Part shown: positions 1-64,000 of the stretch, piece after piece | Layout of the letters: each line of letters starts with the position of its first letter | Numbering within the stretch: position 1 is the first letter of the stretch | Assembly (NCBI RefSeq): GCF_011045215.1 | Contig: NZ_CP049201.1 | Length of the DNA stretch: 64,000 nucleotides | Strand: one strand, 5' to 3' | DNA from: Escherichia coli | GTDB lineage: Bacteria > Pseudomonadota > Gammaproteobacteria > Enterobacterales > Enterobacteriaceae | Translations under genes and position numbers: made by a program | Notes under the pieces: model-generated | Seen by the model: the letters and a program-made list of their open reading frames with translations, nothing else | Databases searched by the model: none | What the model was told of the DNA's origin: nothing

Positions 1-854
1 ACACCGCGTGCAGTGTAGGTAATCTCTTCGTCATCATCCATCCGCTTACCGGAGAACAACGCAGCGTCTGTTTGCCGCCCCATCGGATTAATGAATTTTT
101 CCGCCAACCGTTTACGACGCGCTAGCGCGCCGCGAAGAATACGGGCACGGCGTGATTCATGCTGTTTGCCGTGGTTTTCATCTTCATACTCTTCGTCATC
201 TTCATATTCATCTTCATCGACCCAGGTATCATCGCGACGGGTACGATTACTAGCGAAGGTGAGAATGTTTAAAATCCAGCCGCCGAGTTTTTCAGCAATG
301 GTCACCCATGACCAACCGGTGAACAGCGTCAGGCCCGCAGCCCAAACGCAGAGCAGCGCAATAGTTCCCCCGCTACTGTGTAGCAGTGGTTGTAGCGTAG
401 TGCTTAGTAAGCTGCCAATGACGCCACCGGAGGCAAAATACCAGATATCGTCAGCGTTGATTGCCGCCAGACCACAGGAGGTAAGGATGAGCGCCAAAAC
501 GCCAATGATGCGTAGCGAAACGGCAAAATAATCAATGTATTCGTCACTGGACTGATGACGCCAGGCAAACCAACAACCGCCGACAATAATGACGGGAATG
601 GTGTAAGCCATCACGCCAAAAATAAAGAACAGCGTATCTGCCAGCCACGCACCGGGCATCCCACCTAAATTATGGATAGGTTCATGCCAGGCCGTTTGCG
701 ACCAGCTGGGGTCCGAAGGGTTAAAGCTTAGTAAGGCAGCCATCAACCAGACGGCAAACAGGACAATAAGGATCAGCAACGCCTCCAGAAGGCGGCGGCC
801 GCTACTTAACTTTGTCAATGTGACTTCTTTGTCTTCAGTGTATTCCTGGCTCAA
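1..854 (-). CDS. ftsK: DNA translocase FtsK, 5' portion (N-terminal membrane and acidic linker region; gene continues beyond window start)
   Basis: Reverse-strand translation from ~854 reads (L/M)SQEYTEDKEVTLTKLSSGRRLLE and, at the window edge, MGRQTDAALFSGKRMDDDEEITYTARGV. The codon at the expected start is TTG. Absent from the ORF track because it has no ATG start and runs off the window. Confidence 0.85.
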   Translation of the reverse strand, partial: MSQEYTEDKEVTLTKLSSGRRLLEALLILIVLFAVWLMAALLSFNPSDPSWSQTAWHEPIHNLGGMPGAWLADTLFFIFGVMAYTIPVIIVGGCWFAWRHQSSDEYIDYFAVSLRIIGVLALILTSCGLAAINADDIWYFASGGVIGSLLSTTLQPLLHSSGGTIALLCVWAAGLTLFTGWSWVTIAEKLGGWILNILTFASNRTRRDDTWVDEDEYEDDEEYEDENHGKQHESRRARILRGALARRKRLAEKFINPMGRQTDAALFSGKRMDDDEEITYTARG

Positions 855-988
855 GAAAGGCTCTCCAGGTTACAGGCTTTTCCTGCCCGATGCTAAAACG
901 GACAACAGTACCAGGTTACCCCAGTACTGTTGCTGTATGGATTAACAGGAGTGTAATCAAAATACGCCGATTTTGCACCTGTTCCGTG

Positions 989-1483
989 TTAGCGCGTCTT
1001 AATAACCAGACGATTACTCTGCTTGACTTCTTCCATAACAACGTATGTCCGTGTGTCATTGACGCCAGGCAGACGCAGCAGGGTTTCCCCCAGCAACTTA
1101 CGGTAAGCTGACATATCCGGCACGCGTGTTTTCAACAGGTAGTCGAAATCACCGGATACTAAATGACACTCCTGAATTTCTTCAAGTTTTTGTACAGCGG
1201 TATTGAATTGTTCAAACACATCCGGTGCGCCACGATTCAGAGTAATCTCAACAAATACCAGAAGTGATGCATCCAGATAATGGGGGTTCAGCAGCGCCGT
1301 ATAGCCCTGAATAAACCCTTGTCTTTCCAGCCGACGCACACGCTCAAGGCACGGCGTTGGGGAAAGTCCCACACGTTTAGAAAGCTCGACGTTAGAAATA
1401 CGCCCATCCTTTTGCAACTCATTAAGAATGTTACGATCGATACGGTCGAGATCTTTGCCAGGGCGCTTCTTGCTATCTACCAT
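989..1483 (-). CDS. lrp: Leucine-responsive regulatory protein Lrp (164 aa)
   Basis: Track ORF 989..1537(-) contains MVDSKKRPGKDLDRIDRNILNELQKDGRISNVELSKRVGLSPTPCLERVRRLERQGFIQGYTALLNPHYL...; start set at the MVDSKK methionine. Confidence 0.97.
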   Translation of the reverse strand: MVDSKKRPGKDLDRIDRNILNELQKDGRISNVELSKRVGLSPTPCLERVRRLERQGFIQGYTALLNPHYLDASLLVFVEITLNRGAPDVFEQFNTAVQKLEEIQECHLVSGDFDYLLKTRVPDMSAYRKLLGETLLRLPGVNDTRTYVVMEEVKQSNRLVIKTR

Positions 1484-1853
1484 TATTATTGTCTCTCTGT
1501 ATTCCTTCCCTACTCCTGTCTGACCCTGAAACATCACTGTTCAGAGTCGCTACCCGTCACGATAGACCGAAATCATGAAGATTCACGGCGCGCAATGCCT
1601 GGGTCTACGGTGAGAAGACCGTTGCCTTGTGGCAGCTATCGACATCACGAATGGCGTCTGTCCACGCCATACGTAGATTTCACTAGCACGGTAAACATGG
1701 TATTTACATGCATGGTTATGCGCATATAAGAATACTGTTTTTTTTCTTCCTCGAATGTTTTCGCAAAACACCAGGGGATTGTCAAAGCAAAACATCGATT
1801 TTTAGTACAACATGCCAGATATTCATTAACAGGGGCGTTTATTCATCATTTAA

Positions 1854-2993
<1,140 letters not shown>

Positions 2994-3115
2994 TTTTACA
3001 AATCAGTAACAAAAGTAAAGAAGGCGACACCATGCGACTATGGGTCGCCTTTATTTTTTCCCCGTTGTAACATTGCTCTGCAAATAATTCTGATAACTCA
3101 CCTGCTAAGCGTGCA

Positions 3116-4882
3116 ATGAATAAATCTCGTCAAAAAGAGTTAACCCGCTGGTTAAAACAGCAAAGCGTCATCTCCCAACGTTGGCTGAATATTTCTCGTC
3201 TGCTGGGCTTTGTGAGCGGCATATTGATCATTGCCCAGGCCTGGTTCATGGCGCGAATTCTGCAACATATGATTATGGAGAATATTCCCCGTGAAGCCCT
3301 GCTGCTTCCCTTTACGTTACTGGTTCTGACCTTTGTACTGCGCGCATGGGTGGTCTGGTTACGCGAACGGGTGGGTTATCACGCCGGGCAGCATATCCGC
3401 TTTGCCATCCGCCGGCAGGTTCTCGACCGTCTGCAACAAGCAGGGCCAGCGTGGATTCAGGGTAAACCTGCGGGGAGCTGGGCGACGCTGGTACTCGAGC
3501 AAATTGACGATATGCATGATTACTATGCACGCTACCTGCCGCAAATGGCGCTGGCAGTGTCGGTGCCGTTGCTGATTGTGGTGGCAATCTTCCCCTCAAA
3601 CTGGGCTGCGGCGCTCATTCTGCTGGGCACTGCACCGTTAATTCCGTTGTTTATGGCGCTGGTTGGAATGGGGGCTGCCGATGCTAACCGACGTAACTTT
3701 CTCGCTCTTGCTCGCTTAAGTGGGCATTTCCTCGATCGCCTGCGCGGCATGGAAACATTGCGTATTTTTGGTCGTGGTGAAGCTGAAATTGAAAGTATTC
3801 GTTCTGCTTCGGAAGATTTCCGCCAACGGACAATGGAAGTGCTACGGCTGGCATTTTTATCCTCCGGCATTCTCGAATTTTTTACCTCGCTGTCAATTGC
3901 TCTGGTGGCGGTCTACTTTGGTTTTTCCTATCTCGGCGAGCTGGATTTTGGTCACTACGATACTGGCGTGACGCTGGCTGCGGGTTTTCTGGCCCTGATC
4001 CTTGCGCCAGAGTTTTTCCAGCCATTACGCGATCTCGGTACGTTTTATCATGCTAAAGCCCAGGCTGTTGGTGCAGCTGACAGTCTGAAAACGTTTATGG
4101 AAACCCCGCTCGCCCATCCGCAGCGTGGCGAGGTGGAATTAGCATCGACCGATCCGGTGACCATTGAGGCCGAGGATCTGTTTATCACGTCGCCGGAAGG
4201 TAAAACGCTGGCCGGACCGCTGAACTTTACTTTGCCAGCAGGCCAACGTGCAGTGTTGGTTGGTCGCAGCGGTTCAGGTAAAAGCTCACTGCTGAACGCG
4301 CTTTCTGGTTTTCTCTCATATCAGGGATCATTACGAATCAACGGGATAGAATTACGTGATTTATCACCAGAATCATGGCGTAAACATCTCTCCTGGGTTG
4401 GGCAAAACCCACAATTACCGGCAGCAACATTGCGGGATAACGTACTACTGGCGCGACCTGATGCCAGCGAACAAGAATTACAAGCAGCGCTGGATAACGC
4501 CTGGGTCAGCGAGTTTCTACCGCTCCTGCCACAAGGCGTTGATACGCCTGTTGGCGACCAGGCTGCCCGCCTTTCCGTGGGGCAGGCGCAGCGCGTGGCG
4601 GTGGCCCGTGCGTTACTAAATCCCTGTTCGCTATTACTGTTGGATGAACCCGCTGCCAGCCTTGATGCTCACAGTGAACAGCGCGTAATGGAGGCGCTGA
4701 ATGCCGCCTCTCTGCGCCAGACAACGTTAATGGTCACCCACCAGTTAGAAGATCTTGCTGACTGGGATGTCATTTGGGTTATGCAGGATGGCCGGATTAT
4801 TGAGCAAGGACGTTACGCGGAATTAAGTGTGGCTGGTGGCCCATTCGCCACATTACTGGCCCATCGTCAGGAGGAGATTTAA
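3116..4882 (+). CDS. cydD: Cysteine/glutathione ABC exporter subunit CydD (588 aa)
   Basis: Track ORF; N-terminus MNKSRQKELTRWLKQQSVISQRWL; Walker A GRSGSGKSS, ABC signature LSVGQAQR, Walker B LLLLDEP. Confidence 0.97.
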   Translation: MNKSRQKELTRWLKQQSVISQRWLNISRLLGFVSGILIIAQAWFMARILQHMIMENIPREALLLPFTLLVLTFVLRAWVVWLRERVGYHAGQHIRFAIRRQVLDRLQQAGPAWIQGKPAGSWATLVLEQIDDMHDYYARYLPQMALAVSVPLLIVVAIFPSNWAAALILLGTAPLIPLFMALVGMGAADANRRNFLALARLSGHFLDRLRGMETLRIFGRGEAEIESIRSASEDFRQRTMEVLRLAFLSSGILEFFTSLSIALVAVYFGFSYLGELDFGHYDTGVTLAAGFLALILAPEFFQPLRDLGTFYHAKAQAVGAADSLKTFMETPLAHPQRGEVELASTDPVTIEAEDLFITSPEGKTLAGPLNFTLPAGQRAVLVGRSGSGKSSLLNALSGFLSYQGSLRINGIELRDLSPESWRKHLSWVGQNPQLPAATLRDNVLLARPDASEQELQAALDNAWVSEFLPLLPQGVDTPVGDQAARLSVGQAQRVAVARALLNPCSLLLLDEPAASLDAHSEQRVMEALNAASLRQTTLMVTHQLEDLADWDVIWVMQDGRIIEQGRYAELSVAGGPFATLLAHRQEEI

Positions 4883-6604
4883 ATGCGCGCTTTGCTACCC
4901 TATCTGGCACTGTATAAACGTCATAAATGGATGTTAAGTCTTGGTATTGTGCTGGCAATTGTGACGCTGCTCGCCAGTATCGGTCTGTTGACACTTTCCG
5001 GCTGGTTTCTCTCGGCCTCAGCGGTTGCGGGGGTTGCCGGACTGTACAGCTTCAACTATATGCTACCCGCTGCGGGCGTGCGTGGTGCAGCAATCACCCG
5101 TACTGCCGGGCGTTATTTTGAACGTCTGGTAAGTCACGACGCGACTTTCCGCGTGTTGCAGCATCTGCGCATTTACACCTTCAGCAAATTGTTGCCCCTC
5201 TCCCCTGCCGGACTGGCGCGCTATCGTCAGGGCGAATTGCTCAACCGCGTGGTGGCGGATGTTGATACGCTCGATCATCTTTACCTGCGCGTTATCTCGC
5301 CGCTGGTGGGCGCTTTTGTGGTGATTATGGTGGTGACAGTCGGGTTAAGTTTCCTTGATTTCACCCTCGCCTTTACGCTGGGCGGCATTATGTTACTGAC
5401 GCTTTTCCTGATGCCACCGCTGTTTTATCGTGCGGGAAAAAGCACCGGGCAAAATCTGACTCATCTTCGCGGACAGTATCGCCAACAACTGACGGCCTGG
5501 CTGCAAGGGCAAGCTGAGCTGACCATTTTTGGTGCCAGCGATCGTTATCGCACGCAACTAGAGAATACAGAAATTCAATGGCTGGAAGCGCAACGCCGTC
5601 AATCTGAACTGACCGCATTGTCGCAAGCGATAATGCTGCTCATTGGCGCGTTAGCGGTGATCCTGATGCTGTGGATGGCGTCTGGCGGCGTTGGCGGCAA
5701 TGCTCAACCCGGCGCGTTAATTGCCCTGTTTGTCTTTTGCGCGTTAGCCGCGTTTGAAGCACTGGCACCAGTAACGGGTGCATTTCAGCATCTGGGGCAA
5801 GTCATTGCCTCTGCCGTTCGGATCACTGATTTAACGGATCAAAAACCGGAGGTCACCTTCCCTGATACCCAAACTCGTGTTGCCAATCGCGTTTCGCTGA
5901 CGTTACGGGATGTTCAGTTCACTTATCCGGAGCAATCTCAACAGGCACTTAAAGGGATTTCTCTTCAGGTAAACGCCGGGGAACATATAGCGATTCTCGG
6001 GCGAACCGGATGCGGCAAATCAACACTGTTACAACTGCTGACCCGCGCATGGGACCCGCAACAGGGCGAGATTTTGCTTAACGATAGCCCCATAGCCAGC
6101 CTGAATGAAGCGGCTCTACGACAGACCATCAGCGTTGTTCCTCAGCGAGTGCATCTGTTTAGCGCCACGCTGCGTGATAATCTGTTACTCGCCTCGCCTG
6201 GCAGTAGTGATGAGGCTCTGGCGGTGATCTTACGTCGCGTTGGTCTGGAGAAGCTGCTCGAGGATGCAGGTCTCAACAGTTGGTTAGGTGAAGGCGGACG
6301 CCAGCTCTCCGGTGGTGAACTGCGCCGTCTGGCTATCGCCCGTGCGCTGTTACATGATGCGCCACTGGTGTTGCTGGATGAACCTACCGAAGGCTTAGAT
6401 GCCACAACCGAAAGCCGGATCCTTGAATTGCTTGCAGAAATGATGCGTGAGAAAACGGTGTTAATGGTCACCCATCGACTTCGCGGACTCTCTCGTTTCC
6501 AGCAAATAATAGTGATGGACAACGGGCAAATTATTGAGCAAGGTACTCACGCAGAACTGCTTGCCAGACAGGGGCGTTATTACCAGTTCAAGCAGGGTTT
6601 GTAA
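4883..6604 (+). CDS. cydC: Cysteine/glutathione ABC exporter subunit CydC (573 aa)
   Basis: Track ORF starting immediately after the cydD stop; Walker A GRTGCGKST, signature LSGGELRR, Walker B VLLDEPTE. Confidence 0.97.
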   Translation: MRALLPYLALYKRHKWMLSLGIVLAIVTLLASIGLLTLSGWFLSASAVAGVAGLYSFNYMLPAAGVRGAAITRTAGRYFERLVSHDATFRVLQHLRIYTFSKLLPLSPAGLARYRQGELLNRVVADVDTLDHLYLRVISPLVGAFVVIMVVTVGLSFLDFTLAFTLGGIMLLTLFLMPPLFYRAGKSTGQNLTHLRGQYRQQLTAWLQGQAELTIFGASDRYRTQLENTEIQWLEAQRRQSELTALSQAIMLLIGALAVILMLWMASGGVGGNAQPGALIALFVFCALAAFEALAPVTGAFQHLGQVIASAVRITDLTDQKPEVTFPDTQTRVANRVSLTLRDVQFTYPEQSQQALKGISLQVNAGEHIAILGRTGCGKSTLLQLLTRAWDPQQGEILLNDSPIASLNEAALRQTISVVPQRVHLFSATLRDNLLLASPGSSDEALAVILRRVGLEKLLEDAGLNSWLGEGGRQLSGGELRRLAIARALLHDAPLVLLDEPTEGLDATTESRILELLAEMMREKTVLMVTHRLRGLSRFQQIIVMDNGQIIEQGTHAELLARQGRYYQFKQGL

Positions 6605-6645
6605 GCTATTATTGAACGATCCGACTTGCGTGGAGTTTTGCGGTC

Positions 6646-7350
6646 ATGCGCCTGGTTCAGCTTTCTCGCCATTCAATAGCCTTCCCTTCCCCGGAAGGCG
6701 CATTACGTGAGCCTAACGGCCTGCTGGCACTTGGGGGCGATCTTAGCCCTGCGCGCCTGTTAATGGCTTACCAGCGTGGTATTTTTCCGTGGTTTTCTCC
6801 AGGCGACCCCATCCTCTGGTGGTCGCCCGATCCTCGCGCGGTGCTATGGCCAGAATCACTGCATATCAGCCGTAGTATGAAGCGATTTCATAAACGCTCG
6901 CCCTATCGTGTCACGATGAATTACGCTTTTGGTCAGGTCATTGAAGGCTGTGCCAGCGATCGCGAAGAAGGAACCTGGATCACGCGTGGCGTGGTCGAAG
7001 CCTACCATCGCCTTCACGAACTCGGTCATGCCCACTCCATTGAAGTCTGGCGTGAAGATGAGCTTGTCGGCGGTATGTACGGCGTGGCCCAGGGAACGCT
7101 ATTTTGTGGCGAGTCCATGTTCAGCCGGATGGAAAATGCGTCTAAAACGGCGCTTCTGGTATTCTGTGAGGAATTTATCGGTCATGGCGGTAAGCTTATC
7201 GACTGCCAGGTCCTTAACGATCACACAGCATCGCTTGGTGCCTGCGAAATTCCCCGTCGGGATTATCTGAATTATCTCAATCAAATGCGCCTCGGACGAT
7301 TGCCGAATAATTTCTGGGTACCACGATGCTTGTTTTCACCACAAGAATGA
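6646..7350 (+). CDS. aat: Leucyl/phenylalanyl-tRNA--protein transferase Aat (234 aa)
   Basis: Track [67 protein letters not shown]. Confidence 0.95.
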
Positions 7351-7631
7351 ATGTTTTCGGCACATTTCTCCCCAGAGTGTTATAATTGCGGTCGCAGAGT
7401 TGGTTACGCTCATTACCCCGCTGCCGATAAGGAATTTTTCGCGTCAGGTAACGCCCATCGTTTATCTCACCGCTCCCTTATACGTTGCGCTTTTGGTGCG
7501 GCTTAGCCGTGTGTTTTCGGAGTAATGTGCCGAACCTGTTTGTTGCGATTTAGCGCGCAAATCTTTACTTATTTACAGAACTTCGGCATTATCTTGCCGG
7601 TTCAAATTACGGTAGTGATACCCCAGAGGAT

Positions 7632-7853
<222 letters not shown>

Positions 7854-7892
7854 TTGTTTTACCGCCTGATGGGCGAAGAGAAAGAACGAGTA

Positions 7893-7923
7893 AAAGGTCG
7901 GTTTAACCGGCCTTTTTATTTTG
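7893..7923 (+). terminator. Rho-independent terminator downstream of infA
   Basis: AAAGGTCGG-TTTAA-CCGGCCTTT hairpin (one G-U wobble) followed by TTTATTTTG. Confidence 0.6.
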
Positions 7924-8106
7924 TGATATGTATGAAGTACTTTGGAAGTATAAGTCCGTAACTTGTCTCGATGTAGATATACTGCACAACTTGTTTACAG
8001 TATGAGCAAACAATAATTATCATTAAAATTCTTCTTGACCGTTTTACTCCAACTCCCTATAGTAGCGCCCCGTTGCCACCCATGAGGTTTGGCAGCAAAA
8101 CAATTT

Positions 8107-8194
8107 GGTGAGGTGTCCGAGTGGCTGAAGGAGCACGCCTGGAAAGTGTGTATACGGCAACGTATCGGGGGTTCGAATCCCCCCCTCACCGCCA
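8107..8194 (+). tRNA. serW: tRNA-Ser (anticodon GGA), 88 nt, long variable arm
   Basis: GGTGAGGTGTCCGAGTGGCTGAAGGAGCACGCCTGGAAAGTGTGTATACGGCAACGTATCGGGGGTTCGAATCCCCCCCTCACCGCCA; position directly after infA identifies serW. Confidence 0.92.
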
Positions 8195-8200
8195 GATTAT

Positions 8201-8238
8201 AAGCGCATGTTATTGTTTAACATGCGCTTTTTTATTTT
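8201..8238 (+). terminator. Rho-independent terminator of serW
   Basis: Perfect 12-bp stem AAGCGCATGTTA / TAACATGCGCTT with TTGTT loop, followed by TTTTTTATTTT. Confidence 0.75.
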
Positions 8239-8343
8239 CCCTTTCAGACAGTATGCCATCGGGTATGCCATCTGAAACCGGTTTATATGCCCCGCGATCA
8301 TATCTTATCGGACAATTTCCGATCTTTGAGCATACTGGCAAAG

Positions 8344-9186
8344 CTATACTGCCAGCATATCAGGATAGTGTTTTGCGATAATATCATTCAGTCTGTCAAC
8401 CAGTTCTGGTTTTCTGAACGTGATATGCGCGGAGCCCTTCTTAAAATATCTGATGCTGAACATCTCATCTTCATAGTCCTCTTTACCCTGAACAGACTGG
8501 ATGTGATCATCCAGACGAAGGGTGATGTTTTCCCGGGTGTCGGGGATCGGTTTGCCGCTGAACAGATGCAGCATTCTTTCCAGATCGGCAAGTCTATCTG
8601 CCTGTTGCCCGCTGTTCAGATGAAATCCCCACCGGTCCCATCTCACCAGATTGTTGACGATAATTTTACTGCCAAATTTGCAGGGTGAATTGGTTTTGTA
8701 ATTCCAGCTCAGTCCCCTGAAAACGTTGATCACCCCTCGCTCAAACACTTCATCTTTGTTCTGGTGCAGTTGTTCAAACGTGCTCAGGATATTCGCTTCG
8801 CTGATTTCCGGAAAATTATCGTACTCCAGTGACCGGTACCATGTATCACGGGCTTGTGCATCCATTAATGACAGCATCCCTGAACGTTGCATCAGGTCAC
8901 GCCAGATTTCGCGGTCAAGGTTGCGGGTGATGGCTTTCATTGCGGTTTCCGGTTTCTCCATGAGCCAGCAGCCACAGCGAAAATCCTGTTTCATGGCCCA
9001 GTCCAGTGCGGTTTTACCTCCAATGCTTTCCGTCAGCACCGAGATTTCTGCCAGTTGCCGGATAAGCGTGTCGATTTGCAGCAGTGTACTTTTTCGTACA
9101 GCCAGAATGTGGCGGATACTGGTTGAGCAGATAACGTCCGTATGCCCGTTGACAACTTCCGGACGAGAGGCTGTGATATCAGACAT
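8344..9186 (-). CDS. Conserved island protein of unknown function (280 aa), first gene after serW; possibly DUF4942-like
   Basis: Track ORF; no catalytic motif recognised; family name is from memory only. Confidence 0.5.
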   Translation of the reverse strand: MSDITASRPEVVNGHTDVICSTSIRHILAVRKSTLLQIDTLIRQLAEISVLTESIGGKTALDWAMKQDFRCGCWLMEKPETAMKAITRNLDREIWRDLMQRSGMLSLMDAQARDTWYRSLEYDNFPEISEANILSTFEQLHQNKDEVFERGVINVFRGLSWNYKTNSPCKFGSKIIVNNLVRWDRWGFHLNSGQQADRLADLERMLHLFSGKPIPDTRENITLRLDDHIQSVQGKEDYEDEMFSIRYFKKGSAHITFRKPELVDRLNDIIAKHYPDMLAV

Positions 9187-9282
9187 AATCGATATTCCTT
9201 TTTGCAGATAAATGAAAACGCCAGCCCTGTTCAGGCTGGCGTCAGTGGAATGAAGTCTGGTGAGTGAGATGATGAGTGAAAC

Positions 9283-9480
9283 TCACCGGTTCGGGGGCTG
9301 AAGCTGCAGTTGGCGCAGGGTACGGATATCCTCCCTGGCCTGTTCAATACAGGACAACAGGGCTGTCGAATCCGTTTTATCCTCATCGTTGTCAAAGATA
9401 ATTCCGGATTCACAGTCGATATTGTCCTGCAGCCACGCAATCAGAATATCCAGTGCGGTTTCCGTGGTTAATGATTTCAT
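9283..9480 (-). CDS. Small hypothetical protein (~65 aa from MKSLTTETALDILIAWLQDN)
   Basis: Track ORF 9283..9525(-); upstream part overlaps the preceding gene, so an internal start is assumed. Confidence 0.35.
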   Translation of the reverse strand: MKSLTTETALDILIAWLQDNIDCESGIIFDNDEDKTDSTALLSCIEQAREDIRTLRQLQLQPPNR

Positions 9481-9491
9481 GTTGTTCCTGG

Positions 9492-9980
9492 TTACCAGTT
9501 GAAAGTGGGTAAGCCCGGCAGGCATTCAGCGCTGGCATCCAGATGAATGAGACTGACGCCATAACGTCGGGTAAGTGTGACAACCAGACGACGGAACGTT
9601 TTTGACAGGCCCAGGCGCTTAAGCCGCAGAACCGGGTATGACCACGCACCGGTACGTAACAGATATCCGCTACCTGTGAAATGAATCCATTCTGATTCGC
9701 CAGTGTCATTCGTCTGATGTGATAGTGAGTACAGCCAGGCGTTGTCCTTTGCCGTGATATGCGCGGTACTGCAGCGTATGCCGGTCAGGGCCGCAGATGG
9801 TGGCGTGCGCTCTGCTGATGTCCGGTCAGATTCATCAACAACACGAAGGGAGTAGCCATTGTCGCAGGCCACGTTAATCAGTTCAGCGAGATTAACACCA
9901 TCGACGTCAACGACAATGCGCCCCATGTTCAGCGTCTGCACGTTAATACTGTCAGCTTCCAGCGTCAGGGAAAGTTTCAT
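9492..9980 (-). CDS. Hypothetical protein (162 aa) immediately downstream of the toxin gene (YeeW-position)
   Basis: Track ORF; start overlaps the stop of the upstream toxin gene (translational coupling). Confidence 0.55.
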   Translation of the reverse strand: MKLSLTLEADSINVQTLNMGRIVVDVDGVNLAELINVACDNGYSLRVVDESDRTSAERTPPSAALTGIRCSTAHITAKDNAWLYSLSHQTNDTGESEWIHFTGSGYLLRTGAWSYPVLRLKRLGLSKTFRRLVVTLTRRYGVSLIHLDASAECLPGLPTFNW

Positions 9981-10354
9981 TGTTTCGCCTCCGGATGCTT
10001 ACCCAGGGTAATGTTATTTACCGTTCTGTAATTGTCGCGGGTCATCAGGCCTGTCGCCCGGCGGGCCCGGAGGATATCGATGCTGTTTATTAACTGAGAG
10101 TGGGTACAGGTGCTGAATCCCGGCTGGTCAGTACGCACCAGTGCGTATTTTTCCACGAGAAAGTTCACCGCATCGCACAGTGAAATGCCGGCCTCAATAT
10201 GCTGCTCAATCACACGTTCATCAGCGAACGGTGTGTCATTCAGCGTAAGGCCGTAGTGCTGGTCCAGTAGTCGGGAGAGCAGTGTCTGCCAGATGGTGAC
10301 GGGAGACGGGCTGCGCGATGCCTCCCGTACGTGTGTATCGGGTAATGTTTTCAT
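9977..10354 (-). CDS. cbtA: CbtA/YeeV/YkfI/YpjF-family type IV toxin (cytoskeleton-binding), ~125 aa
   Basis: Track ORF 9977..10495(-); start taken at MKTLPDTHVREASRSPSPVTIWQTLLSRLLDQHYGLTLNDTPFADERVIEQHIEAG..., matching the family N-terminus from memory; which paralogue is uncertain. Confidence 0.8.
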   Translation of the reverse strand: MKTLPDTHVREASRSPSPVTIWQTLLSRLLDQHYGLTLNDTPFADERVIEQHIEAGISLCDAVNFLVEKYALVRTDQPGFSTCTHSQLINSIDILRARRATGLMTRDNYRTVNNITLGKHPEAKQ

Positions 10355-10443
10355 ACTGAAGATTTTCCTGATATGAGAGATTAAATTTTGAGGAGAGTAG
10401 TGCTGTAGCGCACCGGGCCGGAGCAGACGATTATTTCGGTGGT

Positions 10444-10812
10444 TTACTTTTTCGTTTCGGGTGTCGGATAAACAGCCAGATAAACGTAACCACAACTACC
10501 GAGGGTGTCGGCTTTGCAGGTCAGCCCTTTGGCATACAGCGTGACGGTATGCTGATGGCGGGGATTCAGTTCACCGCTGGTGAGCATGAGTTCCAGTTGT
10601 TTCATCAGCAGCGGAAAGGCCTGGTCCAGATGGTACGCATCCGCGTCGCTGAACCGGCCTCTGATACCGGCGCGGTCTGCAAGGTAATGCAACCGGTTAC
10701 CCTCCTGCACCAGACGTGCTCCGAAACAAGGTGTCACGGTACAGGGCAGTCCCCACCAGGGGCGGCCGCGATTGTCGTCGGGATGAGTTGTCTCATGGAG
10801 TGTGTCTGACAC
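10444..10812 (-). CDS. cbeA: CbeA/YeeU/YafW/YfjZ-family antitoxin (122 aa)
   Basis: Track ORF; MSDTLHETTHPDDNRGRPWWGLPCTVTPCFGARLVQEGNRLHYLADRAGIRGRFSDADAYHLDQAFPLLMKQLELMLTSGELNPRHQHTVTLYAKGLTCKAD. Confidence 0.8.
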   Translation of the reverse strand: MSDTLHETTHPDDNRGRPWWGLPCTVTPCFGARLVQEGNRLHYLADRAGIRGRFSDADAYHLDQAFPLLMKQLELMLTSGELNPRHQHTVTLYAKGLTCKADTLGSCGYVYLAVYPTPETKK

Positions 10813-10886
10813 AATAAAATCCTCACAAAAAATCAGTTAAGAATGGTCCGGTGGCAGCGATAATTCTGCTCATCATTTCTCCTGAC

Positions 10887-11108
10887 TCAGTTCAGAGTGA
10901 CGCTCATCAGCCGGACATACGGGCCAAAACTGTCCTTACGGCGTTCTGCAAACACGGCCAGCACACCGGGAATATCCTGCACTTCACGACCGGTATACGC
11001 CTCAGCACTGCCGTGCCAGCGGTATTTGCCGGTACAGAACGGAAAAAGACGGGATGCAGGATGTTGTTGGTGAATACGCATGGCTTCACCACGGGTGATA
11101 ATTTTCAT
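10887..11108 (-). CDS. YeeT/YkfH-like DUF987 protein (73 aa)
   Basis: Track ORF; size and position between the RadC-like gene and the antitoxin match the CP4 island module. Confidence 0.65.
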   Translation of the reverse strand: MKIITRGEAMRIHQQHPASRLFPFCTGKYRWHGSAEAYTGREVQDIPGVLAVFAERRKDSFGPYVRLMSVTLN

Positions 11109-11176
11109 GGTGGGATACCTCTGAAGACAGAAGATAAAAGTGAAAACAGGTGTGATGTGGTTGTGACGGTGACGGG

Positions 11177-11668
11177 TTAAAGCAGACCGTGTTCCGCAAA
11201 GGAGAAAACCTGGTTGCCTCCGACTATCAGATGGTCCGGCACCCGGATGTCCACCAGGGCCAGCGCCTGTACCAGACGTTCGGTGATAAGCCGGTCTGCC
11301 TTACTGGGTGTGACTTCACCGGACGGATGATTGTGTGCCAGCACCACGGCTGCGGCATTGTGATACAGGGCGCGTTTAATCACTTCCCGGGGATGGACTT
11401 CCGTGCGGTTGATAGTGCCGGTGAAGAGGGTTTCACCGGCAATCAGCTGATTCTGGTTATTCAGATACAGCACCCGGAATTCTTCACGCTCCAGTCCCGC
11501 CATGTTCAGAATCAGCCATTCCCGTGCCGCATGCGTGGAGGTGAAGGCCACGCCGGGTTCATGAAGATGGCGGTCCAGGGTTTTCAGGGCCCGCTGAATG
11601 AGACTGCGCTCGCCGGGCGTCATCTCTCCGGGCAGAAAGGAAAGCTGTTGCATTGCCCCTGCCTCCAT
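11177..11668 (-). CDS. RadC-like JAB/MPN-domain protein (YeeS/YfjY/YkfG family)
   Basis: Track ORF; JAMM-like HNHPSGEVTPSKAD motif; true start may be the internal MQQLSFLPGEM. Confidence 0.8.
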   Translation of the reverse strand: MEAGAMQQLSFLPGEMTPGERSLIQRALKTLDRHLHEPGVAFTSTHAAREWLILNMAGLEREEFRVLYLNNQNQLIAGETLFTGTINRTEVHPREVIKRALYHNAAAVVLAHNHPSGEVTPSKADRLITERLVQALALVDIRVPDHLIVGGNQVFSFAEHGLL

Positions 11669-12154
11669 TCAGTCGATGATGCGCATAATGGCGCTGCATT
11701 CCGGATGTTGCAGGGCGTAATCCCGCAACCGATAATAATGGACCGTCATGGCATAACACTCCGTACGACAGGCATGATGACTGTACGTCATCAGACAGGC
11801 GGCAATGCCGGCGGCTTCCGGACTCATTTCAGCGCGGTTACCGTTCATGGCATTGAACAGTACCCATGTTTCGTCATCATCGTCATCCGGTTCGGGTGCC
11901 ATAAATGCCCCGCCGTTGTTCAGGGTGTACAGATTCCAGATACCACCGCAGTAGTCTTCGCACAGACGGTCCATCCAGCCGAAGACACGGGGTTCCAGGG
12001 TCACCCACTGTGGAATGAGGCCAAAGTGCTGCGGCCAGAAGCTGATGCGCTGTTCATCAGGGACGGGAGTGGCAACCAACTGAGACTGGTTATTCCCTGA
12101 TGCAGTAGTTACGGAAACAGAAGGTGTGGTGGAGCTATGCGAAAAGGTTGTCAT
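11669..12154 (-). CDS. Antirestriction protein, ArdB/KlcA family (YfjX/YafX-like), 161 aa
   Basis: Track ORF; conserved WNLYTLNNGGAFMAPE region and acidic DDDDDE stretch; stop abuts the RadC-like start. Confidence 0.75.
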   Translation of the reverse strand: MTTFSHSSTTPSVSVTTASGNNQSQLVATPVPDEQRISFWPQHFGLIPQWVTLEPRVFGWMDRLCEDYCGGIWNLYTLNNGGAFMAPEPDDDDDETWVLFNAMNGNRAEMSPEAAGIAACLMTYSHHACRTECYAMTVHYYRLRDYALQHPECSAIMRIID

Positions 12155-12245
12155 GAGATGATTCCTTATAAAAAGTAAATGAATGGAAGAATGCCTGGGG
12201 ATTGGTACAGACGTGAGTCAGGGCTGCACTTTCAGGGAAACAGCA

Positions 12246-13064
12246 TTAGCGCATGCTCTCCAGCAGCGTTTCTGCCATCACCCACAATGCGCGATTGAGC
12301 TTAATGTCCGTGTCGATGCTGTGAATGGCACGGGTGTGGATACGTTTTCCTTTAGCGCTGCGACCGGAAATTCCGCCTTTCAGCATATTCTCCTGAATGG
12401 TCTGATAAGCACTCCACAGGTCCTTACCGTAATCCTCCCTGCGTCGTGGTGTCAGAATGTCGGCGGTGGTGACGGGCTGATGTTCGTCACCATAACGGTA
12501 AGTCAGTGCCGCCTGTGCCAGCGCCTGGTGTGCCGGTGGCGGCAGAATCAGCGACTGCATGGCATCACGCTTTTCCTCAATCCGGTCAAAAACGCCCACC
12601 ACTTCGTAAGCCCCTTCAATAACTTTCTCCACCACGTCTCCCCGGTGCGGAACACGCACCTCTCCCAGAGACTGACCGCAGACGCACCCGTTCTGACAAA
12701 CGAATCTGAAGTAACCCGGCAGCATCTGGTAGCTGGAGGTACCGTCATGGGAATTGAGCAGGATGATTTCCGGGACATGCTGTCCGTTTATCTCTCCGGC
12801 CCGCCGCAGACGCAGCATGTGTTTGGTATACCCCCGGCGGCCCGGGTCACGTACGCGGGTCTGGCAGGCGAAGAAGGGCTGAAAGCCCTCCCGCTGCAGA
12901 CTTTCCAGCACGGTGATGGTGGGGATATACGTATAGCGTTCACTGCGGGAGGTATGCCGGTCTTCCCCAAAAATACCGGGTACATAGTGCATCAGCTCTT
13001 CATGTGTCAGCGGACGGTCACGGCGTATCTGGTTCGCATAACCAAAACGACTTGCTAATCGCAT
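12246..13064 (-). CDS. DUF932-family protein (YafZ/YfjQ-like), 272 aa
   Basis: Track ORF; size and position near the GTPase end of the CP4-type module. Confidence 0.7.
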   Translation of the reverse strand: MRLASRFGYANQIRRDRPLTHEELMHYVPGIFGEDRHTSRSERYTYIPTITVLESLQREGFQPFFACQTRVRDPGRRGYTKHMLRLRRAGEINGQHVPEIILLNSHDGTSSYQMLPGYFRFVCQNGCVCGQSLGEVRVPHRGDVVEKVIEGAYEVVGVFDRIEEKRDAMQSLILPPPAHQALAQAALTYRYGDEHQPVTTADILTPRRREDYGKDLWSAYQTIQENMLKGGISGRSAKGKRIHTRAIHSIDTDIKLNRALWVMAETLLESMR

Positions 13065-13338
13065 GATCTGCTCCTTATGAATGATTAAGCGGTATAAATG
13101 AAAAAGCCGCAGCTCCCGGAGAAGACGCGGCCTGATGGATGATGTTTATTGTCTGAGGTACCCTTCACGGGCGGGCCACGCATTAAGCTGTTATGACAGC
13201 AACCGCCTGCCCGTATGAGAAAGATCCTTCAGCCAGGACATACTCTGTGTAACCCGGCATATCTGTTTTCTCCTGATAAATAAAAAGCCTCTGCCACGCG
13301 TTGTGACAGAGGCTGAAGCATGAAACTGACTTCAGGGA

Positions 13339-13794
13339 TCAGTTAACGTTTTTTCCGGAAACGGTAATTAGCAGTGGATGGTAGTCCTGGGGATCGAAAA
13401 CCGATAACGGCAGACTGACACGATGGCCGTTACTTTCTTCAGTTGCTTTAATGATTTCGGTTGTGGCGACATTTTCCACGCACTCCGTTTCCAGAAATGC
13501 GTCTGTGGTTCGCGTGGCATCACTGTCACCAAAGGCTTCCGTTTCCATTTTTCTGGTCACCAGCCTCTGACCATATTTGTCTTTGAGTTGCAGAGTGATG
13601 GTGAGGGGGCCAAATCCTTCTCCGTTTCCGCCATTATCCAGCCGGAACTGGTAAGCACAAATATTTCCCGGGAGCCATATCGTATCTGTATTGCGTATAC
13701 TGATGTAACGTTGATCCTGTGCCCGGAGTGGGGCAGACCACGTTAACCCCAGAATGACGCCGGTAATAATGCAGGTTTTGAACAGGTGAATCAT
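13339..13794 (-). CDS. Secreted/periplasmic hypothetical protein (151 aa), YfjT-like
   Basis: Track ORF; N-terminal signal-peptide-like MIHLFKTCIITGVILGLTWSAPLRA. Confidence 0.5.
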   Translation of the reverse strand: MIHLFKTCIITGVILGLTWSAPLRAQDQRYISIRNTDTIWLPGNICAYQFRLDNGGNGEGFGPLTITLQLKDKYGQRLVTRKMETEAFGDSDATRTTDAFLETECVENVATTEIIKATEESNGHRVSLPLSVFDPQDYHPLLITVSGKNVN

Positions 13795-13869
13795 GGTATT
13801 TACCTCTCTGAGTCATGACGATGACACTGACAAATCAGGTGATAAAACGTAAAAGGTGCAGAATACTCG

Positions 13870-16392
13870 TTATGCCGGTAACTCCGGGGGTAATGCTTCT
13901 TCCAGCCGGTTAACCATATTGCCGAGATGGGATGCATCATATTCCATGACGGGGCGTTGCCTGATGATACTGACCACCAGTGGTTTGATTAACATATTGG
14001 TCGCGGCCCGTTGTTGTATACCGGCGGCGAAAATGATCTCCAGAGCATTCTGATCGATAACACGGGCCAGATTCGCGTTCAGATTTTCTGTTTCATGTCC
14101 GGTCAGCAGGAAACTGCCGGCAAGCCATGTCACCTGTTCCTGAATCATTGCCAGAATTTTGACGCGATCTTCTTCAACCAGCGCTCCGGCAATTTTTCCT
14201 GATACAGCGGAGGCAATCATTCCCCCCAGAACACCGCCAACCACACGCCCTGTCAGTGCACCAAATGGTCCCAGTGGACTGAACAGTATCCCGCCCGCCA
14301 CTGACCCGACAGCTCCACCTGCCACACCGGAAGATGCCACGGCAAGATTCCTGATGAACTGCGTACCGGAGATCCGTCCCCGCAACATTTTGATCATGTC
14401 AGGGCCGGTTGTGACAGCTACCAGTGCCAGAGATGTCACCAGCGTACCCTTCATCACTTTGTTCAGGGCACTGATATTTCCTGCACCGGTCCCCTTCTGA
14501 AGAGCCAGTCGGACAGTCGGGCTGGCAGTCGAAAAATCAATGTGCTTCAGCATACCCTGAACAACACTGAGCCGGTGGAGTTGCTGGGTTGTGACGTAGA
14601 CAGCCAGTGTGCGGGTGAAGGTTTTTCCTGCCTGGACAGCAGCTGTCTGCAGAGCAGCATCGCGATCGCCGGTGCTGAGCCAGAAGACCGATGCCGTCAG
14701 GGCAAAACTGATCCCTCCGGCCGCCAGACTGACAACCGAACCCTCGGCAATATCATAAGTGACCGATTCGATGGTCCCGAACCGGGTGATATTACGGGCC
14801 TGAGTATAAGTCAGATGTCCCCGACGAATCAGCCGGGACGCTTCTGCGGGATCGATTACACCGGGTACTTTACCTTCGCGGATCTTATTCCTCATGGTTT
14901 CAACAGCGCCGGCATACTGATCACGGGGGACTTCCAGTTGCATGGGGCCATTATTTCCCATGTAACGATACTGTCCGTTTTGTCCGTCGAATGCCGCACC
15001 GACGCTACGGGCTGCAGTTGAACAATATTTCGTCTGGATTTCTGTTCCGCTGACCAGTCTGTCTGCTCCATTTCTGGCATTATTATCACCGAGGATCCGT
15101 GCGTTTTTCAGACGGATTCTGTCGACAATATGGTTTCCCCGTTCAGCGGCAAACCCATGTCCCTGCCCTCCGGAAGCAAACATTTTCTCATTTGTACTCC
15201 AGGTTTCCGGCAGTTTCATGAGAATCAGACCATTCGCCGTTGCATCGGAAATAAAACTGTTGTAGGGGCGTTCATAAATTTCCTGACACAGTGTTTCTGT
15301 TTCGCGACAAAGAGAGGAGCAGTACCATTCCGGATCCGGCTTATGATTTTCCGGGGCATGATGTACTTCTGTCAGCCCGCAGGAGGCACAGACACGAAGC
15401 TCATCCACGTGATGGAATGATACAAAACGGCGACCTTCTGAAAAGGGATACCAGTCACCGCCGTCCAGGCAACGATCGAGAAAATCGTCATTCGCTTCCG
15501 GTGATAAATTCAGGCGGTTCCGGAAGAGTGTTTTCAGTTCATCAGGTGTGAATGACAGGTTCTCTTTCAACTGTTCGTTAAACCCTGCCATGTTTCTTTC
15601 ATACCAGGCATTGTTCAGTAACCAGTTTCCGTCTGCCAGTTCAAATTCCCTCAGCTCTCCCCGGGAAATCCGTTGAGAAATAAGCGTCAGCCAGATGCGC
15701 TCCGTCAGTGAGTCAGGAAGGCTGTAATCGTTTTGCAAACTGGTCAGCCACGATTTACTGTTGAGCACCGGTTGTTCTTCCAGTGTCTGGCTGATGGCAC
15801 AGGTCAGTTTTTTCAGCGCCTGGATTTGGCTGGCCGCCCATAGCAGCGTCACTAATGCAGCCAGCCAGTACAACAACCCGCCCCACCACATCAGTGACGG
15901 TGAAATATCGTACTGTAACGCGATCAATGGTGCGCATGCAGAACAAGCCATAAGGAAAAAGGCAGTATAAAAACAGCAGTAATATCCGTTAATTTCCTTG
16001 CTGATATCTTCTGGTGTGATCCCGTTCTGCTGAATGTTTTTGATCTGCAGGGGAACAGCCAGCAGACCACCGGCGAGAGCGGTGGTCAGAATAAATTTCA
16101 CGGAGTCAAAGGTGTGAGACTCCAGCGCAATATGTTTACCATCAAGTCCCCACATGAAGCTGATGATCATTCCGGCAATCGTCAGAAATACGCCTGCCAG
16201 CCAGCGAATATGGAACAACCGGGTTATGCGTTCGGTGATATAGCCAGCCAGTAAGGCCGGGCCGAACAGACACAGCAATATGAGCCCTGCCAGCGCAGAA
16301 GCCGTGCTGATTAATGCTCTGAACAAAAGGCGAAGAATGGCAAATCCTGCGATCAGCAGGATCAGCGCGCCGACTATCTGTAACATAGTCAC
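13870..16392 (-). CDS. Large inner-membrane protein of unknown function (840 aa), YeeR-position downstream of flu
   Basis: Track ORF; hydrophobic N-terminal ~250 aa; central cysteine cluster CASCGLTEVHH...CSSLC; Gly-rich hydrophobic C-terminal third. Confidence 0.6.
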   Translation of the reverse strand: MTMLQIVGALILLIAGFAILRLLFRALISTASALAGLILLCLFGPALLAGYITERITRLFHIRWLAGVFLTIAGMIISFMWGLDGKHIALESHTFDSVKFILTTALAGGLLAVPLQIKNIQQNGITPEDISKEINGYYCCFYTAFFLMACSACAPLIALQYDISPSLMWWGGLLYWLAALVTLLWAASQIQALKKLTCAISQTLEEQPVLNSKSWLTSLQNDYSLPDSLTERIWLTLISQRISRGELREFELADGNWLLNNAWYERNMAGFNEQLKENLSFTPDELKTLFRNRLNLSPEANDDFLDRCLDGGDWYPFSEGRRFVSFHHVDELRVCASCGLTEVHHAPENHKPDPEWYCSSLCRETETLCQEIYERPYNSFISDATANGLILMKLPETWSTNEKMFASGGQGHGFAAERGNHIVDRIRLKNARILGDNNARNGADRLVSGTEIQTKYCSTAARSVGAAFDGQNGQYRYMGNNGPMQLEVPRDQYAGAVETMRNKIREGKVPGVIDPAEASRLIRRGHLTYTQARNITRFGTIESVTYDIAEGSVVSLAAGGISFALTASVFWLSTGDRDAALQTAAVQAGKTFTRTLAVYVTTQQLHRLSVVQGMLKHIDFSTASPTVRLALQKGTGAGNISALNKVMKGTLVTSLALVAVTTGPDMIKMLRGRISGTQFIRNLAVASSGVAGGAVGSVAGGILFSPLGPFGALTGRVVGGVLGGMIASAVSGKIAGALVEEDRVKILAMIQEQVTWLAGSFLLTGHETENLNANLARVIDQNALEIIFAAGIQQRAATNMLIKPLVVSIIRQRPVMEYDASHLGNMVNRLEEALPPELPA

Positions 16393-16506
16393 TCCGTGAT
16401 GAATATCATGTTATTGTTAATGCCAGCGAATGTGGCGTTGAATATCCGTTGCGCCGGTCCGGGTCCCGATCATGATGACCGGGACCACAGAGAGGCGATG
16501 GTTCTG

Positions 16507-19356
16507 TCAGAAGGTCACATTCAGCGTGGCCTGACCGTTATAGCCTTCGGCGCTGTTGCCGCTGACACTGTGGGCATAACCGGCCTGAACGCCCAGGGTG
16601 ATATTTTCCCGGACACGGGCTTCCAGTCCGGCCTGCAGGTCCAGTGACGTGCCATTCCGGGACGGTGAAAACGTCATGTTACTGCCGGCGGCGGCTGTAC
16701 CCATGCTCATGTCACCCCGGGAGCTGAAAGTGCGGATAACAGAAGGCTGTACCCACCAGTTCACCGGCAGTTCACTCACACGGTGTTTTGCACTGTCGCG
16801 CAGAGTGTCACGGGATGAGGTGCCTTCGCCAAAAGTCATATCGTTGTGGCTGCCCAGACGGAAGCCGGCACGCACATGTTGTGCACTGCCATGCCCGAAC
16901 TTCACATAACCGGCGTTATCCTGGCCGTCATCCAGGGAGAGCCCCTGCCAGGTGTACTGCAGTTGTGGCTCCAGCATCAGGTTGTCAGTGATACTGAAGG
17001 GCAGACCGGTTTCCAGTGAGCCCAGCCAGCCCCAGCCCCGGGCGCGGAAGTCGTTATTGTCCGATGACGCTTTCATGCTGTGGCGGGTTCCCTGGGCCAC
17101 AATGTCAGCCCACAGGCCGGAGGACGTGTGTACCAGATTCAGGTATCCGCCCAGGCTGCCGGCATCATCCCGGACCGTGCCGGCACGGGAGCCGTCATCA
17201 TCCTTAACATCAACGGAAGAATGGCCAGCAGCACCATACACTCCTGTCGTCAGTGACATACCGGCAACCTCTGTTCTCAGCAGGTCACCCTCCAGACGGA
17301 CGAGGCCATAGCTGCCGCTGCTTTCCGGCGTGGCCCCACGGGCAATACCACCGTTGTTATCGTGCCCGAGATGACCGCCCTGAATGCTGAGACGGACGCT
17401 GTTATTTTCACCGCTTACACCGGTCTGATGGCTGCGGGAACCTGCCAGAATCCGGTCATAGTCCATTGCCTGTGTCAGCATGGAGGCATACAGGGGGACT
17501 TCAGCACGATAAGCATTTTCACTGCGCAGGTACCAGTCTTCATCGCTGTCACGGTTCAGGGTGTAGTTAAAGGCGCCGGCCTGAAGCGGGCGACTCAGGG
17601 CAAACGCACCTTCTTCTGTGGTAGCACCATTCTGTGCATCCACAACCCGGATACCCTGTCCGGAGGTTGCCACCCCGAGGTTACTGTTTCCGACATTTGT
17701 AAACGCAAGCCAGGTTTTGCCGGTTGCCTGACCACCATTAATCACCAGCTGGTCAGAGGCATTACTGCCATCAAGGCTGACACGCATATTGATGGTGCCG
17801 CCCTGGCCGGTGAGGTTCGTGGTGGTTAGTTTATGGAACGTTACCGGGGAGTTACTTTTTGCAACAGCACGGCTCAGCGCGGCATCCGGTGTCGTCTGAT
17901 TATCAAAGTGAATCTCTCCTGCGTTAATAATATCGCCGGTACTGACCACATCACCATTCAGTACCATACTGGCGCCTTTACTGAGCTGTGTTCTGCCACT
18001 CAGACTTCCCCCGGCAGCCAGCGTCAGTGTTCCACGATGTCCGACAGTGGTGTTGCTGGCCAGTCCTCCGGCATTAACCGTAAAGCTGCCGCCATTTTCC
18101 AGCAGCAGGCCGCTGGCCTGACCGGATATGCCATCAATACTGAACTTACCGCTGGCATTGGTCCCCTCAACAGTGGCACCACTGTCTGCAATCAGGGCAC
18201 CACCGGATGTCATGGTGACATCTGTTGCCTTACCACCGGCAGACACTGCCAGGGTACCGCCGTCATCCACCAGTGTTTTCCAGGCTGAATGGCCCTCCAG
18301 TACATCCAGGCGACCGCCGGACTCCAGAACAACGCCGTCAGCCTTACCGTTTTCCACTGTGAAATTCCCCAGGCGGTTTGTGCCGGTGACAGTTGCAGCA
18401 GTACTGGTAACCAGTGCACCGCCCGTGTTCTGGGTGACTGCAGTGGCTTCCCCGCCGGCATGTACCCTCAGTTCACCGTTCTGATTTATGGTGGTGTTAC
18501 CGGCAGCGCCACCGGCCTTAACAACCTGCCAGCCCCCCTCGTTAATTACCGTGTTCAGCGCCAGTCCGTCCTTGTGCACATACTGGTAACCGCCATTCAG
18601 TGTGGTATTCAGGGCCCTTCCGTGTACCGACTGGTCACCACCTGCGTAAATGAGAGTGTCACGGGCTATCCCGGAAGATAAGATAATCTGCCGTCCATTT
18701 TTGTTGATGGTGGTGGATTCTGCTGTTCCCTGGACCTTCTGACCCGTGTACGAGTTGTCAGAATCCGGGCCGCCTTCTGCGCCGGTGTTGATGATGGTTC
18801 CTGTTGCCAGCCCGCCACTTTTAACGCTCTGGTAACCGTCGCGGTTGATAATTGTACCGGTGGCAACCCCGCCCTCATGAACCCACTGCTCGCCTCTGTT
18901 ATTCAGCGTGGTGTTCACCGCCAGCCCGTTCAGGCTCTGTCCCCCGCCGTCACGAATAACCGTATCACTGGCTGTTCCCCCCTCCAGCACGACCTGACGA
19001 CCATTTGTGGTGACAGTGGTGTTTCCGGCTATCCCGCCATTCTGTATCCATTGCCCACCGGTGTTTTCTTCACTGTCCGGCCCCAGTTCCAGCCCGGTAC
19101 TGATGGTCATTCCGTTGGCCGTACCGAGGACAATCTGGTTGTCATGATTTGTCAGTGTTCCGCCGCTCATGGTTTCTCCCGCCTGTACAACCGTGTCAGC
19201 AGCCAGTGCCGGGACTGACGTGACAGCAGCAAGAGACAGCGCAACCGCCACACCGGTGCGTTTTCCCCGTGAGCGGGCCAGTTCGGAGGCCACCACCAGG
19301 GTGCCCGTAATGTGATTCCATACCAGCCTGTAGCTGGTGTTCAGATGTCGTTTCAT
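16507..19356 (-). CDS. flu: Antigen 43 (Ag43) self-associating autotransporter, ~949-aa allele
   Basis: Track ORF 16507..19431(-); start at MKRHLNTSYRLVWNHITGTLVVASELARS (extended signal peptide); repetitive passenger domain; C-terminal beta-barrel ending ...GYNGQATLNVTF. Confidence 0.92.
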   Translation of the reverse strand: MKRHLNTSYRLVWNHITGTLVVASELARSRGKRTGVAVALSLAAVTSVPALAADTVVQAGETMSGGTLTNHDNQIVLGTANGMTISTGLELGPDSEENTGGQWIQNGGIAGNTTVTTNGRQVVLEGGTASDTVIRDGGGQSLNGLAVNTTLNNRGEQWVHEGGVATGTIINRDGYQSVKSGGLATGTIINTGAEGGPDSDNSYTGQKVQGTAESTTINKNGRQIILSSGIARDTLIYAGGDQSVHGRALNTTLNGGYQYVHKDGLALNTVINEGGWQVVKAGGAAGNTTINQNGELRVHAGGEATAVTQNTGGALVTSTAATVTGTNRLGNFTVENGKADGVVLESGGRLDVLEGHSAWKTLVDDGGTLAVSAGGKATDVTMTSGGALIADSGATVEGTNASGKFSIDGISGQASGLLLENGGSFTVNAGGLASNTTVGHRGTLTLAAGGSLSGRTQLSKGASMVLNGDVVSTGDIINAGEIHFDNQTTPDAALSRAVAKSNSPVTFHKLTTTNLTGQGGTINMRVSLDGSNASDQLVINGGQATGKTWLAFTNVGNSNLGVATSGQGIRVVDAQNGATTEEGAFALSRPLQAGAFNYTLNRDSDEDWYLRSENAYRAEVPLYASMLTQAMDYDRILAGSRSHQTGVSGENNSVRLSIQGGHLGHDNNGGIARGATPESSGSYGLVRLEGDLLRTEVAGMSLTTGVYGAAGHSSVDVKDDDGSRAGTVRDDAGSLGGYLNLVHTSSGLWADIVAQGTRHSMKASSDNNDFRARGWGWLGSLETGLPFSITDNLMLEPQLQYTWQGLSLDDGQDNAGYVKFGHGSAQHVRAGFRLGSHNDMTFGEGTSSRDTLRDSAKHRVSELPVNWWVQPSVIRTFSSRGDMSMGTAAAGSNMTFSPSRNGTSLDLQAGLEARVRENITLGVQAGYAHSVSGNSAEGYNGQATLNVTF

Positions 19357-19569
19357 CAGCTTTTCCTTACAGAGGGTGAATAAAAAAGCCGGTACCCACA
19401 AATGTGGATACCGGCAGGTACAAAACAGCATGGTCAGATAAAGTGGTTTTTCCCGGACATAAATGCTTCCCCTCTCTCATCCGCCAGAGAAGTATCAGTC
19501 CGTTGTGTGCAATTCCGTTCTGCATGATGAAGAGATTCAGCTGCCTTTTCGCAGGCCATTAACCACTAC

Positions 19570-19612
19570 AAACGATCGATACTAACGATCGATACCTGTT
19601 TTATCGATCGTT
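19570..19612 (-). promoter_or_regulatory. agn43 phase-variation switch: three clustered GATC (Dam) sites overlapping the expected OxyR operator
   Basis: ACGATCGATACTAACGATCGATACCTGTTTTATCGATCG; three GATC within ~40 bp, ~215-255 bp upstream of the flu start. Confidence 0.65.
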
Positions 19613-19727
19613 TTATTCTATTGATAGCAGGGCAGTCACGCAAGAGAAACAGGAGGGTATGAGGGGTTTGTATCATGTTTTCAGTTGGTTAACGCAATGT
19701 AATCAGGCATTTCCCCTGGCAGAGTGT

Positions 19728-20600
19728 TCAGAAGAAAATCCAGTTCCATACCGCACGGGCAACAGAGACCACCGTGTCACGAACAGCGCGCAGGGCCGTA
19801 CGGACAACAGAGGCAACACAGACGCTCTCCGCTGTGTCAAATATCCGGTCCACCGCACCGGTAAACTGTTCACGGGCCTGAGAGCGGACAGATTCCGTGC
19901 GCAGCTCGTCCTGCAGTCGGGTCATCAGGGGACTGGCGGCATGGTCGGGAAGCGCTGTCATGAGCGCACTGACCAGCGTATCCAGTTCCCAGCCGGTGCG
20001 GGCCGATACGGCCACAACCGGATGTGCGGGCCGGAACAGACGGAATACCGCCTCCGTTTTTTCGCGAATGTTCCGTGCCTGTGCGGGAGAGGGCTGAATG
20101 CCGGCCATATCCCATTCATGGCAGGGCTCCGTTTTGTCGGCCTGCGTCACCACAAACAGCACCTGCTGATGTCCCCGGTGCAGGATGTGTCGCCAGAAAT
20201 ACTCATCCACAGACAGGGCACGGTCATCGGCTTTAATCAGCCACAGTACCAGGTCAAGTTCAGGCAGAATGTCACGGTACAGGGCTTCATACTCTGCATC
20301 CCTGTCCCGGCTCTCGCCCACCCCGGGCAGGTCAGTGATAACCATGCTGTGACCGTGGCCACTCAGACGGAAGCGCTGCACTTCCCGGGTGCCGGCGTGA
20401 ACATCACTGACCGGGGTGACCTCCCCCTGAAACAGTGCATTACAGAGTGAGGATTTACCGGCCCCGCTTTTACCCATAATGCCAATCACGGGTTCGTGAC
20501 TGGTGAGTTTGCGCAGATGTTCCAGGATGTGACGGGAAAGTGAGTAAGGCAGGGAGGAGAGCGGTTTTTCAATTGCCTCAATGGCATCAGACGGATTCAT
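19728..20600 (-). CDS. YeeP/YfjP/YkfA-family GTPase (50S ribosome-binding GTPase fold)
   Basis: Track ORF 19728..20639(-); P-loop GIMGKSGAGKSS, DLPG switch motif; start likely at MNPSDAIEAIEK. Confidence 0.8.
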   Translation of the reverse strand: MNPSDAIEAIEKPLSSLPYSLSRHILEHLRKLTSHEPVIGIMGKSGAGKSSLCNALFQGEVTPVSDVHAGTREVQRFRLSGHGHSMVITDLPGVGESRDRDAEYEALYRDILPELDLVLWLIKADDRALSVDEYFWRHILHRGHQQVLFVVTQADKTEPCHEWDMAGIQPSPAQARNIREKTEAVFRLFRPAHPVVAVSARTGWELDTLVSALMTALPDHAASPLMTRLQDELRTESVRSQAREQFTGAVDRIFDTAESVCVASVVRTALRAVRDTVVSVARAVWNWIFF

Positions 20601-21254
20601 ACATGTATTCCCGGTGAAAAAAGACAAAACCCCGCGCACCGGAAAGGTGGCGGGGGATTCACGGAGATAATATCTGCCTGAAATTATTTAGGATGCAGGT
20701 ATCTTCAGATAATCATACCTCCAGAATTTTGTTCTTAATAGTTGAGTAGTGGTATTTGGTTTCCCTGAGAGAATATAAAGGTGAATCATACTGTATTGAG
20801 TTTGATTCTATTTGTACTGAGACAGGTATCTTCATGATTATAATCAAAAGTCGGGTGGATTGGTCTGGCGCTCATTATTTTTTCGAATAAACTCACTAAT
20901 TATTGTAACCATCCCAGAGGAGATGATTTTATGTATAATTGTGGTGAATCATATTCAGAATACGACATATCATTATCTGACGATGAAAACTATAACGATG
21001 ACTATTATCGTGAACGCCCGTGCCCGGGAGAAGTTTTCGGCTATGATAATACTGAGGATAATGATGAGGCGGCATCTGATTATGCACTAAAAATAAATGA
21101 AAACTCTGATTAATACGAGGTGGCTGATAATAAGACAATCAATGACAAATATTAATGAATAAACATAATCAGGCGCTCAATACTTGATTTAATCTGGGCG
21201 CCTGATTAAAATCTGAGGTAACATATAATAATTTTCATCAAAATAGTATTTATG

Positions 21255-22274
21255 TGTGTGATTCATAGACATCGTTTCAATTTTCTCAGCTCAAGTTCAA
21301 GCTTGTAATTCTGTTCCTGAATATGCTCCTTATTGGGCTGATAGCTTGCGTGAACGGCATCCGAGTATGGCGTTTTCTCAGCAAGTTCAAAGTAGCGCTC
21401 CATCGGCGTTTTACCGTTGTGAGCGCAATGAGGACGTTCCCAGTTATAGTAATGCTGCCATTCTGCCAGTCGCTCCTCCAAGTTATCAGTAGCGATATCT
21501 ACGGTAGCGTAAAACTCAGCTTTGTCTGTCTTTTGGGAGCGTTCAACTTTGCCATTAAGATGGGGTGATGCTGGTTTATTTGGACGAAACTTGATGCCGT
21601 ATTCTTTCAGTCTTTCCTGCACCTTAACGGCAAAAAACTCTCTTCCCCGGTCTGTCTGAAAGCGCTGAATCGGGAACGGCATTTCTTCAATAAAACAATC
21701 AATGAAATCCAGTGTGTTTGTAGTCGTGCGACGGGAATAGAGCCTCAGAACTCTGTAGCGAGTGCAATCATCAACAGATGTGTACTGATATAAGCCGGGG
21801 CCAATTTTACAGGTATCCATCTGAACCCAATCACCGGGAACAGGGCGTTCGTAGCGAATGAAATCAGCTTTACGCCGGAGTTTAACAACAGGTTTAACCT
21901 GATTCTGGCAAAGAACTTTGTGGATTGTTGCCATTGCAAGTGAGATTGAATGAAGTCGTTTTAACTCGCTTTGAATCCGTCTTGCACCCAGATTTCGCTG
22001 GGAACGTAACTCCAGAATCAGAGCGACTTCGCAAGTGCCGGTTTTCGTTGATGGCGAACGCTTAGGGCGACGGCTGTGGCTTTCCAGACCAGCGATGCCC
22101 TGAGCCAGATATCTGCGCCACCATTTACGCAATGTGGGGCGGGAAATACCGCAGCGACGGCATACGAACCCCGCGTCACCAGACGTTTCATAGAGTTTTA
22201 CCCACTGTAGCCGCTGCTGAATTTCCCTGTTCATAGTAAGGCATTATAGTGAAACGATGTCTATGAATCACACA
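21255..22274 (-). mobile_element. ~1.0-kb insertion sequence with 25-bp perfect terminal inverted repeats and one DDE transposase (IS481-family-like)
   Basis: Left end TGTGTGATTCATAGACATCGTTTCA (21255-21279) is the exact reverse complement of the right end (22250-22274); encloses the transposase ORF. Confidence 0.75.
21263..22234 (-). CDS. DDE transposase (323 aa), N-terminal HTH plus integrase-core domain
   Basis: Track ORF; N-terminal HTH region (CRRCGISRPTLRKWWRRY), integrase-core region with W..D-/-D-/-E spacing (WVQMDTC... TDRGREF ... ERSQKT). Confidence 0.8.
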   Translation of the reverse strand: MNREIQQRLQWVKLYETSGDAGFVCRRCGISRPTLRKWWRRYLAQGIAGLESHSRRPKRSPSTKTGTCEVALILELRSQRNLGARRIQSELKRLHSISLAMATIHKVLCQNQVKPVVKLRRKADFIRYERPVPGDWVQMDTCKIGPGLYQYTSVDDCTRYRVLRLYSRRTTTNTLDFIDCFIEEMPFPIQRFQTDRGREFFAVKVQERLKEYGIKFRPNKPASPHLNGKVERSQKTDKAEFYATVDIATDNLEERLAEWQHYYNWERPHCAHNGKTPMERYFELAEKTPYSDAVHASYQPNKEHIQEQNYKLELELRKLKRCL

Positions 22275-22424
22275 AGTAAAGAACCTTGCAGAGGCGTTCG
22301 AGCATTATAACGAATGGCATCCGCATAGTGCGCTGGGTTATCGCTCGCCACGGGAATATCTACGACAGCGGACCTGTAATGGGTTAAGTGATAACAGATG
22401 TCTGGAAATATAGGGGCAAATCCA
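22275..22424 (+). mobile_element. IS2 right-end remnant (last ~40 codons of the orfB transposase plus right terminal repeat)
   Basis: Encodes ...[42 protein letters not shown] and ends ...TGGAAATATAGGGGCAAATCCA, which matches the IS2 terminus as I remember it; truncated where the IS481-like element begins. Confidence 0.7.
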
Positions 22425-22598
22425 GCGTAATACCAACCATATAATCTCTAGGAGGAGTATTTTTACAATAGTAAGAACTATCATACATCCCCCTACAGAT
22501 TCAGAGAAGAAAAAGAATTAATTATCGTCAAAACTTTCGACAAATCACATCATTAACATGATAACAACTAACAAAGGACAAGCTAATGAAAGATGTGA

Positions 22599-23651
22599 TT
22601 ACTGCATCAATACGGTAGCTATCGCACTGCCAGAAAACGATCCAGCATCAATTCTGTTTGTATCTATAACCCTATATTGTGACGTTATATCAAATGTTCT
22701 ACTTCCACTGATAACCCCCGAAAATTCCTTCGCACCATCAACAGTCAATGTGCACTTTCCATTATCTCCACATCGAGTTACATTCCCCCCTTCCCCTGAT
22801 ATTAGATTACTACCTTTAATGGTTATATCTACTCTGGTTGGTGAACTGCAATTAATCACTAATCCGGCCTTAGCAAAGTGTCCATCACGAGCCTGGGCTG
22901 ATGTTATTGCATTATGATTTATTGATATATCTTTATTCCCTGCTATATTACAGGATGCCAGAACATTCACTCTTACAGGGGCATATCTGTTCTCCATATT
23001 AACTACTGCAGACTCAACACCCCCACCATCAGAACAATATTTTTCCCCCTTATACCATTCCTCAGATCCTATTTTTAGCGGAATGTTTAAATCATATATT
23101 CCGGCTAAAGCACTGCCCCTCTCTATCGTTACCCTCAATTTGGTACTCTGAAAGTTGTTATATACCAGAGGATATCTGTATCCCGGGACAATTTCTCCTT
23201 CTGGGAATGGTCTGTCATACCAATCATAGTTATCATAAACACCAACGTAAGTCTGATAACCATTATAAATACCACGTTTATTATACCCCCCGGAAATAAT
23301 CTGAATACTCCCTTTCAGACCATTACCCAATCGTATGTTATTACTATCAACTGGCATCGCAATCCATGTTGCCTGACTCTTTGAGCCTTTACCCGAAAGA
23401 ATCTTAACCGGCGAGCTAACAGGCACATTATGACGCTGGACCCAGCTAACAACTGCAGACGTTCTTGGTGCCAGACCGGGCAATACAATATCAAAATAAC
23501 TTGCTGTGTTTCCTGAGGAAATTGTTACATCCGGAATAGTAACATTGTTACCATCTAACTGCCACAATATTTGCATATCACGACAAGGTTCATATGCAAA
23601 TGAACAACCTGATATAAAAACAAAAAGATAAATTATTTTCTCACACCACAT
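22599..23651 (-). CDS. Secreted adhesin-like protein (~350 aa), possible fimbrial tip adhesin; AT-rich
   Basis: Track ORF 22599..23714(-); signal peptide MWCEKIIYLFVFISGCSFA; cysteine pairs; beta-rich C-terminus ending ...GSAIATVLMQ; no chaperone or usher gene nearby. Confidence 0.45.
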   Translation of the reverse strand: MWCEKIIYLFVFISGCSFAYEPCRDMQILWQLDGNNVTIPDVTISSGNTASYFDIVLPGLAPRTSAVVSWVQRHNVPVSSPVKILSGKGSKSQATWIAMPVDSNNIRLGNGLKGSIQIISGGYNKRGIYNGYQTYVGVYDNYDWYDRPFPEGEIVPGYRYPLVYNNFQSTKLRVTIERGSALAGIYDLNIPLKIGSEEWYKGEKYCSDGGGVESAVVNMENRYAPVRVNVLASCNIAGNKDISINHNAITSAQARDGHFAKAGLVINCSSPTRVDITIKGSNLISGEGGNVTRCGDNGKCTLTVDGAKEFSGVISGSRTFDITSQYRVIDTNRIDAGSFSGSAIATVLMQ

Positions 23652-24797
23652 ACCTTTCACACCTTGTATATCCCCAGACCAGAAAATCCCTGAGCGCATA
23701 AATAACCCTCTCACTACGAACCGAAGACAACTCCATTAACAACGGAAAAACAAACTCAGATACCTTTCCTGGTATTAAAACATCCTTCTCTTTTACTTTT
23801 TTTGCACATCTTCTCCTTAACCATAAAACAGAGAAAGAATAAAATTCGCACACAGGATATATAGATACTTTATCCCAGTAAATAACAAAAAAACGATCTT
23901 TTTATCTACAAAAACGACACAATAAAGACAAACAAACCAAAAACACAAAAAAACACCAAAAATAACTCCAATTGGCAGCAAAATAACAAATAAAAAGATC
24001 GTTTAATTTGCATTAAGCAGCATTTTTAACCGTACAAACAAAAAAGCAAAAATTAGACAAAAATCAAAAACAAGTATATCAAAAAATGGAAAAACAAAAG
24101 ACAGTAATATTATGAGTTGCTTTTTTGTTCACATGTAAACAGGTGAATTTCATTTCAGAGATACTGATTATCCTGAAAATACTTATTCATTAATTACCAA
24201 CACTTTTTCATGTAAACATCACGCTAATTGCATGGAAAAAGAAAGGAAACTTTTTAGTCGGCATGAAGACACTTTTGTAATTACTGTACAGATACTAATT
24301 GTTCCTGCCCTTCCTGACCCGATAGCGTGACAATCCATTTACATGGTTCCATGAAATTGTGAACTGCCTGATAATCTAATGTCGTGTCAACACCACGATC
24401 TTTGACCGTCTTATATATCACTGGTACTAATAGATTAACCCGACCACAGGAAAAATATTTCCGTCAGGTATTTGGATATGCCCGGAACCAAGATCCACAA
24501 AACAGACCACTGACGTTTGTCAATGTAATACTGGCCTTCTATGGTAAATGTTGTGCTCATCAATACACAGATGTGATTTGTCTGAACCTTTACTATGTTA
24601 CTATGGATGGTATTTTACGGGAGAGCTGGAAATACGTTACGCATCCGGAGCTCTTCCCAAAGAATTAACAGCTTGAGCTCGAAAAGGGAAACCTGTTCTG
24701 AATTCCACCTCGGAAAATATAATAACCAGTTTTCTTATGACTATTATGCTTAAACACTGCCCAGATATGTCAGGGAAGAAAGAGTATGATAGACTCA

Positions 24798-25730
24798 TCA
24801 GCTGATGATCTCAGAAAAATCCAACTTTATCTGATGAATATCCTCAAGCTGTACTGATGGAAAATAATATCCCTGAACCCCCCATAAACCAGTTCCTGAA
24901 GCAGCATGCAGATAATCCTTATTTTCAACACCCTCGGCAATAACCAGAGGGCAAAATCTTTTTATATTGTCTATTAATGCAGAAAAATGCGGTTTCATAC
25001 TGTATTTTTGAAAAAAACTTTTGTCAAGTTTCACTGCCTGGAATTTATTTCTTATCAATGTATGTATTGTACTGTTACCACTCCCTAAATCATCCAGCCA
25101 GATATGTTCTGACAAATTAATGAGAAAAGGAATTATTGCATCATCAGCCTTTATGACCGGATATGTTTCAGAAATCTCAAGAACAATAAAATCATATGAC
25201 TTTATTATATCTTGAATGTTTTTATTTCTGTATATATACTGACATGTATCATAATCGACGTTAAGAGAACACAGTATATTATGCTTGCTAAAAAAAGAAG
25301 CTTTACTTATTATTTTTCTTATCTGTAATTCCAGCAAATCAATTTTCATCTCTGCTGTAAACATATTCAGCGTTTTCACGGTAGGAAGTTGTTTTCCGTT
25401 AACAGAATAAAATCGGCTCAGAATCTCCACCGCAATCAGCCTGTTACTGTTACCTGCCGTCACGACAGGCTCTGCTATGAAGATAGTTTTCATAAACTGC
25501 CCCATATGTGAATTGTTGCTTTCTCTTATGACTGTTGCTGTCAACGAATTAAACAAAAAGTCCCTGTTCATCCCTTCATCTGCCATGCCCTCCCCCCGGA
25601 ATAAATCAGTACCAGACAGAGCGCAGCACTTCTTTACAGCACAAAACAGCAATATAATCAATTGCTTTTTATTTATTACGTGACAACCATTACAAAAAAA
25701 CAAAATATTTTTCCTTTCTTTTCCTTTCAT
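24798..25730 (-). CDS. EAL-domain protein (cyclic-di-GMP phosphodiesterase-like), AT-rich
   Basis: Track ORF; EAL-family motifs AVEILSR, DDLGSGNS, KLDKSF, AEGVE, QGYYFP; start may be the internal MADEGMNRDF. Confidence 0.65.
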   Translation of the reverse strand: MKGKERKNILFFCNGCHVINKKQLIILLFCAVKKCCALSGTDLFRGEGMADEGMNRDFLFNSLTATVIRESNNSHMGQFMKTIFIAEPVVTAGNSNRLIAVEILSRFYSVNGKQLPTVKTLNMFTAEMKIDLLELQIRKIISKASFFSKHNILCSLNVDYDTCQYIYRNKNIQDIIKSYDFIVLEISETYPVIKADDAIIPFLINLSEHIWLDDLGSGNSTIHTLIRNKFQAVKLDKSFFQKYSMKPHFSALIDNIKRFCPLVIAEGVENKDYLHAASGTGLWGVQGYYFPSVQLEDIHQIKLDFSEIIS

Positions 25731-25833
25731 CCATACTTACATAAATAAAAAACTGTAACAGCGCAAAGAATTATGACTATCATCTGCTCCTTCATACTGA
25801 AAAAAGATCATTTGATTTTCGGTTTTTAATGAT

Positions 25834-26475
25834 GTGTTAATATTAAATTATGGCGATATTCTTCTTGTTAACCCATCTTTGATGACAAGCTTTCTTACAT
25901 TTTCAGATAAATTCACTGAAGTACCTCTGAATGAAGATACAGTAAACCATTATATACACCATCGCCATACAGGGGAAAAACCAACCTACGACGGGCCTGT
26001 TCATTTTCTGAAAAAATGTTTTGCCTACCCGGAAGTGTTGTCAGAACTCATAAACAATATAAATTATGAAAATCATATCCATCCGGAATTCAGAGAAGCT
26101 GTCTGTTTCTCGTTATTGTCAATTTTTAATACCCGCCCCGCTTTAATAAACTTCCTTTCATCTGGCATCCCAACTTTTTCAGGAAAAGTACGAAACATAT
26201 TACTGTCAGATATATCACGACAATGGAAGTTGCGCGATATATCTGAATATGTATATATGAGTGAAAGTCTGATAAAGAAAAAACTTCTGTCTGAAAACAC
26301 ATGTTTCAGTAAAATTTTACTCGAAGTACGAATGTTTTCAGCCAGAAACTTACTGGAACAGAAATACTCAGTGAAACACGTTGCTGAAAAATGTGGCTAT
26401 TCCAGTACATCCTACTTTGTCTATCTTTTCAGACAACACTTTAATATAACACCACGACAATTCACCATGATATGA
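25834..26475 (+). CDS. AraC-family transcriptional regulator, AppY/EnvY-like
   Basis: Track ORF; C-terminal double HTH ...RQWKLRDISEYVYMSESLIKKKLLSENTCFSKILLEVRMFSARNLLEQKYSVKHVAEKCGYSSTSYFVYLFRQHFNITPRQF. Confidence 0.7.
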   Translation: MLILNYGDILLVNPSLMTSFLTFSDKFTEVPLNEDTVNHYIHHRHTGEKPTYDGPVHFLKKCFAYPEVLSELINNINYENHIHPEFREAVCFSLLSIFNTRPALINFLSSGIPTFSGKVRNILLSDISRQWKLRDISEYVYMSESLIKKKLLSENTCFSKILLEVRMFSARNLLEQKYSVKHVAEKCGYSSTSYFVYLFRQHFNITPRQFTMI

Positions 26476-27065
26476 TCGTCCGGAAAAACAGATTCAATGG
26501 CGTTGACAAATGAACCCGAGCAATAACCATGCGGGCTGACAACGGGGCAGAACCTGAGCCAGCCGGGAGTCATTCCCTGGGTCACAACTTCATAACTTGC
26601 CACAAATACTCGTGTCAATACTTCGCAACCAGACTCAATCACCCGGCTGCGTGAACCAGTTAATCCAGCATCCAACAGAGGAACGGGCACAGCAGAGCGT
26701 TCTGGCAACGTCGCTGACACGGTCACCCCGGTACAGCATCAGCATAGCAGTCAGTCTGCGGGCATAATTTTATCGTGTGTTTTATGAATGGCTTTCTGCA
26801 TCAGGCGTCGTTCGTCACGGGAAATTGGTGCTATGATCGGCATTGCTCAGTACGGTTGGTGATTTGTTTTGATTTGGCGATTGACCAGATCGCACCATCC
26901 GGGCTGAGTTCCCTCAAAGGGATCTACTATTCCGCGCAGCTATTTAGCTACCAGCATAAATCACACTAAAATATTAAAATTATAATTCGCGTTGAAATTA
27001 TATTCAGCCCCTGAAGTTAACAGAGGCTGGTCGATTTGTATGATATGATGATTTCTGGTTAATTA

Positions 27066-27372
27066 TCAGTGAAGGCTGATCGTATCCATAATCGTACCAT
27101 CTTCAGCGCCTTTCAGAGCGAGATTGGCTTCGTAATATTTACCTTCAGCCATTAAGCTCTGCGCACTCCTCACTTTCTGCTGAGTCTGTTTTAAAGGCAT
27201 AAGCCACTGTGTTTCAGATATATTAATTCCTGCCAGTTGTAGTTTTTCAATTGCACCTTTTTTGTCACCTTTATCCAGTTTTTTATTTGCTTCATCGATG
27301 ACTTTCTGCTTTTCTGGCGTAGTTGTAAAATCTTCTGCCAGCGTCAGTTGACTGTTAATAATGACATAAATA
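27066..27372 (-). pseudogene. 5'-truncated gene fragment (C-terminal ~100 codons, no start codon) abutting the IS3-family element
   Basis: Reverse-strand frame reads ...DIYVIINSQLTLAEDFTTTPEKQKVIDEANKKLDKGDKKGAIEKLQLAG...AEGKYYEANLALKGAEDGTIMDTISLH*; open frame begins at a stop with no ATG. Confidence 0.3.
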
Positions 27373-27461
27373 TCGCCCTCTTGAGGGTTTTTTTATCTTT
27401 TCTGACCAAATGCGTATTTTCATGAAAGGAGATCACTCAATAACCCCCTGTGTCAGCATAG

Positions 27462-28004
27462 TTGTCGCCTCAACTTTTTAAGGAGATAACAATGCCAGGA
27501 CAACCAATATCAAGTGAGCTCAAAGAGAAAGGACTGATATGGCTTTTACCACCATACTGCTGGTCACATCGTCAGATAGCCCGTAAGCTGAAGATCAGTG
27601 CCTCAGTTGTATCAAAATGGAGATATGAGTTAGTGGAGCAAGGACTTTTACCTGAAAATGAAAAGATTACCTCCGTTGATGTTGAAGACTGGACACCGGA
27701 GCGTCGATTCTCAGTTGTTCTTGAGACGGCTACGCTGTCAGAAATGGAGCTTGCTGATTATTGTCGACGCATGGGATTGTTTGTTGAACAGGTTAAAGAA
27801 TGGCGGGCTATCTCAATTCAGGCGCATGAAAAAAAATTGACGGAAAATATTCGAACAGACAGGGCATTGCGTGACGCAAAAAATAAGTTACGAGAACTGG
27901 AGAAAGAGCTTAAGCGCAAAGATAAAGCTCTGGCGGAAGCTGCAGCCCTGCTTATATTGAGGGAAAAGTTCAATGCCCTCTGGGACAACAGCGAGGAAGA
28001 CTGA
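27462..28004 (+). CDS. IS3-family transposase OrfA (HTH plus coiled-coil region)
   Basis: Track ORF; alternative start MPGQPISSELKEK at ~27492; leucine/charged-rich C-terminal region. Confidence 0.8.
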   Translation: MSPQLFKEITMPGQPISSELKEKGLIWLLPPYCWSHRQIARKLKISASVVSKWRYELVEQGLLPENEKITSVDVEDWTPERRFSVVLETATLSEMELADYCRRMGLFVEQVKEWRAISIQAHEKKLTENIRTDRALRDAKNKLRELEKELKRKDKALAEAAALLILREKFNALWDNSEED

Positions 28005-29029
28005 CCCCTCTCCTGGAGTGGCGTAAAATTATTGCTCTTGTCCGTGAGGCCATCTCCAACGGCGCCCGGAAAAGTCAGACTTGTAGGTGTATCGGTATTT
28101 CTATTCGGACACTTCAGCGCTGGACTGATGGCAACGTTATTACCACGGATCGAAGATCCGATACTGTAAACAGATCTCCCCGAAATAAGCTGTCAGAAGC
28201 GGAAAGATTGCAGATACTGGAGTTGTGCAACTCTCCAGAGTTTGCATCCTTGCCTCCAAATGTAATCGTGCCAACTCTGGCAGACAGAGGGACTTATATT
28301 GCTTCTGAATCAACCTTTTATCGTGTACTGAAATCAGCCAACCAGTTGACGAAAAGATCCCGAGAATGCCAGTACAAACGGCCTGATGTACTCAGGGCTG
28401 TTGCGCCGAATCAAGTCTGGAGTTGGGACATCAGCTATTTGCCGTCCTGGGTCAGAAGCCAGCATTTTTACCTCTATATGATCGTCGATATTTACAGTCG
28501 CAAAATTATTGCTGCAGAGGTATTTGCCAGCGAGTCTGGAACACATGCAGCAGAACTACTCCAGCGTGCAGTATGGAATGAAAAATGTTCATCCAACAAT
28601 CTGGTACTCCATTCTGATAACGGTGGTCCCATGCGCAGTTATACGTTGTTGGCGAAAATGTATGCGCTTGGAGTGCTAAGTTCTTATTCCCGGCCAAGAG
28701 TCAGCAATGATAACCCTTACTCAGAATCTTTGTTCCGGACTCTCAAATATTGTCCCTGGTGGCCTGAGAACGGTTTTCGCACTATTGATGATGCCAGAGT
28801 ATGGGTAAACCGTTTTGTAAACTGGTACAACTTTGAACATAAGCACAGCGGGATCAAATACGTCACGCCAGCCGAGCGTCATCAAGGTAATGACATGAAA
28901 ATACTGGCAGCCAGAAAAGCAGTATACCAGCTGGCACGCGAACAGCACCCTGAACGTTGGGGAAAGCATCTACGTAACTGGGACTACATATCAGAAGTCT
29001 ACCTGAATCCAGAAAAAGAGGCTGCATAA
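27990..29029 (+). CDS. IS3-family transposase OrfB (DDE integrase core), expected to be expressed by -1 frameshift from orfA
   Basis: ATG-bounded track ORF 28208..29029, but the frame is open upstream to ~27990 and overlaps the orfA end near GGGAAAAG; integrase-core region with W..D-/-D-/-E spacing (WSWDISY ... HSDNGGP ... ESLFRTLK). Start coordinate approximate. Confidence 0.75.
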
Positions 29030-29143
29030 CGTAATTTTATTACAAAAGGCGACAACTACCTTGAAAAACGCCGGTTACTCACCGATCTCCTTCACGGTAA
29101 TACGCAAATATCCACAACCTTGTTTGTTGTACCAGCGGAAATT

Positions 29144-29392
29144 TCACTCATAATCTGACCGTGTTTTTTTACGGAAGTTGAGTCTGTCCATCAGATTAAA
29201 AAACATTACAATAAATGTAATTACCGCCCCCGTAATACACCCCCATATAATACTTCTCACCACCTGCCCGTCCGGAATTAAAAAATTCCCTGTCGTAATG
29301 CATATGATAAACGACACCATTCCACCGACAAGAAAATAAGCAGATACACAAAAAATACAGGAACATACTAAAAGCTTGATGAAAAAAATCAC
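29144..29392 (-). CDS. Small hydrophobic membrane protein (82 aa)
   Basis: Track ORF; two predicted transmembrane segments. Confidence 0.35.
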   Translation of the reverse strand: MIFFIKLLVCSCIFCVSAYFLVGGMVSFIICITTGNFLIPDGQVVRSIIWGCITGAVITFIVMFFNLMDRLNFRKKTRSDYE

Positions 29393-29612
29393 GACATATC
29401 TCCAACTGTTTCTTTGATTAAGATTTGTTTAATCTCCCCCGGAAATCAATGCCCTGTCTCCCGGAAATTAACAAAACCAAAATGCACGATTTTCCCCACC
29501 CCATGAATATCAGATGGTCAGCGTGATGTTTTCTCGCTCCGGAGATTAAGCGGTTTATCATTACCCTCCGGAAACGCCACACATTGTAAATGTACTGGTT
29601 GTCATCTGTGGG

Positions 29613-30248
29613 CTACTTATTACCAGTAAGCAGGGCCTCACGGTCTGCAGGACTTAACGCCAGATACCGCATGAGCCGGGACATACTCAGGCCCGTAACT
29701 TCGCAAATCTGTGGTCGTGTTATTGTTGGTAGCTTGTTCTGCGCATCAATAATTTCCAGAAGTTCTGATTTCTTCAGTGGTTTTTTTGTCCGCCGTACGT
29801 TGATAATCAGTCGCCCTTCAGCAATATCCCGGATGCGCTGCACTTCATCTTCGGACATTGAAAGATAATACCGGGCTGTCCCCCGATTCAGCCCGAGATA
29901 ACGGGCAATTTTTATCCTGTTCCAGCCCTTGTCCTCCAGTGCACGCATAATCTGATACAGCCGCCATCTACGCTGCGTGTCTGGTATATCCCGTCCGTTC
30001 GGACAGAAATGTTCAATAACCTCATCAACAGTAGCCATATCCCGCACTTCTTCATTAACGAGCGCCTGAACGTCATTCTCTGGCATGGCCAGCCAGCGTT
30101 TCATTGTTGACACAGATACGTCGAATTTTGCACATAAGTCTCCCGGTAATATCCGGGGATTATCGGCATACGCCTGACGCAGTGCCTGTATTACATGTCC
30201 TTCACCGGGTTCTTTGCAAGATGGAATACGCATAACATTCTCCGACAA
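29613..30248 (-). CDS. Putative DNA-binding protein with repeated helix-turn-helix-like motifs (211 aa)
   Basis: Track ORF; three HTH-like segments (VSVSTMKRWL, LGLNRGTARYYL, TGLSMSRLMRYL); no family recognised. Confidence 0.5.
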   Translation of the reverse strand: MSENVMRIPSCKEPGEGHVIQALRQAYADNPRILPGDLCAKFDVSVSTMKRWLAMPENDVQALVNEEVRDMATVDEVIEHFCPNGRDIPDTQRRWRLYQIMRALEDKGWNRIKIARYLGLNRGTARYYLSMSEDEVQRIRDIAEGRLIINVRRTKKPLKKSELLEIIDAQNKLPTITRPQICEVTGLSMSRLMRYLALSPADREALLTGNK

Positions 30249-30281
30249 TAAGAACAGTTCGCTTTTCCTGTTAAGAAAACG

Positions 30282-30524
30282 TTATTTAAGTCCCTGCCTT
30301 AAGTGTTTTGCTTCTTCTTCAAGAAGCGTCTGTAACTCCCGTTTCACATCAAGTCTCTCAAGTTTGAGTATCACGACTTTCATGGAATATCCTCCCCCAA
30401 AATCAGTTTCAAGTCTGGCTATCTGGCGTTCAAGCGAGCAATACTGACTGTATAATCTGTCAAAATGTTGGTGTCTGCCTTTCAGGGTGGACATTACATC
30501 ATGATACTTAAGGAACATATTCAT
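30282..30524 (-). CDS. Small hypothetical protein (80 aa), charged/coiled-coil-like C-terminus
   Basis: Track ORF; stop overlaps nothing, start overlaps the upstream ORF stop by 4 nt. Confidence 0.4.
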   Translation of the reverse strand: MNMFLKYHDVMSTLKGRHQHFDRLYSQYCSLERQIARLETDFGGGYSMKVVILKLERLDVKRELQTLLEEEAKHLRQGLK

Positions 30525-30958
30525 TTCTCCATGGTCTTACATGAATTATTGTATGCCCCGTCCATTACAAAATTATTTATCAACTCACGTAAAACCACCT
30601 TTTGTTCATTATCCTGAGCATACTGAATCTGGCATTCAATTTCGTCTACAGTCAGTCTTATATCAGATTCATTAATTATTTCCGTTATTCGTTTTCTCAG
30701 ATATTCAGGCTGGCCTTTCGTGTTTCGTAAAACAAGACAGAATAACATGTCATAAAGGGCACAATGCCATGAATAACCATCATTGGTTAAAATAAGTCCC
30801 CAAACCTGCTCCGCAATAAGCTGCAGAATAAAGGATTCAGCCTGTTCTGTTTGTCCGGGAGCAACACGGTATAGCGGAGCAATCACAGCAAAAAACAGTT
30901 CATTTAACCAGGATTCCACCTCCTGCGTATTACCGTGAAGGAGATCGGTGAGTAACAT
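30521..30958 (-). CDS. Hypothetical protein (145 aa); N-terminus is encoded by IS terminal-repeat sequence, probably a 5'-truncated gene
   Basis: Track ORF; the first 12 codons (MLLTDLLHGNTQ) are encoded by the inverted IS3-type repeat copy at 30924-30955 and the ATG lies at the IS21-family terminus. Confidence 0.4.
   Translation of the reverse strand: MLLTDLLHGNTQEVESWLNELFFAVIAPLYRVAPGQTEQAESFILQLIAEQVWGLILTNDGYSWHCALYDMLFCLVLRNTKGQPEYLRKRITEIINESDIRLTVDEIECQIQYAQDNEQKVVLRELINNFVMDGAYNNSCKTMEK
30924..30955 (-). repeat. Isolated inverted copy of the IS3-family right terminal repeat
   Basis: GCGTATTACCGTGAAGGAGATCGGTGAGTAAC is the reverse complement of 29073-29104; together they bracket the 29107-30923 segment. 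Confidence 0.7.
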
Positions 30959-31008
30959 CGATGGAGATCGGTTCGTGTCACTTTCACAGAACCGTTTTTA
31001 AATTACCT

Positions 31009-41234: not shown

Positions 41235-41299
41235 GGCGAATTAAATAAACCTGATAATAACAGTATGGTGAAAGCCCGGAATAAAGAAATAATCCGGTA

Positions 41300-43126
<1,827 letters not shown>

Positions 43127-43222
43127 ATTCCGTCTGAAGGGAATATGTCGAATACTTCATTAAAATACAAACATTCAGTAAACTTCACTACGCAAGTGCA
43201 ATTATCCAGTCCCGTCTAATGA

Positions 43223-43798
43223 TTAAAAACGATAACCAACTCCAACAGTAAATCCATTGACCGAATGTTTTCCATATATATCTGCTTTAGTTCCCTCATA
43301 CCCAACATTTACAGACATATTGCCCCACGGATTAATAATAACACCAGCTGCATAAGCAAAATCAGTGGATTTTTTTGATACAGACTCACTTAAATATCCA
43401 TCAGATTCATCAGCACCCACACTGTTTCTCCACTCATAATCTCCCTTCGCTTTAGTATGAGATATCCCCACCAAACCATAAAAACTGATATAGTCATTCA
43501 GACGATAAGCTGGGCCTGCGAGAAATGAATAATATTTAATATCAGCCTGCTGTCTGTAAAAATCGTCAGCTTCATCGCGATGACTGTCCGCCCAGTCACC
43601 TTTCATATACGAAAAACTCCCGACAACACTGACCGGAGAATCCCACTCATATCGATATTGCAGATTCACTCCTTTAATATTCTTAAAGTCCTGTACCTTA
43701 CTCTGAGCATAACCAGCCGATAGCGTATGATTATCAGCCAGTGTTGAACCACTCATAACAGATAATATCATTACTGAAATTATAACGAGTTTTTTCAT
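43223..43798 (-). CDS. Ail/Lom/PagC-family outer-membrane beta-barrel protein (191 aa)
   Basis: Track ORF; signal peptide MKKLVIISVMILSVMSGSTLA; TLSAGYAQSK...YRYEW; C-terminal ...GFTVGVGYRF. Confidence 0.85.
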   Translation of the reverse strand: MKKLVIISVMILSVMSGSTLADNHTLSAGYAQSKVQDFKNIKGVNLQYRYEWDSPVSVVGSFSYMKGDWADSHRDEADDFYRQQADIKYYSFLAGPAYRLNDYISFYGLVGISHTKAKGDYEWRNSVGADESDGYLSESVSKKSTDFAYAAGVIINPWGNMSVNVGYEGTKADIYGKHSVNGFTVGVGYRF

Positions 43799-44344
43799 TT
43801 AACCCTCCTTCATTAATAAATGATTTCTGAAAATCAAAAAGGACCACACATCACAAAACATTATTTGAAATCATCATCAAAAAACTATAAATATATCACC
43901 TGACGATTTGAACACACTGACAAAAAACCAGGCATGGTAATAAACCGAACTCCCCACAAACTTCTGTTGCCTCAGATACCACAGCCACTTTCCTCAGGTA
44001 TAAATGTTGTTCCATAACGAACCAGCCCTGTATCGTTAAATCCTGCCTCAGTGACATAATGTAACTCACCAGACTGAGTCTTCGCCTACATCATCATTTC
44101 AATACGCTTAATACATTATTCATAATATCCAGAATTTCCTATAGAATATTTACTTTGCTATATCAGTCGGTCCATAATCAGGCAAATCATTAATGCTTCC
44201 TGACTGAATATTTAAAATGCGTCACATGTTATCAAAAATTTAAAGAATACCCTATTCTTCTTCATTGGCCGGATTTAGCTCAATCTTGTCAACAAAACTA
44301 ATATAAAGCCGTTCATAAAGAGAAGGATGTAGCTTCGTTATTTA

Positions 44345-44460
44345 TCTTTTACATGTAACAGTACCAGGGGATATTCCGCACATCTCTGTGGCTATCATCC
44401 CCACCACATCGCCGGTGGCAGCACCTGCGGCACCAGCAAGAACGTTATTTCCCAATGTCC
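44345..44460 (-). pseudogene. Remnant of a cdiA pretoxin-region coding segment (no start codon)
   Basis: Reverse frame encodes ...GNNVLAGAAGAATGDVVGMIATEM..., homologous to cdiA at ~46620-46700 (QGNNALAGAAGAATGEVVGMIATQM); nucleotide similarity visible by eye. Confidence 0.45.
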
Positions 44461-44467
44461 GGATTAC

Positions 44468-44728
44468 TCAGGATCCTGACGAGGGCGTTTTTCGAGCCTT
44501 GCGTTCGTCCAATTTGGTGAAGATCCACGATCTAAATGCTGCTGCAGTTCCAACAATAACACTAGCAACTAAAATATTTTCAAGATCTGATTGCTTAATA
44601 TTCACTTCATGGCTAATAACAAACTTAACTACTATCAGAGTCAAGGAGAAGAATATTAAGCAGCAGAAAATCATGTACATAATACTTAGGAGCAGTAAAC
44701 CTACAGTAGCTTTATTTTTTCGTTCCAT
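44468..44728 (-). CDS. Small membrane protein (86 aa), candidate immunity protein for the upstream toxin-like ORF
   Basis: Track ORF; two hydrophobic helices; overlaps the stop of the 200-aa ORF. Confidence 0.5.
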   Translation of the reverse strand: MERKNKATVGLLLLSIMYMIFCCLIFFSLTLIVVKFVISHEVNIKQSDLENILVASVIVGTAAAFRSWIFTKLDERKARKTPSSGS

Positions 44729-45314
44729 TTATCTCATCTTTAACTGCATTGCTGATAAATTCACCACCTATAGCACCAATAATATCACCTGAAGGCACTG
44801 AACCTGGACCTAAAACAGGGCTAAATACCGGCGGTGCAACTACTCCAACTACAGTACCGAATACCCAACCAGCTCCCGTACCAGCTAAAGCACCTTTATC
44901 TGGTCCATCAATAAATAGAGTTCCACCTGCCGCTATCCCTGCGTTCTGCCATATATTTCGACCTGGAGCCAGCGCTCCAGTAATGCCTGCCGAGGCACTT
45001 CCCCAGTAATCCCAGCTCTTGTTTTCATTGCCTGGTTTGCTCAAGTCGTACCACTGATACGTACCATTGGCAATGGCTGAGATGACTGCGCCACTGACTA
45101 CTTTACCTGTTGATGCTGCAGGTCCTAAATACCAGGCACCTGCAATCAATACGCCATCTTTATAGCCATCAACTATCACTTTACTTATATTGGCACCTTC
45201 AGGTAACTCACCTTTGGCAAGTTTATCCAGTCCTGCCTGCTTCTGTTCCGGGGTGAGATTATTGGCATCAGCATACTGATTCCATGAGGAAACCGCCTGA
45301 CCATAACTCACCAT
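44712..45314 (-). CDS. Glycine-rich toxin-like protein (200 aa), possible pore-forming/ionophore module downstream of cdiI
   Basis: Track ORF; glycine-zipper-like hydrophobic stretch GALAGTGAGWVFGTVVGVVAPPVFSPVLGPG...IIGAIGG; same composition as the CdiA C-terminal domain. Confidence 0.5.
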   Translation of the reverse strand: MVSYGQAVSSWNQYADANNLTPEQKQAGLDKLAKGELPEGANISKVIVDGYKDGVLIAGAWYLGPAASTGKVVSGAVISAIANGTYQWYDLSKPGNENKSWDYWGSASAGITGALAPGRNIWQNAGIAAGGTLFIDGPDKGALAGTGAGWVFGTVVGVVAPPVFSPVLGPGSVPSGDIIGAIGGEFISNAVKDEINGTKK

Positions 45315-45352
45315 TCCTGATGGCAGACTGAGCGCATTATTCTCAACAACAA

Positions 45353-45571
45353 CTATTTACGATAGTATCTTCGCATTTGTAGATAGAGTTGTAACCAAAT
45401 CCCAGCACCTCCCCATAAGCCAACTACTGCGCCAATTATTCCGTATTTTACATACACCTCAGAAGGTATTGGTTCCCGAGCTATAAACCAGATACTAACC
45501 ACTATTCCAATAGAGCAAGTAGCTATAGATATAAGTAACAACTTAATAAGAAGTAGTAGATGTTTTTTCAT
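45353..45571 (-). CDS. cdiI: Putative CdiI immunity protein, small inner-membrane protein (72 aa)
   Basis: Track ORF; start overlaps the cdiA stop; two predicted transmembrane helices. Confidence 0.65.
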   Translation of the reverse strand: MKKHLLLLIKLLLISIATCSIGIVVSIWFIAREPIPSEVYVKYGIIGAVVGLWGGAGIWLQLYLQMRRYYRK

Positions 45572-48500
45572 TTTTTGTCTCCATCAACTTCTTTTTGCGT
45601 TGCGCTGCTTGCACCTTCTGATACGAATGAACCAACAAATCCACCAAATGTTCCTGGTATAGAACTCATTTGGCCGCCTTGATACATACCGTATCCGATA
45701 GACTTTTCCGAATATTGCAGTGAATATTTACTGGCGTCCATTCCCAGTTGATTTTTGATGTATTGAGCTTCTAACTTATTAGTAATTGAAGCGCCAATGT
45801 TATAGCCAAGGCCTGTACCAGCCATGCTACCCACTACTGATGCGGTACTGTCCTGGCCTTCAATCTGGCTGCTCATGTAAGCGCTACCGGCACCCAACAA
45901 CTGGTTAGCGTAATATCCTTTCCCGGCTGTACCTACACCAGTCAAGCCTGACATCATGAAACTGAGATAATCGAACTTATCACCGATATTTCCCGTACCA
46001 ATTTGTACCGCACCATTAGCCCCATAGCTCAGCCCGGCACTAACAAATTTTTCCGTCAGCGTGGCTGATGACGTTAACAACGAACCCGCTCCGGCAACCG
46101 TACCCCAGTAATTTTCCGGTTCCCCGAAGAAAGCCAGAGCCCTGTCACCCTTCGACGTATTACTGTTCAGATAATTCAGGTCGTAGCTGTTGCCTTCAGC
46201 CACGTAATCCTTCACCTCCTGATTAGTCAGTGAACCATACAGCCAGCTAGGTCGGCCCGCCGCGCTGAGCCCGCCCTCAATATTCCATTTATCTTCCCCG
46301 GACAGAGCCGTCAGAGGATCTGCGGCCACATCAATGTGTAATTTCTGTCGGTTCTCTGCGCTTAATACAGCATATTTATTCTGAATATCGCCGCAGTCTC
46401 CACCCGCTTTACGACAGGCCGTCATTTCTCTGTCAAAAGCATGCGCCTCGTCGTAGCTGAGGTAGTTATTCTCAACTGTTGTCTTACCTGACTGTGCGCC
46501 GGCTACCGCTGAAGCCCCCGAGTCGCCCACCAGACCACCGGCCAGGCCGGCAGCAACCGTTGCCAGCGTGGAGACCGTCTGTTTCTCTGTCTCACTCAGT
46601 TCACTCACCGGTTTATCGTACATCTGTGTGGCTATCATTCCCACCACCTCGCCGGTGGCTGCACCTGCAGCACCGGCAAGAGCATTATTTCCCTGTGCCA
46701 GAGACAGTGCGGCATTCACCACGGCATGGGCGGCCACATTTGCAGCCTTATTCACCTCACCTGTAACCGGGTCTGTGGTCATGGTTTTCACCACTTCAGC
46801 CAGATACGGTGCTGCACCACCTGCCAGGGCTGCACTCAGATTACCGCCGGCCAGCCCCTGTACTGCTGCCGTTGCGGCCTGTATCGCCTGCTGGTATTTG
46901 CCTCCCGTTCCAAAACCGGAGGCCGCCATACCGTTATTGTAAGCCCGCTGTGCCACATCCTGTTCCGTGAACGGTTTTCCTGCTGCCTCAAGCTCTGCAC
47001 GGGCCTGATTCAGTGCTGCCGGGTCCCGTTTCGCTTTCTCACCGGCTATCTGTCCTTCCGTTCTGGCAATATCTGCCACCTGGTTACCAATCTCACCAAT
47101 GAGTTGCGCCTGCTGCAACCGCTGCTGCTCTTTTTCCCTGTCAAAGATGGGGGACAGCGTCTGGTTTGCATGCGCAACGTCACGGTTCAGGTCTGCCACA
47201 TCCTGTTTCTGGCTCTGTGTATCCCGGATAGTGATATTCCCGGCAGACACAGCCGACTGCGTGGTACTGTCCGCATGGCCTTCATGATTTGCACCGACCA
47301 GCAGATTGTTTGCCATGTTCCCCAGGAAATTTCCGGCAACACTGCCACCGGTACTGAGCCCTGCACTCTGATGTTCCGTTTTAAAGTCAGCCCGGTTTTC
47401 AGTGTCACTGAAGCCCAGTGTGCCGGTATCCAGCCTGTTTTTATCTGCCGTTGCCGTGGACGCAATCACCGCACCGTTCAGTTGTGTATGCTGTCCGGTC
47501 GTGACATCAAACCCGCCCCTGCCGGCAAAAATCCCTGTCTGCTCCTGCACACTGTCGTGGTTACTGTGCATTTTATCCCGGCTGAGGCTCACACTCGCCG
47601 AACCGCTCATGGACCCGAAAGTGAAGCTGCCTCCGGCGCTGGCATTCTGCTGTTTACTGTCATAATGGTCACTGTCCTGCTCACTGGTCAGTGTCAGATG
47701 GCGACCGGCATCCACTTTCACGGTTTCTCCACTGGCCTGCGCCCCGGTAAGTGTGGTGTCACGCCCACTGATAATGGTCAGCTGTTTTCCCGCATCCACC
47801 GTGGTTTCTGTATGGGTGGTACCGTTGCCTTTTTCACTGCCCTTACCCTGGTTTGCGCTGGCTGACAGACTGAAACCAGGCCCTCCGGGCCCCACACCGA
47901 TACCGACACCCACGCTGCCACCACTGGATGTGTTCTTTCCTTCCAGCTTTGACGTGTTTTCTGCTGATACCAGATTCACGTCACGGTTTGCCTGCAGCAG
48001 AACGTTGTTCCCGGCCTTTATCTGACCGCCCTGTATCGTCAGGTCACCATCCACGCCCTTCACGCCGGAGCCGGTGGCCTGAATACTGAGGTTATTACCT
48101 GCGGTCAGTGTACTGCCCTTCGCCACCGTCTGCTCTGACTGCTGTTCTGATTTCGAAGACTGGCTGCCGTAAGAGAGGCTGATACCCACGGTATTGTTAT
48201 TCTCTTTCTGGTTGCCCTGTGCTTCTGCCAGTCGTCCGGCCTGCACGGCCTGAGCCCCCGAGAGCGCGGCCTTCACCCCCTGCAGGGCTTCAAGCCGGCT
48301 GTTTCCGGCAGATTTCGCCGCCTGTACGGTCTCCACCGTCGTGTTCAGGGCGCTGCCCGCTGTGCCGGACAGGGCAAGCGTCAGACCGGAGGTTTTCTGC
48401 TCCACCGTATGTGTCTGCACATGCCGGTCAGTGGCGGCGGTAATGCTGACCTCCTTACCACTGAGTGCCATGTCCCTGCCGGCAATCAGGTCAGAGCCGT

Positions 48501-51500
48501 TGACGGTCAACCGGTTACCTGCCTGAAGGGAAACATCACCGTGAACACTCCCCACCGTGCTGCCTTTCTGCGTGGTGTCTGTTGCGGTGTCCGTGACCTT
48601 CAGACTCTGGCTGCCCACGCTGAATCCCACACCTCCGGAGCTCATCAGTCCGGATTTTTTCTCCTGTTTCAGGTGTGTTTCACGGTTGCTTTCTGTCAGC
48701 GTTCCGATACTCAGGTTATTTCCGGCAGCCAGGGAGACACGGTTATCCCCGGCCACACTGCTGCCCGTGACGTTCAGATTATGTCCGGCACCGATACTGA
48801 CCGTATCCCCGTTCAGTTCACTGCCCGTCATGGTCCGGCGGTCAGTGACATCATGCGTGGTAGTGGTGGTTTTCGATAACATCCCGCTGTTGCCGGTCAC
48901 TTTATGGTATTCATCCAGCGAGCGGGTATTCTGTGCACCGGTCAGCGTCACGTCATGACCCGCCATCAGGGCCAGGCCTTTCTGAGCTGACAGCAATGCC
49001 GCCTGTGACGTCATATCCCGTCCGGCGGTCAGCGTGACATCACCGTTACCGGCAAGCGTGCTGCCCGTACTCTGTGTGACGCCCTGCGACAGACGATTAT
49101 TTTTATCCCAGATAATATTGTCCTGCGCGGATGTGGTCACTGTGGAGAATGTCATATCCCTGCCGGCACTGAGTTGCGTCAGACTGTCCTTACCCTGGTT
49201 CACCACCGTTGCTGCCGTCAGGTTTATGTCCCGTCCGGCCTGCAGCACCAGTCTGCCCTGGTCATTCTGCACATATACGCCAGCCACACTGTCGATGCTG
49301 GTACGTTCAAAATGGTTCTGTCCGGCGTCACTCTGTGCCGTACGGGTGGTGGTGGTCAGACTGATATCCCGTCCGGCCATCGCCAGCAGGCTGTCCGTGG
49401 CCTGCAGCAGCCCGCCGGTACTGTTAATATCCGTCCGGGCCGTCAGGCTGACATTTGCTCCCTGAATGGTGCCGGCCTGGTTGTGAATGTTTTCTGCACT
49501 GAGCTGCACGGCCTGCTTCCCGGCCAGTTTACCGCTGTTAAACAGGTCACCATCCAGCTTCATCACCATGTCCCTGCCGGCAATCAGCGCACCGGCACTG
49601 TTCACATCACCGGGTTTTACACGGGCATACACCTGAGGTACCTGAACCGTCTGCGTGCTGCCGTCCGGCAGTGTCACCGTGGTGTTAACCAGCCAGACAA
49701 TATCACCGGTCAGTAACGCCATCTGCTCAGCAGTCAGCGCCACACCTGGTGTCAGGTTGTATTGCTTACCAAATGCAATACCCGCATCCATTAACGCCTT
49801 AAACTGCTCTTCATCATTACTGTATCCGTCCAGGTACCGTTGCCCGGTCAGAGCGACAACCTGCTCACGAATCAGACGCTGTTCGTAAAAACCATCCCCC
49901 AGGCGTTTGAGCATGTTATCCCCGTTCTGAGAAAACGCCTTCTGCATGTAATCACTGCCCAGCCACGTCTTCTGGTTCGTAAAACGCGGGTCCGTTTCAA
50001 CCAGATATGGCACATTCACTGCCGGATTTGTTTTAAACAGGCTGCTGTCCGGCAGACGGGTATCCGGCCCGGCAACATGGATACTGCCCTGAGGTGCGCT
50101 GACTTCAAACTGCTGCCCCGGCAACAGAATGACCGGTTCACCGGCTGACACCACCGGGCGAAGCGGTATCCGGTCAGTAACGGCTACTGTCGCATCCACA
50201 TTTCCGGTCAGTCCTGTCTGTACATCCGTTCCCTGTGGCTTCAGGGGAGAAAGCGTGACCTGGCTGCCCTGAACCTGTCCGTGGCTGGTGAGCTCTCCCG
50301 GCTTCAGCGTGATGGTCTGAATGACGGGGGGCGGCTCGTAAGGGGAAATTCTTTCCCCCTGCCTGTCATTTTTATTTTTTCTTTTTATCCGGTAATAATA
50401 TGTGGATGTCCCTTTATCAGTAACATGGCGCTCTCCGCTGACACTGACGTTTTCCACATCACCGGCCTGCATATCCAGCAGACCACCTGCAACCACCTGG
50501 CTCTTGTCATTAAGCAGTTTGTCTGCCACAACCGTCATGCCGGCACCGGACAGTATTTTCCCCGGGTCGGAGTCTTTTACCCGGGTTTCCTCCACGGTAC
50601 GGGTGTATTCATATTTTGTGAACCGGTCGTTGTTATGTCCGGTATCATCCGGCGTGTTCAGGTTCAGCAGTCCATCAGAGGAGTTGTTATCAATGAACAC
50701 CCCCTCATCTTTTGCATTCCAGCGGACATCTGACCCGCGATGCTGATACTCAGTCACCTTTTCCGTGGAAACCACCACGCGCTCCGTGGTGAAATGGTCA
50801 TTGACGTTATTGATTTGTCCGGCACTCAGTACCAGATATCCGGCGGCTTCAATAGTGGCACTGTGATTATTCAGTACACCGGTTTTACCTGTGGCGGTGC
50901 CATTCGCATCCAGCGTGCCACCGATATGCATATCACCTGCACTGTAAATCAGGCTGTGCGTCCGGTTATTCAGGGTCTGTACCCCCAAGTCCACACGCTC
51001 ACGCCCGGCCAGCGTCGCCGCCACGCCATTTTCTTCCAGATTATTAAATGTGGCAGCACTGACACCAACAGCATCGCCGTAGATTCGCCCGGTACCGGAA
51101 TTCGTCAGGGTGTTCGCCTGAAGATGCGTATATTTCCCGTCAATCAGCCCACGGTTCAGCAGTGTGTCCGTCACGTTAAGCCAGGTCTGCCCGGCACTGA
51201 TTTCACCTTTCCCGGTGTTTTCAAGGCGGATGCTGTTCAGGTCAAGTCGGCTGCCTGCCAGCAGGCTGCCGGTATTAGAGACATCGCCATTAACGGAAAG
51301 CGTAAGGTTTCCGTTCGCAATAGTCTGACCACTGTTACTGAACGCTGTGTTACTTTTCAGCGTTATATCGCCCGGGGAAAGCAGTTTCCCGTCACCACCG
51401 AGCTGACCGGCATCCACAGAGACTGACTGCCCGGCCTTAACCACACCGTCACGGTTCGAAAACGCCAGCTGACGGCCACTGACAGACAATGTCGCGCCGG

Positions 51501-54500
51501 AAGAGAGCACGCCATCATTATTACTGAGCGTCCTGTCTGCCATAACCGTAAGCGCCCTGTCTGCCAGAATACTGCCCTCCTGGTTATCAAGGTCCTGCGT
51601 CGTGATGTGTATTGTCTGCGCTTCCAGCCCCTGGCCGGTATTCTGCGTGTGGCGATTGATAAACTGCAGGGCGTTCAGCGTAATGGCAGAACCACTGCGA
51701 ATCAGACCAGAGACGTTGTCCACAACGCCCCGTACACTGTCGAACAGAATGTCGCCCACAGACTGTATCTGTCCGTGGCTGTTCTGCAGGCCTCCCGTAT
51801 GCAGACGGAGTTCACCTTCACTGACCAGCCGGCCACCCTCACGGTTATCCAGCGAGGTGGTGCTCAGGTCAGCTGTCGTTTTCGCCCCCACGGTCCCGCC
51901 CCGGTTATCCATTGCTCCGGTACTGACAGTCAGTTCCTGCAGGCTGTTCAGCGTACCCCCTCTGTTATCCAGCGTCCGGCCTGCGCTATTAATGCTGATG
52001 CCTTTCCCCTGAATAAGACCGGACTGATTGTTCAGCGCCAGACTGTTCCGGCCGGGCAGACCGGTCGCCACAATCTGACCATTCGCCACCACCTGACCGG
52101 ATGTATTGTTAACCACGCCTGCAGTCAGGGACAGCGCATCTCCCGACAAAAGCACACCGGCAGTGCTGTCCAGTGTGCCGGCATTCAGCGTCATCGGGCC
52201 CTGACTGATAACCCCGCCCCGGTCACCACTGTTACGGTTGCTCAGTGTGTCAGCACGGAGATTCAGTGTGGCACCGCTCTGTATCAGACCACCTGCATCA
52301 TTGCTGATATCCGTCGAGGAAAGGGTCAGTGACTGCTGTGCCACCAGTCTGCCGCCCTGATTATCAGAGCGGGTGACATCCAGCCTGCTGTTACCGTTGC
52401 TGACCACCGTCCCCTGCTGATTTTCCAGCACATTCAGGTGCGCATTCAGGTCCCCGCCGGCGGCAAGCGTCCCTTCCTGATTACTGACATCGCCACCACT
52501 CAGCAACATATCCGTCCCGGCCTTCAGTGCGCCTTTCTGGTTCATCAGCGTACCTGACGATATCTGTAATGACGCCTGACTCCCCAGCACGCCCTGACGG
52601 TTATCGAGCGTTCCGGCGTTCAGGGTCATATCCTTCTGACCCGCCATAAATCCCTGCTGGTTATTCAGCATACCGGCCCGTACTGTCAGGGTACCGGCGC
52701 TGCTGATACCACCCCGTGTTTTCGTGTTCCGGTTACTGAGAACCCCGTCCTGTACATCCAGCGTCATGTCACTGCCGGACTGAATCAGACCATCATCAGA
52801 GACCAGTTCGCTGCCTGACACAGACAGCGTTTTCTGTGAAAGCAGTCTGCCGGACGTATTATCCAGCGCACCATCCAGCGTCACGGACAGCCCGTCAGAC
52901 ACCACCGTACCCTGGTGGTTATTCAGACTCCCTGCCGAAATATCCAGCCTGCCGGCGGACTCCATTCGTCCCTCAGTATTGCTGACAGCCTGCTGTGTTT
53001 TTATCCTGCCCGTTCCGGCAGCAGCTGAAATCAGTCCGTTGTCGTTATTCAGTGCCTGTGTATTAATCAGGATGTCACGGCTGGCAATCAGACTTCCCTG
53101 CTGGTTATCCACGGCGCCGGTTGTCCTCACCTGCAGACTACCTGACTGCGCCGCCTGCACTTTCCCCCTGCGATTATCAAGGCTCAGTGCATCCAGGCGC
53201 ACCGCGCCATTTGCCGCAAGCAGCCCTTCCCGGTTATCCACGCTTCCCGGCAGACTCAGCGAAAAATCCCCTGTTCCCGTCTGAATCAGACTGCCTTTAC
53301 GATTTGACAGGCTCTGTGCCGATATCTGCAGTGTGTCGGCATTTACCGTGCCACCATTATTGCTGAACTGCCCGGCAGTCCGGGCGGAAAGCGTACCGGC
53401 ACTCAGTTGTGCATTCTGTGTGGACAGATTTCCGCTGCCTGCATCCAGCTCAGTATGTTGTCCCTGTATCCGGCTGTTGCTTAAATCCAGCCCCTGCCCC
53501 TTCAGTTGCATGTCCCCACCGGACAGAACCTGTCCGTGTGCCGCCAGTTCGCCGGTGGTACTGACAGTCAGGTTGCCCGCTGCCGCCAGACGTCCGTCAT
53601 CTTTCACCCCGGCGGCCAGCAGACTCCGCTCACCGCCGGTCAGACGCGCTGTCTGAATCCGGGTGTTGCGGCGTGATGCCACAGAGCCTGTATGGGTGAA
53701 TGCACCATCACTCTGTATCTGCGTATCCTGCCCCGCATAAACAGAACCACTGTTATGCAGCTCCCGGGTTGTCGCCAGATGCACATCCGTTTTCGCACTG
53801 ATACTGCCACTGTTTTCAATACGTCCGTCAGCCGTCAGGGTAACCGCCCCTGCCTGCGCACCAATATGACCGGCGTTACGAACCCCCACCCCCGTTTCCG
53901 TACCGACAAGGCGAATTTTTCCGGCATACATTCCACCAAGGCTGGACACATCCAGCGCCACCTGTGGCTGCGAAGAGGCATCAGCGGCTTTTTTCTCAGT
54001 CTGCCCGTGTGCAATATCCACATTGTTACGTCCGGTGGTCACTTTCAGGTCCTGCGCCCAGATACCCGCATTAATCTTCACAGACCGGGCAATGATATCG
54101 GTATAATCCGTGCGCGAGGCATCCATCCCTTTGCCCGTAATCTGAATCTCACCACGTTCAACACTGAATCCGGTCAGACTGCCGTTTTTCATCTGAGGCT
54201 GCCCCGTGGTCAGCGTGGCCCGGTTCGCATTAATAAAACCGCACCCGTCGCAACTGATGCCGGCCGGGTTCGCAATCACCACCTGCGCCTTTTTCCCGGC
54301 AACCTCAACAAAACCGTTCAACTGGCTGGGATTGCGACTGTTCACTTCATTAAGAATGATTCGGGCCTCTCCCTTCGCCAGCCACGGGTTACCGGCAACC
54401 ATGCCGCCCAGTTGGGTCTGCACATTTTTATGCGAGTTATTCAGAATGACACCCTGATGACTGACATCAAACTGACTGTAAGTATTGTGCGATACCCCAC

Positions 54501-54804
54501 CTGCAGAAGGTGTCTGGATATTGACCTGAGGAATGCCGCTGGCTGTCTGCGTAATCGTGGGCTGCTGATGCCCCGGTGCGCCATGGTCTGCGACAATGCC
54601 TGCAGCACTGACAGAATGCACCATCCCCGAGGCCAGCCACAGGGAGAATGCAAGCGATGTGACACGGCAGATACGTTGCCTGCGTGGATATCCTGTACGG
54701 GAGGAGGGTGATGCACCGGCGCGACCGGAACGGGCAATATCTGCCACCACCATCAGCATTCCCCGGGCTTTGTTAAAAATAATGCGGTAACAATTTTTGT
54801 TCAT
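45568..54804 (-). CDS. cdiA: Contact-dependent growth inhibition exoprotein CdiA (3078 aa), two-partner-secretion TpsA family
   Basis: Track ORF; extended signal peptide MNKNCYRIIFNKARGMLMVV; TPS domain (NTYSQFDV...ILNEVNSRNPSQL); long repeat region; VENN motif 298 aa before the C-terminus. Confidence 0.92.
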   Translation of the reverse strand: MNKNCYRIIFNKARGMLMVVADIARSGRAGASPSSRTGYPRRQRICRVTSLAFSLWLASGMVHSVSAAGIVADHGAPGHQQPTITQTASGIPQVNIQTPSAGGVSHNTYSQFDVSHQGVILNNSHKNVQTQLGGMVAGNPWLAKGEARIILNEVNSRNPSQLNGFVEVAGKKAQVVIANPAGISCDGCGFINANRATLTTGQPQMKNGSLTGFSVERGEIQITGKGMDASRTDYTDIIARSVKINAGIWAQDLKVTTGRNNVDIAHGQTEKKAADASSQPQVALDVSSLGGMYAGKIRLVGTETGVGVRNAGHIGAQAGAVTLTADGRIENSGSISAKTDVHLATTRELHNSGSVYAGQDTQIQSDGAFTHTGSVASRRNTRIQTARLTGGERSLLAAGVKDDGRLAAAGNLTVSTTGELAAHGQVLSGGDMQLKGQGLDLSNSRIQGQHTELDAGSGNLSTQNAQLSAGTLSARTAGQFSNNGGTVNADTLQISAQSLSNRKGSLIQTGTGDFSLSLPGSVDNREGLLAANGAVRLDALSLDNRRGKVQAAQSGSLQVRTTGAVDNQQGSLIASRDILINTQALNNDNGLISAAAGTGRIKTQQAVSNTEGRMESAGRLDISAGSLNNHQGTVVSDGLSVTLDGALDNTSGRLLSQKTLSVSGSELVSDDGLIQSGSDMTLDVQDGVLSNRNTKTRGGISSAGTLTVRAGMLNNQQGFMAGQKDMTLNAGTLDNRQGVLGSQASLQISSGTLMNQKGALKAGTDMLLSGGDVSNQEGTLAAGGDLNAHLNVLENQQGTVVSNGNSRLDVTRSDNQGGRLVAQQSLTLSSTDISNDAGGLIQSGATLNLRADTLSNRNSGDRGGVISQGPMTLNAGTLDSTAGVLLSGDALSLTAGVVNNTSGQVVANGQIVATGLPGRNSLALNNQSGLIQGKGISINSAGRTLDNRGGTLNSLQELTVSTGAMDNRGGTVGAKTTADLSTTSLDNREGGRLVSEGELRLHTGGLQNSHGQIQSVGDILFDSVRGVVDNVSGLIRSGSAITLNALQFINRHTQNTGQGLEAQTIHITTQDLDNQEGSILADRALTVMADRTLSNNDGVLSSGATLSVSGRQLAFSNRDGVVKAGQSVSVDAGQLGGDGKLLSPGDITLKSNTAFSNSGQTIANGNLTLSVNGDVSNTGSLLAGSRLDLNSIRLENTGKGEISAGQTWLNVTDTLLNRGLIDGKYTHLQANTLTNSGTGRIYGDAVGVSAATFNNLEENGVAATLAGRERVDLGVQTLNNRTHSLIYSAGDMHIGGTLDANGTATGKTGVLNNHSATIEAAGYLVLSAGQINNVNDHFTTERVVVSTEKVTEYQHRGSDVRWNAKDEGVFIDNNSSDGLLNLNTPDDTGHNNDRFTKYEYTRTVEETRVKDSDPGKILSGAGMTVVADKLLNDKSQVVAGGLLDMQAGDVENVSVSGERHVTDKGTSTYYYRIKRKNKNDRQGERISPYEPPPVIQTITLKPGELTSHGQVQGSQVTLSPLKPQGTDVQTGLTGNVDATVAVTDRIPLRPVVSAGEPVILLPGQQFEVSAPQGSIHVAGPDTRLPDSSLFKTNPAVNVPYLVETDPRFTNQKTWLGSDYMQKAFSQNGDNMLKRLGDGFYEQRLIREQVVALTGQRYLDGYSNDEEQFKALMDAGIAFGKQYNLTPGVALTAEQMALLTGDIVWLVNTTVTLPDGSTQTVQVPQVYARVKPGDVNSAGALIAGRDMVMKLDGDLFNSGKLAGKQAVQLSAENIHNQAGTIQGANVSLTARTDINSTGGLLQATDSLLAMAGRDISLTTTTRTAQSDAGQNHFERTSIDSVAGVYVQNDQGRLVLQAGRDINLTAATVVNQGKDSLTQLSAGRDMTFSTVTTSAQDNIIWDKNNRLSQGVTQSTGSTLAGNGDVTLTAGRDMTSQAALLSAQKGLALMAGHDVTLTGAQNTRSLDEYHKVTGNSGMLSKTTTTTHDVTDRRTMTGSELNGDTVSIGAGHNLNVTGSSVAGDNRVSLAAGNNLSIGTLTESNRETHLKQEKKSGLMSSGGVGFSVGSQSLKVTDTATDTTQKGSTVGSVHGDVSLQAGNRLTVNGSDLIAGRDMALSGKEVSITAATDRHVQTHTVEQKTSGLTLALSGTAGSALNTTVETVQAAKSAGNSRLEALQGVKAALSGAQAVQAGRLAEAQGNQKENNNTVGISLSYGSQSSKSEQQSEQTVAKGSTLTAGNNLSIQATGSGVKGVDGDLTIQGGQIKAGNNVLLQANRDVNLVSAENTSKLEGKNTSSGGSVGVGIGVGPGGPGFSLSASANQGKGSEKGNGTTHTETTVDAGKQLTIISGRDTTLTGAQASGETVKVDAGRHLTLTSEQDSDHYDSKQQNASAGGSFTFGSMSGSASVSLSRDKMHSNHDSVQEQTGIFAGRGGFDVTTGQHTQLNGAVIASTATADKNRLDTGTLGFSDTENRADFKTEHQSAGLSTGGSVAGNFLGNMANNLLVGANHEGHADSTTQSAVSAGNITIRDTQSQKQDVADLNRDVAHANQTLSPIFDREKEQQRLQQAQLIGEIGNQVADIARTEGQIAGEKAKRDPAALNQARAELEAAGKPFTEQDVAQRAYNNGMAASGFGTGGKYQQAIQAATAAVQGLAGGNLSAALAGGAAPYLAEVVKTMTTDPVTGEVNKAANVAAHAVVNAALSLAQGNNALAGAAGAATGEVVGMIATQMYDKPVSELSETEKQTVSTLATVAAGLAGGLVGDSGASAVAGAQSGKTTVENNYLSYDEAHAFDREMTACRKAGGDCGDIQNKYAVLSAENRQKLHIDVAADPLTALSGEDKWNIEGGLSAAGRPSWLYGSLTNQEVKDYVAEGNSYDLNYLNSNTSKGDRALAFFGEPENYWGTVAGAGSLLTSSATLTEKFVSAGLSYGANGAVQIGTGNIGDKFDYLSFMMSGLTGVGTAGKGYYANQLLGAGSAYMSSQIEGQDSTASVVGSMAGTGLGYNIGASITNKLEAQYIKNQLGMDASKYSLQYSEKSIGYGMYQGGQMSSIPGTFGGFVGSFVSEGASSATQKEVDGDKK
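45571..46476 (-). other. CdiA-CT toxin domain: VENN motif (46465-46476) plus 298-aa glycine-rich C-terminal domain
   Basis: ...GKTTVENNYLSYDEAHAFDREMTACRKAGGDCG... followed by Gly/Ala/Ser-rich hydrophobic stretches (GTVAGAGSLL, GLTGVGTAGKG, VVGSMAGTGLGYNIGA). Confidence 0.75.
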
Positions 54805-54819
54805 TCTGATAAACCTGAC

Positions 54820-55347
54820 TTATCTCTCCGGCACATCCACAGCAAGCGGGTGCTGCACACGCCACTGGCGCGCCTCTTCACGACTGACCTGTGCACCCCG
54901 GAAATTCATCACCCGCAACCCGGTCTGCTGCCCACGGTGGTACAGCGAACGCCAGCACAGACGGGGAAAAATATCCTGCCGGACAAGACGACTCATATCC
55001 GGGGTATGTCCAAAAGGGGCAATCCAGTCACAGACCCACATCCGGTCGCCGCTGTTCCAGTCCGACTGAGGCATGAGAATTGCCGGCTGCGTAAGATAAC
55101 GCGCCTCTGCCTCCGGGCTGAGCCAGGCCTGGCTCATGAAGAAAACCGGTCGCCCCTGCTCTGTTGCCACCACATACTGTCGGTGCTTAATCACCGGCAG
55201 CAGCAGGTCCGGCAGGGTATGCAGTGGCGCATCACGATGCAGGGGGGAGTGCATCCACAACCAGACGGCCGCCCCCAGAACTTCCGCCTCATTGACCGGC
55301 TCACCGGAATACAGGGGACTCAGAACGTCATATTTCCCGTTACGCAT
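54820..55347 (-). CDS. cdiC: CdiC, HlyC/CyaC-family toxin-activating lysine acyltransferase (175 aa)
   Basis: Track ORF; VWLWMHSPLHRDAPL and SGDRMWVCDWIAPFG align with the HlyC motifs SWLWASSPLHRNWPV and SGDRKWFIDWIAPFG (HlyC recalled from memory); lies between cdiB and cdiA. Confidence 0.85.
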   Translation of the reverse strand: MRNGKYDVLSPLYSGEPVNEAEVLGAAVWLWMHSPLHRDAPLHTLPDLLLPVIKHRQYVVATEQGRPVFFMSQAWLSPEAEARYLTQPAILMPQSDWNSGDRMWVCDWIAPFGHTPDMSRLVRQDIFPRLCWRSLYHRGQQTGLRVMNFRGAQVSREEARQWRVQHPLAVDVPER

Positions 55348-55356
55348 GAAATTTTC

Positions 55357-57096
55357 TCAGAAATCCCGGAACAGATTAAAACCGGCTGTCACATCACTCG
55401 TCATAAAACCCGCCGGTTTTGAAAACGGACGACCGATGAAAACGTCATAATCCGTACTGAACAGTTGCCCCCTCAGCCCCACAACACCACCGGCCAGATG
55501 ACGTCCCACCAGGTATTCACTGCCGGCTCCCCCCACCTCGCCGTAATCCATTCCCAGATATAACGCCTGCTCCGGCAGTGGCGTACGCCAGGCCAGGTCG
55601 TTGCGGATATACCAGCCGTTACTGGCATTCAGCGTTCGCTCCCCGTCAAAACCACGAACCGTCCAGCGGTTACCGATGGCAAACTGTTCCTGTGGGGTCA
55701 GCGGGGTATTGCTCAGCTGGCGCTGATACCGGAAGGAATAACTGAAGGGCTGCCCTGCAAGGGTAAAGGGCAGATTAAAGGATGCATTCAACTGCAGGAT
55801 CTTACTGAGCGCCGTTGCCTCACCGAACGTTTCTTCCGGCGCCGGCTGTGCACCAAACCAGCGGGTTCCCCGTTGCCAGCTGACACCAGCATCCAGTGTG
55901 GCCTGAGAAATATAATGACGGTGCTGCAGCCCAAGTCGCCAGGCCGCTGTCTGCCGGCGCTGCACCTGGATTTCCGTATCATTAATGTAGTTACGCGACC
56001 TGCGGGCCTGAACATCGTAGGTCAGCACCGTTTTCTGCGTCCCGTTACGGTGCAGTACCCGGCTCAGCTGCATACCCAGATTCTGACTCTCGCCACTGTA
56101 CTGGTAATCCTCAACCGCACCAGCTACCGTCTGATGGTAATCGTAATCACTGGCGGTGACGGAAAACTGCCAGTAGCCGAAAGGCACAGAGTAATGGGCC
56201 GTGTAGTTTTTACTGCCCTTACCCCCGTAATGTGGAAAATTACGGGTGGCAGAAACATACAGCAGGTCACTCAGGGAAAAAGGATTATCCAGAGAAAATG
56301 TTATACCACCGAGATAACGCCCTGTGCTGCGGGTACCTGAATCATCAAGCGAAAACCCCAGTCGCCAGTATTTGTCCTGTTTGCGGGTAATAAGAATGTC
56401 ACTTTCCCCTGGCTGCTCACCGGGTACAATTTCCATATCAGCCTGCACACCCGGCAGTCGTTGCATATTCTCCAGCCCCTGCTCAATGTCCCGTAAATCC
56501 AGCAGAGAACCTTCGTGTGCCGGGAATGAGGAATACAACTGAATATAGTCATCACTGTCCGGTGTCAGACGCACATGTCGCACAACACCGGGAATAACAA
56601 CCAGCCGGAGGATACCGCTTTTTAAATCCTGCGAAGGTGCCAGAACACGGGTGGTGACATAACCATGATCGACCAGACGGTTCTGCAATGTACTCATCAG
56701 CAGATTAATTCCTTTCGCCCCCAGGCAATGCCCGACCGCCCCGTTGGCGATTTTTTGTAAAGGCAGCCAGTGTGGTAACGCATCAGCCCCCTCCAGTTCC
56801 GTCTGTTTAATCTGAAAACAGGGCGTTTCAACAGGAAAATTAATCTTACGGGCAAAAGAGCCAGGTGCAGAAAGGCGAACATCAGGGGCTGAAGGCGTCA
56901 GTTGTTGCTCAAGGGCTTCCTGACGCTGCTGCTGAATGATAAATGCATTATCTCCGCTACGCCGGACATCCGCGGCCTGAAGAGATAAAGGCGATAATAA
57001 AACAGACATCAGTGTCAGTGACAGCAAGGACGGACAGCGCCGGAATACGCTTTGTTCCTCAGCCCTCTCGTTCCTGCAACATAATTTTCCAGTCAA
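55357..57096 (-). CDS. cdiB: CdiB, TpsB/Omp85-family outer-membrane transporter (579 aa)
   Basis: Track ORF; signal peptide at the internal start [15 protein letters not shown] (~57009); C-terminal beta-barrel ending ...AGFNLFRDF. Confidence 0.88.
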
Positions 57097-57303
57097 ACGA
57101 AAAACCTTTTATTCATGTCATACCAACAATCACCAGCCTCCTGACGATACCTCCCACCATGTTTTGCGATGGTACGCTACCGCCCTTCCGGTATTTACCC
57201 GCATCAACCGGTACCAGAATGTTGAGTAATAAATTTGTCAACTCTGAATTGGTTTAATTTTGATCATTATAGAATGAAGATCTGAAAATTCTCAATATTG
57301 CAG

Positions 57304-57321
57304 ACATATCGATCGATATGT
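57304..57321. promoter_or_regulatory. Perfect 18-bp palindrome containing GATC, ~210-300 bp upstream of cdiB
   Basis: ACATATCGATCGATATGT is self-complementary; function not established. Confidence 0.3.
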
Positions 57322-57687
57322 AGTTATCACGTAGTTATTTATTCCAACTAATATCGCAAAAGCAGCATATTGCAAAACTTATAACCACGGAGAACAAAAA
57401 ACGACAGAAAATTATTCCGTAAGATGCTTCAAATACAGCCAGTCAACACTGAAAAAAGTGATTTTTGATTAAAATCATTGAAGTTTATGCAGTACAGAAT
57501 CTGAGCGGTTCTCAGCGAAAGTCAGAAGAAAGGGAGGTGAGGTAAAAGGCAGAAATCAGAGTGACAGGAATGCACAAAAAGCAAAAAAAAATCAACAAAA
57601 CAATAAATTAACATACCCCGAAAAAGCATCCGCAACGTACCGGGTAATAACAACAATATCGTGTAAAACAACATTGTTCCGGAAGTT

Positions 57688-57879
57688 ATGTCTGAAGATA
57701 TCCCGTTACCCAAAGTCGGTCAGCGATACAGAGACGATCATGGTGCGCTTGTCACCGTAACCAGTGTTGAGGAAACCCGGGTGGTATTTATGCGGGACGG
57801 CTATCCACATCCCTGTATGCGGCCAATGTACAACTTTCCAGGAAAATTCAAACCCGAACCCCGGGAAGAAACAGAATAA
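57688..57879 (+). CDS. Small hypothetical protein (63 aa), possibly DUF4222-like
   Basis: Track ORF; an antisense ORF 57706..57981(-) overlaps it and is judged less protein-like; family name from memory. Confidence 0.35.
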   Translation: MSEDIPLPKVGQRYRDDHGALVTVTSVEETRVVFMRDGYPHPCMRPMYNFPGKFKPEPREETE

Positions 57880-57931
57880 AACGAAATTCCTGCCGGCAAT
57901 CACACTGCCTGATGGCAGCATAATCCACTTT

Positions 57932-58165
57932 TTAATTCTCATCCCCGAAGACAAGCCCAGAAAACCACTCCGGGTGTTCACTGTATGCCGTGTTCAGCGC
58001 ATCCCAGGAAACGTTTATATAAAAGCTGTCCTGCAATCTGCGGGTAACAACTTCTGCCAGGCGATTCCGGTTATCCGCCAGTCCGGCATAACCTCTCTCT
58101 GCCAGCCACTCATTCAGTTCATGTTCCAGAGACAGATTGATAATATCGTAATCGGACCTTGCCAT
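57932..58165 (-). CDS. Small hypothetical protein (77 aa)
   Basis: Track ORF; no motif recognised. Confidence 0.4.
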   Translation of the reverse strand: MARSDYDIINLSLEHELNEWLAERGYAGLADNRNRLAEVVTRRLQDSFYINVSWDALNTAYSEHPEWFSGLVFGDEN

Positions 58166-58251
58166 TCCCGTTTCCTTAGCACATGTTTTCAGGCACGGGT
58201 AAAAGTATAAAGAATGTCATACTGCTGCCAGAGCCCCCCCTGATGGTCGTA

Positions 58252-58911
58252 TCAGAGATGGTATGCCGGCACTTTGCGGGTTGTTCCCGTCAGGTTATCG
58301 TGCACCTCCACATTCGTTGTCACTACCGGCATTCCGCTCTGTCTTAATCTCAGGACATCAGCCGCAATACGCTGACTGCCAGACCAGAACAGCCCGTCCA
58401 GTGCGGTCACCAGTAAACCTGCTTCCAGCGCATACTTCAGCCGTTCACGGGACGCTTTCACTTCCCGGGCAACCTGCTGATATGGCAATGATGTGTTTTC
58501 ATTCCCAACCACGCGACGAATACGGTGAGACAGATGATACCGGAATGTATCTGGCACACCCGAAAGGCTGGCCTTCAGGCTGTACACGCAGCCAAAGCGT
58601 TTATCGTTAAACACCACATTTTTCTGGCTGATGCCCCATTCTTCACGCAGCGCGGCAATCAATTGCGGTGTCCGGGTAAGCAGCAAGCGAAAAGGCAGTT
58701 CAAAACTGGTGACGTAATCCACATTCAGCAGTGCAATACGCAGCCGTTCTTCTGGCCCGGCCTCTGTCTGCCGACACTCCTCCAGAACATCCTGCCACTG
58801 CCGGCGAAGACGGAGGGATTCGTTCCGTTCTGTAAAACAGTATTTATCCGCCAGATAGTCAACTCGTGTACGCATACTGAAAAGAATTCCGTATAAAAAT
58901 TCATCTGACAA
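58252..58911 (-). CDS. Hypothetical protein (219 aa)
   Basis: Track ORF; no motif recognised. Confidence 0.5.
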   Translation of the reverse strand: MSDEFLYGILFSMRTRVDYLADKYCFTERNESLRLRRQWQDVLEECRQTEAGPEERLRIALLNVDYVTSFELPFRLLLTRTPQLIAALREEWGISQKNVVFNDKRFGCVYSLKASLSGVPDTFRYHLSHRIRRVVGNENTSLPYQQVAREVKASRERLKYALEAGLLVTALDGLFWSGSQRIAADVLRLRQSGMPVVTTNVEVHDNLTGTTRKVPAYHL

Positions 58912-59932
58912 AACTTTATCAGTCCATAAAAATCAACGGAAGCACAGATGATTCACTCGTCCATTACCAACGGATTTTGCCAATAACCCTGGCGTTGACA
59001 ACGGGTAACATAAAAGACAAAGACTGAACAACTGTTTTTAACGGCGATACTGCATGATTTCATCGCCATCCGTCACCGTCATATCCACCAGATGAAACAA
59101 CTCTGTGCAGGTTTTATCCGCAATTTCCGGATTATCAAAACACGTCGGTCAGTTCATGTTGTACGGGGACGGGCTGCGCTCCCCATGACAGAACATTATC
59201 GATATCACCAGCATACGTGCCACTCAAAGTGTTACGGCATCGTACGGCGTGGTCATGTTCTTCTCTTTTTCCTGTTCACAATAACCTGCTTAACGGTCAG
59301 AAGGCATTTTCACCAGGATTATATTCACCTGTACAACCATGTTCAGCCATGACCGCTGATAAGTGAACATCCGGAGTATATTATTCTGCCGCTGTTGAAT
59401 TGCCAGTAAGCTCCCGGTCCTTTGCTCCGGCACACTGTTTTTGTTCCTGGCTCTCTGTCTGAGGTGAAACCTTCCAGGTATGTCGCCCCATTTTTGTTCG
59501 TCTCCATTTTTTTAAGAAGTGCTCAAGTGAAAAACTTTTTACCTCTCCGGGAGTTGTCGTATTTGCTGATATTGTTCGTTTGTTTAAAGAACCTGCTGGT
59601 CTTGCCATTAATATTACCTGCTGATTGCTTCACGCCCGGGCTCCTCGCACTGTGCGCGGGTTATTGTTTCGTTTTCAGTCCCGGGGGCGCCAGGACTCTG
59701 TTTGCAGACCATAACGGCCTGACCTGTACTGTTTCTTCGGCTCTTTGATGCCCGTTTACGCCATTTGTTCCCTGCCCCTCTGTCTGATAACGAATACGCT
59801 CACTACGCACAGCACTGAACAATACCGGCAACAGCATGTCTTACATGACATTCGCTGTGCCATCCACCGGAAAACATTTTCAGATACCGGATGAGGTACC
59901 ACTTCCATTAACAGCACGAGGTAACAATACTG

Positions 59933-60409
59933 ATGGTAACGCTGGCCATTAACCGTAAACCGCAGGGTATTTTCAGTAAGTCACCGGCAACGCCGCTGCA
60001 GGATAAAACGAACACAGTACACAACGAGAAGCCTCTTCGGGTGAGGAATCAAACACCATGGCGACATATGACAAAACGCCAGCGCAAAAACCGTAAGCGT
60101 ATAAATCGTCTTGTGGAACTCTGGCCTGAGTTATTCAACCGGGAAAAACCAAAACCGCTTAAAGTGGGGATACCTGACGACCTGATACAGGATATCGCCA
60201 TCAGAAAACTGGCGTTTGGCGCAGGTACATTACGCGCGGCAGTGGCGTCTTATGTGCAGTCTCCGCGCTATTACCGTACGTTAATGGCAGGTGGCGCCCG
60301 TTACGACCTGAAGGGGCAACCGTGCGGAGAGGTGACACCACATGAACAGAAAGAGGCAGAGAGCCGTTTAATGATGCTGAATGACCGACGAAAAGCCAGA
60401 AAGCGCTGA
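59933..60409 (+). CDS. FinO/ProQ-family RNA-binding-domain protein
   Basis: Track ORF; LVELWPELFNREKPKPLKVGIPDDLIQDIAIRKL...GARYDLKGQPCGEVTPHE matches the FinO/ProQ fold signature; basic N-terminus; start may be the internal MTKRQRKNRKR (~60068). Confidence 0.65.
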   Translation: MVTLAINRKPQGIFSKSPATPLQDKTNTVHNEKPLRVRNQTPWRHMTKRQRKNRKRINRLVELWPELFNREKPKPLKVGIPDDLIQDIAIRKLAFGAGTLRAAVASYVQSPRYYRTLMAGGARYDLKGQPCGEVTPHEQKEAESRLMMLNDRRKARKR

Positions 60410-60410
60410 T

Positions 60411-60959
60411 TCACTGAGCTGTAATCAATGTACAGCGCTGTACCGGACGATGGATAATGGCGGTCACAACCGGTAACCCCAGAGACAATGCGACTGTTTT
60501 TAACGCAACATACTGGCCGGATGTATCACCCCGGGCAACCCGAAAACACTTTTCCACCCGGCATTGTCCGCCAGCGCTTATCACCTGCCAGGTCTGTTGT
60601 AGTAAATCCACCAGTTGTGAACATTCTTCATCAACTGTCACACTGGCTCGCGGATGGCAAATGCTCGTCTGGCTGAGCAGCAACAGGCATCGCATTGTTG
60701 CTCCTCCATGTTGTTCCCGCAACCAGCGTAATACCAGCGGCGATGATGGACTGGCCGTGTGATTACGCTCAGTAATACGTTCGTGCACCTGTCGATAAAA
60801 GGAAGTACAGAATGTCTGAACCTGTTGTCCGTTGATGTTTCCTTCAGCCGAATGGAGCGTGAAGTGGACTGCCAGCAGACGCGGCCAGTGGTCCACCGCC
60901 TGCTGAACAAAACGCCGGATGTCTCCCGGCTCTGAAAGTAATACTTCGGTTATTTGCAC
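60411..60959 (-). CDS. Hypothetical protein (182 aa)
   Basis: Track ORF; no motif recognised. Confidence 0.45.
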   Translation of the reverse strand: MQITEVLLSEPGDIRRFVQQAVDHWPRLLAVHFTLHSAEGNINGQQVQTFCTSFYRQVHERITERNHTASPSSPLVLRWLREQHGGATMRCLLLLSQTSICHPRASVTVDEECSQLVDLLQQTWQVISAGGQCRVEKCFRVARGDTSGQYVALKTVALSLGLPVVTAIIHRPVQRCTLITAQ

Positions 60960-61225
60960 GAAATGTTCCTTTTCGAATCCTGTTGAATTTTACTGATCCG
61001 GTACAGACACGCAGGAAAACACGCCTGCACCGGTGTAATGCCAGTTACAAACAATAAGAACGGAAGGACGAATCAGTCAGGAAATGATGACAAACCGTTC
61101 ACTGACCGGAGGATACCACCAGGAAGGTTAACGGGAGAGTAACCGGTACCAGGGACAGGGCCGGGTTCCACAATACCAGCGCCGGCATTTCGCACATTGC
61201 CAGCGTACCGGCATCCCAACACGTT

Positions 61226-61459
61226 TCATGCTGCTGACCCTCGTGATTCTTCGATTCGCTGCTGCATCCACTGCTCCACTTCGCTTTTGTACCAGCGGCT
61301 GCTGCGACCCAGTTTGATGGGTTTAGGAAAATGGCCTTCACTGATCAGCCTGTAAAACCATTTATCGGTCATGCCGGTGAAACTGGTGATGTAGTTCATG
61401 TCGATCAGGGGATCGTCGGCACGCAGCAACACGCTGTCGTGGCTTATTGTGGTCAACAT
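61226..61459 (-). CDS. alpA: AlpA-family phage regulatory/excisionase-like DNA-binding protein
   Basis: Track ORF; FTGMTDKWFYRLISEGHFPKPIKLGRSSRWYKSEVEQWM is the AlpA-type HTH; start may be the internal MNYITSF. Confidence 0.75.
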   Translation of the reverse strand: MLTTISHDSVLLRADDPLIDMNYITSFTGMTDKWFYRLISEGHFPKPIKLGRSSRWYKSEVEQWMQQRIEESRGSAA

Positions 61460-61527
61460 GGTCAGAATATCCTCTGTAAGATTTATGAAGGTTGTGCGAA
61501 TGCGGGGAAAGATGCTGAGCCGTGTTT

Positions 61528-62133
61528 TCAGAACGGCCCTGCAGATCCGGGATACCCGGGATTACCGGCGAGGCAACGGGCTTCCGGATCGCACACATCA
61601 CGACGAGCGCGGGCGAAATCACTGAACGCCCAGATAAGGTCTTTAAACAGGGCTTCGCAGTCCGGTGACCGGCGATCCAGTACCACATCCCGGGTGATCT
61701 GCTTCTGGTACGGCTTTGCTTCACCTGGTGACGCGAAGCCCAGCACGTTACTCCAGGCATCCAGAATCAACCGATCCAGCTCAGGGCCATCGAAATACTC
61801 CTGTCTGACGCACAGCACCACGTGGTATTCCGGTTTTTCAGGATGACGGGTCAGGAGCCAGCAGAGGTCACGTCCGGGTGTTGCATTCATCAGCGCACTG
61901 ACGGTTTCGATAAAATCCATACCAAACCAGGTCTTTCTGCTGCTGAAGGTATTGTCATATTCACACGGCAGACGAAGCAGGATCCGCCGTATCCGGGAGC
62001 CGGACTGCTCACGCAGCGCACGCTCAAGGACACCGATAACTTTGCTCTGATAAGATGGCCAGAAAGGTGCCAGGCTATAGTCGAAATAAGGGATAGTATT
62101 CATAAGATATGCTCCGTTATGCGCAGCCCACAA
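61528..62133 (-). CDS. Island-associated hypothetical protein (201 aa), YfjI/YfjJ-neighbourhood type
   Basis: Track ORF; position directly upstream of alpA. Confidence 0.5.
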   Translation of the reverse strand: MWAAHNGAYLMNTIPYFDYSLAPFWPSYQSKVIGVLERALREQSGSRIRRILLRLPCEYDNTFSSRKTWFGMDFIETVSALMNATPGRDLCWLLTRHPEKPEYHVVLCVRQEYFDGPELDRLILDAWSNVLGFASPGEAKPYQKQITRDVVLDRRSPDCEALFKDLIWAFSDFARARRDVCDPEARCLAGNPGYPGSAGPF

Positions 62134-62360
62134 TGCGTCCTGCCCATGAATGAGCTGACGTGTTATAGCTTGCGGATGGGGTTGATGGAATAAGTGAAGA
62201 ACCGAAGCAGAACGGAAAGATCAGGTCACCGACAAGGGACAGAACACTGGATATGGTTCAGGGCGAATAATCTCCGTTGACTTCAGTTCACATCATTAAG
62301 CAAGGTGGTAAGGTTTTACCGACGGAATGTTTCCAGGACAGGAAGCTCAGGATTTAAGTT

Positions 62361-62927
62361 TCAGAAGTGAGGCTTACGAGGACGCCCTGCAGCAGGTCGT
62401 TCAGGAACTTCATTGCAGCCGTAGGCGCACAGCCCGTCTTTTTGTTCTTCTTTCGCCAGATAATGCAGGACACCGCGAATATTATCGATGCTCCCGGGAT
62501 CGTTATGACGCACGGGGATGTTGATGTTGTATGTATAATGCGGCTGATATGTACAACGGTGCACCGAACCGCTGTTATGCGTAATAGACCGCCAGCATTC
62601 CGTAATCCGCTCCGCAAAGGGATATACTTTTTTAACCCTCTGACGATCGATCCAGAAAACCGCATGCGCATGAAAACCATGATCAACCGTCCATTCAATC
62701 ACCCAGAAGAAGCCAACCATATTTTCAAATTGTTCCGCCTGCTCCAGCAGCATACGTAACTGTAATTCAAGCCAACGATGATCAGGTTGTAAGAAATCAG
62801 GCGTATCTTTCCTGTAGAAGAAATCCATGCGTAAGGCCCGCAGGCAGGAATAGCGTGCTATCATTTGATTGATGTGATTGTCAAATAAAGCGGTAAAAAA
62901 CCAGTTTGGTGTGTAAGATTTAGGCAT
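62361..62927 (-). CDS. Inovirus Gp2-like (YagK/YfjJ-family) protein with an HUH-like motif (188 aa)
   Basis: Track ORF; HGFHAHAVFW contains a His-hydrophobic-His motif typical of rolling-circle Rep-like proteins. Confidence 0.55.
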   Translation of the reverse strand: MPKSYTPNWFFTALFDNHINQMIARYSCLRALRMDFFYRKDTPDFLQPDHRWLELQLRMLLEQAEQFENMVGFFWVIEWTVDHGFHAHAVFWIDRQRVKKVYPFAERITECWRSITHNSGSVHRCTYQPHYTYNINIPVRHNDPGSIDNIRGVLHYLAKEEQKDGLCAYGCNEVPERPAAGRPRKPHF

Positions 62928-64000
62928 GCTGATGACTCCTGAAAGTTAATGACGTTTTAAGTGCTGTAAGCGAATTAATGCTTTCGCTCATAATCAGATC
63001 TAAAACGGTAATAACTTACAGACGGTATTTATCAGGCATGCTGTAACAGAATGGATACGTCGGTTATTAACGACACGCAACGTTGTGCTGAAGGGAATGG
63101 GTCATCTGATGGCATTGACTAAAGAAATGAGATAAACGAGGAGTAAAAAAATACAGATTCAATAAAACACAATGAAACACTGCAAAATACGCAATAAACC
63201 CCCACTACCAGGAGATTAAGAAACATATTACGACCAATAACATCATAAACTACAAACTTGCTCTCAGTGAGTCTGAAAAAACGTGTACAAGGCCAACACA
63301 TATCTGTAACCTGATAAAATCATACACTCTCATTTAATCTGTTAAAAACAACTCATGTTCAAGATATGAACGTTAACGGGTACACGGTACCAGAATGAAA
63401 CATACCATTGATGGATAATTTTCATTTTGTTTAACATAAAAGATAATCAGAAACGAACAGACATAATCAGGAATTCACCCTGTTAATTTCATTGTTTATC
63501 CTGCGCTGTTAAACATGACGGAATCATAGACACCTTATCAAAGAGTAAACATTCAGTTAATCAGTGATGACAGAAGAATTGATGTTCACCAGAATAGTTA
63601 AAACACTTCAGATAAACAATTATTGTTAAACAATGATAACGCATGACGGACAAGATTAAAATCAATTACTGTCTCACTGAACATGAGAACAGATGAATAT
63701 CTGTCAGTAGAATGGTAGAGAATACACCTGAATATCATATGAGTTACAATCGTCATGATTGAGATATGGATGGAGAGGATATTGTTATAATAGTGACAGT
63801 GAAGACTGGAGAAGGACATGAGTGAGTATAACTGGATGAAAATAATAGTAATGGAATGTGTAAAGATAGAGAGGAGAGATGAATGACAAAGATGGATAGA
63901 AAATAAAGAGACAGATATTAATTATAGTAATAAACCTAAATTAAAATTATCCATATCTGATGAGTAAAAATAAGAAATCCTACGTCCTGAATACAAGCCT

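What the first reader, a model, noticed from the sequence alone, without database searches (positions are those of the whole stretch)
29107..30923. 1.8-kb cargo segment bracketed by inverted copies of the same IS3-type terminal repeat
The 32-bp sequence at 29073-29104 is the exact reverse complement of 30924-30955, bracketing four minus-strand ORFs (82, 211, 80 and 145 aa) of unknown function. The 145-aa ORF takes its first 12 codons and its ATG from repeat and IS21 terminal sequence, so at least one gene here is an IS-created chimera or truncation. The 211-aa protein carries three HTH-like motifs. The segment could be a mobilisable passenger module or the wreck of a larger gene set.
Basis: seen in the sequence. 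Interest (0 to 1): 0.55.

Follow-up and report, generated by a model that had tools for sequence, protein, structure and literature searches.

The report
Island DNA between two insertion sequences
The 1.8-kb stretch is not transposon cargo but a leftover piece of an E. coli-type genomic island, caught between two different insertion sequences (an IS3-family element and ISEc12 of the IS21 family) that carry the same 33-34-base ends; the gene disruption is ordinary, the shared ends are the only curious point.

Summary
The inverted repeat is real: 29074-29106 is the exact reverse complement of 30924-30956 (33 nt). The two copies belong to two different insertion sequences. The left copy is the right end of an intact 1,696-bp IS3-family element (27411-29106). 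The right copy is the right end of ISEc12 (IS21 family, 30924-35003), which carries a nested IS4-family element (33430-34919).

The 1,817 bp between them is island backbone. In E. coli C5 the same DNA (98% identical) has no IS on either side and runs straight into the sequence found at window 35004 onward. ISEc12 inserted into a 223-codon spnT-like gene and made a 5-bp duplication (CCTCC). That split produced the "145-aa" and "106-aa" chimeric ORFs. The tips of both repeats point into the segment, so they cannot mobilise it.

The IS3-family copy has no target duplication and joins sequences that lie 47 kb apart and inverted in C5, so it marks a rearrangement joint.

The ORFs are a Fis/Mor-like HTH protein, a DUF465 protein, the spnT-like fragment and a doubtful 82-aa ORF. 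None is a transposase fragment.

By-product: the IS3-type lineage and the ISEc12 lineage share a homologous 34-nt terminal module, nearly or fully identical within each genus checked.

The parts
26949..27410 (-). 3' fragment of a yfdX-family gene, cut off by the IS3-family element
   Evidence: 94% identical to the YfdX gene region of E. coli C5 and RM11911. The homology ends at the IS tip.
27411..29106 (+). Intact 1,696-bp IS3-family insertion sequence; no target-site duplication here (flanks CCAAA / AATAT)
   Evidence: 96-98% identical full-length copies occur in 256 E. coli genomes, labelled 'IS3 family transposase, programmed frameshift'. OrfB scores 169 bits against NCBIfam transpos_IS3, cutoff 160. 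The copy in RM8082 has a CCTTA(A) duplication.
27411..27444 (+). Left terminal module (IRL) of the IS3-family element; identical to the IRL of ISEc12
   Evidence: 100% complementary to 34970-35003 (pair I2).
27492..28004 (+). orfA (170 aa, two HTH regions plus a leucine-zipper-like C-terminus)
27926..29029 (+). orfB reading frame (-1 relative to orfA), DDE/rve catalytic domain
   Evidence: The frame is open from 27926 and overlaps the end of orfA. NCBIfam transpos_IS3.
29074..29106 (+). Right terminal module (IRR) of the IS3-family element: left arm of the reported inverted repeat, tip at 29106
29107..30923 (.). Island backbone left between the two IS elements (the reported 'cargo')
   Evidence: 98% identical and colinear with E. 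coli C5 chromosome L001 12001-13829: 24 substitutions and two in-frame 6-nt indels.
29144..29392 (-). 82-aa hydrophobic ORF, doubtful gene
   Evidence: Conserved as an ORF in C5 but not annotated there. No hit in NCBIfam, PHROGs or PADLOC.
29613..30248 (-). 211-aa helix-turn-helix protein (Fis/Mor-like central HTH)
   Evidence: Pfam HTH_8, E = 2e-5. PHROG 'late transcriptional activator', E = 1.9e-6. PGAP label in C5: 'helix-turn-helix domain-containing protein'. Only 3 substitutions against C5.
30282..30524 (-). 80-aa DUF465 / YdcH-like protein
   Evidence: NCBIfam PRK11415, E = 2.8e-12, below the curated cutoff. PGAP label 'DUF465 domain-containing protein' in C5 and on plasmids.
30521..30923 (-). 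3' part (C-terminal ~133 aa) of a spnT-like gene split by ISEc12
   Evidence: Aligns to the C-terminal part of the 223-aa C5 ORF. The family is called 'SpnT protein' in AFDB.
30924..30958 (-). IS-derived start (ATG plus 11 codons) of the artefactual 145-aa ORF
   Evidence: No Shine-Dalgarno sequence lies upstream (read from the sequence).
30919..30923 (.). Target-site duplication CCTCC, copy 1
   Evidence: C5 has a single CCTCC at this point.
30924..35003 (-). ISEc12 (IS21 family; 2,581 bp without the nested element)
   Evidence: 100% identical to ISEc12 copies annotated by PGAP. The same outer ends occur at unrelated loci in L003 and L004. IstA equals protein cluster P0121, 'IS21-like element ISEc12 family transposase'.
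30924..30956 (+). IRR module of ISEc12: right arm of the reported inverted repeat, tip at 30924
31009..31758 (-). istB (helper ATPase)
31770..33311 (-). istA (transposase, 513 aa)
33430..34919 (+). Nested IS4-family element (transposase 33497-34912), with 9-bp duplication CGATGTTAT at 33421-33429 and 34920-34928
   Evidence: 100% identical 1,490-bp copies are annotated 'IS4 family transposase'. Uninterrupted ISEc12 copies carry one copy of the 9-mer.
34970..35003 (-). IRL module of ISEc12
35004..35008 (.). Target-site duplication CCTCC, copy 2
35004..35271 (-). 5' part of the split spnT-like gene (it reads into ISEc12, giving the '106-aa' ORF 34951-35271)
35268..35597 (-). PerC-family regulator gene, first gene of the disrupted row
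   Evidence: PGAP label in C5 and L002. PHROG 994 plus transcriptional-activator families.
39476..39523 (+). Relic of the right end of a related IS3-type element (module plus GGCGTTTTTCAAGG)
   Evidence: It matches the IRR of the L010-type element.

Best explanation
The segment 29107-30923 is a piece of a tRNA-Ser-linked genomic island, and two independent insertion-sequence events happen to bracket it. On the right, ISEc12 (IS21 family) transposed into a spnT-like gene. It duplicated 5 bp (CCTCC) and split the gene into a 5' part (35004-35271) and a 3' part (30521-30923). An IS4-family element later inserted into ISEc12. On the left, an intact IS3-family element sits at a rearrangement joint: a yfdX fragment on one side, island backbone on the other, and no target duplication. 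This joint is most likely the product of recombination between two IS copies, or of an IS-mediated inversion or deletion. The two 33-nt repeats are identical because this IS3-family lineage and the ISEc12 lineage use the same terminal module, not because one element is present twice. Both tips point into the segment, so a DDE transposase acting on these two ends cannot excise or copy it. The 145-aa ORF is an accidental fusion of IS end sequence to the 3' part of the split gene. Shown: the element identities, boundaries and duplications, colinearity with C5, and the shared module. Inferred: the order and type of the left-hand rearrangement, polarity of the ISEc12 insertion on the DUF465 and HTH genes, and the lack of mobility.
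For: The repeat is exact. C5 carries the segment without any IS and continues into the equivalent of window 35004-35658, with one CCTCC. ISEc12 copies at unrelated loci (L003, L004) have the same 137-nt and 84-nt outer ends, including the 33-nt and 34-nt modules. ISEc12 is reported to make 5-bp duplications (PMC10711316). Its relatives in Salmonella, Arsenophonus and Xenorhabdus have the same module with 5-bp duplications directly outside it. The nested IS4-family element has a 9-bp duplication and complete 100% identical copies elsewhere. The IS3-family element is a unit of its own, with duplications at other sites: CCTTA(A) in L005, CAAAA in L015 and AAAAG in L038. The left flank is a yfdX 3' fragment. 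The right flank lies 47 kb away in C5 in the opposite orientation, and window 29107-60384 is colinear with C5 in reverse. The ORFs are not transposase fragments.
Against: The source genome is not in the collections searched, so neither the reciprocal junction of the left-hand rearrangement nor the empty site in a close relative could be inspected. C5 is itself a mosaic. Window 60385-64000 follows a different, more common island arrangement, so 'inversion relative to C5' may not describe the real event. The outer ends at 27411 and 35003 form a perfect 34-nt inverted pair with tips pointing outward. Future movement of the whole 7.6-kb block therefore cannot be excluded. There are no expression data.
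Confidence: 0.9

Rival explanations
1. Composite transposon: the block 27411-35003 (IS3-type element, 1.8-kb cargo, ISEc12) arrived here as one unit, using its two outward-pointing, identical 34-nt IRL modules.
For: 27411-27444 and 34970-35003 are 100% complementary with tips outward (pair I2). Both IS types use this module and both make 5-bp duplications.
Against: There is no duplication around the block: CCAAA on the left against CCTCC on the right. The 'cargo' and the DNA to the right of the block are contiguous in C5, with the 5-bp duplication around ISEc12 alone. The cargo is never seen with these IS elements elsewhere.
Confidence: 0.03
2. The right-hand repeat is the remnant of a second copy (or a 68-bp mini-copy) of the IS3-type element, into whose centre ISEc12 inserted.
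For: A 68-bp element made of just the two modules exists in L002. The identity with the IS3-type ends stops exactly at the inner edge of the modules.
Against: Every ISEc12 copy examined at other loci has the same modules, with duplications directly outside them. IstA relatives down to 69% identity in other genera do as well. The 68-bp element occurs at one locus in 16 genomes only.
Confidence: 0.03
3. The segment is an invertible (flip-flop) cassette: homologous recombination between the 33-nt inverted repeats switches the orientation of the HTH/DUF465 genes.
For: Perfect 33-nt inverted repeats lie 1.8 kb apart. The length is near the minimum needed for RecA-dependent recombination (general knowledge).
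Against: The repeats are IS ends acquired by two unrelated insertions. No invertase gene or recombinase site is present. The orientation equals that in C5, where there are no repeats. Only one orientation is seen in the window.
Confidence: 0.02
4. The four ORFs are decayed transposase or IS fragments, so the whole region is IS debris.
For: The 211-aa protein gives weak hits to the N-terminal HTH of IS21 and IS481 transposase models, E = 0.003-0.02.
Against: Those hits cover about 40 residues of generic HTH and score far below the cutoffs (17 against 160 bits). The genes are annotated non-IS genes in C5. They include a DUF465 protein and a member of a conserved 214-aa family with a confident all-helical model.
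Confidence: 0.01

Closest known systems
ISEc12 insertion into tssM of E. coli ST131 clade C (PMC10711316)
   Same: The same element (100% identical istA/istB and ends) makes a simple insertion that splits a gene in two, with a 5-bp target duplication (ACTGC there, CCTCC here).
   Different: Here ISEc12 carries a nested IS4-family element, lies 1.8 kb from an IS3-family element with the same ends, and disrupts a spnT-like island gene.
Composite transposons of the Tn10/Tn5 type (two IS copies flanking cargo; established knowledge)
   Same: Two IS elements in inverted orientation flank non-IS genes, and the outermost ends are identical inverted repeats.
   Different: The two IS elements belong to different families. 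There is no duplication around the block. The cargo is native DNA contiguous with the outside flank in C5. The two repeats named in the finding are the inner ends, with their tips pointing into the cargo.
Non-autonomous elements and cross-mobilisation (MITEs; IS101 mobilised by the gamma-delta transposase; recalled from general knowledge, not tested here)
   Same: Short elements made only of the two terminal modules exist: 68 bp in E. coli, 73 bp in Arsenophonus and 75 bp in Photorhabdus. One end type is carried by more than one kind of element.
   Different: Here two autonomous elements with transposases of different families (IS3-type OrfAB, IS21-type IstA/IstB) share the end. The mini-elements are single-locus relics, not amplified families.
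IS21-family end architecture (multiple subterminal repeats as IstA binding sites; established knowledge of IS21)
   Same: ISEc12 has three or four GAGATC-N6-ATAAC units at its left end and two at its right end. The outermost unit is part of the 34-nt module.
   Different: The IS3-type element carries only the outermost unit, followed by its own conserved box TAGTTGTCGCC at both ends.

Membership tests
Composite transposon (1.8-kb segment as cargo of the two reported repeats) | Terminal repeats oriented with their tips at the outer boundaries of the mobile unit | tested here: not met
   The tip of the left repeat is at 29106 and the tip of the right repeat at 30924. Both abut the segment and point into it.
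Composite transposon (whole block 27411-35003) | Target-site duplication flanking the whole unit | tested here: not met
   The flanks are ...GACCAAA and CCTCCTT.... The 5-bp duplication surrounds ISEc12 alone.
Composite transposon (whole block 27411-35003) | Cargo and flanking IS elements found together at other loci or in other genomes | tested here: not met
   The cargo is complete in 1 of 5,426 E. coli genomes, without IS. No plasmid carries it.
ISEc12 (IS21 family) | istA transposase followed by istB helper ATPase | tested here: met
   100% DNA identity to PGAP-annotated ISEc12. IstA equals cluster P0121, with Pfam rve plus Mu-transpos_C_2. IstB_IS21 lies next to it in relatives.
ISEc12 (IS21 family) | Terminal inverted repeats ending 5'-TG...CA-3', with repeated subterminal units | tested here: met
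   The ends read TGCGTATT...AATACGCA, and GAGATC-N6-ATAAC units are repeated at both ends.
ISEc12 (IS21 family) | 5-bp target-site duplication | tested here: met
   CCTCC appears on both sides and once in C5. The literature value is 5 bp.
IS3 family (element 27411-29106) | orfA and orfB in the 0 and -1 frames with overlap; DDE (rve) domain in OrfB | tested here: met
   The frames overlap at 27926-28004. NCBIfam transpos_IS3 gives 169 bits, above the cutoff of 160. PGAP reports 'programmed frameshift' in L006.
IS3 family (element 27411-29106) | Short target duplication flanking the element | tested here: inconclusive
   It is absent in the window, where the flanks are CCAAA and AATAT. It is present at other copies and relatives, at 5(-6) bp: L005, L015, L038.
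IS4 family (element 33430-34919) | Single DDE transposase, short terminal inverted repeats, 9-12 bp duplication | tested here: met
   There is one 471-aa ORF. The inverted repeats are CATATCCTTACCCA / CATACCCTTACCCA. The 9-bp duplication is CGATGTTAT. PGAP labels 100% identical copies 'IS4 family transposase'. The protein was not scanned against a family model here.
MITE (68-bp two-module element) | Multiple dispersed copies per genome | tested here: not met
   16 genomes carry one full copy each, next to the same island gene.
DUF465 / YdcH-like (80-aa ORF) | Match to the family model above its cutoff | tested here: inconclusive
   NCBIfam PRK11415 gives E = 2.8e-12 but 46.7 bits, below the cutoff of 91. 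PGAP calls the C5 orthologue a DUF465 domain-containing protein.
SpnT (split 223-codon gene) | Homology to Serratia marcescens SpnT | tested here: inconclusive
   The AFDB hit named 'SpnT protein' in S. Typhi CT18 has 77% identity. Other 'SpnT' entries have only 18-21% identity. There are no Pfam, NCBIfam or PDB sequence matches. The Serratia protein itself was not compared.
PerC family (35268-35597) | Match to PerC-type regulators | tested here: inconclusive
   PGAP labels the C5 and L002 orthologues as PerC family. PHROG 994 scores E = 8e-16, and transcriptional-activator PHROGs also match. There is no NCBIfam hit.

The most novel reading that the evidence does not exclude
An IS3-family lineage (OrfA about 170 aa, 1.7-kb elements) and the ISEc12 lineage of the IS21 family share one homologous 34-nt terminal module (TGCGTATT...GATC...TAAC). 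This module evolves in concert between the two families inside each host genus. In Escherichia it is identical at 67 of 67 nt. In Photorhabdus it is identical at 33 of 33 nt. In Xenorhabdus it matches at 33 of 34 and at 31-32 of 33 nt. An Enterobacter/Leclercia-type IS21 left end equals the right end of the L010 IS3-type element at 34 of 34 nt. The most novel reading is that the two unrelated transposition machineries recognise the same ends and exchange them. Under that reading, hybrid pairs of ends such as 27411/35003 in this window would be competent for transposition, and mini-elements could be mobilised by either family.
Probability: 0.3. Interest if true: 0.6.

Novelty: already known. 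Interest (0 to 1): 0.3.

Why it matters
For the finding as posed, it matters little. This is a routine example of IS traffic breaking an operon in a genomic island. It also shows that an identical inverted repeat does not by itself define a mobile unit. The orientation of the tips, the target duplications and an uninterrupted reference sequence decide the question. The practical consequence is for annotation. The 145-aa and 106-aa ORFs are two halves of one split gene fused to IS sequence and should be annotated as a pseudogene. The by-product could matter more to people who study mobile DNA. If IS3-type and IS21-type transposases really act on the same terminal module, IS families would be less insulated from one another than assumed. 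Such pairs could build hybrid composite transposons and drive rearrangements in islands rich in both, such as this one.

Tried and rejected
1. My first reading was that 30924-30956 and 34970-35003 are the halves of a second IS3-type copy, or of a 68-bp MITE, split by ISEc12. I rejected it when ISEc12 copies at other loci and IstA relatives in other genera showed the same outer modules with duplications outside them.

2. A recent chimera, with an IS3 body inserted into a mini-ISEc12, is rejected. IS3-type relatives down to 53% OrfA identity keep the module plus the family-specific boxes.

3. I tested whether the N-terminal HTH of OrfA is a domain borrowed from IstA. The support is weak. Pairwise identity is 42% over 52 aa, E = 1e-5. 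The OrfA-family HMM hits ISEc12-type IstA N-termini at E = 1e-6 to 1e-5, but it also hits IS100 IstA at 3e-4. The same N-terminal region aligns to IS3-family relatives such as ISAs20 and IS1240.

4. A parallel with IS1353 inside IS1326 came from memory. tblastn with OrfA against plasmids listed no row labelled IS1353 among the 30 shown, so I left it.

6. The left-hand rearrangement could not be reconstructed fully. The second breakpoint is not in the window, and C5 differs from the window beyond 60384.

7. Literature searches for shared IS3/IS21 ends, hybrid insertion sequences, or the end sequences themselves found nothing relevant. ISfinder could not be consulted, and the IS3-type element has no name in PGAP.
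Full report
**Observation.** The repeat exists. The repeat finder reports arms 29074-29106 and 30924-30956, 33 nt, 100% complementary, 1,817 nt apart (pair I3). A direct string comparison confirms this and shows that the match stops on both sides. The segment limits 29107-30923 are correct. The self-BLAST E-value is 2e-9. The four minus-strand ORFs of 82, 211, 80 and 145 aa are present.

**What flanks the segment.** A second perfect inverted pair, 27411-27444 / 34970-35003 (34 nt), was found in the same run (pair I2).

The element 27411-29106 (1,696 bp) has orfA at 27492-28004. Its orfB is in the -1 frame, open from 27926 to 29029. OrfB scores above the NCBIfam cutoff for IS3-family transposases. 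Full-length copies at 96-98% identity occur in 256 of 5,426 complete E. coli genomes. There they are annotated 'IS3 family transposase, programmed frameshift'.

The region 30924-35003 holds istB (31009-31758) and istA (31770-33311) on the minus strand. It is 100% identical to ISEc12, an IS21-family element.

A 1,490-bp IS4-family element (33430-34919) sits inside ISEc12. Its terminal repeats are CATATCCTTACCCA / CATACCCTTACCCA, and it made a 9-bp duplication, CGATGTTAT. Uninterrupted ISEc12 copies contain that 9-mer once. Without the nested element, ISEc12 is 2,581 bp long. This equals a whole-element contig in Enterobacter asburiae (L061).

**Whose repeat is the right-hand copy?** I first took 30924-30956 and 34970-35003 for the two halves of a second IS3-type copy split by ISEc12. 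One observation encouraged this: a 68-bp element consisting of just the two modules exists in E. coli strain SCAID (L002 5872-5939). The reading is wrong.

- ISEc12 copies at unrelated loci in two other E. coli genomes match window 30924-31060 and 34920-35003 at 100%. Their flanks diverge exactly at 30924 and 35003.
- Published work describes a 5-bp duplication for ISEc12 (PMC10711316).
- IstA relatives in Salmonella (91% identity), Arsenophonus (83%) and Xenorhabdus (69%) end in the same type of module. Their 5-bp duplications (AACGT, ACAGG, TCCAC, TCTGG) lie directly outside it.

The right-hand repeat is therefore the native right end (IRR) of ISEc12.

**The segment is native island DNA.** The complete 1,817 bp occurs in one of 5,426 complete E. 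coli genomes, strain C5, at 98% identity. No plasmid carries it. In C5 there is no IS on either side. The sequence runs on into the equivalent of window 35004-35658.

At the junction C5 reads ...CCACCTCCTTCTCGC... with one CCTCC. The window has CCTCC | ISEc12 | CCTCC. ISEc12 therefore made a simple insertion into a 223-codon gene.

- The gene's 5' part is 35004-35271. It reads on into the IS, which gives the '106-aa' ORF.
- Its 3' part is 30521-30923. It is preceded in frame by 35 nt of IS end that supply an ATG, which gives the '145-aa' ORF.
- No Shine-Dalgarno sequence precedes that ATG (read), so the fusion ORF is most likely not a gene.

In C5 the gene row is perC-like, the 223-aa gene, DUF465 and HTH, with overlapping stop and start codons. 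The window's 'cargo' is the distal part of this row.

**The left-hand junction.** The IS3-type copy has no target duplication; its flanks are CCAAA and AATAT. Its left flank is the 3' part of a yfdX-family gene.

In C5 that gene lies 47 kb from the segment and in the opposite relative orientation. Window 29107-60384 is colinear with C5 in reverse. The element thus marks a rearrangement joint. An inversion or deletion between IS copies is the likeliest cause.

The second breakpoint is not in the window. Beyond 60384 the window follows a different, widespread island arrangement. The exact event therefore stays unresolved.

**Can the repeats mobilise the segment?** DDE transposases cleave at the tip of each end, and the mobile unit lies between two tips that point away from each other (established knowledge). 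Here the tips (29106 and 30924) point towards each other, so the segment lies outside both elements.

The only unit with outward tips that includes the segment is 27411-35003. That block has no flanking duplication, and its right flank is contiguous with the 'cargo' in C5. It did not arrive as a unit.

The cargo does not travel with either IS. The IS3-type element is in 256 genomes, ISEc12 is in 1,369, and the cargo is in one.

**The genes.**

- *211-aa protein.* It has one clear HTH: Pfam HTH_8, residues 100-124, E = 2e-5. Two further HTH matches are weak. It also matches a phage 'late transcriptional activator' family at E = 1.9e-6. It differs from its C5 counterpart at only 3 nucleotides.
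- *80-aa protein.* It is DUF465/YdcH-like.
- *82-aa ORF.* It is hydrophobic and unannotated in C5. It lies in the most variable part of the segment: 15 of the 24 substitutions fall in 29107-29612. It is a doubtful gene.

None of the four is a transposase fragment.

**Why the ends are the same.** Relatives of the IS3-type element at 75%, 73% and 53% OrfA identity carry the same kind of 34-nt module. The module is followed by family-specific sequence: CCCCTGTGTCAGGA-TAGTTGTCGCC on the left and GGCGTTTTTCAAGG-TAGTTGTCGCC on the right. ISEc12 relatives carry the module followed by repeats of GAGATC-N6-ATAAC. An alignment of 16 ends from both families shows columns 1-34 shared and everything beyond them family-specific.

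A scan of one genome per species found the module at 41 loci.

- It sits next to IstA/IstB genes in Kosakonia, Erwinia, Enterobacter, Leclercia, Photorhabdus, Paraglaciecola and marine MAGs. Module-plus-ISEc12-type end fragments also occur in E. albertii and Arsenophonus.
- It sits next to OrfA/OrfB in Xenorhabdus innexi. IS3-type ends without the genes in view occur in Vibrio splendidus, X. mauleonii and Photorhabdus asymbiotica.

The module variants are specific to each genus but shared across the two families.

- Escherichia: 34/34 and 33/33.
- Photorhabdus: 33/33 (L030 and L039 against L031).
- Xenorhabdus: 33/34 and 31-32/33 (L020 against L038 and L027).
- An Enterobacter/Leclercia IS21-type left end equals the right end of the L010 IS3-type element at 34/34.

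Both families make 5-bp duplications. Mini-elements made only of two modules occur in E. coli (68 bp), Arsenophonus (73 bp, with an IS21-type linker) and Photorhabdus (75 bp, with an IS3-type linker). The E. coli one is a single-locus relic, present in 16 genomes.

The N-terminal HTH of OrfA resembles that of IstA: 42% identity over 52 aa. Profile tests show that this is only slightly better than generic HTH similarity.

I infer that the two machineries use the same terminal module and exchange it. This was not tested. I found no description of it in the searchable literature, and ISfinder could not be consulted.

**Context.** The window starts with trxB, cydD, cydC and aat, followed by tRNA-Ser(GGA) at 8107-8194. 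An island follows, with an Ag43-type autotransporter, IS481- and IS630-family sequences, an AraC/YdeO-like regulator, a TssA-like protein, helicases, a 3,078-aa haemagglutinin-type protein and ProQ/FinO. It is a serW/serX-type E. coli island rich in IS elements.

**Verdict.** The 'cargo' interpretation is not supported, and the 'IS-made chimera / wreck of a gene set' interpretation is. As posed, the finding is ordinary. The shared terminal module between an IS3-family and an IS21-family lineage is the only feature worth following up.

Noticed in passing
window 27411-27444, 29074-29106, 30924-30956, 34970-35003; loci L009-L064: An IS3-family lineage and the ISEc12 (IS21-family) lineage share a homologous 34-nt terminal module. 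The variants are genus-specific but identical or nearly identical across the two families in Escherichia, Photorhabdus, Xenorhabdus and Enterobacter/Leclercia. Both families make 5-bp duplications.
   Followed up: partly
L010/L011 against window 27411-29106: In the L010-type IS3 element the two module variants are swapped relative to the body: the ISEc12-IRR-like module lies upstream of orfA. The family-specific inner boxes stay in place. The mechanism of this exchange at the TAAC boundary is unexplained.
   Followed up: no
L002 5872-5939; L045 1009-1076; L032 ~405-477; L050 ~14200-14274: Mini-elements made only of the two terminal modules occur in three genera: 68 bp in E. coli, 73 bp in Arsenophonus nasoniae and 75 bp in Photorhabdus noenieputensis. 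The E. coli one sits next to the spnT-like gene at one locus, in 16 genomes.
   Followed up: partly
window 39476-39523: This is a relic of the right end of a related IS3-type element. It lies at the border between a region absent from C5 (35741-39475) and C5-homologous DNA. The region absent from C5 includes an 893-aa SF1-helicase-like ORF at 36349-39030, with hits to the antiphage ProA and Hhe models. C5 has an AAA ATPase gene at the equivalent place.
   Followed up: no
window 26949-27410 and 29107-60384: Relative to E. coli C5, about 31 kb of the window is colinear in reverse orientation with respect to the yfdX fragment. This suggests an IS-associated inversion. The second breakpoint is not in the window.
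   Followed up: partly
window 8107-8194: tRNA-Ser(GGA) lies directly after trxB-cydDC-aat. The island DNA begins after it, so the window covers a tRNA-Ser-linked island.
   Followed up: no
window 19375-19611 (-) and 16507-19431 (-): There is an Rfam IS102 RNA hit (74 bits) immediately upstream of an Ag43/Cah-family autotransporter gene.
   Followed up: no
window 21249-22280: An IS481-family element (323-aa transposase at 21263-22234) has 31-nt inverted ends and is 92% identical to a pseudogenised copy in C5.
   Followed up: no
window 26634-26949: A fragment 96% identical to an IS630-family transposase gene abuts the yfdX fragment.
   Followed up: no
window 24798-26475: An EAL-domain (c-di-GMP phosphodiesterase-like) ORF and a YdeO/GadX-like AraC-family regulator lie just left of the IS cluster.
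   Followed up: no
window 45568-57096: A 3,078-aa filamentous-haemagglutinin-type ORF is followed by a 579-aa ORF, possibly forming a two-partner secretion or contact-dependent inhibition locus. A 77-nt direct repeat (88% identical) occurs at 44377-44453 and 46617-46693.
   Followed up: no
window 30520 and 30805 against L001: The only indels between the window segment and C5 are two 6-nt in-frame differences inside or at the start of coding regions. This is consistent with the genes having been under coding constraint until recently.
   Followed up: no

Follow-up and report, generated by a model that had tools for sequence, protein, structure and literature searches.

Gene organization

Within the window, a 64,000-nucleotide stretch of Escherichia coli chromosome, four open reading frames were found in the order cdiB (55357..57096), cdiC (54820..55347), cdiA (45568..54804) and cdiI (45353..45571). 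All coordinates refer to the window, and all features of the locus described below lie on the minus strand. The four frames were intact over 11.7 kb, with cdiC lying 9 nt from cdiB and 15 nt from cdiA, gaps which point to an operon-like arrangement, while the cdiI frame overlapped the cdiA stop by 4 nt. The original prediction had proposed this gene order from the DNA sequence, and the order was recovered and matches that of the published class IV contact-dependent inhibition (CDI) system. For cdiA, chance was excluded by the uninterrupted 9.2-kb reading frame and its matching domain hits. Upstream of cdiB, a sigma-70-like promoter (57266..57295; TTGAGA-18-TATAAT, 11/12 consensus match) was located in an AT-rich spacer. 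This was the best-scoring site and was correctly positioned relative to cdiB, but it is regarded as a candidate only, since the number of such sites in the region was not above shuffle expectation. A tRNA-Ser gene was present at positions 8107-8194. The core flank was 99.3% identical to E. coli, and the island was 91-96% identical to E. coli genomes. An origin in another Escherichia species, to which the lower identity of the island might point, was rejected on account of the core flank.

The transporter and the acyltransferase

The product of cdiB was assigned to the TpsB/Omp85 outer-membrane transporters, as had been predicted, on the basis of Pfam matches to ShlB (3.4e-109), POTRA_2 (7.4e-23) and POTRA_3 (2.8e-17). 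The longest cdiB reading frame begins at a TTG codon at 57096 and encodes 579 aa; translation from an alternative ATG at 57009 yields 550 aa, the length annotated for RefSeq homologues, and this 550-aa product is exactly QIF14436.1. CdiB, CdiC, CdiI and the orphan proteins described below had no match in a scan against NCBIfam, and Pfam was needed for these assignments.

The 175-aa protein encoded by cdiC was identified as a HlyC-family toxin-activating lysine acyltransferase (TAAT), with a match to Pfam HlyC (PF02794) over the whole model (4.6e-32, positions 1-127 of 127) and to ApxC 4WHN (3.6e-27). These matches bear out its earlier description as a HlyC/CyaC-type enzyme. The catalytic dyad, the loss of which would have argued against this description, was present as His37 in the motif SPLHR and Asp107 in the motif VCDWIAPFG, and both residues have been shown to be catalytic and essential in CdiC-STEC4 (PMC8510554). 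CdiC was identical at 174 of 175 positions to WP_001243916.1 from other class IV loci. The RTX activators HlyC, CyaC and ApxC belong to the same fold family and carry the same His/Asp dyad; however, their substrate is an RTX pore-former, whereas that of CdiC would be the receptor-binding domain of a CDI effector, and RTX activators use C14-C16 acyl chains while the published class IV lipid is 3-hydroxydecanoate.

CdiA and the receptor-binding region

The cdiA gene encodes a class IV CDI effector of 3078 aa, identical to WP_250848372.1, which carries a generic name in NCBI. Matches were obtained to NCBIfam TIGR01901 (1.6e-21) and TIGR01731 (1.5e-54) and to Pfam Fil_haemagg_2 (6.6e-46) and PT-VENN (9.2e-21). 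The protein comprised an extended signal peptide, a TPS secretion domain (aa 106-203, 54196..54489; TIGR01901 adhes_NPXG, 1.6e-21), FHA-1 repeats, a receptor-binding domain, an FHA-2 repeat region (aa 1909-2450, 47455..49080; Pfam Fil_haemagg_2), a pre-toxin PT-VENN domain (aa 2733-2783, 46456..46608; Pfam) and a toxin tip. A single VENN motif was found, at residue 2777 (46465-46476), in line with the VENN-delimited C-terminus originally proposed for this 3078-aa protein. The PT-VENN domain, the polymorphic tip and the small membrane-protein gene at the stop codon speak against a haemagglutinin-type TpsA outside the CDI family.

The stretch covering the end of FHA-1 and the beginning of the class IV receptor-binding region (aa 1174-1492, 50329..51285) was 83.5% identical over 321 columns to CdiA-STEC4, the reference sequence being machine-read from Fig S3 of PMC8510554 and the comparison reaching residue 1492. 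It had been suggested that the position of cdiC between cdiB and cdiA marks the lipidated-CdiA (cdiBCAI) subtype, and this identity of about 83% agrees with an assignment to class IV, the lipidated type. Lys1476 (codon 50377..50379), located in the Tyr/basic patch YYYRIKRKNKND, aligned without gaps from the YYY motif with the acylated Lys1467 of CdiA-STEC4 (YYYRIKRKNK here, YYYRIRKKGK in STEC4), and by analogy with STEC4 we infer that CdiC acylates Lys1476. The basic patch around this lysine is not identical in the two proteins: it reads RIKRKNKND here and RIRKKGKDK in STEC4, with a one-residue insertion and without Gly-Lys, and as a consequence the acylated residue could instead be Lys1474 or Lys1478.

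The reference for class IV is cdiBCAI-STEC4 of E. coli STEC_O31 (Halvorsen et al. 2021; PMC8510554). The present locus shares with it the gene order, CdiC His37/Asp107, the YYYR-basic patch and a lysine at the Lys1467 position, and the FHA-2 and pre-toxin regions are conserved. It differs in the length of CdiA (3078 aa versus 2939 aa), in having VENN where STEC4 has IENN and Ser where STEC4 has Cys1243, and in its tip, which is an AcrB-dependent Ntox25 beta-barrel ionophore in STEC4 but here combines a YciB-type entry domain with a predicted helical glycine-zipper ionophore. A Pfam scan of CdiA residues 1880-3078 gave no match to Ntox25 (PF15530). The original prediction had covered neither the toxin type, nor the downstream orphan module and pre-toxin remnant, nor the difference in tip from the reference class IV system.

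The toxin tip and CdiI

The tip consists of the 302 aa that follow VENN, and the G+C content drops at this motif from ~0.56 to ~0.43. Its N-terminal part (residues 1 to ~125, 46102..46476; boundary approximate) is a cytoplasm-entry domain with the Cys pair CRKAGGDC. A phmmer search matched tip residues 10-160 to residues 5-157 of PDB 4G6U_A, the CdiA-CT of EC869 (5.5e-14), and the Cys pair was conserved between the two. EC869-o11-type entry domains are YciB-dependent and are assigned to group 4 ionophores (PMC11630599), and by analogy the entry domain of this tip is probably of the YciB-dependent type. The homology to CdiA-CT-o11 of EC869/TA271 (PDB 4G6U) is to the entry domain; the C-terminal domain of that toxin is a Zn-dependent DNase with a soluble immunity protein, whereas the present tip is predicted to end in an ionophore.

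The remainder of the tip (residues ~126-302, 45571..46101) is a glycine-rich putative ionophore domain with homology to CT-EC93 that was weak but consistent (hhalign E 6.6e-5, probability 64%; BLASTP 2.6e-6); the CT-EC93 query was taken from machine-read text of Fig S3, in which a few letters may be wrong. The domain contains a glycine zipper, G216-x3-G220-x3-G224-x3-G228, which aligned with that of CT-EC93. A glycine zipper is the sole element common to the type 10 helical ionophore family (PMC11630599). An AlphaFold model of the tip, built on a 23-sequence alignment, had a mean pLDDT of 46, with values of 77-86 over residues 10-50; the ionophore domain was modelled as all-helical at a pLDDT below 50 beyond residue 140, so that a five-helix bundle, the fold of type 10 ionophores, would be tentative for this domain. 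A match on the EC93 plasmid (H79) was considered as a source of CT-EC93 and dropped, as it corresponds to the orphan region of the second locus on that plasmid.

The 72-aa protein encoded by cdiI has hydrophobic segments at residues 5-30 and 43-64 and basic termini, and both these segments and the overlap with the cdiA stop agree with the small membrane protein described earlier. Published type 10 immunity proteins are very hydrophobic two-helix proteins of 72-100 residues (PMC11630599), and the predicted assignment as CdiI follows from the fit of the size and hydrophobic hairpin to these proteins. Over its first 22 nt, cdiI is identical to primer CH6268, published for cdiI-VREC0495, and the VREC0495 toxin is a tested group 4 ionophore (PMC11630599). 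The tip would thus be a group 4 type 10 helical ionophore, a tentative link to CT-VREC0495 being drawn from the 22 identical nt and the entry-domain homology. Features in common with CT-VREC0495/CdiI-VREC0495 (group 4, toxin type 10; PMC11630599) are the entry-domain type, the glycine-zipper ionophore and a 72-aa hydrophobic immunity protein; in contrast, the CdiA that carries the VREC0495 toxin has 3337 aa, belongs to a different receptor class and is not accompanied by cdiC (PMC11630599). The present CdiA did not occur in the supplementary tables of the 2024 survey, whether looked up under its accession or among proteins of 3077-3079 aa (PMC11630599).

The downstream orphan module

Beginning 5 nt past the cdiI stop, an orphan cdiA-CT of 211 aa extends from VENNALS to a stop codon (44712..45347). 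This tip showed homology to CT-EC93 across the entry motif (BLASTP 1.4e-6) and was weakly related to the main toxin tip (8e-6). Its end is overlapped by an orphan cdiI (44468..44728) that has its own ATG and encodes an 86-aa protein with two hydrophobic segments; the first 20 nt of this gene are those of primer CH6247, published for cdiI-88-H13-A, a group 3 ionophore. VENNALS, a PEG-type entry motif and the glycine zipper are likewise shared with CT-88-H13-A/CdiI-88-H13-A (group 3, AcrB-dependent), and these likenesses suggest that the module at 44468-45347 is a toxin/immunity pair of the group 3 (AcrB-type) ionophores. Since the orphan toxin part lacks both a cdiA body and a start codon at its VENN, it is probably not made. 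The arrangement fits the pattern of Poole et al. 2011, in which a tip starting from VENN without an initiation signal precedes a cdiI that has a start of its own. Further downstream, a pre-toxin remnant (GNNVLAGAAGAATGDVVGMIATEM...; 44342..44461) ends before any VENN and contains a 77-nt direct repeat which is 88% identical to 46617-46693 within cdiA.

Comparison with other E. coli genomes

The homology shared with the cdiA genes of other class IV loci ended exactly at VENN. The same toxin tip is mostly an orphan in other E. coli, whereas here it is part of the main cdiA, and the fusion of this backbone to this tip was found in 0 of 5,426 complete genomes. These observations are consistent with loading of an orphan tip onto the main cdiA at VENN, the direction of the event being read from a single comparison, with strain C5. 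Loading of an orphan onto cdiA by deletion has been reported in Yersinia pestis Microtus 91001 (Poole et al. 2011; PMC3150448), in which, as here, a tip that is an orphan in relatives is fused to the main cdiA at a VENN junction, although the species, CdiA class and toxin are different. In both E. coli genomes inspected, C5 and SCU-106, the same class IV backbone was frameshifted in cdiB and cdiA, which indicates that selection on this backbone is not universal.

Discussion

We consider it likely, with a probability of roughly 0.85, that the locus is an intact class IV CDI operon, cdiBCAI, on a genomic island beside tRNA-Ser(GGA) in the E. coli chromosome. The described class to which it had been referred is matched in gene order and in the receptor-binding region. 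By analogy with published relatives, CdiA would be exported by CdiB to form a surface filament, and Lys1476 in the Tyr-rich/basic patch of its receptor-binding domain would be acylated by CdiC from acyl-ACP. The lipidated domain would then bind the phosphorylated heptose-containing inner core of LPS on neighbouring E. coli, and the 302 C-terminal residues past VENN would enter the target periplasm and be cleaved off. The entry domain would use inner-membrane YciB to place the glycine-zipper helical domain in the cytoplasmic membrane, where this domain would dissipate the membrane potential. Sibling cells would be protected by binding of the 72-aa two-helix membrane CdiI to the ionophore domain. 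The orphan toxin tip would remain unexpressed, while the orphan immunity gene could be expressed and would probably confer extra immunity.

Other interpretations of the locus were weighed against this one. HlyC-family enzymes classically activate cytolysins against eukaryotic cells, and the RefSeq names for these proteins are haemagglutinin, adhesin and haemolysin activation protein, which would suit a two-partner-secreted haemolysin or adhesin of the ShlA/HpmA/FHA type, activated by the acyltransferase against host cells and without antibacterial function. This is very improbable given the PT-VENN domain and, after it, a polymorphic tip marked by a shift in composition, the gene for a small membrane protein that overlaps the cdiA stop, the orphan VENN modules downstream, and a receptor-binding region 83.5% identical to that of an effector which kills E. 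coli via LPS in experiments. We regard as unlikely, though less so, that the cluster, although intact, is not expressed or does not function in this strain and is kept mainly for the immunity that cdiI and the orphan cdiI would give against neighbours. The frameshifts in the close class IV loci of C5 and SCU-106 would be in keeping with such a role, the retention of orphan immunity genes is generally attributed to protection, and targets in broth are shielded by O antigen; on the other hand, none of the four frames here is interrupted along the 11.7 kb, the catalytic residues and the target lysine are conserved, and in STEC4 the native cluster's own promoter drives its expression.

A different question is whether the tip of this class IV effector could be a group 6 ionophore that, like CT-M15, enters via the DtpA/DtpB peptide transporters. 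By tblastn, the tip was ~91-94% identical to that of a cdiA on M15 plasmid A, and E. coli M15 is the strain given as exemplar of group 6. The published M15 primers, however, encode VENNLLGGSEW (or VENNSLAHVL) and the cdiI start MKRLLI, neither of which is present here (PMC11630599); the M15 entry domain stops at residue 58 (PMC11630599), compared with ~125 residues and a YciB-type match in the present tip; and the survey appendix lists as the M15 CdiA another protein, 3238 aa long (PMC11630599). There is accordingly very little to commend a group 6 toxin. The group 6 assignment derived from M15 plasmid A was rejected on the published primers; the tip on that plasmid is a truncated copy beside an IS110-like fragment and is not the M15 toxin of the survey.

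Taken as an intact cdiBCAI operon, the locus is a well-formed and ordinary example of a known weapon family, with a tip of an already described group, and every module and the exchange mechanism have already been published. It is nevertheless a complete, uninterrupted natural example of lipidated class IV CDI, in contrast to the frameshifted backbone in two related genomes, and it illustrates how toxin modules are exchanged at the VENN junction, the main effector here bearing a tip that occurs elsewhere mostly as an orphan. A more speculative proposal, which we think doubtful, is that the altered patch with its three spaced lysines might shift the lysine acylated by CdiC or the LPS core types recognised; the locus would then be a class IV receptor-specificity variant and, with its orphan-loaded YciB-dependent ionophore, a natural chimera. 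If this were true, the combination of receptor variant and ionophore would represent a target range not yet described. The locus may also provide a construct for asking if LPS targeting through CdiC is effective with an ionophore that depends on YciB, and how modification of the acylated lysine responds to changes in the surrounding sequence.

Organization of the cdi operon

The four consecutive minus-strand ORFs of the original prediction are intact and lie where they had been placed: cdiB at 55357-57096 (579 aa counted from TTG), cdiC at 54820-55347 (175 aa), cdiA at 45568-54804 (3078 aa) and cdiI at 45353-45571 (72 aa). Gaps of 9 nt and 15 nt separate cdiB from cdiC and cdiC from cdiA, and cdiI overlaps the cdiA stop by 4 nt. 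For cdiB, translation from the TTG at 57096 yields the 579-aa product, and an alternative ATG at 57009 yields the 550-aa form used for homologues in RefSeq. The top-scoring promoter-like site of the region, TTGAGA-18-TATAAT at 57266-57295 in the AT-rich spacer upstream of cdiB, is a candidate promoter by consensus match only.

CdiB was assigned as a TpsB transporter because it carries a ShlB barrel (Pfam, 3.4e-109) and two POTRA domains (7.4e-23 and 2.8e-17). The proposed HlyC-type acyltransferase between cdiB and cdiA was borne out, with CdiC covering the entire Pfam HlyC model (4.6e-32) and matching the ApxC acyltransferase structure 4WHN (3.6e-27). The absence of a catalytic His/Asp pair would have spoken against this claim; both residues are present, as His37 within SPLHR and Asp107 within CDWIAPFG. 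In the published STEC4 system, changing His37 or Asp107 to Ala had the same effect as cdiC deletion in competition co-cultures (PMC8510554). Other class IV loci of E. coli encode a CdiC that agrees with this one at 174/175 positions.

Class IV features of CdiA

Class IV cdi loci are defined by a cdiC cistron placed between cdiB and cdiA, by a diverged FHA-1/receptor-binding region which binds the LPS inner core, and by CdiC-dependent 3-hydroxydecanoylation of Lys1467 (Halvorsen et al. 2021, PMC8510554). CdiA contains a TPS secretion domain, FHA-1 and FHA-2 repeats and a PT-VENN pre-toxin domain (9.2e-21), with a single VENN at residue 2777, and is thus not a non-CDI haemagglutinin-type TpsA. 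Residues 1174-1492 are 83.5% identical over 321 columns to CdiA of STEC4, the class IV reference, whose sequence was taken from machine-read text of Fig S3 of PMC8510554 and contains reading errors; its numbering is consistent with that paper (R1465, K1466, K1467, G1468, K1469). At the sequence level, this identity and the position of cdiC match class IV, in agreement with the lipidated-CdiA (cdiBCAI) subtype originally proposed. The Tyr/basic patch reads YYYRIKRKNKNDRQGER in CdiA of the window and YYYRIRKKGKDKQGEK in STEC4, and alignment of the two patches sets Lys1476 opposite Lys1467. Since the patches are not identical, that of the window lacking the Gly-Lys motif and having one residue extra, the modified residue is one that we infer: Lys1476 would be the lysine modified by CdiC.

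Toxin tip and immunity protein

The 302 residues of CdiA following VENN, here called the tip, contain no Pfam toxin domain and differ from the tip of STEC4, which is Ntox25. G+C content falls from ~0.56 to ~0.43 at the VENN junction. The first 22 nt of cdiI match exactly primer CH6268 for cdiI-VREC0495, the partner of CT-VREC0495; this toxin is a group 4 ionophore, yciB mutants resist it, and its cognate cdiI gives protection (Halvorsen et al. 2024, PMC11630599). Tip residues 10-160 correspond, Cys-x6-Cys pair included, to the N-terminal region of EC869 CdiA-CT (PDB 4G6U_A, 5.5e-14), and entry domains of the EC869 type are YciB-dependent and related to those of group 4 (PMC11630599). The whole tip is 14.6% Gly, its C-terminal half being Gly-rich with GxxxGxxxGxxxG at tip residues 216-228. 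When this half is aligned to the CT-EC93 ionophore domain, the two zippers fall in register (hhalign E 6.6e-5, probability 64%; BLASTP 2.6e-6), the glycine zipper being the sole element common to the whole ionophore family (PMC11630599). AlphaFold returned an all-helical model of the tip; the five-helix bundle is unconfirmed because pLDDT was <50 in the ionophore half. In CdiI, residues 5-30 and 43-64 are hydrophobic and the termini are basic; this arrangement and the size of the protein are consistent with the published immunity proteins for these ionophores, two-helix hairpins of 72-100 residues (PMC11630599). By sequence, the locus is a class IV cdiBCAI system with a YciB-type helical ionophore as its probable payload.

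Assignment of the tip to group 6 was first suggested by a match to cdiA on plasmid A of M15, the named exemplar strain of that group (PMC11630599). It was rejected because the M15 primers of the same paper encode another toxin and another cdiI. M15 plasmid A cdiA keeps only a shortened form of the tip, with no cdiI. On M11 plasmid A (2500-4600), the cdiA tip is 98% identical to that of the window over the first ~250 residues, the last ~53 diverge, and CdiI is only 35% identical, a case of immunity-type divergence inside one toxin group; behind it comes a shortened second copy of the tip, which an IS110-like fragment cuts.

Orphan modules downstream of cdiI

Downstream modules, absent from the original prediction, form an orphan array of the kind reported by Poole et al. 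2011 (PMC3150448). Beginning 5 nt past the cdiI stop on the minus strand, an orphan tip of 211 codons starts at VENNALS without a start codon and ends at 44712. Overlapping its end is the orphan cdiI, a hydrophobic ORF of 86 aa that has an ATG of its own and whose first 20 nt are identical to primer CH6247 for cdiI-88-H13-A, whose toxin is an AcrB-dependent group 3 ionophore (PMC11630599). The orphan tip matches CT-EC93 across the entry motif (1.4e-6) and has weak similarity to the main tip (8e-6). A group 3 ionophore orphan module thus stands behind the class IV locus. At 44342-44461, a 77-nt repeat of the cdiA pre-toxin region (88% identity) breaks off, and is the leftover of one more module. 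RefSeq calls orphan tips 'adhesin' or 'hypothetical protein' and labels full-length cdiA genes 'effector tRNA nuclease' regardless of tip.

Genomic island

The core flank at 1-8200, with ftsK, trxB, cydDC and aat preceding a tRNA-Ser(GGA) gene (8107-8194), is 99.3% identical to E. coli, which places the cluster in an island of the E. coli chromosome. As identity to E. coli genomes is just 91-96% for all sequence beyond the tRNA gene, this island is large (at least 55 kb) and has that gene as its insertion site. It carries an Ag43/Cah family autotransporter adhesin (16507-19431, minus; NCBIfam NF033177, 1973 bits) and scattered transposases of families IS481, IS3, IS21 (istA/istB) and IS4 (21263-22234, 28208-29029, 31009-33311, 33497-34912). 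An EAL-domain cyclic-di-GMP phosphodiesterase-like protein adjoins a YdeO/AraC-type regulator (24798-26475). For the 840-aa ORF at 13870-16392 (minus), NCBIfam gave no family, Pfam no significant domain and PADLOC only a faint match (PDC-M09B, 9e-6). Just downstream of the cdi cluster, a NERD+UvrD helicase (41300-43126, minus; PADLOC C3a187, 2.7e-141) and an 893-aa SF1 helicase resembling MkoA/Hhe defence proteins (36349-39030, minus; 5.5e-44) may form a defence gene patch. An isolated 405-aa protein (39657-40874, minus) has a TssA-like N-terminal region (8.8e-24, under the curated cut-off), no further type VI secretion genes being seen nearby; in strain C5, the annotation gives a TssE pseudogene for the counterpart of 43972-44340. 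Upstream of cdiB, 57100-64000 encodes an ECs1377-family protein (58252-58911) and holds genes whose annotation in related genomes is YagK/YfjJ, ProQ/FinO and inovirus Gp2-type; even the closest E. coli genomes share only ~91% identity with it.

Proposed origin of the fusion

Strain C5 has the same cdi backbone (96.4% identity over 11 kb) with an Ntox25 tip, followed by ~3.8 kb of other modules and then by the tip of the window as an orphan starting exactly at VENN. Small immunity genes beside the C5 orphan tips (5150-5404 and 6312-6549 of that locus) are unannotated in RefSeq. In O157:H7 FRIK944, the same tip and cdiI are the first orphan behind a different cdiA, and in CFS3292 a cdiA with FHA-2 only ~65% identical (DNA) bears the tip as a fusion. 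Among 5,426 complete E. coli genomes, no colinear match to the junction of class IV body and tip was found, single-piece matches all ending at VENN. The fusion is most simply explained by recombination or deletion at the VENN-coding sequence that loaded an orphan onto cdiA, a direction which we infer; such loading was proposed earlier for Yersinia pestis Microtus 91001 (PMC3150448).

The exact CdiA is deposited under a generic name (NCBI WP_250848372.1) and does not appear in the lists of the 2024 survey, which include group 3 ionophore tips on class IV bodies, e.g. with CdiI WP_001222075.1 of SCU-106 (PMC11630599). Both cdiB and cdiA are frameshifted in C5 and SCU-106 but intact in the window. 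All of the modules and the exchange mechanism are already published, and the uncommon combination found here represents known parts reshuffled.

Follow-up and report, generated by a model that had tools for sequence, protein, structure and literature searches.

Organization of the locus

The DNA analysed here (the window) is a stretch of 64,000 nucleotides from Escherichia coli, which carries a cdi locus on the minus strand. The features that were recognized in this locus, in the order of transcription, are as follows:

55357–57096, minus strand: cdiB, outer-membrane two-partner-secretion transporter (phmmer against PDB: CdiB 6wil_A, E 1.1e-76, and 6wim_A, E 7.8e-54; FhaC, E 2.5e-27)
54820–55347, minus strand: cdiC-like gene for an HlyC-family lysine acyltransferase, between cdiB and cdiA (Pfam PF02794 HlyC, E 4.6e-32, full-length model match)
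45568–54804, minus strand: cdiA, 3078 aa (ORF list; 95–96% nucleotide identity to E. coli cdiA and hemagglutinin-repeat genes)
46456–46608, minus strand: PT-VENN domain of cdiA (PF04829, E 3.2e-21, C-terminal 510 aa scanned)
46476–46465, minus strand: VENN codons of cdiA
45568–46464, minus strand: main CdiA-CT
45353–45571, minus strand: main cdiI, 72 aa, hydrophobic (ORF list and hydropathy; 4-nt overlap with the cdiA stop)
44712–45356, minus strand: orphan cdiA-CT o1, open frame IVVVENN…, 211 residues from VENN to the stop codon (direct reading and alignments)
44468–44728, minus strand: orphan cdiI o1, 86 aa, predicted two-helix membrane hairpin (start overlaps the toxin end by 17 nt; homology and hydropathy)
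44377–44453, minus strand: 5′ stub of orphan cdiA-CT o2, 26 codons, GNNVLAGAAGAATGDVVGMIATEM (homology to cdiA just upstream of the Pfam PT-VENN model)
44342–44376, minus strand: read-through past a deletion junction, …CGISPGTVTCKR and then a stop codon, without cdiA origin (the homology to cdiA and to locus L002 ends there)

Since a gene for an HlyC-family acyltransferase is located between cdiB and cdiA, the locus was assigned to the cdiBCAI type, for which lipidation of CdiA is expected. The main 72-aa CdiI was found as the exact protein in about 190 contigs and is unnamed in all of them. The main CdiA-CT is also rich in glycine and shows 32% identity over 107 residues (E 1e-5) with the ionophore domain of the orphan o1; paired with the 72-aa cdiI, it is, judged from its sequence, probably another CDI ionophore, whose entry domain is of a different and longer kind.

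Directly after cdiI, and on the same strand as cdiB, cdiC, cdiA and cdiI, a 200-aa ORF (44712–45314) is followed by the 86-aa ORF (44468–44728) with a 17-nt overlap, as reported in a first-pass annotation of this DNA. That annotation had considered the two ORFs and a cdiA pretoxin remnant beyond them as a likely array of orphan modules, with a separate bacteriocin-like pair as the alternative.

Positions 1–8194 of the window contain the core genes trxB-cydD-cydC-aat and then tRNA-Ser(GGA) at 8107–8194. Rightward of this tRNA gene an Ag43 autotransporter (16507–19431), IS4, IS21 and IS481 transposases and the cdi locus were found, and all of this part looks like a serW-associated genomic island. 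Two SF1-helicase-like ORFs, possible defence genes by their sequences, are located downstream of the array on the minus strand: one of 893 aa (36349–39030) with partial matches to the anti-phage ProA and Hhe models, and a UvrD/PcrA-like one of 608 aa (41300–43126), the counterparts of which in other strains are annotated as NERD or 3′-5′ exonuclease. A 405-aa TssA/ImpA-N-like ORF (39657–40874; TIGR03362, E 9e-24) constitutes, together with 43972–44340, T6SS debris beside the cdi array.

Reading frame and 5′ boundary of the orphan toxin

The 200-aa ORF starts at an internal Met codon at 45314. Direct reading and alignment showed that its frame is open for 14 codons 5′ of this ATG and encodes IVVVENNALSLPSG, then M. 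The codons, listed outward from the ATG, are GGA-TCA-CCA-CTG-AGT-CTC-GCG-AAT-AAT-GAG-GTT-GTT-GTT-ATA, with a TAA beyond them at 45359–45357, and the translation of the frame is I-V-V-V-E-N-N-A-L-S-L-P-S-G-M-V-S-Y…. The VENN motif is the mark of the CdiA-CT boundary. In o1 it is encoded in frame at 45347–45336, eight codons ahead of the ATG, and abuts the end of the main cdiI, the TAG stop of which (45355–45353) is overlapped by the start of the o1 frame. The VENN-coding sequence was also returned by the repeat finder as a repeated 20-mer (D3, 45328–45347 and, within cdiA, 46457–46476). Because the frame upstream of the ATG is open through VENN, the 200-aa ORF is the continuation of a VENN boundary; VENN stands at the 5′ boundary of o1, and the CdiA N-terminus and secretion signal are absent from it.

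The ATG that had been ascribed to the 200-aa ORF as its own start proved to be the conserved internal Met of the segment ...LPSGMVSYGQ... in full-length CdiA, which in E. coli 52F4 reads …GKTTVENNALSLPSGMVSYGQAV…. By this alignment the o1 ATG is an internal Met codon of a CdiA C-terminal toxin (CT), with no dedicated start. An AGGA sequence directly abuts the ATG, with a spacing of zero, and makes a poor initiation context, from which some internal translation may still be conceived. The earlier remark that the ORF lacks upstream pretoxin homology was correct as regards the long pretoxin stretch, which is missing, and overlooked VENN in the open frame, which is what remains together with three pre-VENN codons. 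In some strains (P0001, P0002) this o1 allele keeps about 150 residues of the pretoxin sequence that is trimmed to VENN in the window.

Properties and homologues of the o1 toxin and immunity protein

In agreement with its earlier description as glycine-zipper-rich, the 200-aa product contains 15.9% Gly and a G-x3-G zipper, G151-G155-G159-G163-G167-G171, besides G190-G194-G198, and thus includes the GxxxGxxxG motif. Megablast of the complete E. coli genomes identified a counterpart in E. coli 52F4, annotated as 'hemagglutinin repeat-containing protein'. From VENN to the end, the o1 CT showed 85% aa identity to the CT of this full-length CdiA (WP_277387285.1, 2359 aa), the first about 130 residues being nearly identical and the last about 80 polymorphic. 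The next gene in 52F4 overlaps that of CdiA and encodes a 90-aa product (WP_021531609.1). Hence a CT of this kind terminates a full-length CdiA elsewhere, the exact allele being seen only as an orphan. Alignment with other orphan copies gave 97% identity, and that with the CT of the main cdiA in STEC17-183, where the product of cdiI is WP_001222075.1, gave 52%. A wider protein search returned 246 homologues of o1 across the Enterobacterales, mostly fragments of 190–370 aa, many with PF04829 directly upstream, and mostly annotated as 'VENN motif pre-toxin domain-containing protein' or 'adhesin'.

No meaningful match to Pfam or NCBIfam was obtained for the CT, the two immunity proteins or the o2 stub; curated models for these families are missing, as is also noted in a 2024 paper (PMC11630599). 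An AlphaFold2 model of the CT, obtained with an alignment of 61 sequences, contained helices only and is unreliable (mean pLDDT 46, pTM 0.29). In view of a reported entry-domain homology with Ntox25 toxins, an Ntox25 CdiA-CT, that of locus L008, was set against the o1 CT; by eye the two showed no similarity, and a shared entry domain was rejected for this particular Ntox25 CT.

The small ORF that follows the toxin had been noted as a membrane protein, and the Kyte-Doolittle profile of its 86 residues agrees, with hydrophobic stretches at residues 5–42 and 52–70, as expected for a two-helix hairpin of 72–100 residues. The protein is 42% identical to WP_021531609.1 (locus L003), the CdiI encoded behind the 52F4 CdiA, and 25% identical to WP_001222075.1. 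On these grounds the 86-aa gene is very probably that of the cognate two-helix inner-membrane immunity protein of o1, at the confidence given below to the orphan-module explanation as a whole.

The remnant o2 and the deletion junction

Beyond the 86-aa gene, a segment of about 115 bp had been described as homologous to the cdiA pretoxin region. The homology is real and well outside what chance would give: positions 44377–44453 align without gaps with 46617–46693 at 88% identity (blastn E 8.7e-22), and the repeat finder agrees. It is 77 nt long, starting at 44453, 14 nt past the stop of the 86-aa gene, and 44345–44376 is unmatched in cdiA. The term pretoxin region is right in a broad sense, since the Pfam PT-VENN model follows closely on the matched cdiA segment.

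In O111:NM strain 14614 the homologous sequence runs on through …GKTTVENN… into another Gly-rich CT of about 220 residues, so that a complete orphan with PT-VENN and CT is present there; the remnant was for this reason recognized as the 5′ end of a second orphan, o2, cut short to a stub. No VENN, CT or immunity gene is left in the stub. A five-way alignment showed that the window, STEC17-183 and C5 switch jointly to unrelated sequence at about 44376; judged from this alignment, VENN, the CT and the immunity gene of o2 were lost in a deletion common to several lineages.

The sequence on the other side of the junction (44342–44376) is common to loci L001 and L004 and to about 500 E. coli genomes, with the adjoining TssE pseudogene. 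The latter corresponds to about 43972–44340, the region that PGAP calls a frameshifted TssE pseudogene, which is located beside an Ail/Lom gene and is present at about 90% identity in the same set of about 500 genomes, O157:H7 EDL933 included. As read from these comparisons, the o2 deletion joined the stub to T6SS-debris sequence upstream of the Ail/Lom gene. A 37-aa ORF with a TTG start over the stub (44342–44455) was considered as a gene and rejected, being a pretoxin fragment that is read through the deletion junction.

Distribution of the o1 module

The o1 module was found behind different main cdiA-CTs in STEC17-183, C5 and O111:NM 14614: in STEC17-183 after another group 3 CT and one more orphan, and in C5 and the O111:NM-type loci as part of a longer array whose CdiA carries an Ntox25 tip. 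The main CT of the window and its 72-aa cdiI are, in turn, orphans in C5 and O111:NM. As an orphan this pair occupies 5701–8342 in C5 (L004) and 3456–3953 in L002, with up to 279 codons of pretoxin sequence. The occurrence of this pair as the main one in the window and as an orphan in C5 and O111:NM suggests that a recombination ('reloading') or deletion event at VENN or pretoxin sequences, in one direction or the other, separates these loci.

The exact arrangement of the window was absent from the complete E. coli genomes searched. The polymorphic half of o1 (44468–44900) was present in 14 of 5426 complete E. coli genomes, as an orphan in all of them, and no strain deploying the exact o1 allele on a full-length CdiA was found among these 5426. 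Many assemblies of E. coli and E. albertii contain the exact o1 proteins, and in the loci inspected the module occurs only inside cdi loci. In the O111:NM-type lineage (L002, L008–L017) the toxin frame shifts after W116, because a G4 run equivalent to about 45001–45004 of the window has lost one nucleotide; all 11 loci of this type that were inspected keep the 86-aa immunity ORF intact, and the toxin of the window is itself intact.

Relation to known orphan modules and to CDI ionophores

Orphan modules of this kind were described by Poole et al. 2011, PLoS Genet (PMC3150448), among them cdiA-CTo1/cdiIo1 of EC93 and the eleven orphans of EC869. According to that work, orphan cdiA-CTs usually lack initiation signals and encode VENN, and are functional when fused to CdiA; in EC93 the orphan cdiI is transcribed and protective and synthesis of the orphan CT was undetected; and reloading of CdiA by recombination is documented for Y. 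pestis Microtus (PMC3150448). The o1 module shares with those orphans its position directly downstream of cdiI, a start at VENN without secretion signal or good start codon, a small cognate immunity gene next to the toxin, and the presence of the module on a full-length CdiA in another strain. How much upstream cdiA sequence is kept varies among the published orphans, from none at all to a great deal, and fragments without VENN or without cdiI also occur in their arrays (PMC3150448). The toxin of EC93 o1 is a tRNase of the UPEC536 type, whereas that of the window is predicted to be of the ionophore type; the window module differs from the EC93 type also in that only VENN and three pre-VENN codons are left, overlapping the stop of the main cdiI. 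Orphan rhs-CT/rhsI modules follow the same logic, with displaced toxin tips and immunity genes downstream of the main gene, but have a DPxGL boundary, where o1 has VENN, and Rhs/T6SS delivery.

The CDI ionophores were treated by Halvorsen et al. 2024, PLoS Genet. In that paper (PMC11630599) the toxins are divided into an entry domain at the N-terminus and a five-helix ionophore domain at the C-terminus, with the GxxxGxxxG motif as the sole element common to all of them, and the immunity proteins are hydrophobic two-helix hairpins of 72–100 residues; the variation is concentrated in the ionophore domain and the immunity protein, identity of immunity proteins within a group being typically about 30%. 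It is further stated there that ΔacrB targets resist all representative group 3 toxins, that the toxins depolarise target cells, and that cytosolic production of the group 3 CT(U124) and of CT(EC93) is toxic in an AcrB-dependent manner, the more so once VENN is removed. The S1 Table lists WP_021531609.1 three times under group 3 and WP_001222075.1 also in group 3. The o1 module was assigned to group 3 because it is homologous to the CT/CdiI pairs (85% and 52% for the CT, 42% and 25% for CdiI) whose immunity accessions stand in this table. It resembles the group 3 ionophores in the conserved N-terminal and polymorphic C-terminal ionophore parts of the toxin, the glycine zipper and the small hydrophobic two-helix immunity protein. 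The allele itself falls outside the accessions of the S1 Table; a search of the PMC11630599 supplements for its accessions and sequence strings matched only the two related group 3 CdiI accessions. In agreement with this assignment, o1 is a predicted group 3 AcrB-dependent ionophore, to which depolarisation and the need for AcrB are ascribed by group membership. With the founding CDI ionophore CdiA-CT(EC93)/CdiI(EC93), which is of group 1, it would share the mechanism (depolarisation, AcrB as membrane receptor and a small membrane immunity protein) and differs from it in the entry-domain group.

Taken together, the region 44342–45356 (minus strand) is interpreted, with a probability of about 0.88, as the orphan tail of the cdiBCAI locus, composed of an intact o1 CT/cdiI pair and an o2 pretoxin stub. 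In this interpretation the o1 CT has two parts, an entry domain at the N-terminus and, after it, an ionophore domain with the glycine zipper. The VENN start, the 85% identity to the C-terminus of the 52F4 CdiA and the homology of the partner to published CdiI proteins uphold the first suggestion of an orphan-module array with a cdiA pretoxin remnant. The resulting layout, cdiBCAI – o1 (intact) – o2 (stub), is well known and ordinary in E. coli.

Alternative explanations and expression

The separate bacteriocin-like pair of the first-pass annotation would be autonomous, unrelated to cdiA and expressed from its own ATG. The intact 200-aa ORF, the AGGA preceding the ATG, the absence of long pretoxin homology upstream and the lack of a Pfam or NCBIfam match fit such a pair, but VENN is located in frame directly upstream, the same sequence ends a full-length CdiA, and many homologues carry PF04829 upstream. 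Moreover, the presumed start codon is a conserved internal Met with an SD-to-ATG spacing of 0 nt, and a leader peptide and export genes are absent from the module, which is confined to cdi loci. An unrelated pair is accordingly given hardly any credence. Decay of the whole tail into functionless debris, with toxin and immunity gene both unused, would be in line with the evident state of o2 and the nearby T6SS pseudogenes, with the frameshifted toxin of the O111:NM-type lineage and with the lack of a deploying strain among the complete genomes. Against it, neither of the two window ORFs is interrupted over its 645 or 261 nt, all inspected loci, those with a broken toxin included, keep an intact immunity ORF, and proteins identical to these two are found in many assemblies of E. 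coli and E. albertii; this explanation is considered unlikely.

The internal ATG leaves a further way to account for the intact pair, namely that a cytosolic ionophore is made from it at a low level and neutralised by the 86-aa protein, so that the island is stabilised as by an addiction module. The toxicity from the cytosol of group 3 CT(U124) and of CT(EC93), increased without VENN (PMC11630599), is in favour of this, as are an intact ORF that starts eight residues after VENN and a gene overlap of the kind seen in toxin-antitoxin pairs. However, the initiation context is poor and the Met belongs to the conserved CT sequence, Poole et al. detected no orphan CT synthesis in EC93 (PMC3150448), and a sister lineage tolerates a frameshifted toxin with an intact immunity gene, which speaks for a dispensable toxin. 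An internally expressed addiction module is thus judged very unlikely. A bolder form of the idea, that the o1 pair acts as an AcrB-dependent addiction module (in effect a ΔVENN cytosolic ionophore made at a low level from the internal ATG) that stabilises the serW island, or that the allele is maintained solely as a store of immunity to a toxin that is no longer deployed by any sequenced E. coli, is a long shot.

Under the orphan-tail interpretation, probably only the immunity gene of the o1 pair is expressed. Little or no toxin would be made, since there is no secretion signal and the sole start codon has its AGGA at zero spacing; from CDI biology (PMC3150448, PMC11630599) the orphan CT would be unsecreted and probably untranslated. 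A scan between cdiA and the stub found no terminator-like site and no minus-strand promoter-like site, the promoter counts being those expected from shuffled sequence; both scans, for promoters and for terminators, were rated uninformative. As no terminator-like site was seen up to the stub, the 86-aa immunity gene may be co-transcribed with cdiA-cdiI and expressed by this read-through. Its product would insert as a hairpin in the inner membrane and bind the ionophore domain, and would thus protect the cell from neighbours deploying the toxin. The intact o1 CT may serve as a spare warhead, loadable onto cdiA by recombination at VENN or pretoxin sequences. If delivered on a full-length CdiA, its entry domain would rely on AcrB for insertion of the helical bundle with the glycine zipper in the inner membrane of the target, the membrane potential of which would then be dissipated by the inserted ionophore.

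Significance

The mechanism implied is nothing new. The annotation is corrected in that the proteins deposited as 'adhesin' and 'hypothetical protein' represent a predicted CDI ionophore CT of group 3, in orphan form, and its CdiI, whose gene is often missing from annotations. One uncharacterised toxin/immunity allele is added to a family predicted at about 30 cognate pairs in E. coli, and the comparison with the O111:NM-type lineage provides a modest example from nature of stronger retention of orphan immunity than of the orphan toxin.

Follow-up and report, generated by a model that had tools for sequence, protein, structure and literature searches.

A CdiA C-terminal toxin and its 72-residue immunity protein in Escherichia coli very probably belong to the VREC0495 type of group 4 α-helical CDI ionophores

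In a 64,000-nucleotide stretch of Escherichia coli DNA (contig NZ_CP049201.1 of assembly GCF_011045215.1; henceforth the window), the C-terminal toxin region (CT) of a CdiA effector and the small protein encoded directly behind it very probably form a CDI toxin-immunity module of the α-helical ionophore family (toxin type 10), assignable to group 4 and to the E. coli VREC0495 type. A sequence-only reading of the window had proposed a membrane-targeting ionophore or pore-former and had left the CT unplaced. Homology to the EC93 ionophore domain and to a validated group 3 ionophore supports the former proposal, and the latter is superseded, as the CT can be placed in a CDI ionophore family published in 2024. 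The toxin family, its receptor and the logic of its immunity are thus already known and the pair is not new; since the allele appears to be among the types already tested, its discovery value is small.

All features described here lie on the minus strand. The locus encodes cdiB (55357..57096, the bounds of the listed ORF), an outer-membrane two-partner-secretion transporter with Pfam matches to ShlB (E 2.8e-109), POTRA_2 and POTRA_3; cdiC (54820..55347), an HlyC/RTX-type lysyl acyltransferase (PF02794 HlyC, E 3.7e-32) located between cdiB and cdiA; and cdiA (45568..54804), the translation of which is a 3078-aa CDI effector with Pfam domains ESPR, TPS, Fil_haemagg, Fil_haemagg_2 and PT-VENN and an exact match to WP_250848372.1 from E. 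coli in the protein collection. A cdiBCAI order is typical of class IV loci (PMC8510554). The PT-VENN domain occupies CdiA aa 2733-2783 (E 2.6e-20) and the VENN motif within it (aa 2777-2780, 46465..46476) marks the start of the variable CT, for which translation confirmed the proposed length of exactly 298 aa after VENN (45571..46464), with the cdiA stop codon at 45568..45570. With cdiB upstream and the toxin C-terminal to the VENN of a two-partner-secretion CdiA, the arrangement is that of the family. Around cdiI and the orphan module (see below), no promoter or terminator signal stood out from background.

The CT consists of two modules rather than of one glycine-rich domain, because the first ~115 of its 298 residues are polar and charged (27% DEKRH, 9.6% Gly). 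CT 116-298 holds 18.0% Gly and 13% Ser and has neither Arg nor His, and its Gly content exceeds that of every 183-aa window in the rest of CdiA (mean 12.6%, maximum 17.5%), a protein that is already Gly-rich outside the CT. The hydropathy of the toxin is modest, its top 19-residue Kyte-Doolittle (KD) mean of 0.89 lying far under that of a classical transmembrane segment. The peptides quoted in the earlier reading were all found (GTVAGAGSLL at CT 121-130, GLTGVGTAGKGYYANQLLGAGSAY at 173-196 and VVGSMAGTGLGYNIGA at 210-225), but its description of a "glycine-rich, hydrophobic domain" needs amending: glycine-rich holds for CT ~116-298, hydrophobic applies weakly at best, and a single domain it is not. 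The bipartite organization is also evident from an exhaustive search with the family profile A1, as its hits split into those covering only the entry part (profile positions 1-~125), those covering only the toxin part (~121-298) and those covering both, so that entry and ionophore domains behave as separate modules. Ten toxin-domain proteins were scanned for Pfam domains; PT-VENN was present in 6, FHA repeats only in 1 and no Pfam domain in the remaining 3. Neither Pfam nor NCBIfam assigned the CT, CdiI or the orphan module to a toxin family; the sole hit, a sub-threshold match of PF21483 on the CT, was explained later as part of the entry domain. The Pfam glycine-zipper families PF13441, PF13488 and PF05433 had no match on the CT, each of them matching only 2-3 of 52 relatives (best E 2.8e-5).

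On alignment evidence, CT 1-115 (46120..46464) is classed as a YciB-type entry domain common to DNase, deaminase and Ntox50 toxins. When the A1 profile was compared with the PDB, CT 6-160 aligned to residues 5-165 of 4G6U_A, the EC869 CdiA-CT (E 1.9e-18), with a Cys pair in the alignment (CRKaGedC versus CRKSGGNC) in which C17 and C24 match both Cys of CRKSGGNC and are at least 90% conserved in A1. The entry module was also found alone ahead of EC869-like DNase, deaminase and Ntox50 domains. CdiA-CT o11 EC869 uses YciB as its receptor (PMC7690452), and a YciB-type entry domain defines group 4 (PMC11630599). That the entry domain of this α-helical CDI ionophore has switched to some inner-membrane receptor that is not YciB strikes us as improbable. 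The link to 4G6U_A does join distant relatives only, PF21483 reaches no more than 18 bits on the CT compared to 61-93 bits on nuclease-linked entry domains, and receptor preference may vary between divergent entry domains of a single group (PMC11630599); however, CT-VREC0495 has itself been tested and ΔyciB targets were resistant (PMC11630599), the cdiI of the window opens with the VREC0495 primer sequence, and E. coli variants of this CT are 98% alike in the entry domain. YciB is the receptor that we favour.

The remainder of the CT (116-298; 45571..46119) was identified as a glycine-rich α-helical ionophore domain by hhalign, profile search and AlphaFold2. Its relatedness to EC93 was detected by BLASTP (EC93 131-183 versus CT 179-231, 34% identity over 53 aa, with the zippers in register), by hhalign of A1 against the EC93 CT (E 7.9e-5, probability 61%) and by the exhaustive A1 search of 1.84 billion representatives, in which the 130 hits include proteins 61% and 48% identical to the EC93 CT at a library-wide E <= 1e-3. 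In addition, hhalign aligned A1 with the 88-H13-A-type orphan CT of the window itself over 130 columns (probability 88.5%, E 2.7e-6). The earlier reading had seen no nuclease-like motifs in the CT and had named alignment to a known enzymatic toxin family as a refutation; comparison by Pfam, NCBIfam and PDB profile found no such match. That the toxin is nonetheless an enzyme of undescribed fold (nuclease, deaminase or similar) and the 72-aa ORF incidental is extremely improbable: such a reading could draw on the toxin domain having no curated family or solved structure, but no catalytic domain matches, His and Arg are missing from the toxin domain and acidic residues are few, a proven ionophore is among its homologues, and the two-TM ORF directly downstream is kept across genera and co-varies with the C-terminal tail of the toxin. 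A depolarizing toxin of the other CDI ionophore fold, the likewise glycine-rich tapered β-barrel of Ntox25 and Tse4-like proteins, is hardly more credible, even if the domain is high in Gly, Ser and Tyr with low hydropathy and Ntox25 CTs do occur on related CdiA scaffolds (e.g. E. coli C5 and GXU-23-25-310), since PF15530 (Ntox25) has no match at E <= 1 on the CT or on whole CdiA, and both the homology to the helical domains of EC93 and 88-H13-A and the five long helices predicted by AlphaFold2 speak against it.

The α-helical ionophore assignment extends to the glycine zipper of helix α4, G212-SMA-G216-TGL-G220-YNI-G224 (45793..45831), which is in register with EC93 G164/G168/G172/G176, such that G216-x3-G220-x3-G224 reproduces the EC93 Gly168-x3-Gly172-x3-Gly176 motif. 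Among 52 diverse relatives, Gly is found in 48 at G216, in 51 at G220 and in 45 at G224. The zipper is meaningful because these positions are conserved and not because of the motif count, as GxxxG is not enriched in number (8 observed versus 5.7 ± 2.0 in composition-matched shuffles, p about 0.17). AlphaFold2 modelling of CT 112-298 with 52 sequences (pLDDT 68.4, pTM 0.51, core pLDDT 73-80) gave a moderate model with five long helices, as many as the family is predicted to have, at 136-156 (α1), 166-179 (α2), 184-202 (α3), 206-240 (α4) and 269-296 (α5), and besides these one short low-confidence hairpin; the predicted positions agree with those transferred from the published annotations of EC93 and 88-H13-A. 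A model of all 298 residues of the CT, built from 21 close relatives, was poor (pLDDT 41). A Foldseek search of the model against the PDB returned no structural neighbour, and the profile of the ionophore alignment gave only insignificant Gly-rich matches in the PDB (prion protein, NDUFA11; E >= 0.025). An insert of ~35 residues between α4 and α5 (CT ~233-267) is absent from EC93 and 88-H13-A. This insert, together with the variable tail, could alter assembly or conductance or the recognition by CdiI, although we consider it unlikely that the VREC0495 type is a mechanistically distinct sub-class for this reason.

The immunity gene cdiI (45353..45571) encodes a 72-aa two-helix inner-membrane protein, as judged from translation, hydropathy, charge and primer match. 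The two genes share 4 nt (ATGA) where cdiI begins at the cdiA stop codon, and GGAG precedes the start. Two hydrophobic segments, at approximately residues 5-30 (KD up to 2.5) and 43-62 (KD up to 1.5), are flanked by basic termini (MKK..., ...RRYYRK) that fit the expected N-in/C-in hairpin. The pairing with a small two-helix membrane protein suggested by the earlier reading is the layout of the family: CdiI proteins of the EC93, NCTC11116 and 88-H13-A types share it, and known immunity proteins are very hydrophobic two-helix hairpins of 72-100 aa encoded immediately downstream of the toxin, as is the one here, whose gene opens with the 22 nt of the VREC0495-cdiI primer. The size range of CdiI proteins in Halvorsen et al. 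2024 begins at 72 aa (PMC11630599). A small two-TM ORF also follows the CT in Citrobacter youngae and Brenneria, and published models have CdiI contacting ionophore helices α1, α4 and α5. RefSeq annotation often omits the 72-aa immunity gene, and neither the ionophore domain nor its CdiI has a Pfam or NCBIfam model, so that genome scans keep flagging such modules as unknown.

VREC0495 (SQY39224.1/SQY39222.1) is a group 4 YciB-dependent CDI ionophore described by Halvorsen et al. 2024 in PLoS Genet (PMC11630599). The 22-nt gene-specific part of primer CH6268 (VREC0495-cdiI-Kpn-for, S4 Table) is identical to 45550..45571 of the window (22/22), the agreement with VREC0495 cdiI being established over these first 22 nt only, and it also matches the loci L001, L002, L003 and L005. 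The validity of such primer matching can be gauged from the orphan module, which was identified as 88-H13-A by its primers and independently confirmed at 125/126 residues. The CdiA of CFS3292 and that of the M11 plasmid, both with this CT, measure 3338 aa, as compared to 3337 aa for VREC0495 CdiA. The allele therefore appears, from these 22 nt, the protein lengths and the family context, to be one of the types tested. WP_250848372, WP_244588161, WP_231336714, WP_228395592, WP_167745263, WP_228395574 and WP_338756110 are not in S1 Appendix (PMC11630599), the BLAST tables of which give one accession per identical-protein group, so that a miss there is not evidence of absence. Another candidate identity, in which the cdiA on the E. 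coli M15 plasmid (which carries this CT) would be the group 6 "M15" toxin, was rejected because a transposase fragment interrupts the plasmid gene, which lacks a cdiI, and because the M15 primers mismatch this CT.

Among the E. coli copies, CT sequences differ by 0-4%, and those of CdiI at individual positions (F28/L28, I45/R45). Comparison with the M11-plasmid variant revealed 98% identity in the entry domain and 97% in CT 116-233, falling to 58% in CT 234-298 and 35% in CdiI, a pattern that, at the level of sequence, is the toxin/immunity co-diversification described previously (PMC11630599). The published VREC0495 versus EC93 value from PSI-BLAST (28.45% over 51%; PMC11630599) is not comparable with the plain BLASTP 53-aa HSP obtained here, as a PSI-BLAST value depends on the PSSM.

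Published experiments inform how the module is likely to function. Both CT-VREC0495 and CT-Eict need yciB in the targets, with ΔyciB targets being resistant to CT-VREC0495, the group 4 toxins tested were countered by their cognate immunity genes, and representatives of every ionophore group depolarized target cells (PMC11630599). We infer that YciB dependence, protection by immunity and depolarization apply to this allele as well. In the mechanism that we propose, CdiB would export CdiA to the cell surface, where the effector, probably lipidated because the locus encodes CdiC, would recognize the LPS core as class IV effectors do. Upon target contact, the CT would be passed into the target periplasm and cleaved after VENN. 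The helical, disulfide-containing entry domain (CT 1-115) would then engage YciB in the inner membrane and thereby allow CT ~136-296, predicted to form five glycine-rich helices with the GxxxGxxxG zipper in α4, to assemble in the cytoplasmic membrane. Once inserted, the CT would dissipate the membrane potential and growth would stop, while the producer would be shielded by the 72-aa CdiI, inserted in the inner membrane of that cell as a two-helix N-in/C-in hairpin.

A second ionophore/immunity module spans 44468..45350, downstream of cdiI. Its orphan cdiA-CT (44712..45350) begins with a VVENN remnant (VENN at 45336..45347), upstream of which the translation has no start codon, and continues into a 207-aa group 3 (AcrB-type) ionophore CT of the 88-H13-A type. 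Residues 82-207 of this CT are identical to the 88-H13-A CT at 125 of 126 positions, the 88-H13-A reference having been rebuilt from S2 Appendix of PMC11630599, and primer U124-Nco-for matches 45328..45347. The cognate orphan cdiI (44468..44728), matched by primer 88-H13-A-cdiI-Kpn-for at 44709..44728, encodes 86 aa with two hydrophobic helices; the product has the length of CdiI 88-H13-A and ends in PSSGS versus PSSGP. Further on, a 37-aa ORF (44342..44455; MGNNVLAGAAGAATGDVVGMIATEM...) is a truncated pre-VENN (pretoxin) remnant resembling CdiA aa ~2690-2715, QGNNALAGAAGAATGEVVGMIATQM. E. coli thus stacks ionophore modules, here a YciB-dependent main toxin followed by an AcrB-type orphan, and such stacks supply the material from which toxins can be switched and strains can tell self from non-self. 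It may be that the present CT reached the cdiC-containing CdiA scaffold by promotion of an orphan module.

The module can be compared with several known systems. Ntox25 (PF15530), the pore-forming colicins, microcin V and the T6SS effectors Tse4 and Ssp6 also depolarize the cytoplasmic membrane, and some of these systems likewise feature a membrane-embedded immunity protein, but their folds are unrelated (β-barrel or ten-helix colicin domain) and they have no sequence match to this CT; colicins, moreover, need no protein receptor for insertion and open cation channels (PMC11630599 discussion). EC93, the founding CDI ionophore (group 1, AcrB-dependent), has a homologous ionophore domain in which helices α1-α5 correspond one to one, and both CdiI proteins are small, form two helices and have a G..G.W motif in the second. 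It differs in its entry domain and its receptor, AcrB, with ~30-34% identity in the best stretch, and compared to EC93 the present CT has ~35 extra residues between α4 and α5 as well as an extra helical stretch at CT 116-130 (a low-confidence prediction). Conversely, the CdiA-CT o11 EC869/TA271 DNase (PDB 4G6U; PF21111 with PF21483) has a homologous, YciB-dependent entry domain, whereas in place of a membrane ionophore its C-terminal domain is a cytoplasm-acting DNase resembling restriction endonucleases. The immunity protein in the EC869 CdiA-CT/CdiI complex (4G6U) is soluble. [quoted passage not shown] Across 80% of the CT, the VREC0495 type and B088 share only ~31% identity (PMC11630599 search), and the toxin-immunity specificities of the two are therefore distinct. 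Closest is VREC0495 itself, which shares the 5' end of cdiI (22/22 nt) and the YciB-type entry domain with its Cys pair; the window differs from it in that its CdiA is shorter (3078 aa) and its locus contains cdiC.

The toxin region lies at the end of a single 3078-aa cdiA ORF (45568..54804, minus strand), whose product exactly matches WP_250848372.1 from E. coli and carries, by Pfam, an ESPR signal, a TPS domain, filamentous-haemagglutinin repeats and a PT-VENN pretoxin domain. The VENN motif (aa 2777-2780; 46465..46476, minus strand) is followed by 298 residues (CT, numbered from there; 45571..46464, minus strand), and the 72-aa cdiI ORF (45353..45571, minus strand) starts inside the cdiA stop codon (ATGA). 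Upstream of cdiA lie the ShlB/POTRA gene cdiB (55357..57096, minus strand) and, between the two, cdiC, an HlyC/RTX-type acyltransferase gene (54820..55347, minus strand; PF02794, E 3.7e-32). The locus therefore reads cdiB-cdiC-cdiA-cdiI, as in the class IV CDI systems that bind the LPS core (PMC8510554), and this gene order suggests a corresponding role for CdiC and LPS binding by the window CdiA. Among complete genomes the closest CdiA scaffold is that of ETEC1716 (99.1% over 1.2 kb).

All three peptides quoted in the sequence-only reading are present in CT, and its description of a glycine-rich domain is accurate for CT 116-298 (18.0% Gly, 13% Ser, Arg and His absent), where the glycine content exceeds that of every 183-aa window in the remaining CdiA (maximum 17.5%). 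CT 1-115 is unlike this part: 27% of its residues are charged and 9.6% are Gly. The term "hydrophobic" applies only weakly, the top 19-residue Kyte-Doolittle mean being 0.89, and GxxxG motifs in CT showed no excess over composition-matched shuffles (p about 0.17). The 72-aa protein does have two hydrophobic segments, in line with the two-helix membrane protein proposed, and both of its termini carry basic residues. No Pfam or NCBIfam family covers it or CT, and we regard an unrecognised enzyme as extremely improbable.

CT is made up of two modules. To characterize it we built a profile (A1) of 21 relatives, taken from 44 clusters in E. coli, Salmonella, Citrobacter, Siccibacter, Kluyvera, Lonsdalea and Brenneria, most of them short orphan "VENN" fragments. 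Against the PDB, A1 matched a single chain, 4G6U_A ("EC869 CdiA-CT", E 1.9e-18), with CT 6-160 aligning to residues 5-165, including CRKaGedC versus CRKSGGNC. The N-terminal region of the EC869 orphan-11 DNase toxin is a cytoplasm-entry domain whose inner-membrane receptor is YciB (PMC7690452); use of a different receptor despite this YciB-type fold is unlikely. An exhaustive HMMER search with A1 over 1.84 billion representatives returned 130 matches at E <= 1e-3, which fall cleanly into entry-only (profile 1-~125), toxin-only (~121-298) and combined proteins. Entry-only proteins bear EC869-like DNase, BURPS668_1122 deaminase or Ntox50 domains, and PF21483, strong in them, matches weakly at the same place in the window CT. 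Among ten toxin-domain proteins scanned, PT-VENN was found in six, haemagglutinin repeats only in one, and no Pfam domain in three.

The second module belongs with the alpha-helical CDI ionophore family centred on CdiA-CT of EC93 (Halvorsen et al. 2024, PLoS Genet, PMC11630599), in which a variable entry domain precedes a five-helix ionophore domain with one common glycine-zipper motif (G168-x3-G172-x3-G176 in EC93), and the CdiI proteins are two-helix hairpins of 72-100 aa. With the EC93 CT (224 aa) and CdiI (79 aa) reconstructed from the residue tables in S2 Appendix of that paper, BLASTP aligned EC93 131-183 with CT 179-231 at 34% identity, the zippers being in register. By hhalign, A1 matched EC93 (E 7.9e-5, probability 61%) and, over the whole domain, the orphan CT encoded downstream of cdiI (E 2.7e-6, probability 88.5%), while the exhaustive A1 search extends to proteins 61% and 48% identical to the EC93 CT. 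In A2, an alignment of 52 ionophore-domain sequences, the glycines G216, G220 and G224 are conserved in 48, 51 and 45 sequences, respectively. AlphaFold2 gave a pLDDT of 41 for the whole CT with a shallow alignment and 68.4 (pTM 0.51) for CT 112-298 with A2; the long helices predicted (CT 136-156, 166-179, 184-202, 206-240 and 269-296) lie where alignment to the published EC93 and 88-H13-A annotations independently places them. Neither Foldseek against the PDB nor a sequence search among solved structures found a neighbour of this domain. An Ntox25-like beta-barrel is very improbable, since the domain is homologous to EC93, is predicted to be helical and has no PF15530 match.

Directly 3' of cdiI is an orphan toxin-immunity module (44468..45350, minus strand), in which a VVENN remnant that lacks a start codon leads into a CT of 207 aa, followed by a cdiI for a two-helix protein of 86 aa. 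This orphan CT is a group 3, AcrB-type ionophore of the E. coli 88-H13-A type, and the locus therefore stacks two ionophores with different receptors. The equivalent orphan CT in E. coli C5 is annotated "adhesin". Further downstream, a 37-aa ORF (MGNNVLAGAAGAATGDVVGMIATEM...; 44342..44455, minus strand) repeats the pretoxin stretch that immediately precedes VENN in cdiA and is probably the cut-off stump of another orphan module. It is followed, on the minus strand, by genes for an Ail/Lom outer-membrane protein (43223..43798), a NERD-UvrD-type helicase (41300..43126) and a type VI secretion VasL/ImpA-N protein (39657..40874), the last of which places the CDI locus next to a T6SS region, as in E. 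coli C5.

The window CT is a member of the family described in 2024 and thus already known. Within it, group 4 is defined by the YciB-type entry domain, and the gene-specific 22 nt (ATGAAAAAACATCTACTACTTC) of primer CH6268, "VREC0495-cdiI-Kpn-for" (S4 Table, PMC11630599), match exactly the start of the 72-aa ORF (45550..45571, minus strand), as well as cdiI of E. coli C5, O157:H7 FRIK944, CFS3292 and A1.S1.65. Primer matching also identified the downstream ORF as cdiI of 88-H13-A; there, residues 82-207 of the orphan CT are identical to the 88-H13-A CT (S2 Appendix) at 125 of 126 positions and both CdiI proteins have 86 aa, which makes primer identity trustworthy in this case. The CdiA lengths agree with this assignment, being 3337 aa in VREC0495 and 3338 aa in CFS3292 and on the M11 plasmid, which carry the window CT. 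Accessions of CdiA with the window CT are absent from S1 Appendix (PMC11630599), but lists of this kind name a single accession for each set of identical proteins. Judged from sequence, the window CT is thus very probably of an experimentally tested type: ΔyciB targets resist CT-VREC0495 comparably to targets expressing cognate immunity genes, such genes confer protection from those group 4 toxins that were assayed, and representatives of every group depolarised targets in a DiBAC4(3) assay (PMC11630599). Together, the EC93-type homology and the VREC0495 primer match support the earlier proposal of a membrane-targeting toxin with a small membrane immunity protein, and the underlying observation is confirmed. 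S3 Table (plasmids) of PMC11630599 reads "VREC0485", against "VREC0495" in the text, S1 Table and primer table, presumably a typographical slip, useful to know when tracing constructs.

Some match occurs in 116 of 5426 complete E. coli genomes, and the whole CT with cdiI in 40-46, mostly bovine and STEC strains where the module is an orphan. O157:H7 FRIK944 has it as the first orphan behind a tRNase cdiA with its cdiI, and E. coli C5 as an orphan 3' of an Ntox25 cdiA, with ~1.5 kb of pre-VENN sequence kept. Few records have CT fused to full-length CdiA, namely CFS3292, QA-1986 630, A1.S1.65, MEI4BO-21 and plasmids of mouse strains M6, M9, M11, M15 and M19; on M15 plasmid A (NZ_CP010214.1 134604..) cdiA is cut at CT ~264 by a transposase fragment and cdiI is lost. 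Comparison of window 45353..48400 with C5, FRIK944 and a further locus (L009) showed that the module elsewhere is mostly an orphan behind tRNase or Ntox25 cdiA, whereas the window has it joined in frame to full-length CdiA, at a junction found in no complete RefSeq E. coli genome. This arrangement suggests that recombination promoted an orphan module. More remote relatives occur in Providencia, Proteus, Pseudomonas and Photorhabdus. The 72-aa cdiI is left unannotated in CFS3292, A1.S1.65, C5 and FRIK944, and a small two-TM ORF also follows CT in Citrobacter youngae and Brenneria (unannotated in the latter); annotation databases still lack models for ionophore-type CT and CdiI domains.

If the published results hold for the window allele too, as we infer, CT would reach the target periplasm and be cleaved after VENN, the entry domain would use YciB, and the ionophore domain would then assemble in the cytoplasmic membrane and collapse the membrane potential, while CdiI in the producer's membrane would bind helices a1, a4 and a5 (PMC11630599). 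The M11 plasmid encodes an intact CT variant, whose tail has diverged, together with a CdiI of 71 aa; identity to the window is 98% in the entry domain, 97% in CT 116-233, 58% in CT 234-298 and 35% in CdiI, a pattern that fits the published ionophore/CdiI model. The window CT has a ~35-residue insert between a4 and a5 (CT ~233-267) that EC93 and 88-H13-A lack. Across groups 1, 3 and 4 the CdiI proteins are built on one plan, and a Gly and a Trp in helix 2 are invariant.

What the first reader, a model, noticed from the sequence alone, without database searches (positions are those of the whole stretch)
57304..57321. Perfect 18-bp GATC-centred palindrome upstream of cdiB
ACATATCGATCGATATGT is fully self-complementary and lies in the cdiB upstream region. 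Its GATC core makes Dam-dependent or dimeric-regulator control of the CDI operon a possibility.
Basis: seen in the sequence. Interest (0 to 1): 0.3.

Follow-up and report, generated by a model that had tools for sequence, protein, structure and literature searches.

The report
Dam site of shared weapon promoter
The palindrome is real, and its centre is the third Dam-methylation site (GATC-III, also called G3) of a known iron- and methylation-controlled E. coli promoter first described for a type VI secretion system; here that promoter sits in front of a contact-dependent toxin operon instead.

Summary
ACATATCGATCGATATGT is a perfect 18-bp palindrome at 57304-57321, about 280 bp upstream of cdiB. 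It lies 8 bp upstream of the -35 of a strong predicted sigma-70 promoter on the minus strand.

The promoter region is homologous to Psci1, the promoter of the enteroaggregative E. coli (EAEC) sci1 type VI secretion (T6SS) cluster:
- The three GATC sites have the same 17/32-bp spacing and the same restriction-site contexts.
- The proximal Fur box is an identical 19-mer.
- A published Psci1 cloning primer matches the window exactly.

The GATC at the palindrome's centre is G3 (GATC-III). In Psci1, mutating G3 locks expression OFF, and mutating the adjacent distal Fur box F2 locks it ON.

Only the core is conserved. G3 is kept in 68 of 69 related sequences, and the commonest form is the 12-bp TATCGATCGATA. 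The perfect 18-bp form was seen only in this window, and F2 is replaced in this allele.

Comparison with strain E300010 shows cdiBCAI and the sci1 cluster as alternative cassettes behind the same promoter. The junction lies about 10 bp past the predicted transcription start. The cdiB-linked version is in 1,095 of 5,426 complete E. coli genomes and the tssB-linked version in 183.

Dam (with Fur) control of this CDI operon is therefore plausible by homology but untested. I found no support for a dedicated dimeric regulator.

The parts
57304..57321 (.). Perfect 18-bp palindrome ACATATCGATCGATATGT. It spans -62 to -45 relative to the predicted transcription start (centre -53.5).
57307..57318 (.). 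12-bp core TATCGATCGATA, the commonest form among homologous promoters. ATCGATC is invariant in 41 of 42 alleles.
57311..57314 (.). GATC corresponding to G3 (GATC-III) of Psci1. It lies inside overlapping PvuI (CGATCG) and BspDI/ClaI (ATCGAT) sites, as in Fig S1 of PMC3145626.
57290..57295 (-). Predicted -35 hexamer TTGAGA.
   Evidence: same hexamer in the tssB-linked alleles
57279..57282 (.). GATC corresponding to G2 (GATC-II), in the promoter spacer. It lies in BglII and Hpy188I contexts, 32 bp from G3.
57266..57271 (-). Predicted -10 hexamer TATAAT.
57253..57271 (-). Proximal Fur box (F1 in PMC13262931). It matches the Fur consensus at 13/19 and overlaps the -10 and G1. The 19-mer TATAATGATCAAAATTAAA is identical to the one in an EAEC 17-2 Fur-box cloning oligonucleotide (the oligo is labelled Bfur2; its sequence is the -10-overlapping box that the paper's text calls fur1).
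57262..57265 (.). GATC corresponding to G1 (GATC-I), in a BclI context (TGATCA), 17 bp from G2.
57259..57259 (-). Approximate predicted transcription start. It is inferred from the -10 position and has not been mapped.
   Evidence: inference
57317..57335 (-). Position equivalent to the distal Fur box F2 of Psci1, which in 17-2 is CCTGATTATTTGCATTATA (11/19). Here the sequence is ACTACGTGATAACTACATA (6/19), so it is not Fur-like. This patch is hypervariable between alleles and overlaps 5 bp of the palindrome's upstream arm.
57250..57250 (.). Cassette junction. To the right lies the promoter and backbone shared with sci1 T6SS loci; to the left lies the cdi-specific leader and operon.
57028..57259 (-). 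Predicted cdiB leader of about 230 nt. It is highly conserved among cdiB-linked loci but has no Rfam match and no significant predicted fold.
55357..57027 (-). cdiB, the two-partner-secretion transporter (ShlB, POTRA_2 and POTRA_3 domains).
54820..55347 (-). cdiC, a HlyC-family lysine acyltransferase, which marks this as a class IV cdiBCAI locus.
45568..54804 (-). cdiA, the 3,078-aa effector ORF.
57723..57747 (-). Exact match to primer 'Prom sci1-5' of Brunet et al. 2011, inside the divergent DUF4222 gene (57688-57879, plus strand). It marks the upstream end of their 596-bp Psci1 fragment.

Best explanation
The palindrome is the G3 (GATC-III) Dam site of a Psci1-type promoter. In this E. coli genomic island that promoter drives the class IV contact-dependent inhibition operon cdiBCAI instead of the sci1 type VI secretion cluster.

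Shown by sequence:
- The same -35 and -10 hexamers as Psci1.
- An identical proximal Fur box over the -10 and G1.
- Identical G1-G2-G3 spacing and sequence contexts.
- Homology of the whole intergenic region.
- A cassette junction about 10 bp downstream of the predicted transcription start.

Inferred from the published sci1 work:
- Fe-Fur bound at the proximal box blocks RNA polymerase and shields G1 from Dam.
- Under iron limitation Fur leaves, Dam methylates the sites, and methylation hinders Fur rebinding. This gives heritable ON and OFF subpopulations.
- The G3 adenines (about -54/-53) lie 2-3 bp from the distal Fur box F2 in Psci1. Intact G3 is needed there for the ON state.

The 18-bp perfection is an allele-specific extension of a conserved 10-14 bp core made of overlapping ATCGAT and CGATCG, not a functional unit in itself. 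In this allele F2 is replaced by unrelated sequence. G3 may therefore contribute less repression relief than in sci1, and the promoter may be leakier.
For: Promoter and sites:
- Predicted promoter TTGAGA-18-TATAAT, an 11/12 match, with the palindrome 8 bp upstream.
- GATC sites at 57262, 57279 and 57311, spaced 17 and 32 bp. Fig S1 of PMC3145626 places GATC-I/II/III at 500/483/451 with BclI, BglII/Hpy188I and PvuI/BspDI sites, the same contexts as here.
- The 13/19 Fur box at 57253-57271 is the identical 19-mer to the one in a 17-2 Fur-box oligonucleotide.
- The Psci1 primer matches the window exactly at 57723-57747.

Homology and spread:
- The alignment shows the module shared between cdiB-linked and tssB-linked loci.
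- Flanks are shared with E300010, with cdi (14.2 kb) and sci1 T6SS (29.3 kb) as alternative inserts.
- G3 is retained in 68 of 69 sequences. All 12 full-length-cdiB metagenome loci that could be read at this position keep TATCGATCGATA (a 13th ends before it). The CAAT and CAAA upstream-arm variants occur only in truncated-cdiB or short-flank loci; a CGCA variant occurs upstream of a full-length cdiB match in NC101 (L004) and of a cdiB match cut off by the contig end in L008.

Experiments on the homologue and on cdi:
- Fur and Dam interplay at Psci1 (PMC3145626).
- G3 mutants homogeneously OFF, F2 mutants ON (PMC13262931).
- A cdiBCAI clone whose upstream primer lies beyond this module is expressed from native elements, and deleting the predicted promoter abolishes inhibition (PMC8510554).
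Against: - There is no direct experiment on any cdi promoter, and the transcription start is only predicted (also only 'putative' in the sci1 papers).
- The distal Fur box F2, the proposed partner of G3, is not recognisable in this allele (6/19, the background mode).
- In Brunet 2011, GATC-III was fully methylated in vivo and not protected by Fur. Its regulatory role may therefore be indirect. The OFF phenotype of G3 point mutants could reflect loss of a protein site rather than loss of methylation.
- cdiBCAI-STEC4 expressed from its native promoter was highly active in rich medium, although from a plasmid in K-12. That argues against tight Fur repression of cdi alleles.
- Conservation of the core is no greater than that of the neighbouring -35 to -45 segment.
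Confidence: 0.7

Rival explanations
1. The dyad is the operator of an unidentified, possibly methylation-sensitive, dimeric transcription factor. Centred at -53.5, such a factor could activate or repress cdiBCAI independently of Fur.
For: - The dyad symmetry is perfect, and a 12-14 bp symmetric core is common to most alleles.
- The position upstream of the -35 suits a class I-type activator.
- The OFF phenotype of sci1 G3 point mutants would also fit loss of an activator site.
- F2 is absent in this allele, yet the core is kept.
Against: - The outer arms are not conserved, and the upstream arm varies (CGAT, CAAT, CAAA, CGCA) while ATCGATC stays.
- No match was recognised to any operator consensus I could recall.
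- No helix-turn-helix regulator was identified among the nearest island ORFs by Pfam.
- The published model accounts for G3 through Fur at F2.
Confidence: 0.13
2. An agn43-type Dam/OxyR phase switch: OxyR binds the unmethylated palindrome region and represses cdiB.
For: - The GATC context TATCGATCG/CGATCGATA is the same 9-mer that surrounds all three GATCs upstream of the Ag43-like gene in this same window, at 19574, 19587 and 19606.
- OxyR quarter-sites can read ATCG in GATC-bearing sites.
Against: - No ATAGnTnnnAnCTAT-type half-site includes the palindrome. The best half-sites score 7/10 and full sites 10-11/20, within the window background, while the agn43 region scores 8/10 and 13/20.
- The GATC spacing is 17/32 bp, not the 13 bp seen in agn43 and gtr.
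- In sci1 a transposon screen found Fur, not OxyR.
Confidence: 0.04
3. The palindrome has no sequence-specific function here. It is an AT-rich upstream segment, possibly an H-NS or UP-element zone, that became palindromic by chance, and G3 is a passively methylated site.
For: - About a quarter of 64-kb windows would hold an 18-bp palindrome by chance.
- The perfect form is unique to this allele.
- The promoter region is 32% G+C against 49% for the window.
- GATC-III was constitutively methylated in vivo.
- F2 is lost in this allele.
Against: - G3 is retained in 68 of 69 sequences.
- Chromosomal G3 mutants of the homologous promoter are locked OFF.
- H-NS motif matches are only 7/10.
- The CAAT and CAAA broken-core variants were seen only in truncated-cdiB or short-flank loci.
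Confidence: 0.13

Closest known systems
[quoted passage not shown] 2011, PMC3145626; PLoS Biol 2026, PMC13262931)
   Same: - Homologous DNA: 80% identity over 195 bp to a tssB-linked locus, and an exact match to the published cloning primer.
- The same -35 and -10 hexamers.
- An identical 19-bp proximal Fur box.
- Three GATCs with identical spacing and restriction contexts.
- The palindrome centre is G3.
- The same divergent DUF4222 neighbour.
   Different: - The downstream cargo is cdiBCAI with a leader of about 230 nt, not tssB.
- The distal Fur box F2 is replaced by unrelated sequence (6/19 against 11/19).
- The palindrome extends to 18 bp, against 10 bp in the 17-2-type allele.
- No experimental data exist for the cdi-linked version.
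Class IV cdiBCAI of E. coli STEC_O31 (Allen et al. 2021, PMC8510554)
   Same: - The same operon type (cdiB, HlyC-like cdiC, cdiA).
- The same UUG-start feature of cdiB.
- Their cloned upstream region reaches beyond the position of this promoter module, and it was needed for activity.
   Different: That paper did not dissect the promoter and mentions neither Fur, Dam nor GATC sites. The common cdiB-linked alleles have a weaker -35 (TTGCTG) and an F2-like segment scoring 7-11/19, unlike this window.
agn43 (Ag43) Dam/OxyR phase variation
   Same: A cluster of three GATCs at a promoter, the identical CGATCGATA context, and competition between methylation and a repressor as the principle.
   Different: The regulator is different (OxyR), its GATCs lie inside an OxyR tetramer site with 13-bp spacing, and no OxyR-like site is detectable here.
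pap-type Dam/Lrp switches
   Same: Dam-dependent heritable ON and OFF states of a surface structure.
   Different: pap switches need two GATC boxes 102 bp apart within Lrp sites plus a PapI-like co-regulator. Neither the spacing nor such a gene is present here.

Membership tests
Psci1-type Fur/Dam switch promoter | Sequence homology to the experimentally studied 596-bp sci1 promoter fragment | tested here: met
   Primer Prom sci1-5 matches exactly at 57723-57747. The module aligns with tssB-linked loci.
Psci1-type Fur/Dam switch promoter | Three GATC sites within 53 nt flanking the -35 and -10, spaced 17 and 32 bp, in BclI, BglII/Hpy188I and PvuI/BspDI contexts | tested here: met
   Sites at 57262, 57279 and 57311, compared with Fig S1 positions 500, 483 and 451.
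Psci1-type Fur/Dam switch promoter | Proximal Fur box overlapping the -10 and G1 | tested here: met
   13/19 match at 57253-57271; the 19-mer is identical to that in the 17-2 oligonucleotide.
Psci1-type Fur/Dam switch promoter | Distal Fur box F2 immediately upstream of G3 | tested here: not met
   The equivalent 19-mer scores 6/19, which is background. The 17-2 box scores 11/19 and the common cdiB alleles 7-11/19.
Psci1-type Fur/Dam switch promoter | Fur binding, Fur-dependent protection of G1 from Dam, and dam/fur-dependent expression | not testable with these tools
   Needs EMSA or footprinting, methylation assays and reporter fusions.
Psci1-type Fur/Dam switch promoter | Drives a T6SS (tssB) cluster | tested here: not met
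   Downstream genes are cdiB, cdiC and cdiA. This difference is what makes it a new member.
agn43/gtr-type Dam/OxyR switch | OxyR tetramer site (two ATAGnTnnnAnCTAT half-sites) containing the GATCs | tested here: not met
   Best half-site 7/10 and full site 10-11/20, no better than the window background.
pap-type Dam/Lrp switch | Two GATC boxes about 102 bp apart within Lrp sites, plus a papI-like gene | tested here: not met
   GATC spacing is 17 and 32 bp, and the next GATC is 425 bp away at 57736. No such gene was found among the neighbours.
Operator of a dimeric regulator | Both half-sites conserved symmetrically across homologues | tested here: inconclusive
   A 12-bp symmetric core is present in most alleles, but the upstream arm varies and the outer 3 bp are not conserved.
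Class IV CDI locus (cdiBCAI) | cdiB, a HlyC-family cdiC and cdiA in that order | tested here: met
   Pfam ShlB/POTRA and HlyC matches, ORF order, and RefSeq annotation of homologues.

The most novel reading that the evidence does not exclude
One Fur/Dam epigenetic-switch promoter is part of an E. coli island backbone and works as a fixed 'weapon slot'. Recombination about 10 bp past its transcription start has placed either the sci1 T6SS or a class IV CDI operon behind it. On this reading CDI in about a fifth of complete E. coli genomes, where the operon is intact, would be iron-responsive and bistable like sci1. The hypervariable F2 patch next to the palindrome would tune the ON/OFF ratio allele by allele.
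Probability: 0.45. Interest if true: 0.6.

Novelty: new member of a known kind. Interest (0 to 1): 0.48.

Why it matters
How E. coli CDI operons are regulated is largely unknown. Most laboratory work uses constitutive or plasmid expression. This result links a class IV cdiBCAI operon to the best-characterised Fur/Dam switch of an interbacterial weapon, and it makes specific predictions that can be tested directly:
- Iron limitation should induce CDI.
- dam and fur mutants should lock the state.
- Expression should be heterogeneous between cells.

It also shows that the 'sci1 promoter' is about six times more often attached to cdiB or its remnants than to tssB in complete E. coli genomes (1,095 against 183). 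This suggests that weapons have been swapped behind a conserved regulatory module.

Tried and rejected
- **OxyR consensus scan**. It did not distinguish the cdiB promoter from background, so the OxyR idea was dropped despite the shared TATCGATCG context with agn43.
- **Rfam search** of 56800-58000 at E-value up to 1: no hits.
- **RNA fold of the 232-nt cdiB leader:** z-score -0.86, not significant.
- **H-NS high-affinity motif TCGATAAATT:** only 7/10 matches.
- **Pfam on neighbouring ORFs:** no local DNA-binding regulator identified.
- **Two pattern scans of 100,044 GTDB species-representative genomes:** no copy of the module, so no cross-species footprinting was possible.
- **Literature searches** for cdi combined with GATC, Dam, OxyR, Fur or sci1: no paper connects them.
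- **Pap/Lrp model:** rejected on GATC spacing.
- **Terminator or hairpin reading:** rejected, because there is no loop or T-run and the site lies upstream of the promoter (one search found no terminator-like site).

Full report
**Observation.** The sequence ACATATCGATCGATATGT occupies 57304-57321 and is perfectly self-complementary. The window is E. coli: its first 6 kb (cydDC, trxB, lrp, ftsK) are 99.3% identical to E. coli chromosomes. The feature lies in an island inserted at tRNA-Ser(GGA), which is at 8107-8194.

To the left, on the minus strand, are three genes:
- cdiB (55357-57027; ShlB and POTRA domains).
- cdiC (54820-55347; HlyC-type acyltransferase).
- A 3,078-aa cdiA (45568-54804).

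This is a class IV cdiBCAI locus as defined by Allen et al. 2021 (PMC8510554). That paper also notes the UUG start 18 nt upstream of the annotated ATG. To the right is a divergent DUF4222 gene (57688-57879).

As a bare statistic the palindrome is unremarkable. There are 2 perfect palindromes of 18 bp or more in the window, against 0.27 expected from shuffles.

**Anatomy.** A consensus scan finds a single promoter-like site in 56900-57800. It is on the cdiB strand: TTGAGA (57295-57290), an 18-nt spacer, and TATAAT (57271-57266), an 11/12 match. The palindrome begins 8 bp upstream of the -35. With a start near 57259 it spans -62 to -45.

There are three GATCs within 53 bp, at 57262 (just after the -10), 57279 (in the spacer) and 57311 (the palindrome centre). 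A 13/19 Fur-box match covers 57253-57271.

**Identification.** BLAST against 5,426 complete E. coli genomes shows this region to be a widespread, variable family present in 1,415 genomes. In some genomes, such as E300010, the homologous DNA lies directly upstream of tssB-tssC-tssK. That is the sci1 T6SS, whose promoter Psci1 was dissected by Brunet et al. 2011 (PMC3145626).

The correspondence to Psci1 is exact on several counts:
- The paper describes three GATC motifs over 53 nt. GATC-I lies 3' of the -10 inside a Fur box that matches the consensus at 13/19. [quoted passage not shown]
- Its Fig S1 places the sites at 500, 483 and 451, cut by BclI, BglII/Hpy188I and PvuI/BspDI. The window has the same 17/32-bp spacing and the same recognition sequences.
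- The oligonucleotide carrying the -10-overlapping Fur box contains the identical 19-mer TATAATGATCAAAATTAAA.
- The cloning primer Prom sci1-5 matches the window exactly at 57723-57747.

The GATC in the palindrome is therefore G3 (GATC-III).

The distal Fur box of strain 17-2 (CCTGATTATTTGCATTATA, 11/19) maps to the position equivalent to 57317-57335. It abuts G3 and overlaps 5 bp of the palindrome's upstream arm.

**What is known about the homologue.**
- Fur binds both boxes, blocks RNA polymerase, and protects GATC-I from Dam. Methylation of GATC-I lowers Fur affinity. GATC-II and GATC-III were methylated in vivo and not protected by Fur.
- A 2026 study (PMC13262931) made chromosomal point mutations. 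G3 and triple-GATC mutants are homogeneously OFF. F2 mutants are ON even in iron-rich medium. G1 and G2 mutants shift the ON/OFF ratio.
- Neither paper mentions cdi. My searches found no paper linking CDI to Fur, Dam or sci1.

**Conservation.** I scanned metagenomes with a pattern covering only the -10/G1/G2 part of the promoter. It returned 63 loci. By downstream gene they divide as follows:

| Downstream of the module | Loci |
|---|---|
| Full-length cdiB | 13 |
| cdiB match cut off by the contig end | 6 |
| Internally truncated cdiB | 10 |
| tssB | 6 |
| Neither | 20 |
| Flank too short to tell | 8 |

G3 is retained in 68 of 69 sequences (41 of 42 distinct alleles). The commonest form is the 12-bp TATCGATCGATA. 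The 17-2-type allele has only ATCGATCGAT. Upstream-arm variants CAAT, CAAA and CGCA also occur. The perfect 18-mer is found only in the window.

The closest relatives are 95% identical (for example RM11911) and read ACATATCGATCGATATAT. All 12 full-length-cdiB metagenome loci that could be read at this position keep the 12-bp core; a 13th ends before it. The CAAT and CAAA variants are confined to truncated-cdiB or short-flank loci. The sample is small and the sequences are not phylogenetically independent.

The roughly 20 bp immediately upstream of the palindrome, where F2 lies, is a hypervariable patch. In this window it is unrelated sequence that scores 6/19 against the Fur consensus, which is the background mode.

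The module was not found in any of 100,044 species-representative genomes. On this evidence it belongs to the E. coli accessory genome.

**Why a CDI operon has a T6SS promoter.** A BLAST comparison of the window with 49 kb of E300010 shows two shared flanks:
- Window 39680-43089 matches E300010 at 95.7% (an ImpA_N/VasL gene and a helicase/exonuclease gene).
- Window 57250 onward matches the promoter, DUF4222 and the backbone beyond.

Between these flanks the window carries 14.2 kb: an Ail/Lom gene, the cdiA-cdiC-cdiB genes and the cdiB leader. E300010 carries 29.3 kb in the same slot: a GIY-YIG nuclease gene and tssE through tssB. The right-hand junction is at about 57250, roughly 10 bp past the predicted start.

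In complete genomes, the junction of cdiB 5' end, leader and promoter is present in 1,095 genomes at 80% coverage or more. The junction of tssB and promoter is present in 183.

**Mechanism proposed.**

- *Shown by sequence.* The palindrome is the G3 site of a Psci1-type promoter whose core elements (-35, -10, proximal Fur box, G1, G2) are intact upstream of cdiBCAI.
- *Inferred from the sci1 experiments.* Fe-Fur at the proximal box represses the promoter. Iron limitation and Dam methylation establish and stabilise an ON state, so CDI expression should be iron-responsive and heterogeneous.
- *Uncertain.* The role of G3 itself is unclear. In sci1 it is needed for ON, presumably by antagonising Fur at F2, but this allele lacks F2. 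The promoter may therefore be leakier here, G3 may act on something else, or G3 may be vestigial.

Allen et al. cloned cdiBCAI-STEC4 with an upstream primer that maps 356-379 bp beyond the -10 region in homologous loci. They found strong activity from native elements in K-12, which was lost on deleting the predicted promoter. This fits the module being the promoter. It also suggests repression is not tight, at least when the operon is on a plasmid.

**Rivals.**
- *A dedicated dimeric regulator.* It is not excluded, because a G3 point mutation changes the sequence as well as the methylation. However, the arms are not symmetrically conserved and no candidate emerged.
- *OxyR.* It is suggested by the identical CGATCGATA context of the three GATCs upstream of the Ag43-like gene in this same window. 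No OxyR-type site can be fitted here.
- *A neutral reading.* It is countered by retention of G3 and by the sci1 mutant phenotype.

**Verdict.** The 18-bp dyad as such is incidental. The finding is a new member (cdiBCAI-linked) of a known kind (the Psci1 Fur/Dam switch).

Noticed in passing
window 19574-19609 (upstream of ORF 16507-19431, minus strand): An AIDA/autotransporter (Ag43-like) gene is preceded by three GATCs at 19574, 19587 and 19606. Each lies inside CGATCGATA or TATCGATCG, the classic Dam/OxyR agn43 arrangement, and the 9-mer context is the same as in the cdiB palindrome.
   Followed up: partly
window 57317-57338: The roughly 20 bp just upstream of the palindrome, where Fur box F2 of Psci1 lies, differs completely between allele groups while both flanks align. 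In this window it holds the direct repeat GTAGTTAT twice (57320-57327 and 57331-57338, period 11).
   Followed up: partly
window 43090-57250 versus L070 13726-43006: cdiBCAI plus an Ail/Lom gene (14.2 kb) and the sci1 T6SS cluster (29.3 kb) occupy the same slot between shared island flanks. The cdiB-linked promoter version is in 1,095 complete E. coli genomes and the tssB-linked version in 183.
   Followed up: yes
window 55119-55136: A second perfect 18-bp palindrome, TGAGCCAGGCCTGGCTCA, lies inside the cdiC coding sequence.
   Followed up: no
window 28148-28173, 31823-31872, 34934-34980, 62645-62681: Four further clusters of three GATCs within 55 bp. With the agn43-like and cdiB clusters that makes six in the window, against roughly one expected from my own rough estimate based on the GATC density.
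   Followed up: no
window 39657-40874 (minus strand): An intact 405-aa ImpA_N + VasL (TssA-like) ORF stands alone, far from any T6SS genes. The same gene is fragmented, sometimes with POTRA-gene fragments under the match, in many E. coli genomes.
   Followed up: partly
window 57113-57241 (minus strand), within the cdiB leader 57028-57259: A 42-codon ORF in the leader is annotated as a hypothetical protein in RefSeq genomes. The leader is about 98% conserved even where cdiB has been deleted, but it has no Rfam match and no significant predicted RNA structure (z-score -0.86).
   Followed up: partly
L001, L004, L006 (RefSeq annotation of cdiB homologues): RefSeq splits cdiB into a 'POTRA domain-containing' pseudogene and a ShlB-family CDS, although tblastn gives a single uninterrupted 540-aa match. 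This is probably an annotation artefact of the UUG start.
   Followed up: no
alleles in L002, L003, L006 and most metagenome loci, at the position equivalent to window 57290-57295: Most cdiB-linked alleles have a weaker -35 (TTGCTG) than this window and the tssB-linked alleles (TTGAGA). Many also carry a fourth GATC (CAGATCT) about 26 bp upstream of G3 that this window lacks.
   Followed up: no

What the first reader, a model, noticed from the sequence alone, without database searches (positions are those of the whole stretch)
57688..58911. Cluster of small uncharacterised genes between cdiB and the FinO-like gene
Three ORFs (63 aa plus-strand; 77 and 219 aa minus-strand) have no motif I recognise. 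The 63-aa ORF overlaps an antisense 91-aa ORF, so strand assignment is uncertain.
Basis: seen in the sequence. Interest (0 to 1): 0.3.

Follow-up and report, generated by a model that had tools for sequence, protein, structure and literature searches.

The report
Three small genes upstream of weapon promoter
The three small ORFs are real, conserved E. coli genes (a DUF4222 protein, a 77-residue orphan and a winged-helix DNA-binding protein) that always sit just upstream of one particular iron- and methylation-controlled promoter, which drives a type VI secretion system in some strains and, here, a contact-dependent toxin operon, so they are plausible but untested regulators of it.

Summary
The ORFs lie at 57688-57879 (+, 63 aa), 57932-58165 (-, 77 aa) and 58252-58911 (-, 219 aa from TTG; more likely 207 aa from ATG 58875).

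- **63-aa ORF:** a DUF4222 protein (Pfam E 3e-23), which settles the strand. Its dN/dS is 0.15, against 1.17 for the antisense 91-aa frame, which is broken in relatives.
- **219-aa ORF:** an NCBIfam "ECs1377 family" protein (E 1e-94). It has an unmatched N-terminal domain and a C-terminal winged helix.
- **77-aa ORF:** a conserved (dN/dS 0.23) helical orphan with no family or fold match.

The trio is common in E. coli and RefSeq annotates it the same way. In EAEC 042 it lies directly upstream of the Sci-1 type VI secretion cluster. The window carries the published Psci1 Fur/Dam-switch promoter (three GATC in 53 nt, Fur box over the -10) between the trio and cdiB. In other genera, ECs1377 homologues next to T6SS or two-partner-secretion operons are always upstream and co-oriented, but most homologues have neither nearby.

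Best reading: a regulatory leader module for the adjacent weapon operon. This is inferred, not shown. The genes are ordinary; the context is moderately interesting.

The parts
57688..57879 (+). DUF4222 gene (63 aa), a distant relative of the regulator RgdR. It is transcribed divergently from the cdiB operon.
   Evidence: Pfam PF13973, E 3.1e-23, covering 52/53 profile positions. PHROG 1343/285. PGAP annotates it as a DUF4222 protein in L001, L002, L091, L092 and L097. dN/dS 0.15. 38% identity to RgdR/ECs_1581, E 7e-13.
57706..57981 (-). Antisense 91-aa ORF; not a gene.
   Evidence: No family hit. Variable sites peak at its codon position 1. dN/dS 1.17. Three stops and a frameshift in L002, and 12 nt shorter in L092.
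57932..58165 (-). orf77: a 77-aa conserved helical protein with no family assignment.
58252..58875 (-). ECs1377-family gene (207 aa; the open frame runs on to TTG 58911). It has an unmatched N-terminal alpha/beta domain and a C-terminal winged helix-turn-helix.
57241..57492 (-). Conserved promoter element upstream of cdiB, homologous to the EAEC sci1 (T6SS) promoter. Core at 57253-57314: -35 TTGAGA, -10 TATAAT, three GATC sites and a Fur-like box.
   Evidence: Best sigma-70 match in the region, 11/12. GATC at 57311, 57279 and 57262, spanning 53 nt; Fur-like box 13/19 over the -10. 74% identity over 235 nt to the EAEC 042 Psci1 region, with all three GATC sites aligned. 78% identity to the tssB upstream region of RM14721. 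The published features match (PMC3145626).
55357..57096 (-). tpsB/cdiB, first gene of the downstream cargo operon (cdiB, lysine acyltransferase, 3078-aa VENN-containing CdiA); context only.
   Evidence: ORFs. PGAP names in L002: ShlB/FhaC/HecB family, toxin-activating lysine-acyltransferase, hemagglutinin repeat protein. Gene content matches the class IV cdiBCAI type (PMC8510554).
60411..60959 (-). 182-aa hypothetical gene ('h510' family), a frequent companion of the ECs1377 gene. Here a roughly 1.5-kb segment carrying the ProQ/FinO gene separates the two.
   Evidence: 83% DNA identity to L091 7340-7938, where the gene abuts ECs1377. The family recurs beside ECs1377 homologues in Serratia, Yokenella and Citrobacter loci (cluster c59). 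No Pfam or NCBIfam hit.

Best explanation
**Shown.** The region holds three real, separately conserved protein genes.
- A DUF4222 protein on the + strand.
- orf77 and an ECs1377-family winged-helix DNA-binding protein in tandem on the - strand.

In Escherichia, these three genes and the adjoining roughly 250-bp Psci1-type promoter form one unit placed in front of alternative 'weapon' operons: the Sci-1 type VI secretion cluster (as in EAEC 042) or, in this window, a cdiB-cdiC-cdiA contact-dependent inhibition operon.

**Inferred mechanism.**
- The ECs1377-family protein binds DNA through its C-terminal winged helix. The site would be in or near the conserved region upstream of the -35 of that promoter. 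It would thereby modulate transcription of the downstream operon, on top of the known Fur/Dam switch.
- The highly conserved N-terminal domain would serve oligomerisation or signal/partner binding.
- The DUF4222 protein (family of RgdR, which activates type III secretion genes and represses motility by an unknown route) and orf77 would be small accessory modulators added in the Escherichia lineage.
For: **The genes are real and identified.**

**ECs1377 looks like a DNA-binding protein.**
- HTH_39 hits 23 of 23 family members.
- Invariant basic residues lie on the predicted recognition helix, QRIAADVLRLRK.

**The trio sits at this promoter in Escherichia.**
- In EAEC 042 the trio is directly upstream of sciH/tssB. 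The published 596-bp Psci1 fragment (nt 4852298-4852892) reaches about 71 nt into the DUF4222 gene.
- The same trio fronts tssB in RM14721.
- It fronts POTRA/tpsB genes here and in L001, L002 and L091.
- The shared promoter is conserved up to the -10, and homology ends within a few bases 3' of it.

**Counts in 5426 complete E. coli genomes.**
- 204 carry the tssB-linked junction.
- 826 carry the tpsB-linked junction.

**Outside Escherichia.**
- ECs1377 homologues of 57-71% identity lie 0.4-3 kb upstream of T6SS core genes, on the same strand. This holds in Kosakonia, Citrobacter, Yokenella, Serratia and Enterobacter.
- Others lie upstream of TPS operons, on the same strand, in Serratia sp. DD3 and Citrobacter sp. 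18056.
- In all 10 of the 80 species-level loci where such genes are within 10 kb, they are downstream and co-oriented, never upstream or opposite.
- These cases are scattered over the family tree.

**Precedents.** RovC is a T6SS activator encoded beside its cluster (PMC7535981). RgdR is a DUF4222 regulator of a secretion system (PMC10877973).
Against: - No expression, binding or genetic data exist for any of the three genes.
- About 70 of the 80 species-level ECs1377 loci have no T6SS or TPS gene within 10 kb, and their neighbours are ordinary, variable chromosomal genes.
- In Citrobacter and Kosakonia the gene stays intact at the same site in species where the adjacent T6SS is absent. Its selection therefore does not depend on a neighbouring cluster.
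- No binding motif shared across genera was found. The E. coli promoter element is undetectable by nhmmer outside Escherichia, and only the core -35/GATC-II/-10 is recognisable in Kosakonia.
- The mini-Tn10 screen of about 20,000 EAEC clones for derepression of Psci1-lacZ recovered only fur. This argues against a strong repressor role, but that screen could not find activators.
- The DUF4222 protein lacks the RGD motif required for RgdR activity.
- Adjacency could simply reflect the point where cargo is inserted into a conserved island backbone.
Confidence: 0.42

Rival explanations
1. The three genes are conserved passengers of the island backbone or of a chromosomal hot spot. The ECs1377-family protein is a DNA-binding protein with targets elsewhere (or a nucleoid or xenogeneic-silencing partner), and T6SS or CDI operons are simply inserted next to it. 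On this reading the module does not regulate the adjacent operon.
For: - Most family members have no weapon locus nearby, and their neighbourhoods are extremely variable.
- The gene persists where the neighbouring T6SS has been lost.
- In E. coli it lies beside typical island backbone genes: AlpA, inovirus Gp2/YagK-type, ProQ/FinO.
- Several species carry 2-3 paralogues.
- The fur-only result of the EAEC screen.
Against: - The strict downstream, same-strand relation to T6SS/TPS in at least seven unrelated contexts is hard to get by chance. A rough estimate is (1/4)^7, uncorrected for phylogeny.
- In Kosakonia and Citrobacter there is no island backbone, yet the gene is still the immediate upstream neighbour of tssB.
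- In Escherichia the trio and the promoter travel together while the cargo changes exactly at the transcription start.
Confidence: 0.38
2. orf77 and the ECs1377 gene, or the whole trio, form a toxin-antitoxin, addiction or anti-phage defence cassette typical of genomic islands.
For: The genes are small, tightly spaced and island-borne. Many truncated orf77 alleles exist in databases, as is often seen for addiction modules.
Against: - No PADLOC hit for any of the genes.
- No Pfam toxin or antitoxin domain.
- Only one phage record carries an ECs1377 homologue.
- ECs1377 occurs alone, without orf77 or DUF4222, in all non-Escherichia loci.
- Distant orf77 relatives stand alone in unrelated contexts.
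Confidence: 0.06
3. The ORFs are decaying or non-functional remnants, or the real gene in the overlap is the antisense 91-aa ORF.
For: - The ECs1377 gene is frameshifted in strain C5, whose copy is 98% identical to the window over 57333-58876.
- Many truncated orf77 variants exist, including a common 62-aa in-frame deletion allele.
Against: - All three genes are intact in the window and in nearly all loci compared, with dN/dS of 0.15-0.23.
- ECs1377 retains 57-71% identity across Enterobacterales genera, with long invariant blocks.
- The antisense frame has dN/dS 1.17 and is disrupted in relatives.
Confidence: 0.04

Closest known systems
ECs1377 family (NCBIfam NF052300); for example the EC042_RS24155 gene upstream of the EAEC 042 Sci-1 T6SS
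   Same: Full-length equivalog match (315 bits). The E. coli family copies compared are 82-95% identical. The same gene order, ECs1377 - orf77 - DUF4222(opposite strand) - promoter, is seen in EAEC 042, RM14721 and O157:H7.
   Different: In the window the cargo behind the promoter is a cdiBCA operon, not a T6SS. The family itself has no described function: the only paper mentioning ECs1377 is a CGH survey, and the likely EC042 locus tags appear in no paper.
RgdR (ECs1581, OI-51/Sp7 of E. coli O157:H7), the characterised DUF4222 protein
   Same: Both contain a single DUF4222 domain with similar scores (81.5 and 82 bits). They are 38% identical over 61 residues. Both are small proteins on horizontally acquired elements, encoded near or acting on secretion-system genes.
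   Different: The window protein is 63 aa against 99 aa. It lacks RgdR's N- and C-terminal extensions and the RGD motif needed for T3SS activation; the aligned residues are V-G-Q. RgdR lies next to a primase gene in a satellite prophage, not next to a T6SS or CDI promoter.
RovC of Yersinia pseudotuberculosis (PDB 6XZ5), a T6SS4-specific activator encoded beside its cluster
   Same: Functional analogy only. [quoted passage not shown]
Psci1, the Fur/Dam epigenetic-switch promoter of the EAEC sci1 T6SS (Brunet et al. 2011, PMC3145626; Taillefer et al. 2026, PMC13262931)
   Same: The element at window 57241-57492 is homologous (74% over 235 nt). It keeps the -35, the -10, three GATC sites within 53 nt (as ATCGAT, TCAGA and TGATCA sites) and a 13/19 Fur box over the -10.
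   Different: Here it precedes cdiB rather than tssB. Fur binding and methylation state were not tested for this copy. It is a neighbour of the finding, not one of the three ORFs.
Winged-helix transcription factors (Pfam HTH_39; MarR/ArsR/TFE-type folds)
   Different: The window protein scores below the Pfam gathering threshold (15.4 against 21.3 bits). The N-terminal roughly 125-residue domain, which is the most conserved part, matches nothing in the PDB.

Membership tests
DUF4222 (Pfam PF13973) | Match to the family HMM above the gathering score, covering the domain | tested here: met
   81.5 bits against a cut-off of 27, E 3.1e-23, profile positions 1-52 of 53.
RgdR-type T3SS/motility regulator | DUF4222 domain | tested here: met
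   Both proteins hit PF13973. BLASTP gives 38% identity, E 7e-13.
RgdR-type T3SS/motility regulator | Conserved RGD tripeptide (R20-G21-D22), required for T3SS activation | tested here: not met
   RgdR ...FMRGDIYRD... aligns with window ...PKVGQRYRD..., so the residues are V-G-Q. Other alleles have I/V-N-Q. The requirement for RGD is stated in PMC10877973.
RgdR-type T3SS/motility regulator | Activates LEE/ler transcription and represses motility | not testable with these tools
   Needs genetics.
ECs1377 family (NCBIfam NF052300, equivalog) | Score above the curated cut-off over the whole model | tested here: met
   315.3 bits against 190, model positions 1-190 of 190. PGAP names orthologues 'ECs1377 family protein'.
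Winged helix-turn-helix DNA-binding proteins (HTH_39, PF14090) | Three-helix bundle plus beta-hairpin wing, recognisable by sequence or fold | tested here: met
Winged helix-turn-helix DNA-binding proteins (HTH_39, PF14090) | Binds DNA | not testable with these tools
   Needs EMSA or ChIP.
RovC-type T6SS activators | Sequence or fold homology to RovC (PDB 6XZ5) | tested here: not met
RovC-type T6SS activators | Encoded adjacent to the T6SS cluster it controls | tested here: inconclusive
   Adjacent and co-oriented in EAEC 042, RM14721, Kosakonia, Citrobacter, Serratia and Yokenella. Not adjacent in about 70 of 80 species-level loci, and here the neighbour is a CDI operon.
Psci1-type Fur/Dam switch promoter (neighbouring element) | Three GATC sites within 53 nt flanking the -35 and overlapping the 3' edge of the -10 | tested here: met
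   GATC at 57311, 57279 and 57262, with -35 at 57295-57290 and -10 at 57271-57266. They align site for site with EAEC 042.
Psci1-type Fur/Dam switch promoter (neighbouring element) | Fur box overlapping the -10 (13/19 to consensus) | tested here: met
   TATAATGATCAAAATTAAA, 13/19, at 57271-57253. The published fur1 box is also 13/19.
Psci1-type Fur/Dam switch promoter (neighbouring element) | Fur binding, and Fur-dependent protection of GATC-I from Dam | not testable with these tools
   Needs FURTA/EMSA and methylation-sensitive digestion or nanopore 6mA calls.
Toxin-antitoxin or anti-phage defence cassette | Similarity to known defence or TA components | tested here: not met
   No PADLOC hit for the three proteins. 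No relevant Pfam domain.

The most novel reading that the evidence does not exclude
The ECs1377-family protein, possibly tuned by orf77 and the DUF4222 protein, is the missing dedicated transcription factor of Sci-1-type T6SS promoters. Together with the Fur/Dam-switch promoter it forms a portable 'regulator plus promoter' cassette that Escherichia has re-used in front of two unrelated contact-dependent weapons (T6SS and class IV-like CDI). Both weapons would then be co-ordinated by iron, methylation state and this factor, and show the same ON/OFF heterogeneity.
Probability: 0.2. Interest if true: 0.65.

Novelty: new member of a known kind. Interest (0 to 1): 0.38.

Why it matters
Taken one by one, the three genes are ordinary catalogued 'hypotheticals' present in a large share of E. 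coli genomes, so the finding as written is low value.

The context is what matters. They are the immediate upstream neighbours of one of the best-studied T6SS promoters (EAEC Psci1). The held literature attributes that promoter's ON/OFF heterogeneity to Fur and Dam alone. None of the papers found in the held library mentions these genes in relation to it.

If the winged-helix protein acts at this promoter, it would add a dedicated regulator to that model. The shared promoter would also imply that a contact-dependent inhibition operon and a T6SS answer to the same iron and methylation signals. Both ideas can be tested directly with existing EAEC reporters.

Tried and rejected
1. **RovC homology for ECs1377.** Rejected: no sequence or profile hit to 6XZ5, and no fold hit among the top matches.
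2. **Weak phmmer hit of ECs1377 to the CyaA adenylate cyclase domain** (E 0.036, 48 residues). Not reproduced by the family profile, so treated as chance.
3. **PDB sequence searches for DUF4222 and orf77.** Nothing found.
5. **A DUF3606 link for orf77.** One distant relative hits 20 residues at E 0.017, below threshold and not shared by the other members. Not accepted.
6. **A universal conserved neighbour of ECs1377 across 80 species-level loci.** None found. The commonest neighbour clusters are ordinary genes (LysR regulator, aminotransferase, ABC ATPase) present in at most 20 loci.
7. **The Psci1 element outside Escherichia.** nhmmer finds none. Only a core resemblance remains in Kosakonia. 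No candidate ECs1377 operator could be defined.
8. **orf77- or DUF4222-like small ORFs between ECs1377 and tssB in Kosakonia and Citrobacter.** Absent.
9. **PADLOC, Rfam and phage-database searches of the region.** Negative or nearly so.
10. **My first count of T6SS-linked junctions** (866 genomes). It was confounded by TPS-linked loci that share the promoter and spacer. It is replaced by 204 genomes from a junction-specific query.
11. **A first dN/dS value of about 1.1 for ECs1377**. This was an artefact of a gap column shifting the frame; the corrected value is 0.18.

Full report
**Observation.**

- 57688-57879 (+, 63 aa)
- 57706-57981 (-, 91 aa, antisense to the first)
- 57932-58165 (-, 77 aa)
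- 58252-58911 (-, 219 aa from a TTG)

On one side lies a two-partner-secretion operon on the minus strand:
- TpsB/CdiB at 55357-57096.
- A 175-aa protein that PGAP calls toxin-activating lysine-acyltransferase in the orthologous locus.
- A 3078-aa haemagglutinin-repeat protein with a VENN motif.

On the other side lies a ProQ/FinO gene at 59933-60409.

**Identity of the three genes.**

*63-aa protein.* It is a complete DUF4222 domain (Pfam E 3.1e-23, 81.5 bits against a cut-off of 27).

*219-aa ORF.*
- It matches the NCBIfam equivalog 'ECs1377 family protein' over the whole model (E 1.1e-94, 315 bits against 190).
- It also matches PHROG 24243.
- PGAP and the family alignment start it at ATG 58875, giving 207 aa.
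- Homology with E. albertii and strain C5 stops exactly at that codon, so the 12 extra codons are unlikely to be translated.

*77-aa protein.*
- It has no hit in Pfam, NCBIfam, PHROGs, PADLOC or the PDB.
- The word-index search found 141 homologues, almost all from E. coli, many of them truncated or frameshifted.
- An exhaustive HMMER scan of 1.84 billion representatives added only about five 78-81 aa relatives at 29-34% identity. Two of these were traced, and they stand alone in unrelated chromosomal contexts.

**Are they real genes, and which strand?**

I compared the window with six E. coli/E. albertii copies that are about 91-98% identical in DNA over the aligned stretch.
- *DUF4222 frame:* variable sites fall 9/4/20 by codon position, and dN/dS is 0.15.
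- *Antisense 91-aa frame:* variable sites fall 25/10/12, and dN/dS is 1.17. It carries three stops in RM11911 (L002) and is 12 nt shorter in RM14721 (L092).
- *orf77:* 5/6/15 and dN/dS 0.23. It is intact in all seven.
- *ECs1377:* 17/16/35 and dN/dS 0.18. It is frameshifted only in strain C5.
- *148-aa + strand ORF at 57764-58210:* broken in every relative compared.

RefSeq annotates exactly these three genes in every related locus fetched.

**Structure.**

*ECs1377.*
- The AlphaFold2 model from a 23-sequence alignment is confident (pLDDT 91.5, pTM 0.83).
- Pfam HTH_39 weakly hits all 23 members (best E 3.2e-6).
- The first roughly 125 residues contain the most conserved stretch of the family, ERLRIALLNVDYVTSFELPFRLLL. 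They match nothing.

**Distribution and context.**

Parts of the 1.9-kb region match in 2312 of 5426 complete E. coli genomes. The DUF4222-orf77 segment is at least 80% covered in 1369 of them.

Context in individual strains:
- *O157:H7:* the trio is part of the SpLE1-type island next to a truncated POTRA gene.
- *RM14721:* the same trio lies directly upstream of a Sci-1-type T6SS cluster: tssB, tssC, tssK, tssL, an OmpA-family gene, hcp, tssH, vgrG, tle1/tli1-EAEC.
- *EAEC 042:* the same arrangement. RS24155 (ECs1377-like), RS24160 (orf77) and RS24165 (DUF4222, opposite strand) sit 506 bp before tssB/sciH.

The published 596-bp Psci1 reporter fragment (nt 4852298-4852892) therefore includes the first roughly 71 nt of the DUF4222 gene.

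**The shared promoter.**

BLAST and alignment show that window 57250-57443 is homologous to the tssB upstream region of RM14721 (78%). It is also homologous to the EAEC 042 Psci1 region (74% over 235 nt, with a much more similar core).

The window copy has these features:
- The best sigma-70 match in the region: TTGAGA-18-TATAAT at 57295-57266, 11/12.
- Three GATC sites at 57311, 57279 and 57262, spanning exactly 53 nt. They lie within ATCGAT, TCAGA and TGATCA, which are the BspDI, Hpy188I and BclI sites used in the original study.
- A 13/19 Fur-like box over the -10.

All of this agrees with the description of Psci1 (PMC3145626).

Homology between T6SS-linked and TPS-linked loci ends a few bases 3' of the -10. 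The cargo is therefore exchanged at about the transcription start, while the promoter and the trio stay. Junction-specific searches give 204 genomes with the tssB-linked junction and 826 with the POTRA/tpsB-linked junction. The paper that characterised a class IV cdiBCAI locus mentions only a 'predicted Pcdi promoter'.

**Beyond Escherichia.**

A scan of one genome per species returned 80 loci encoding ECs1377 homologues (57-71% identity apart from the E. albertii copy), in many Enterobacterales genera. None has orf77 or DUF4222 beside it.

*Where T6SS or TPS genes are nearby:*
- Immediate, co-oriented T6SS clusters follow the gene in Citrobacter and Kosakonia.
- The same holds in K. sacchari, Serratia ureilytica, S. 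oryzae, Yokenella and two Enterobacter species.
- TPS operons follow it in Serratia sp. DD3 and Citrobacter sp. 18056, and at 7.7 kb in Pluralibacter.
- In every case the weapon genes are downstream and on the same strand.
- These cases are scattered over the family tree.

*Where they are not:*
- About 70 loci have neither system within 10 kb.
- The neighbours are variable, ordinary genes.
- In Citrobacter and Kosakonia the gene persists at the same site where the T6SS is absent.

**Interpretation.**

*Shown:*
- The region holds three genuine genes: two of named families and one orphan.
- The + strand is the coding strand in the overlap.
- The trio plus a Psci1-type promoter forms a conserved unit preceding either a T6SS or a CDI/TPS operon.

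*Inferred:*
- The winged-helix ECs1377 protein is a transcription factor acting at or near that promoter.
- The two small proteins act as accessory modulators.
- By analogy, RovC is a T6SS activator encoded beside its cluster, and RgdR is a DUF4222 regulator of type III secretion and motility.
- ECs1377 is not a RovC homologue.
- The DUF4222 protein is only 38% identical to RgdR and lacks its essential RGD motif.

The main rival is nearly as likely: these are backbone or hot-spot passengers whose function is independent of the adjacent operon. The many 'orphan' family members support it. So does the EAEC transposon screen, which recovered only fur, although that screen could not detect activators. 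Defence/TA and pseudogene readings are poorly supported.

**Verdict.**

The finding is confirmed as an observation, and most of its uncertainty is removed. As genes they are already catalogued and common, so their intrinsic novelty is low. The link to the Sci-1 promoter, and the promoter's re-use in front of a CDI operon, is a concrete and testable lead of moderate interest.

Noticed in passing
window 57241-57492 (core 57253-57314), minus strand: The cdiB-cdiC-cdiA operon is preceded by a homologue of the EAEC sci1 T6SS promoter. The copy keeps the -35 and -10, three GATC sites in 53 nt and a 13/19 Fur box over the -10. A contact-dependent inhibition operon may therefore be under the same Fur/Dam epigenetic switch as a T6SS. 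Homology with T6SS-linked loci ends a few bases 3' of the -10. The class IV cdiBCAI paper I read does not mention this.
   Followed up: partly
window 60411-60959 (-): A 182-aa hypothetical gene ('h510' family, no Pfam or NCBIfam hit) accompanies ECs1377 genes in E. coli O157:H7 and RM14721, where it abuts them. It also does so in Serratia, Yokenella and Citrobacter loci. In the window a roughly 1.5-kb segment (58989-60495) carrying the ProQ/FinO gene separates the two.
   Followed up: partly
window 57444-57675: The roughly 200-bp spacer between the promoter element and the DUF4222 start codon exists in two unrelated versions among E. coli islands. The window, RM11911 and C5 have one version. 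O157, FXCREC035, RM14721 and EAEC 042 have the other. DUF4222 may therefore have different promoters in different islands. The simple scan found no sigma-70-like site here.
   Followed up: no
window 57113-57241 (-): A 42-aa ORF lies in the 5' leader between the promoter and cdiB. PGAP annotates it as a hypothetical protein in related loci (L001, L002). It has no family hit and could be a leader peptide or spurious.
   Followed up: no
window 8107-8194 (+): This tRNA-Ser(GGA) is the only tRNA in the window. As I recall, serW and serX are the attachment sites of the O157 SpLE1/TAI islands that carry ECs1377, so the window probably spans an SpLE1-like island. This was not checked further.
   Followed up: no
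L015, L029, L050, L083 (ECs1377 loci in Citrobacter sp. MGH106, Trabulsiella, Kluyvera, an unclassified Enterobacteriaceae): In four species a very large repeat-rich predicted surface protein (607-1461 aa ORF segments, looking autotransporter/adhesin-like by eye) lies next to the ECs1377 homologue. In L083 it is immediately downstream and co-oriented. This hints that the family associates with secreted or surface systems more generally. No domain search was run on it.
   Followed up: no
P0194 and relatives (E. coli orf77 alleles): A 62-aa allele of orf77 with an in-frame 15-residue deletion (residues ERGYAGLADNRNRLA missing) is seen on 944 contigs. Part of the protein is therefore dispensable, or this allele is a common degenerate form.
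   Followed up: no
L065 (Pluralibacter MAG), downstream of the ECs1377 homologue: By eye, a 498-aa and a 1095-aa protein following the gene resemble JetA/JetC of a Wadjet-type SMC defence system. No domain search was run on them. If they are, this would be another horizontally acquired cargo at the same position.
   Followed up: no
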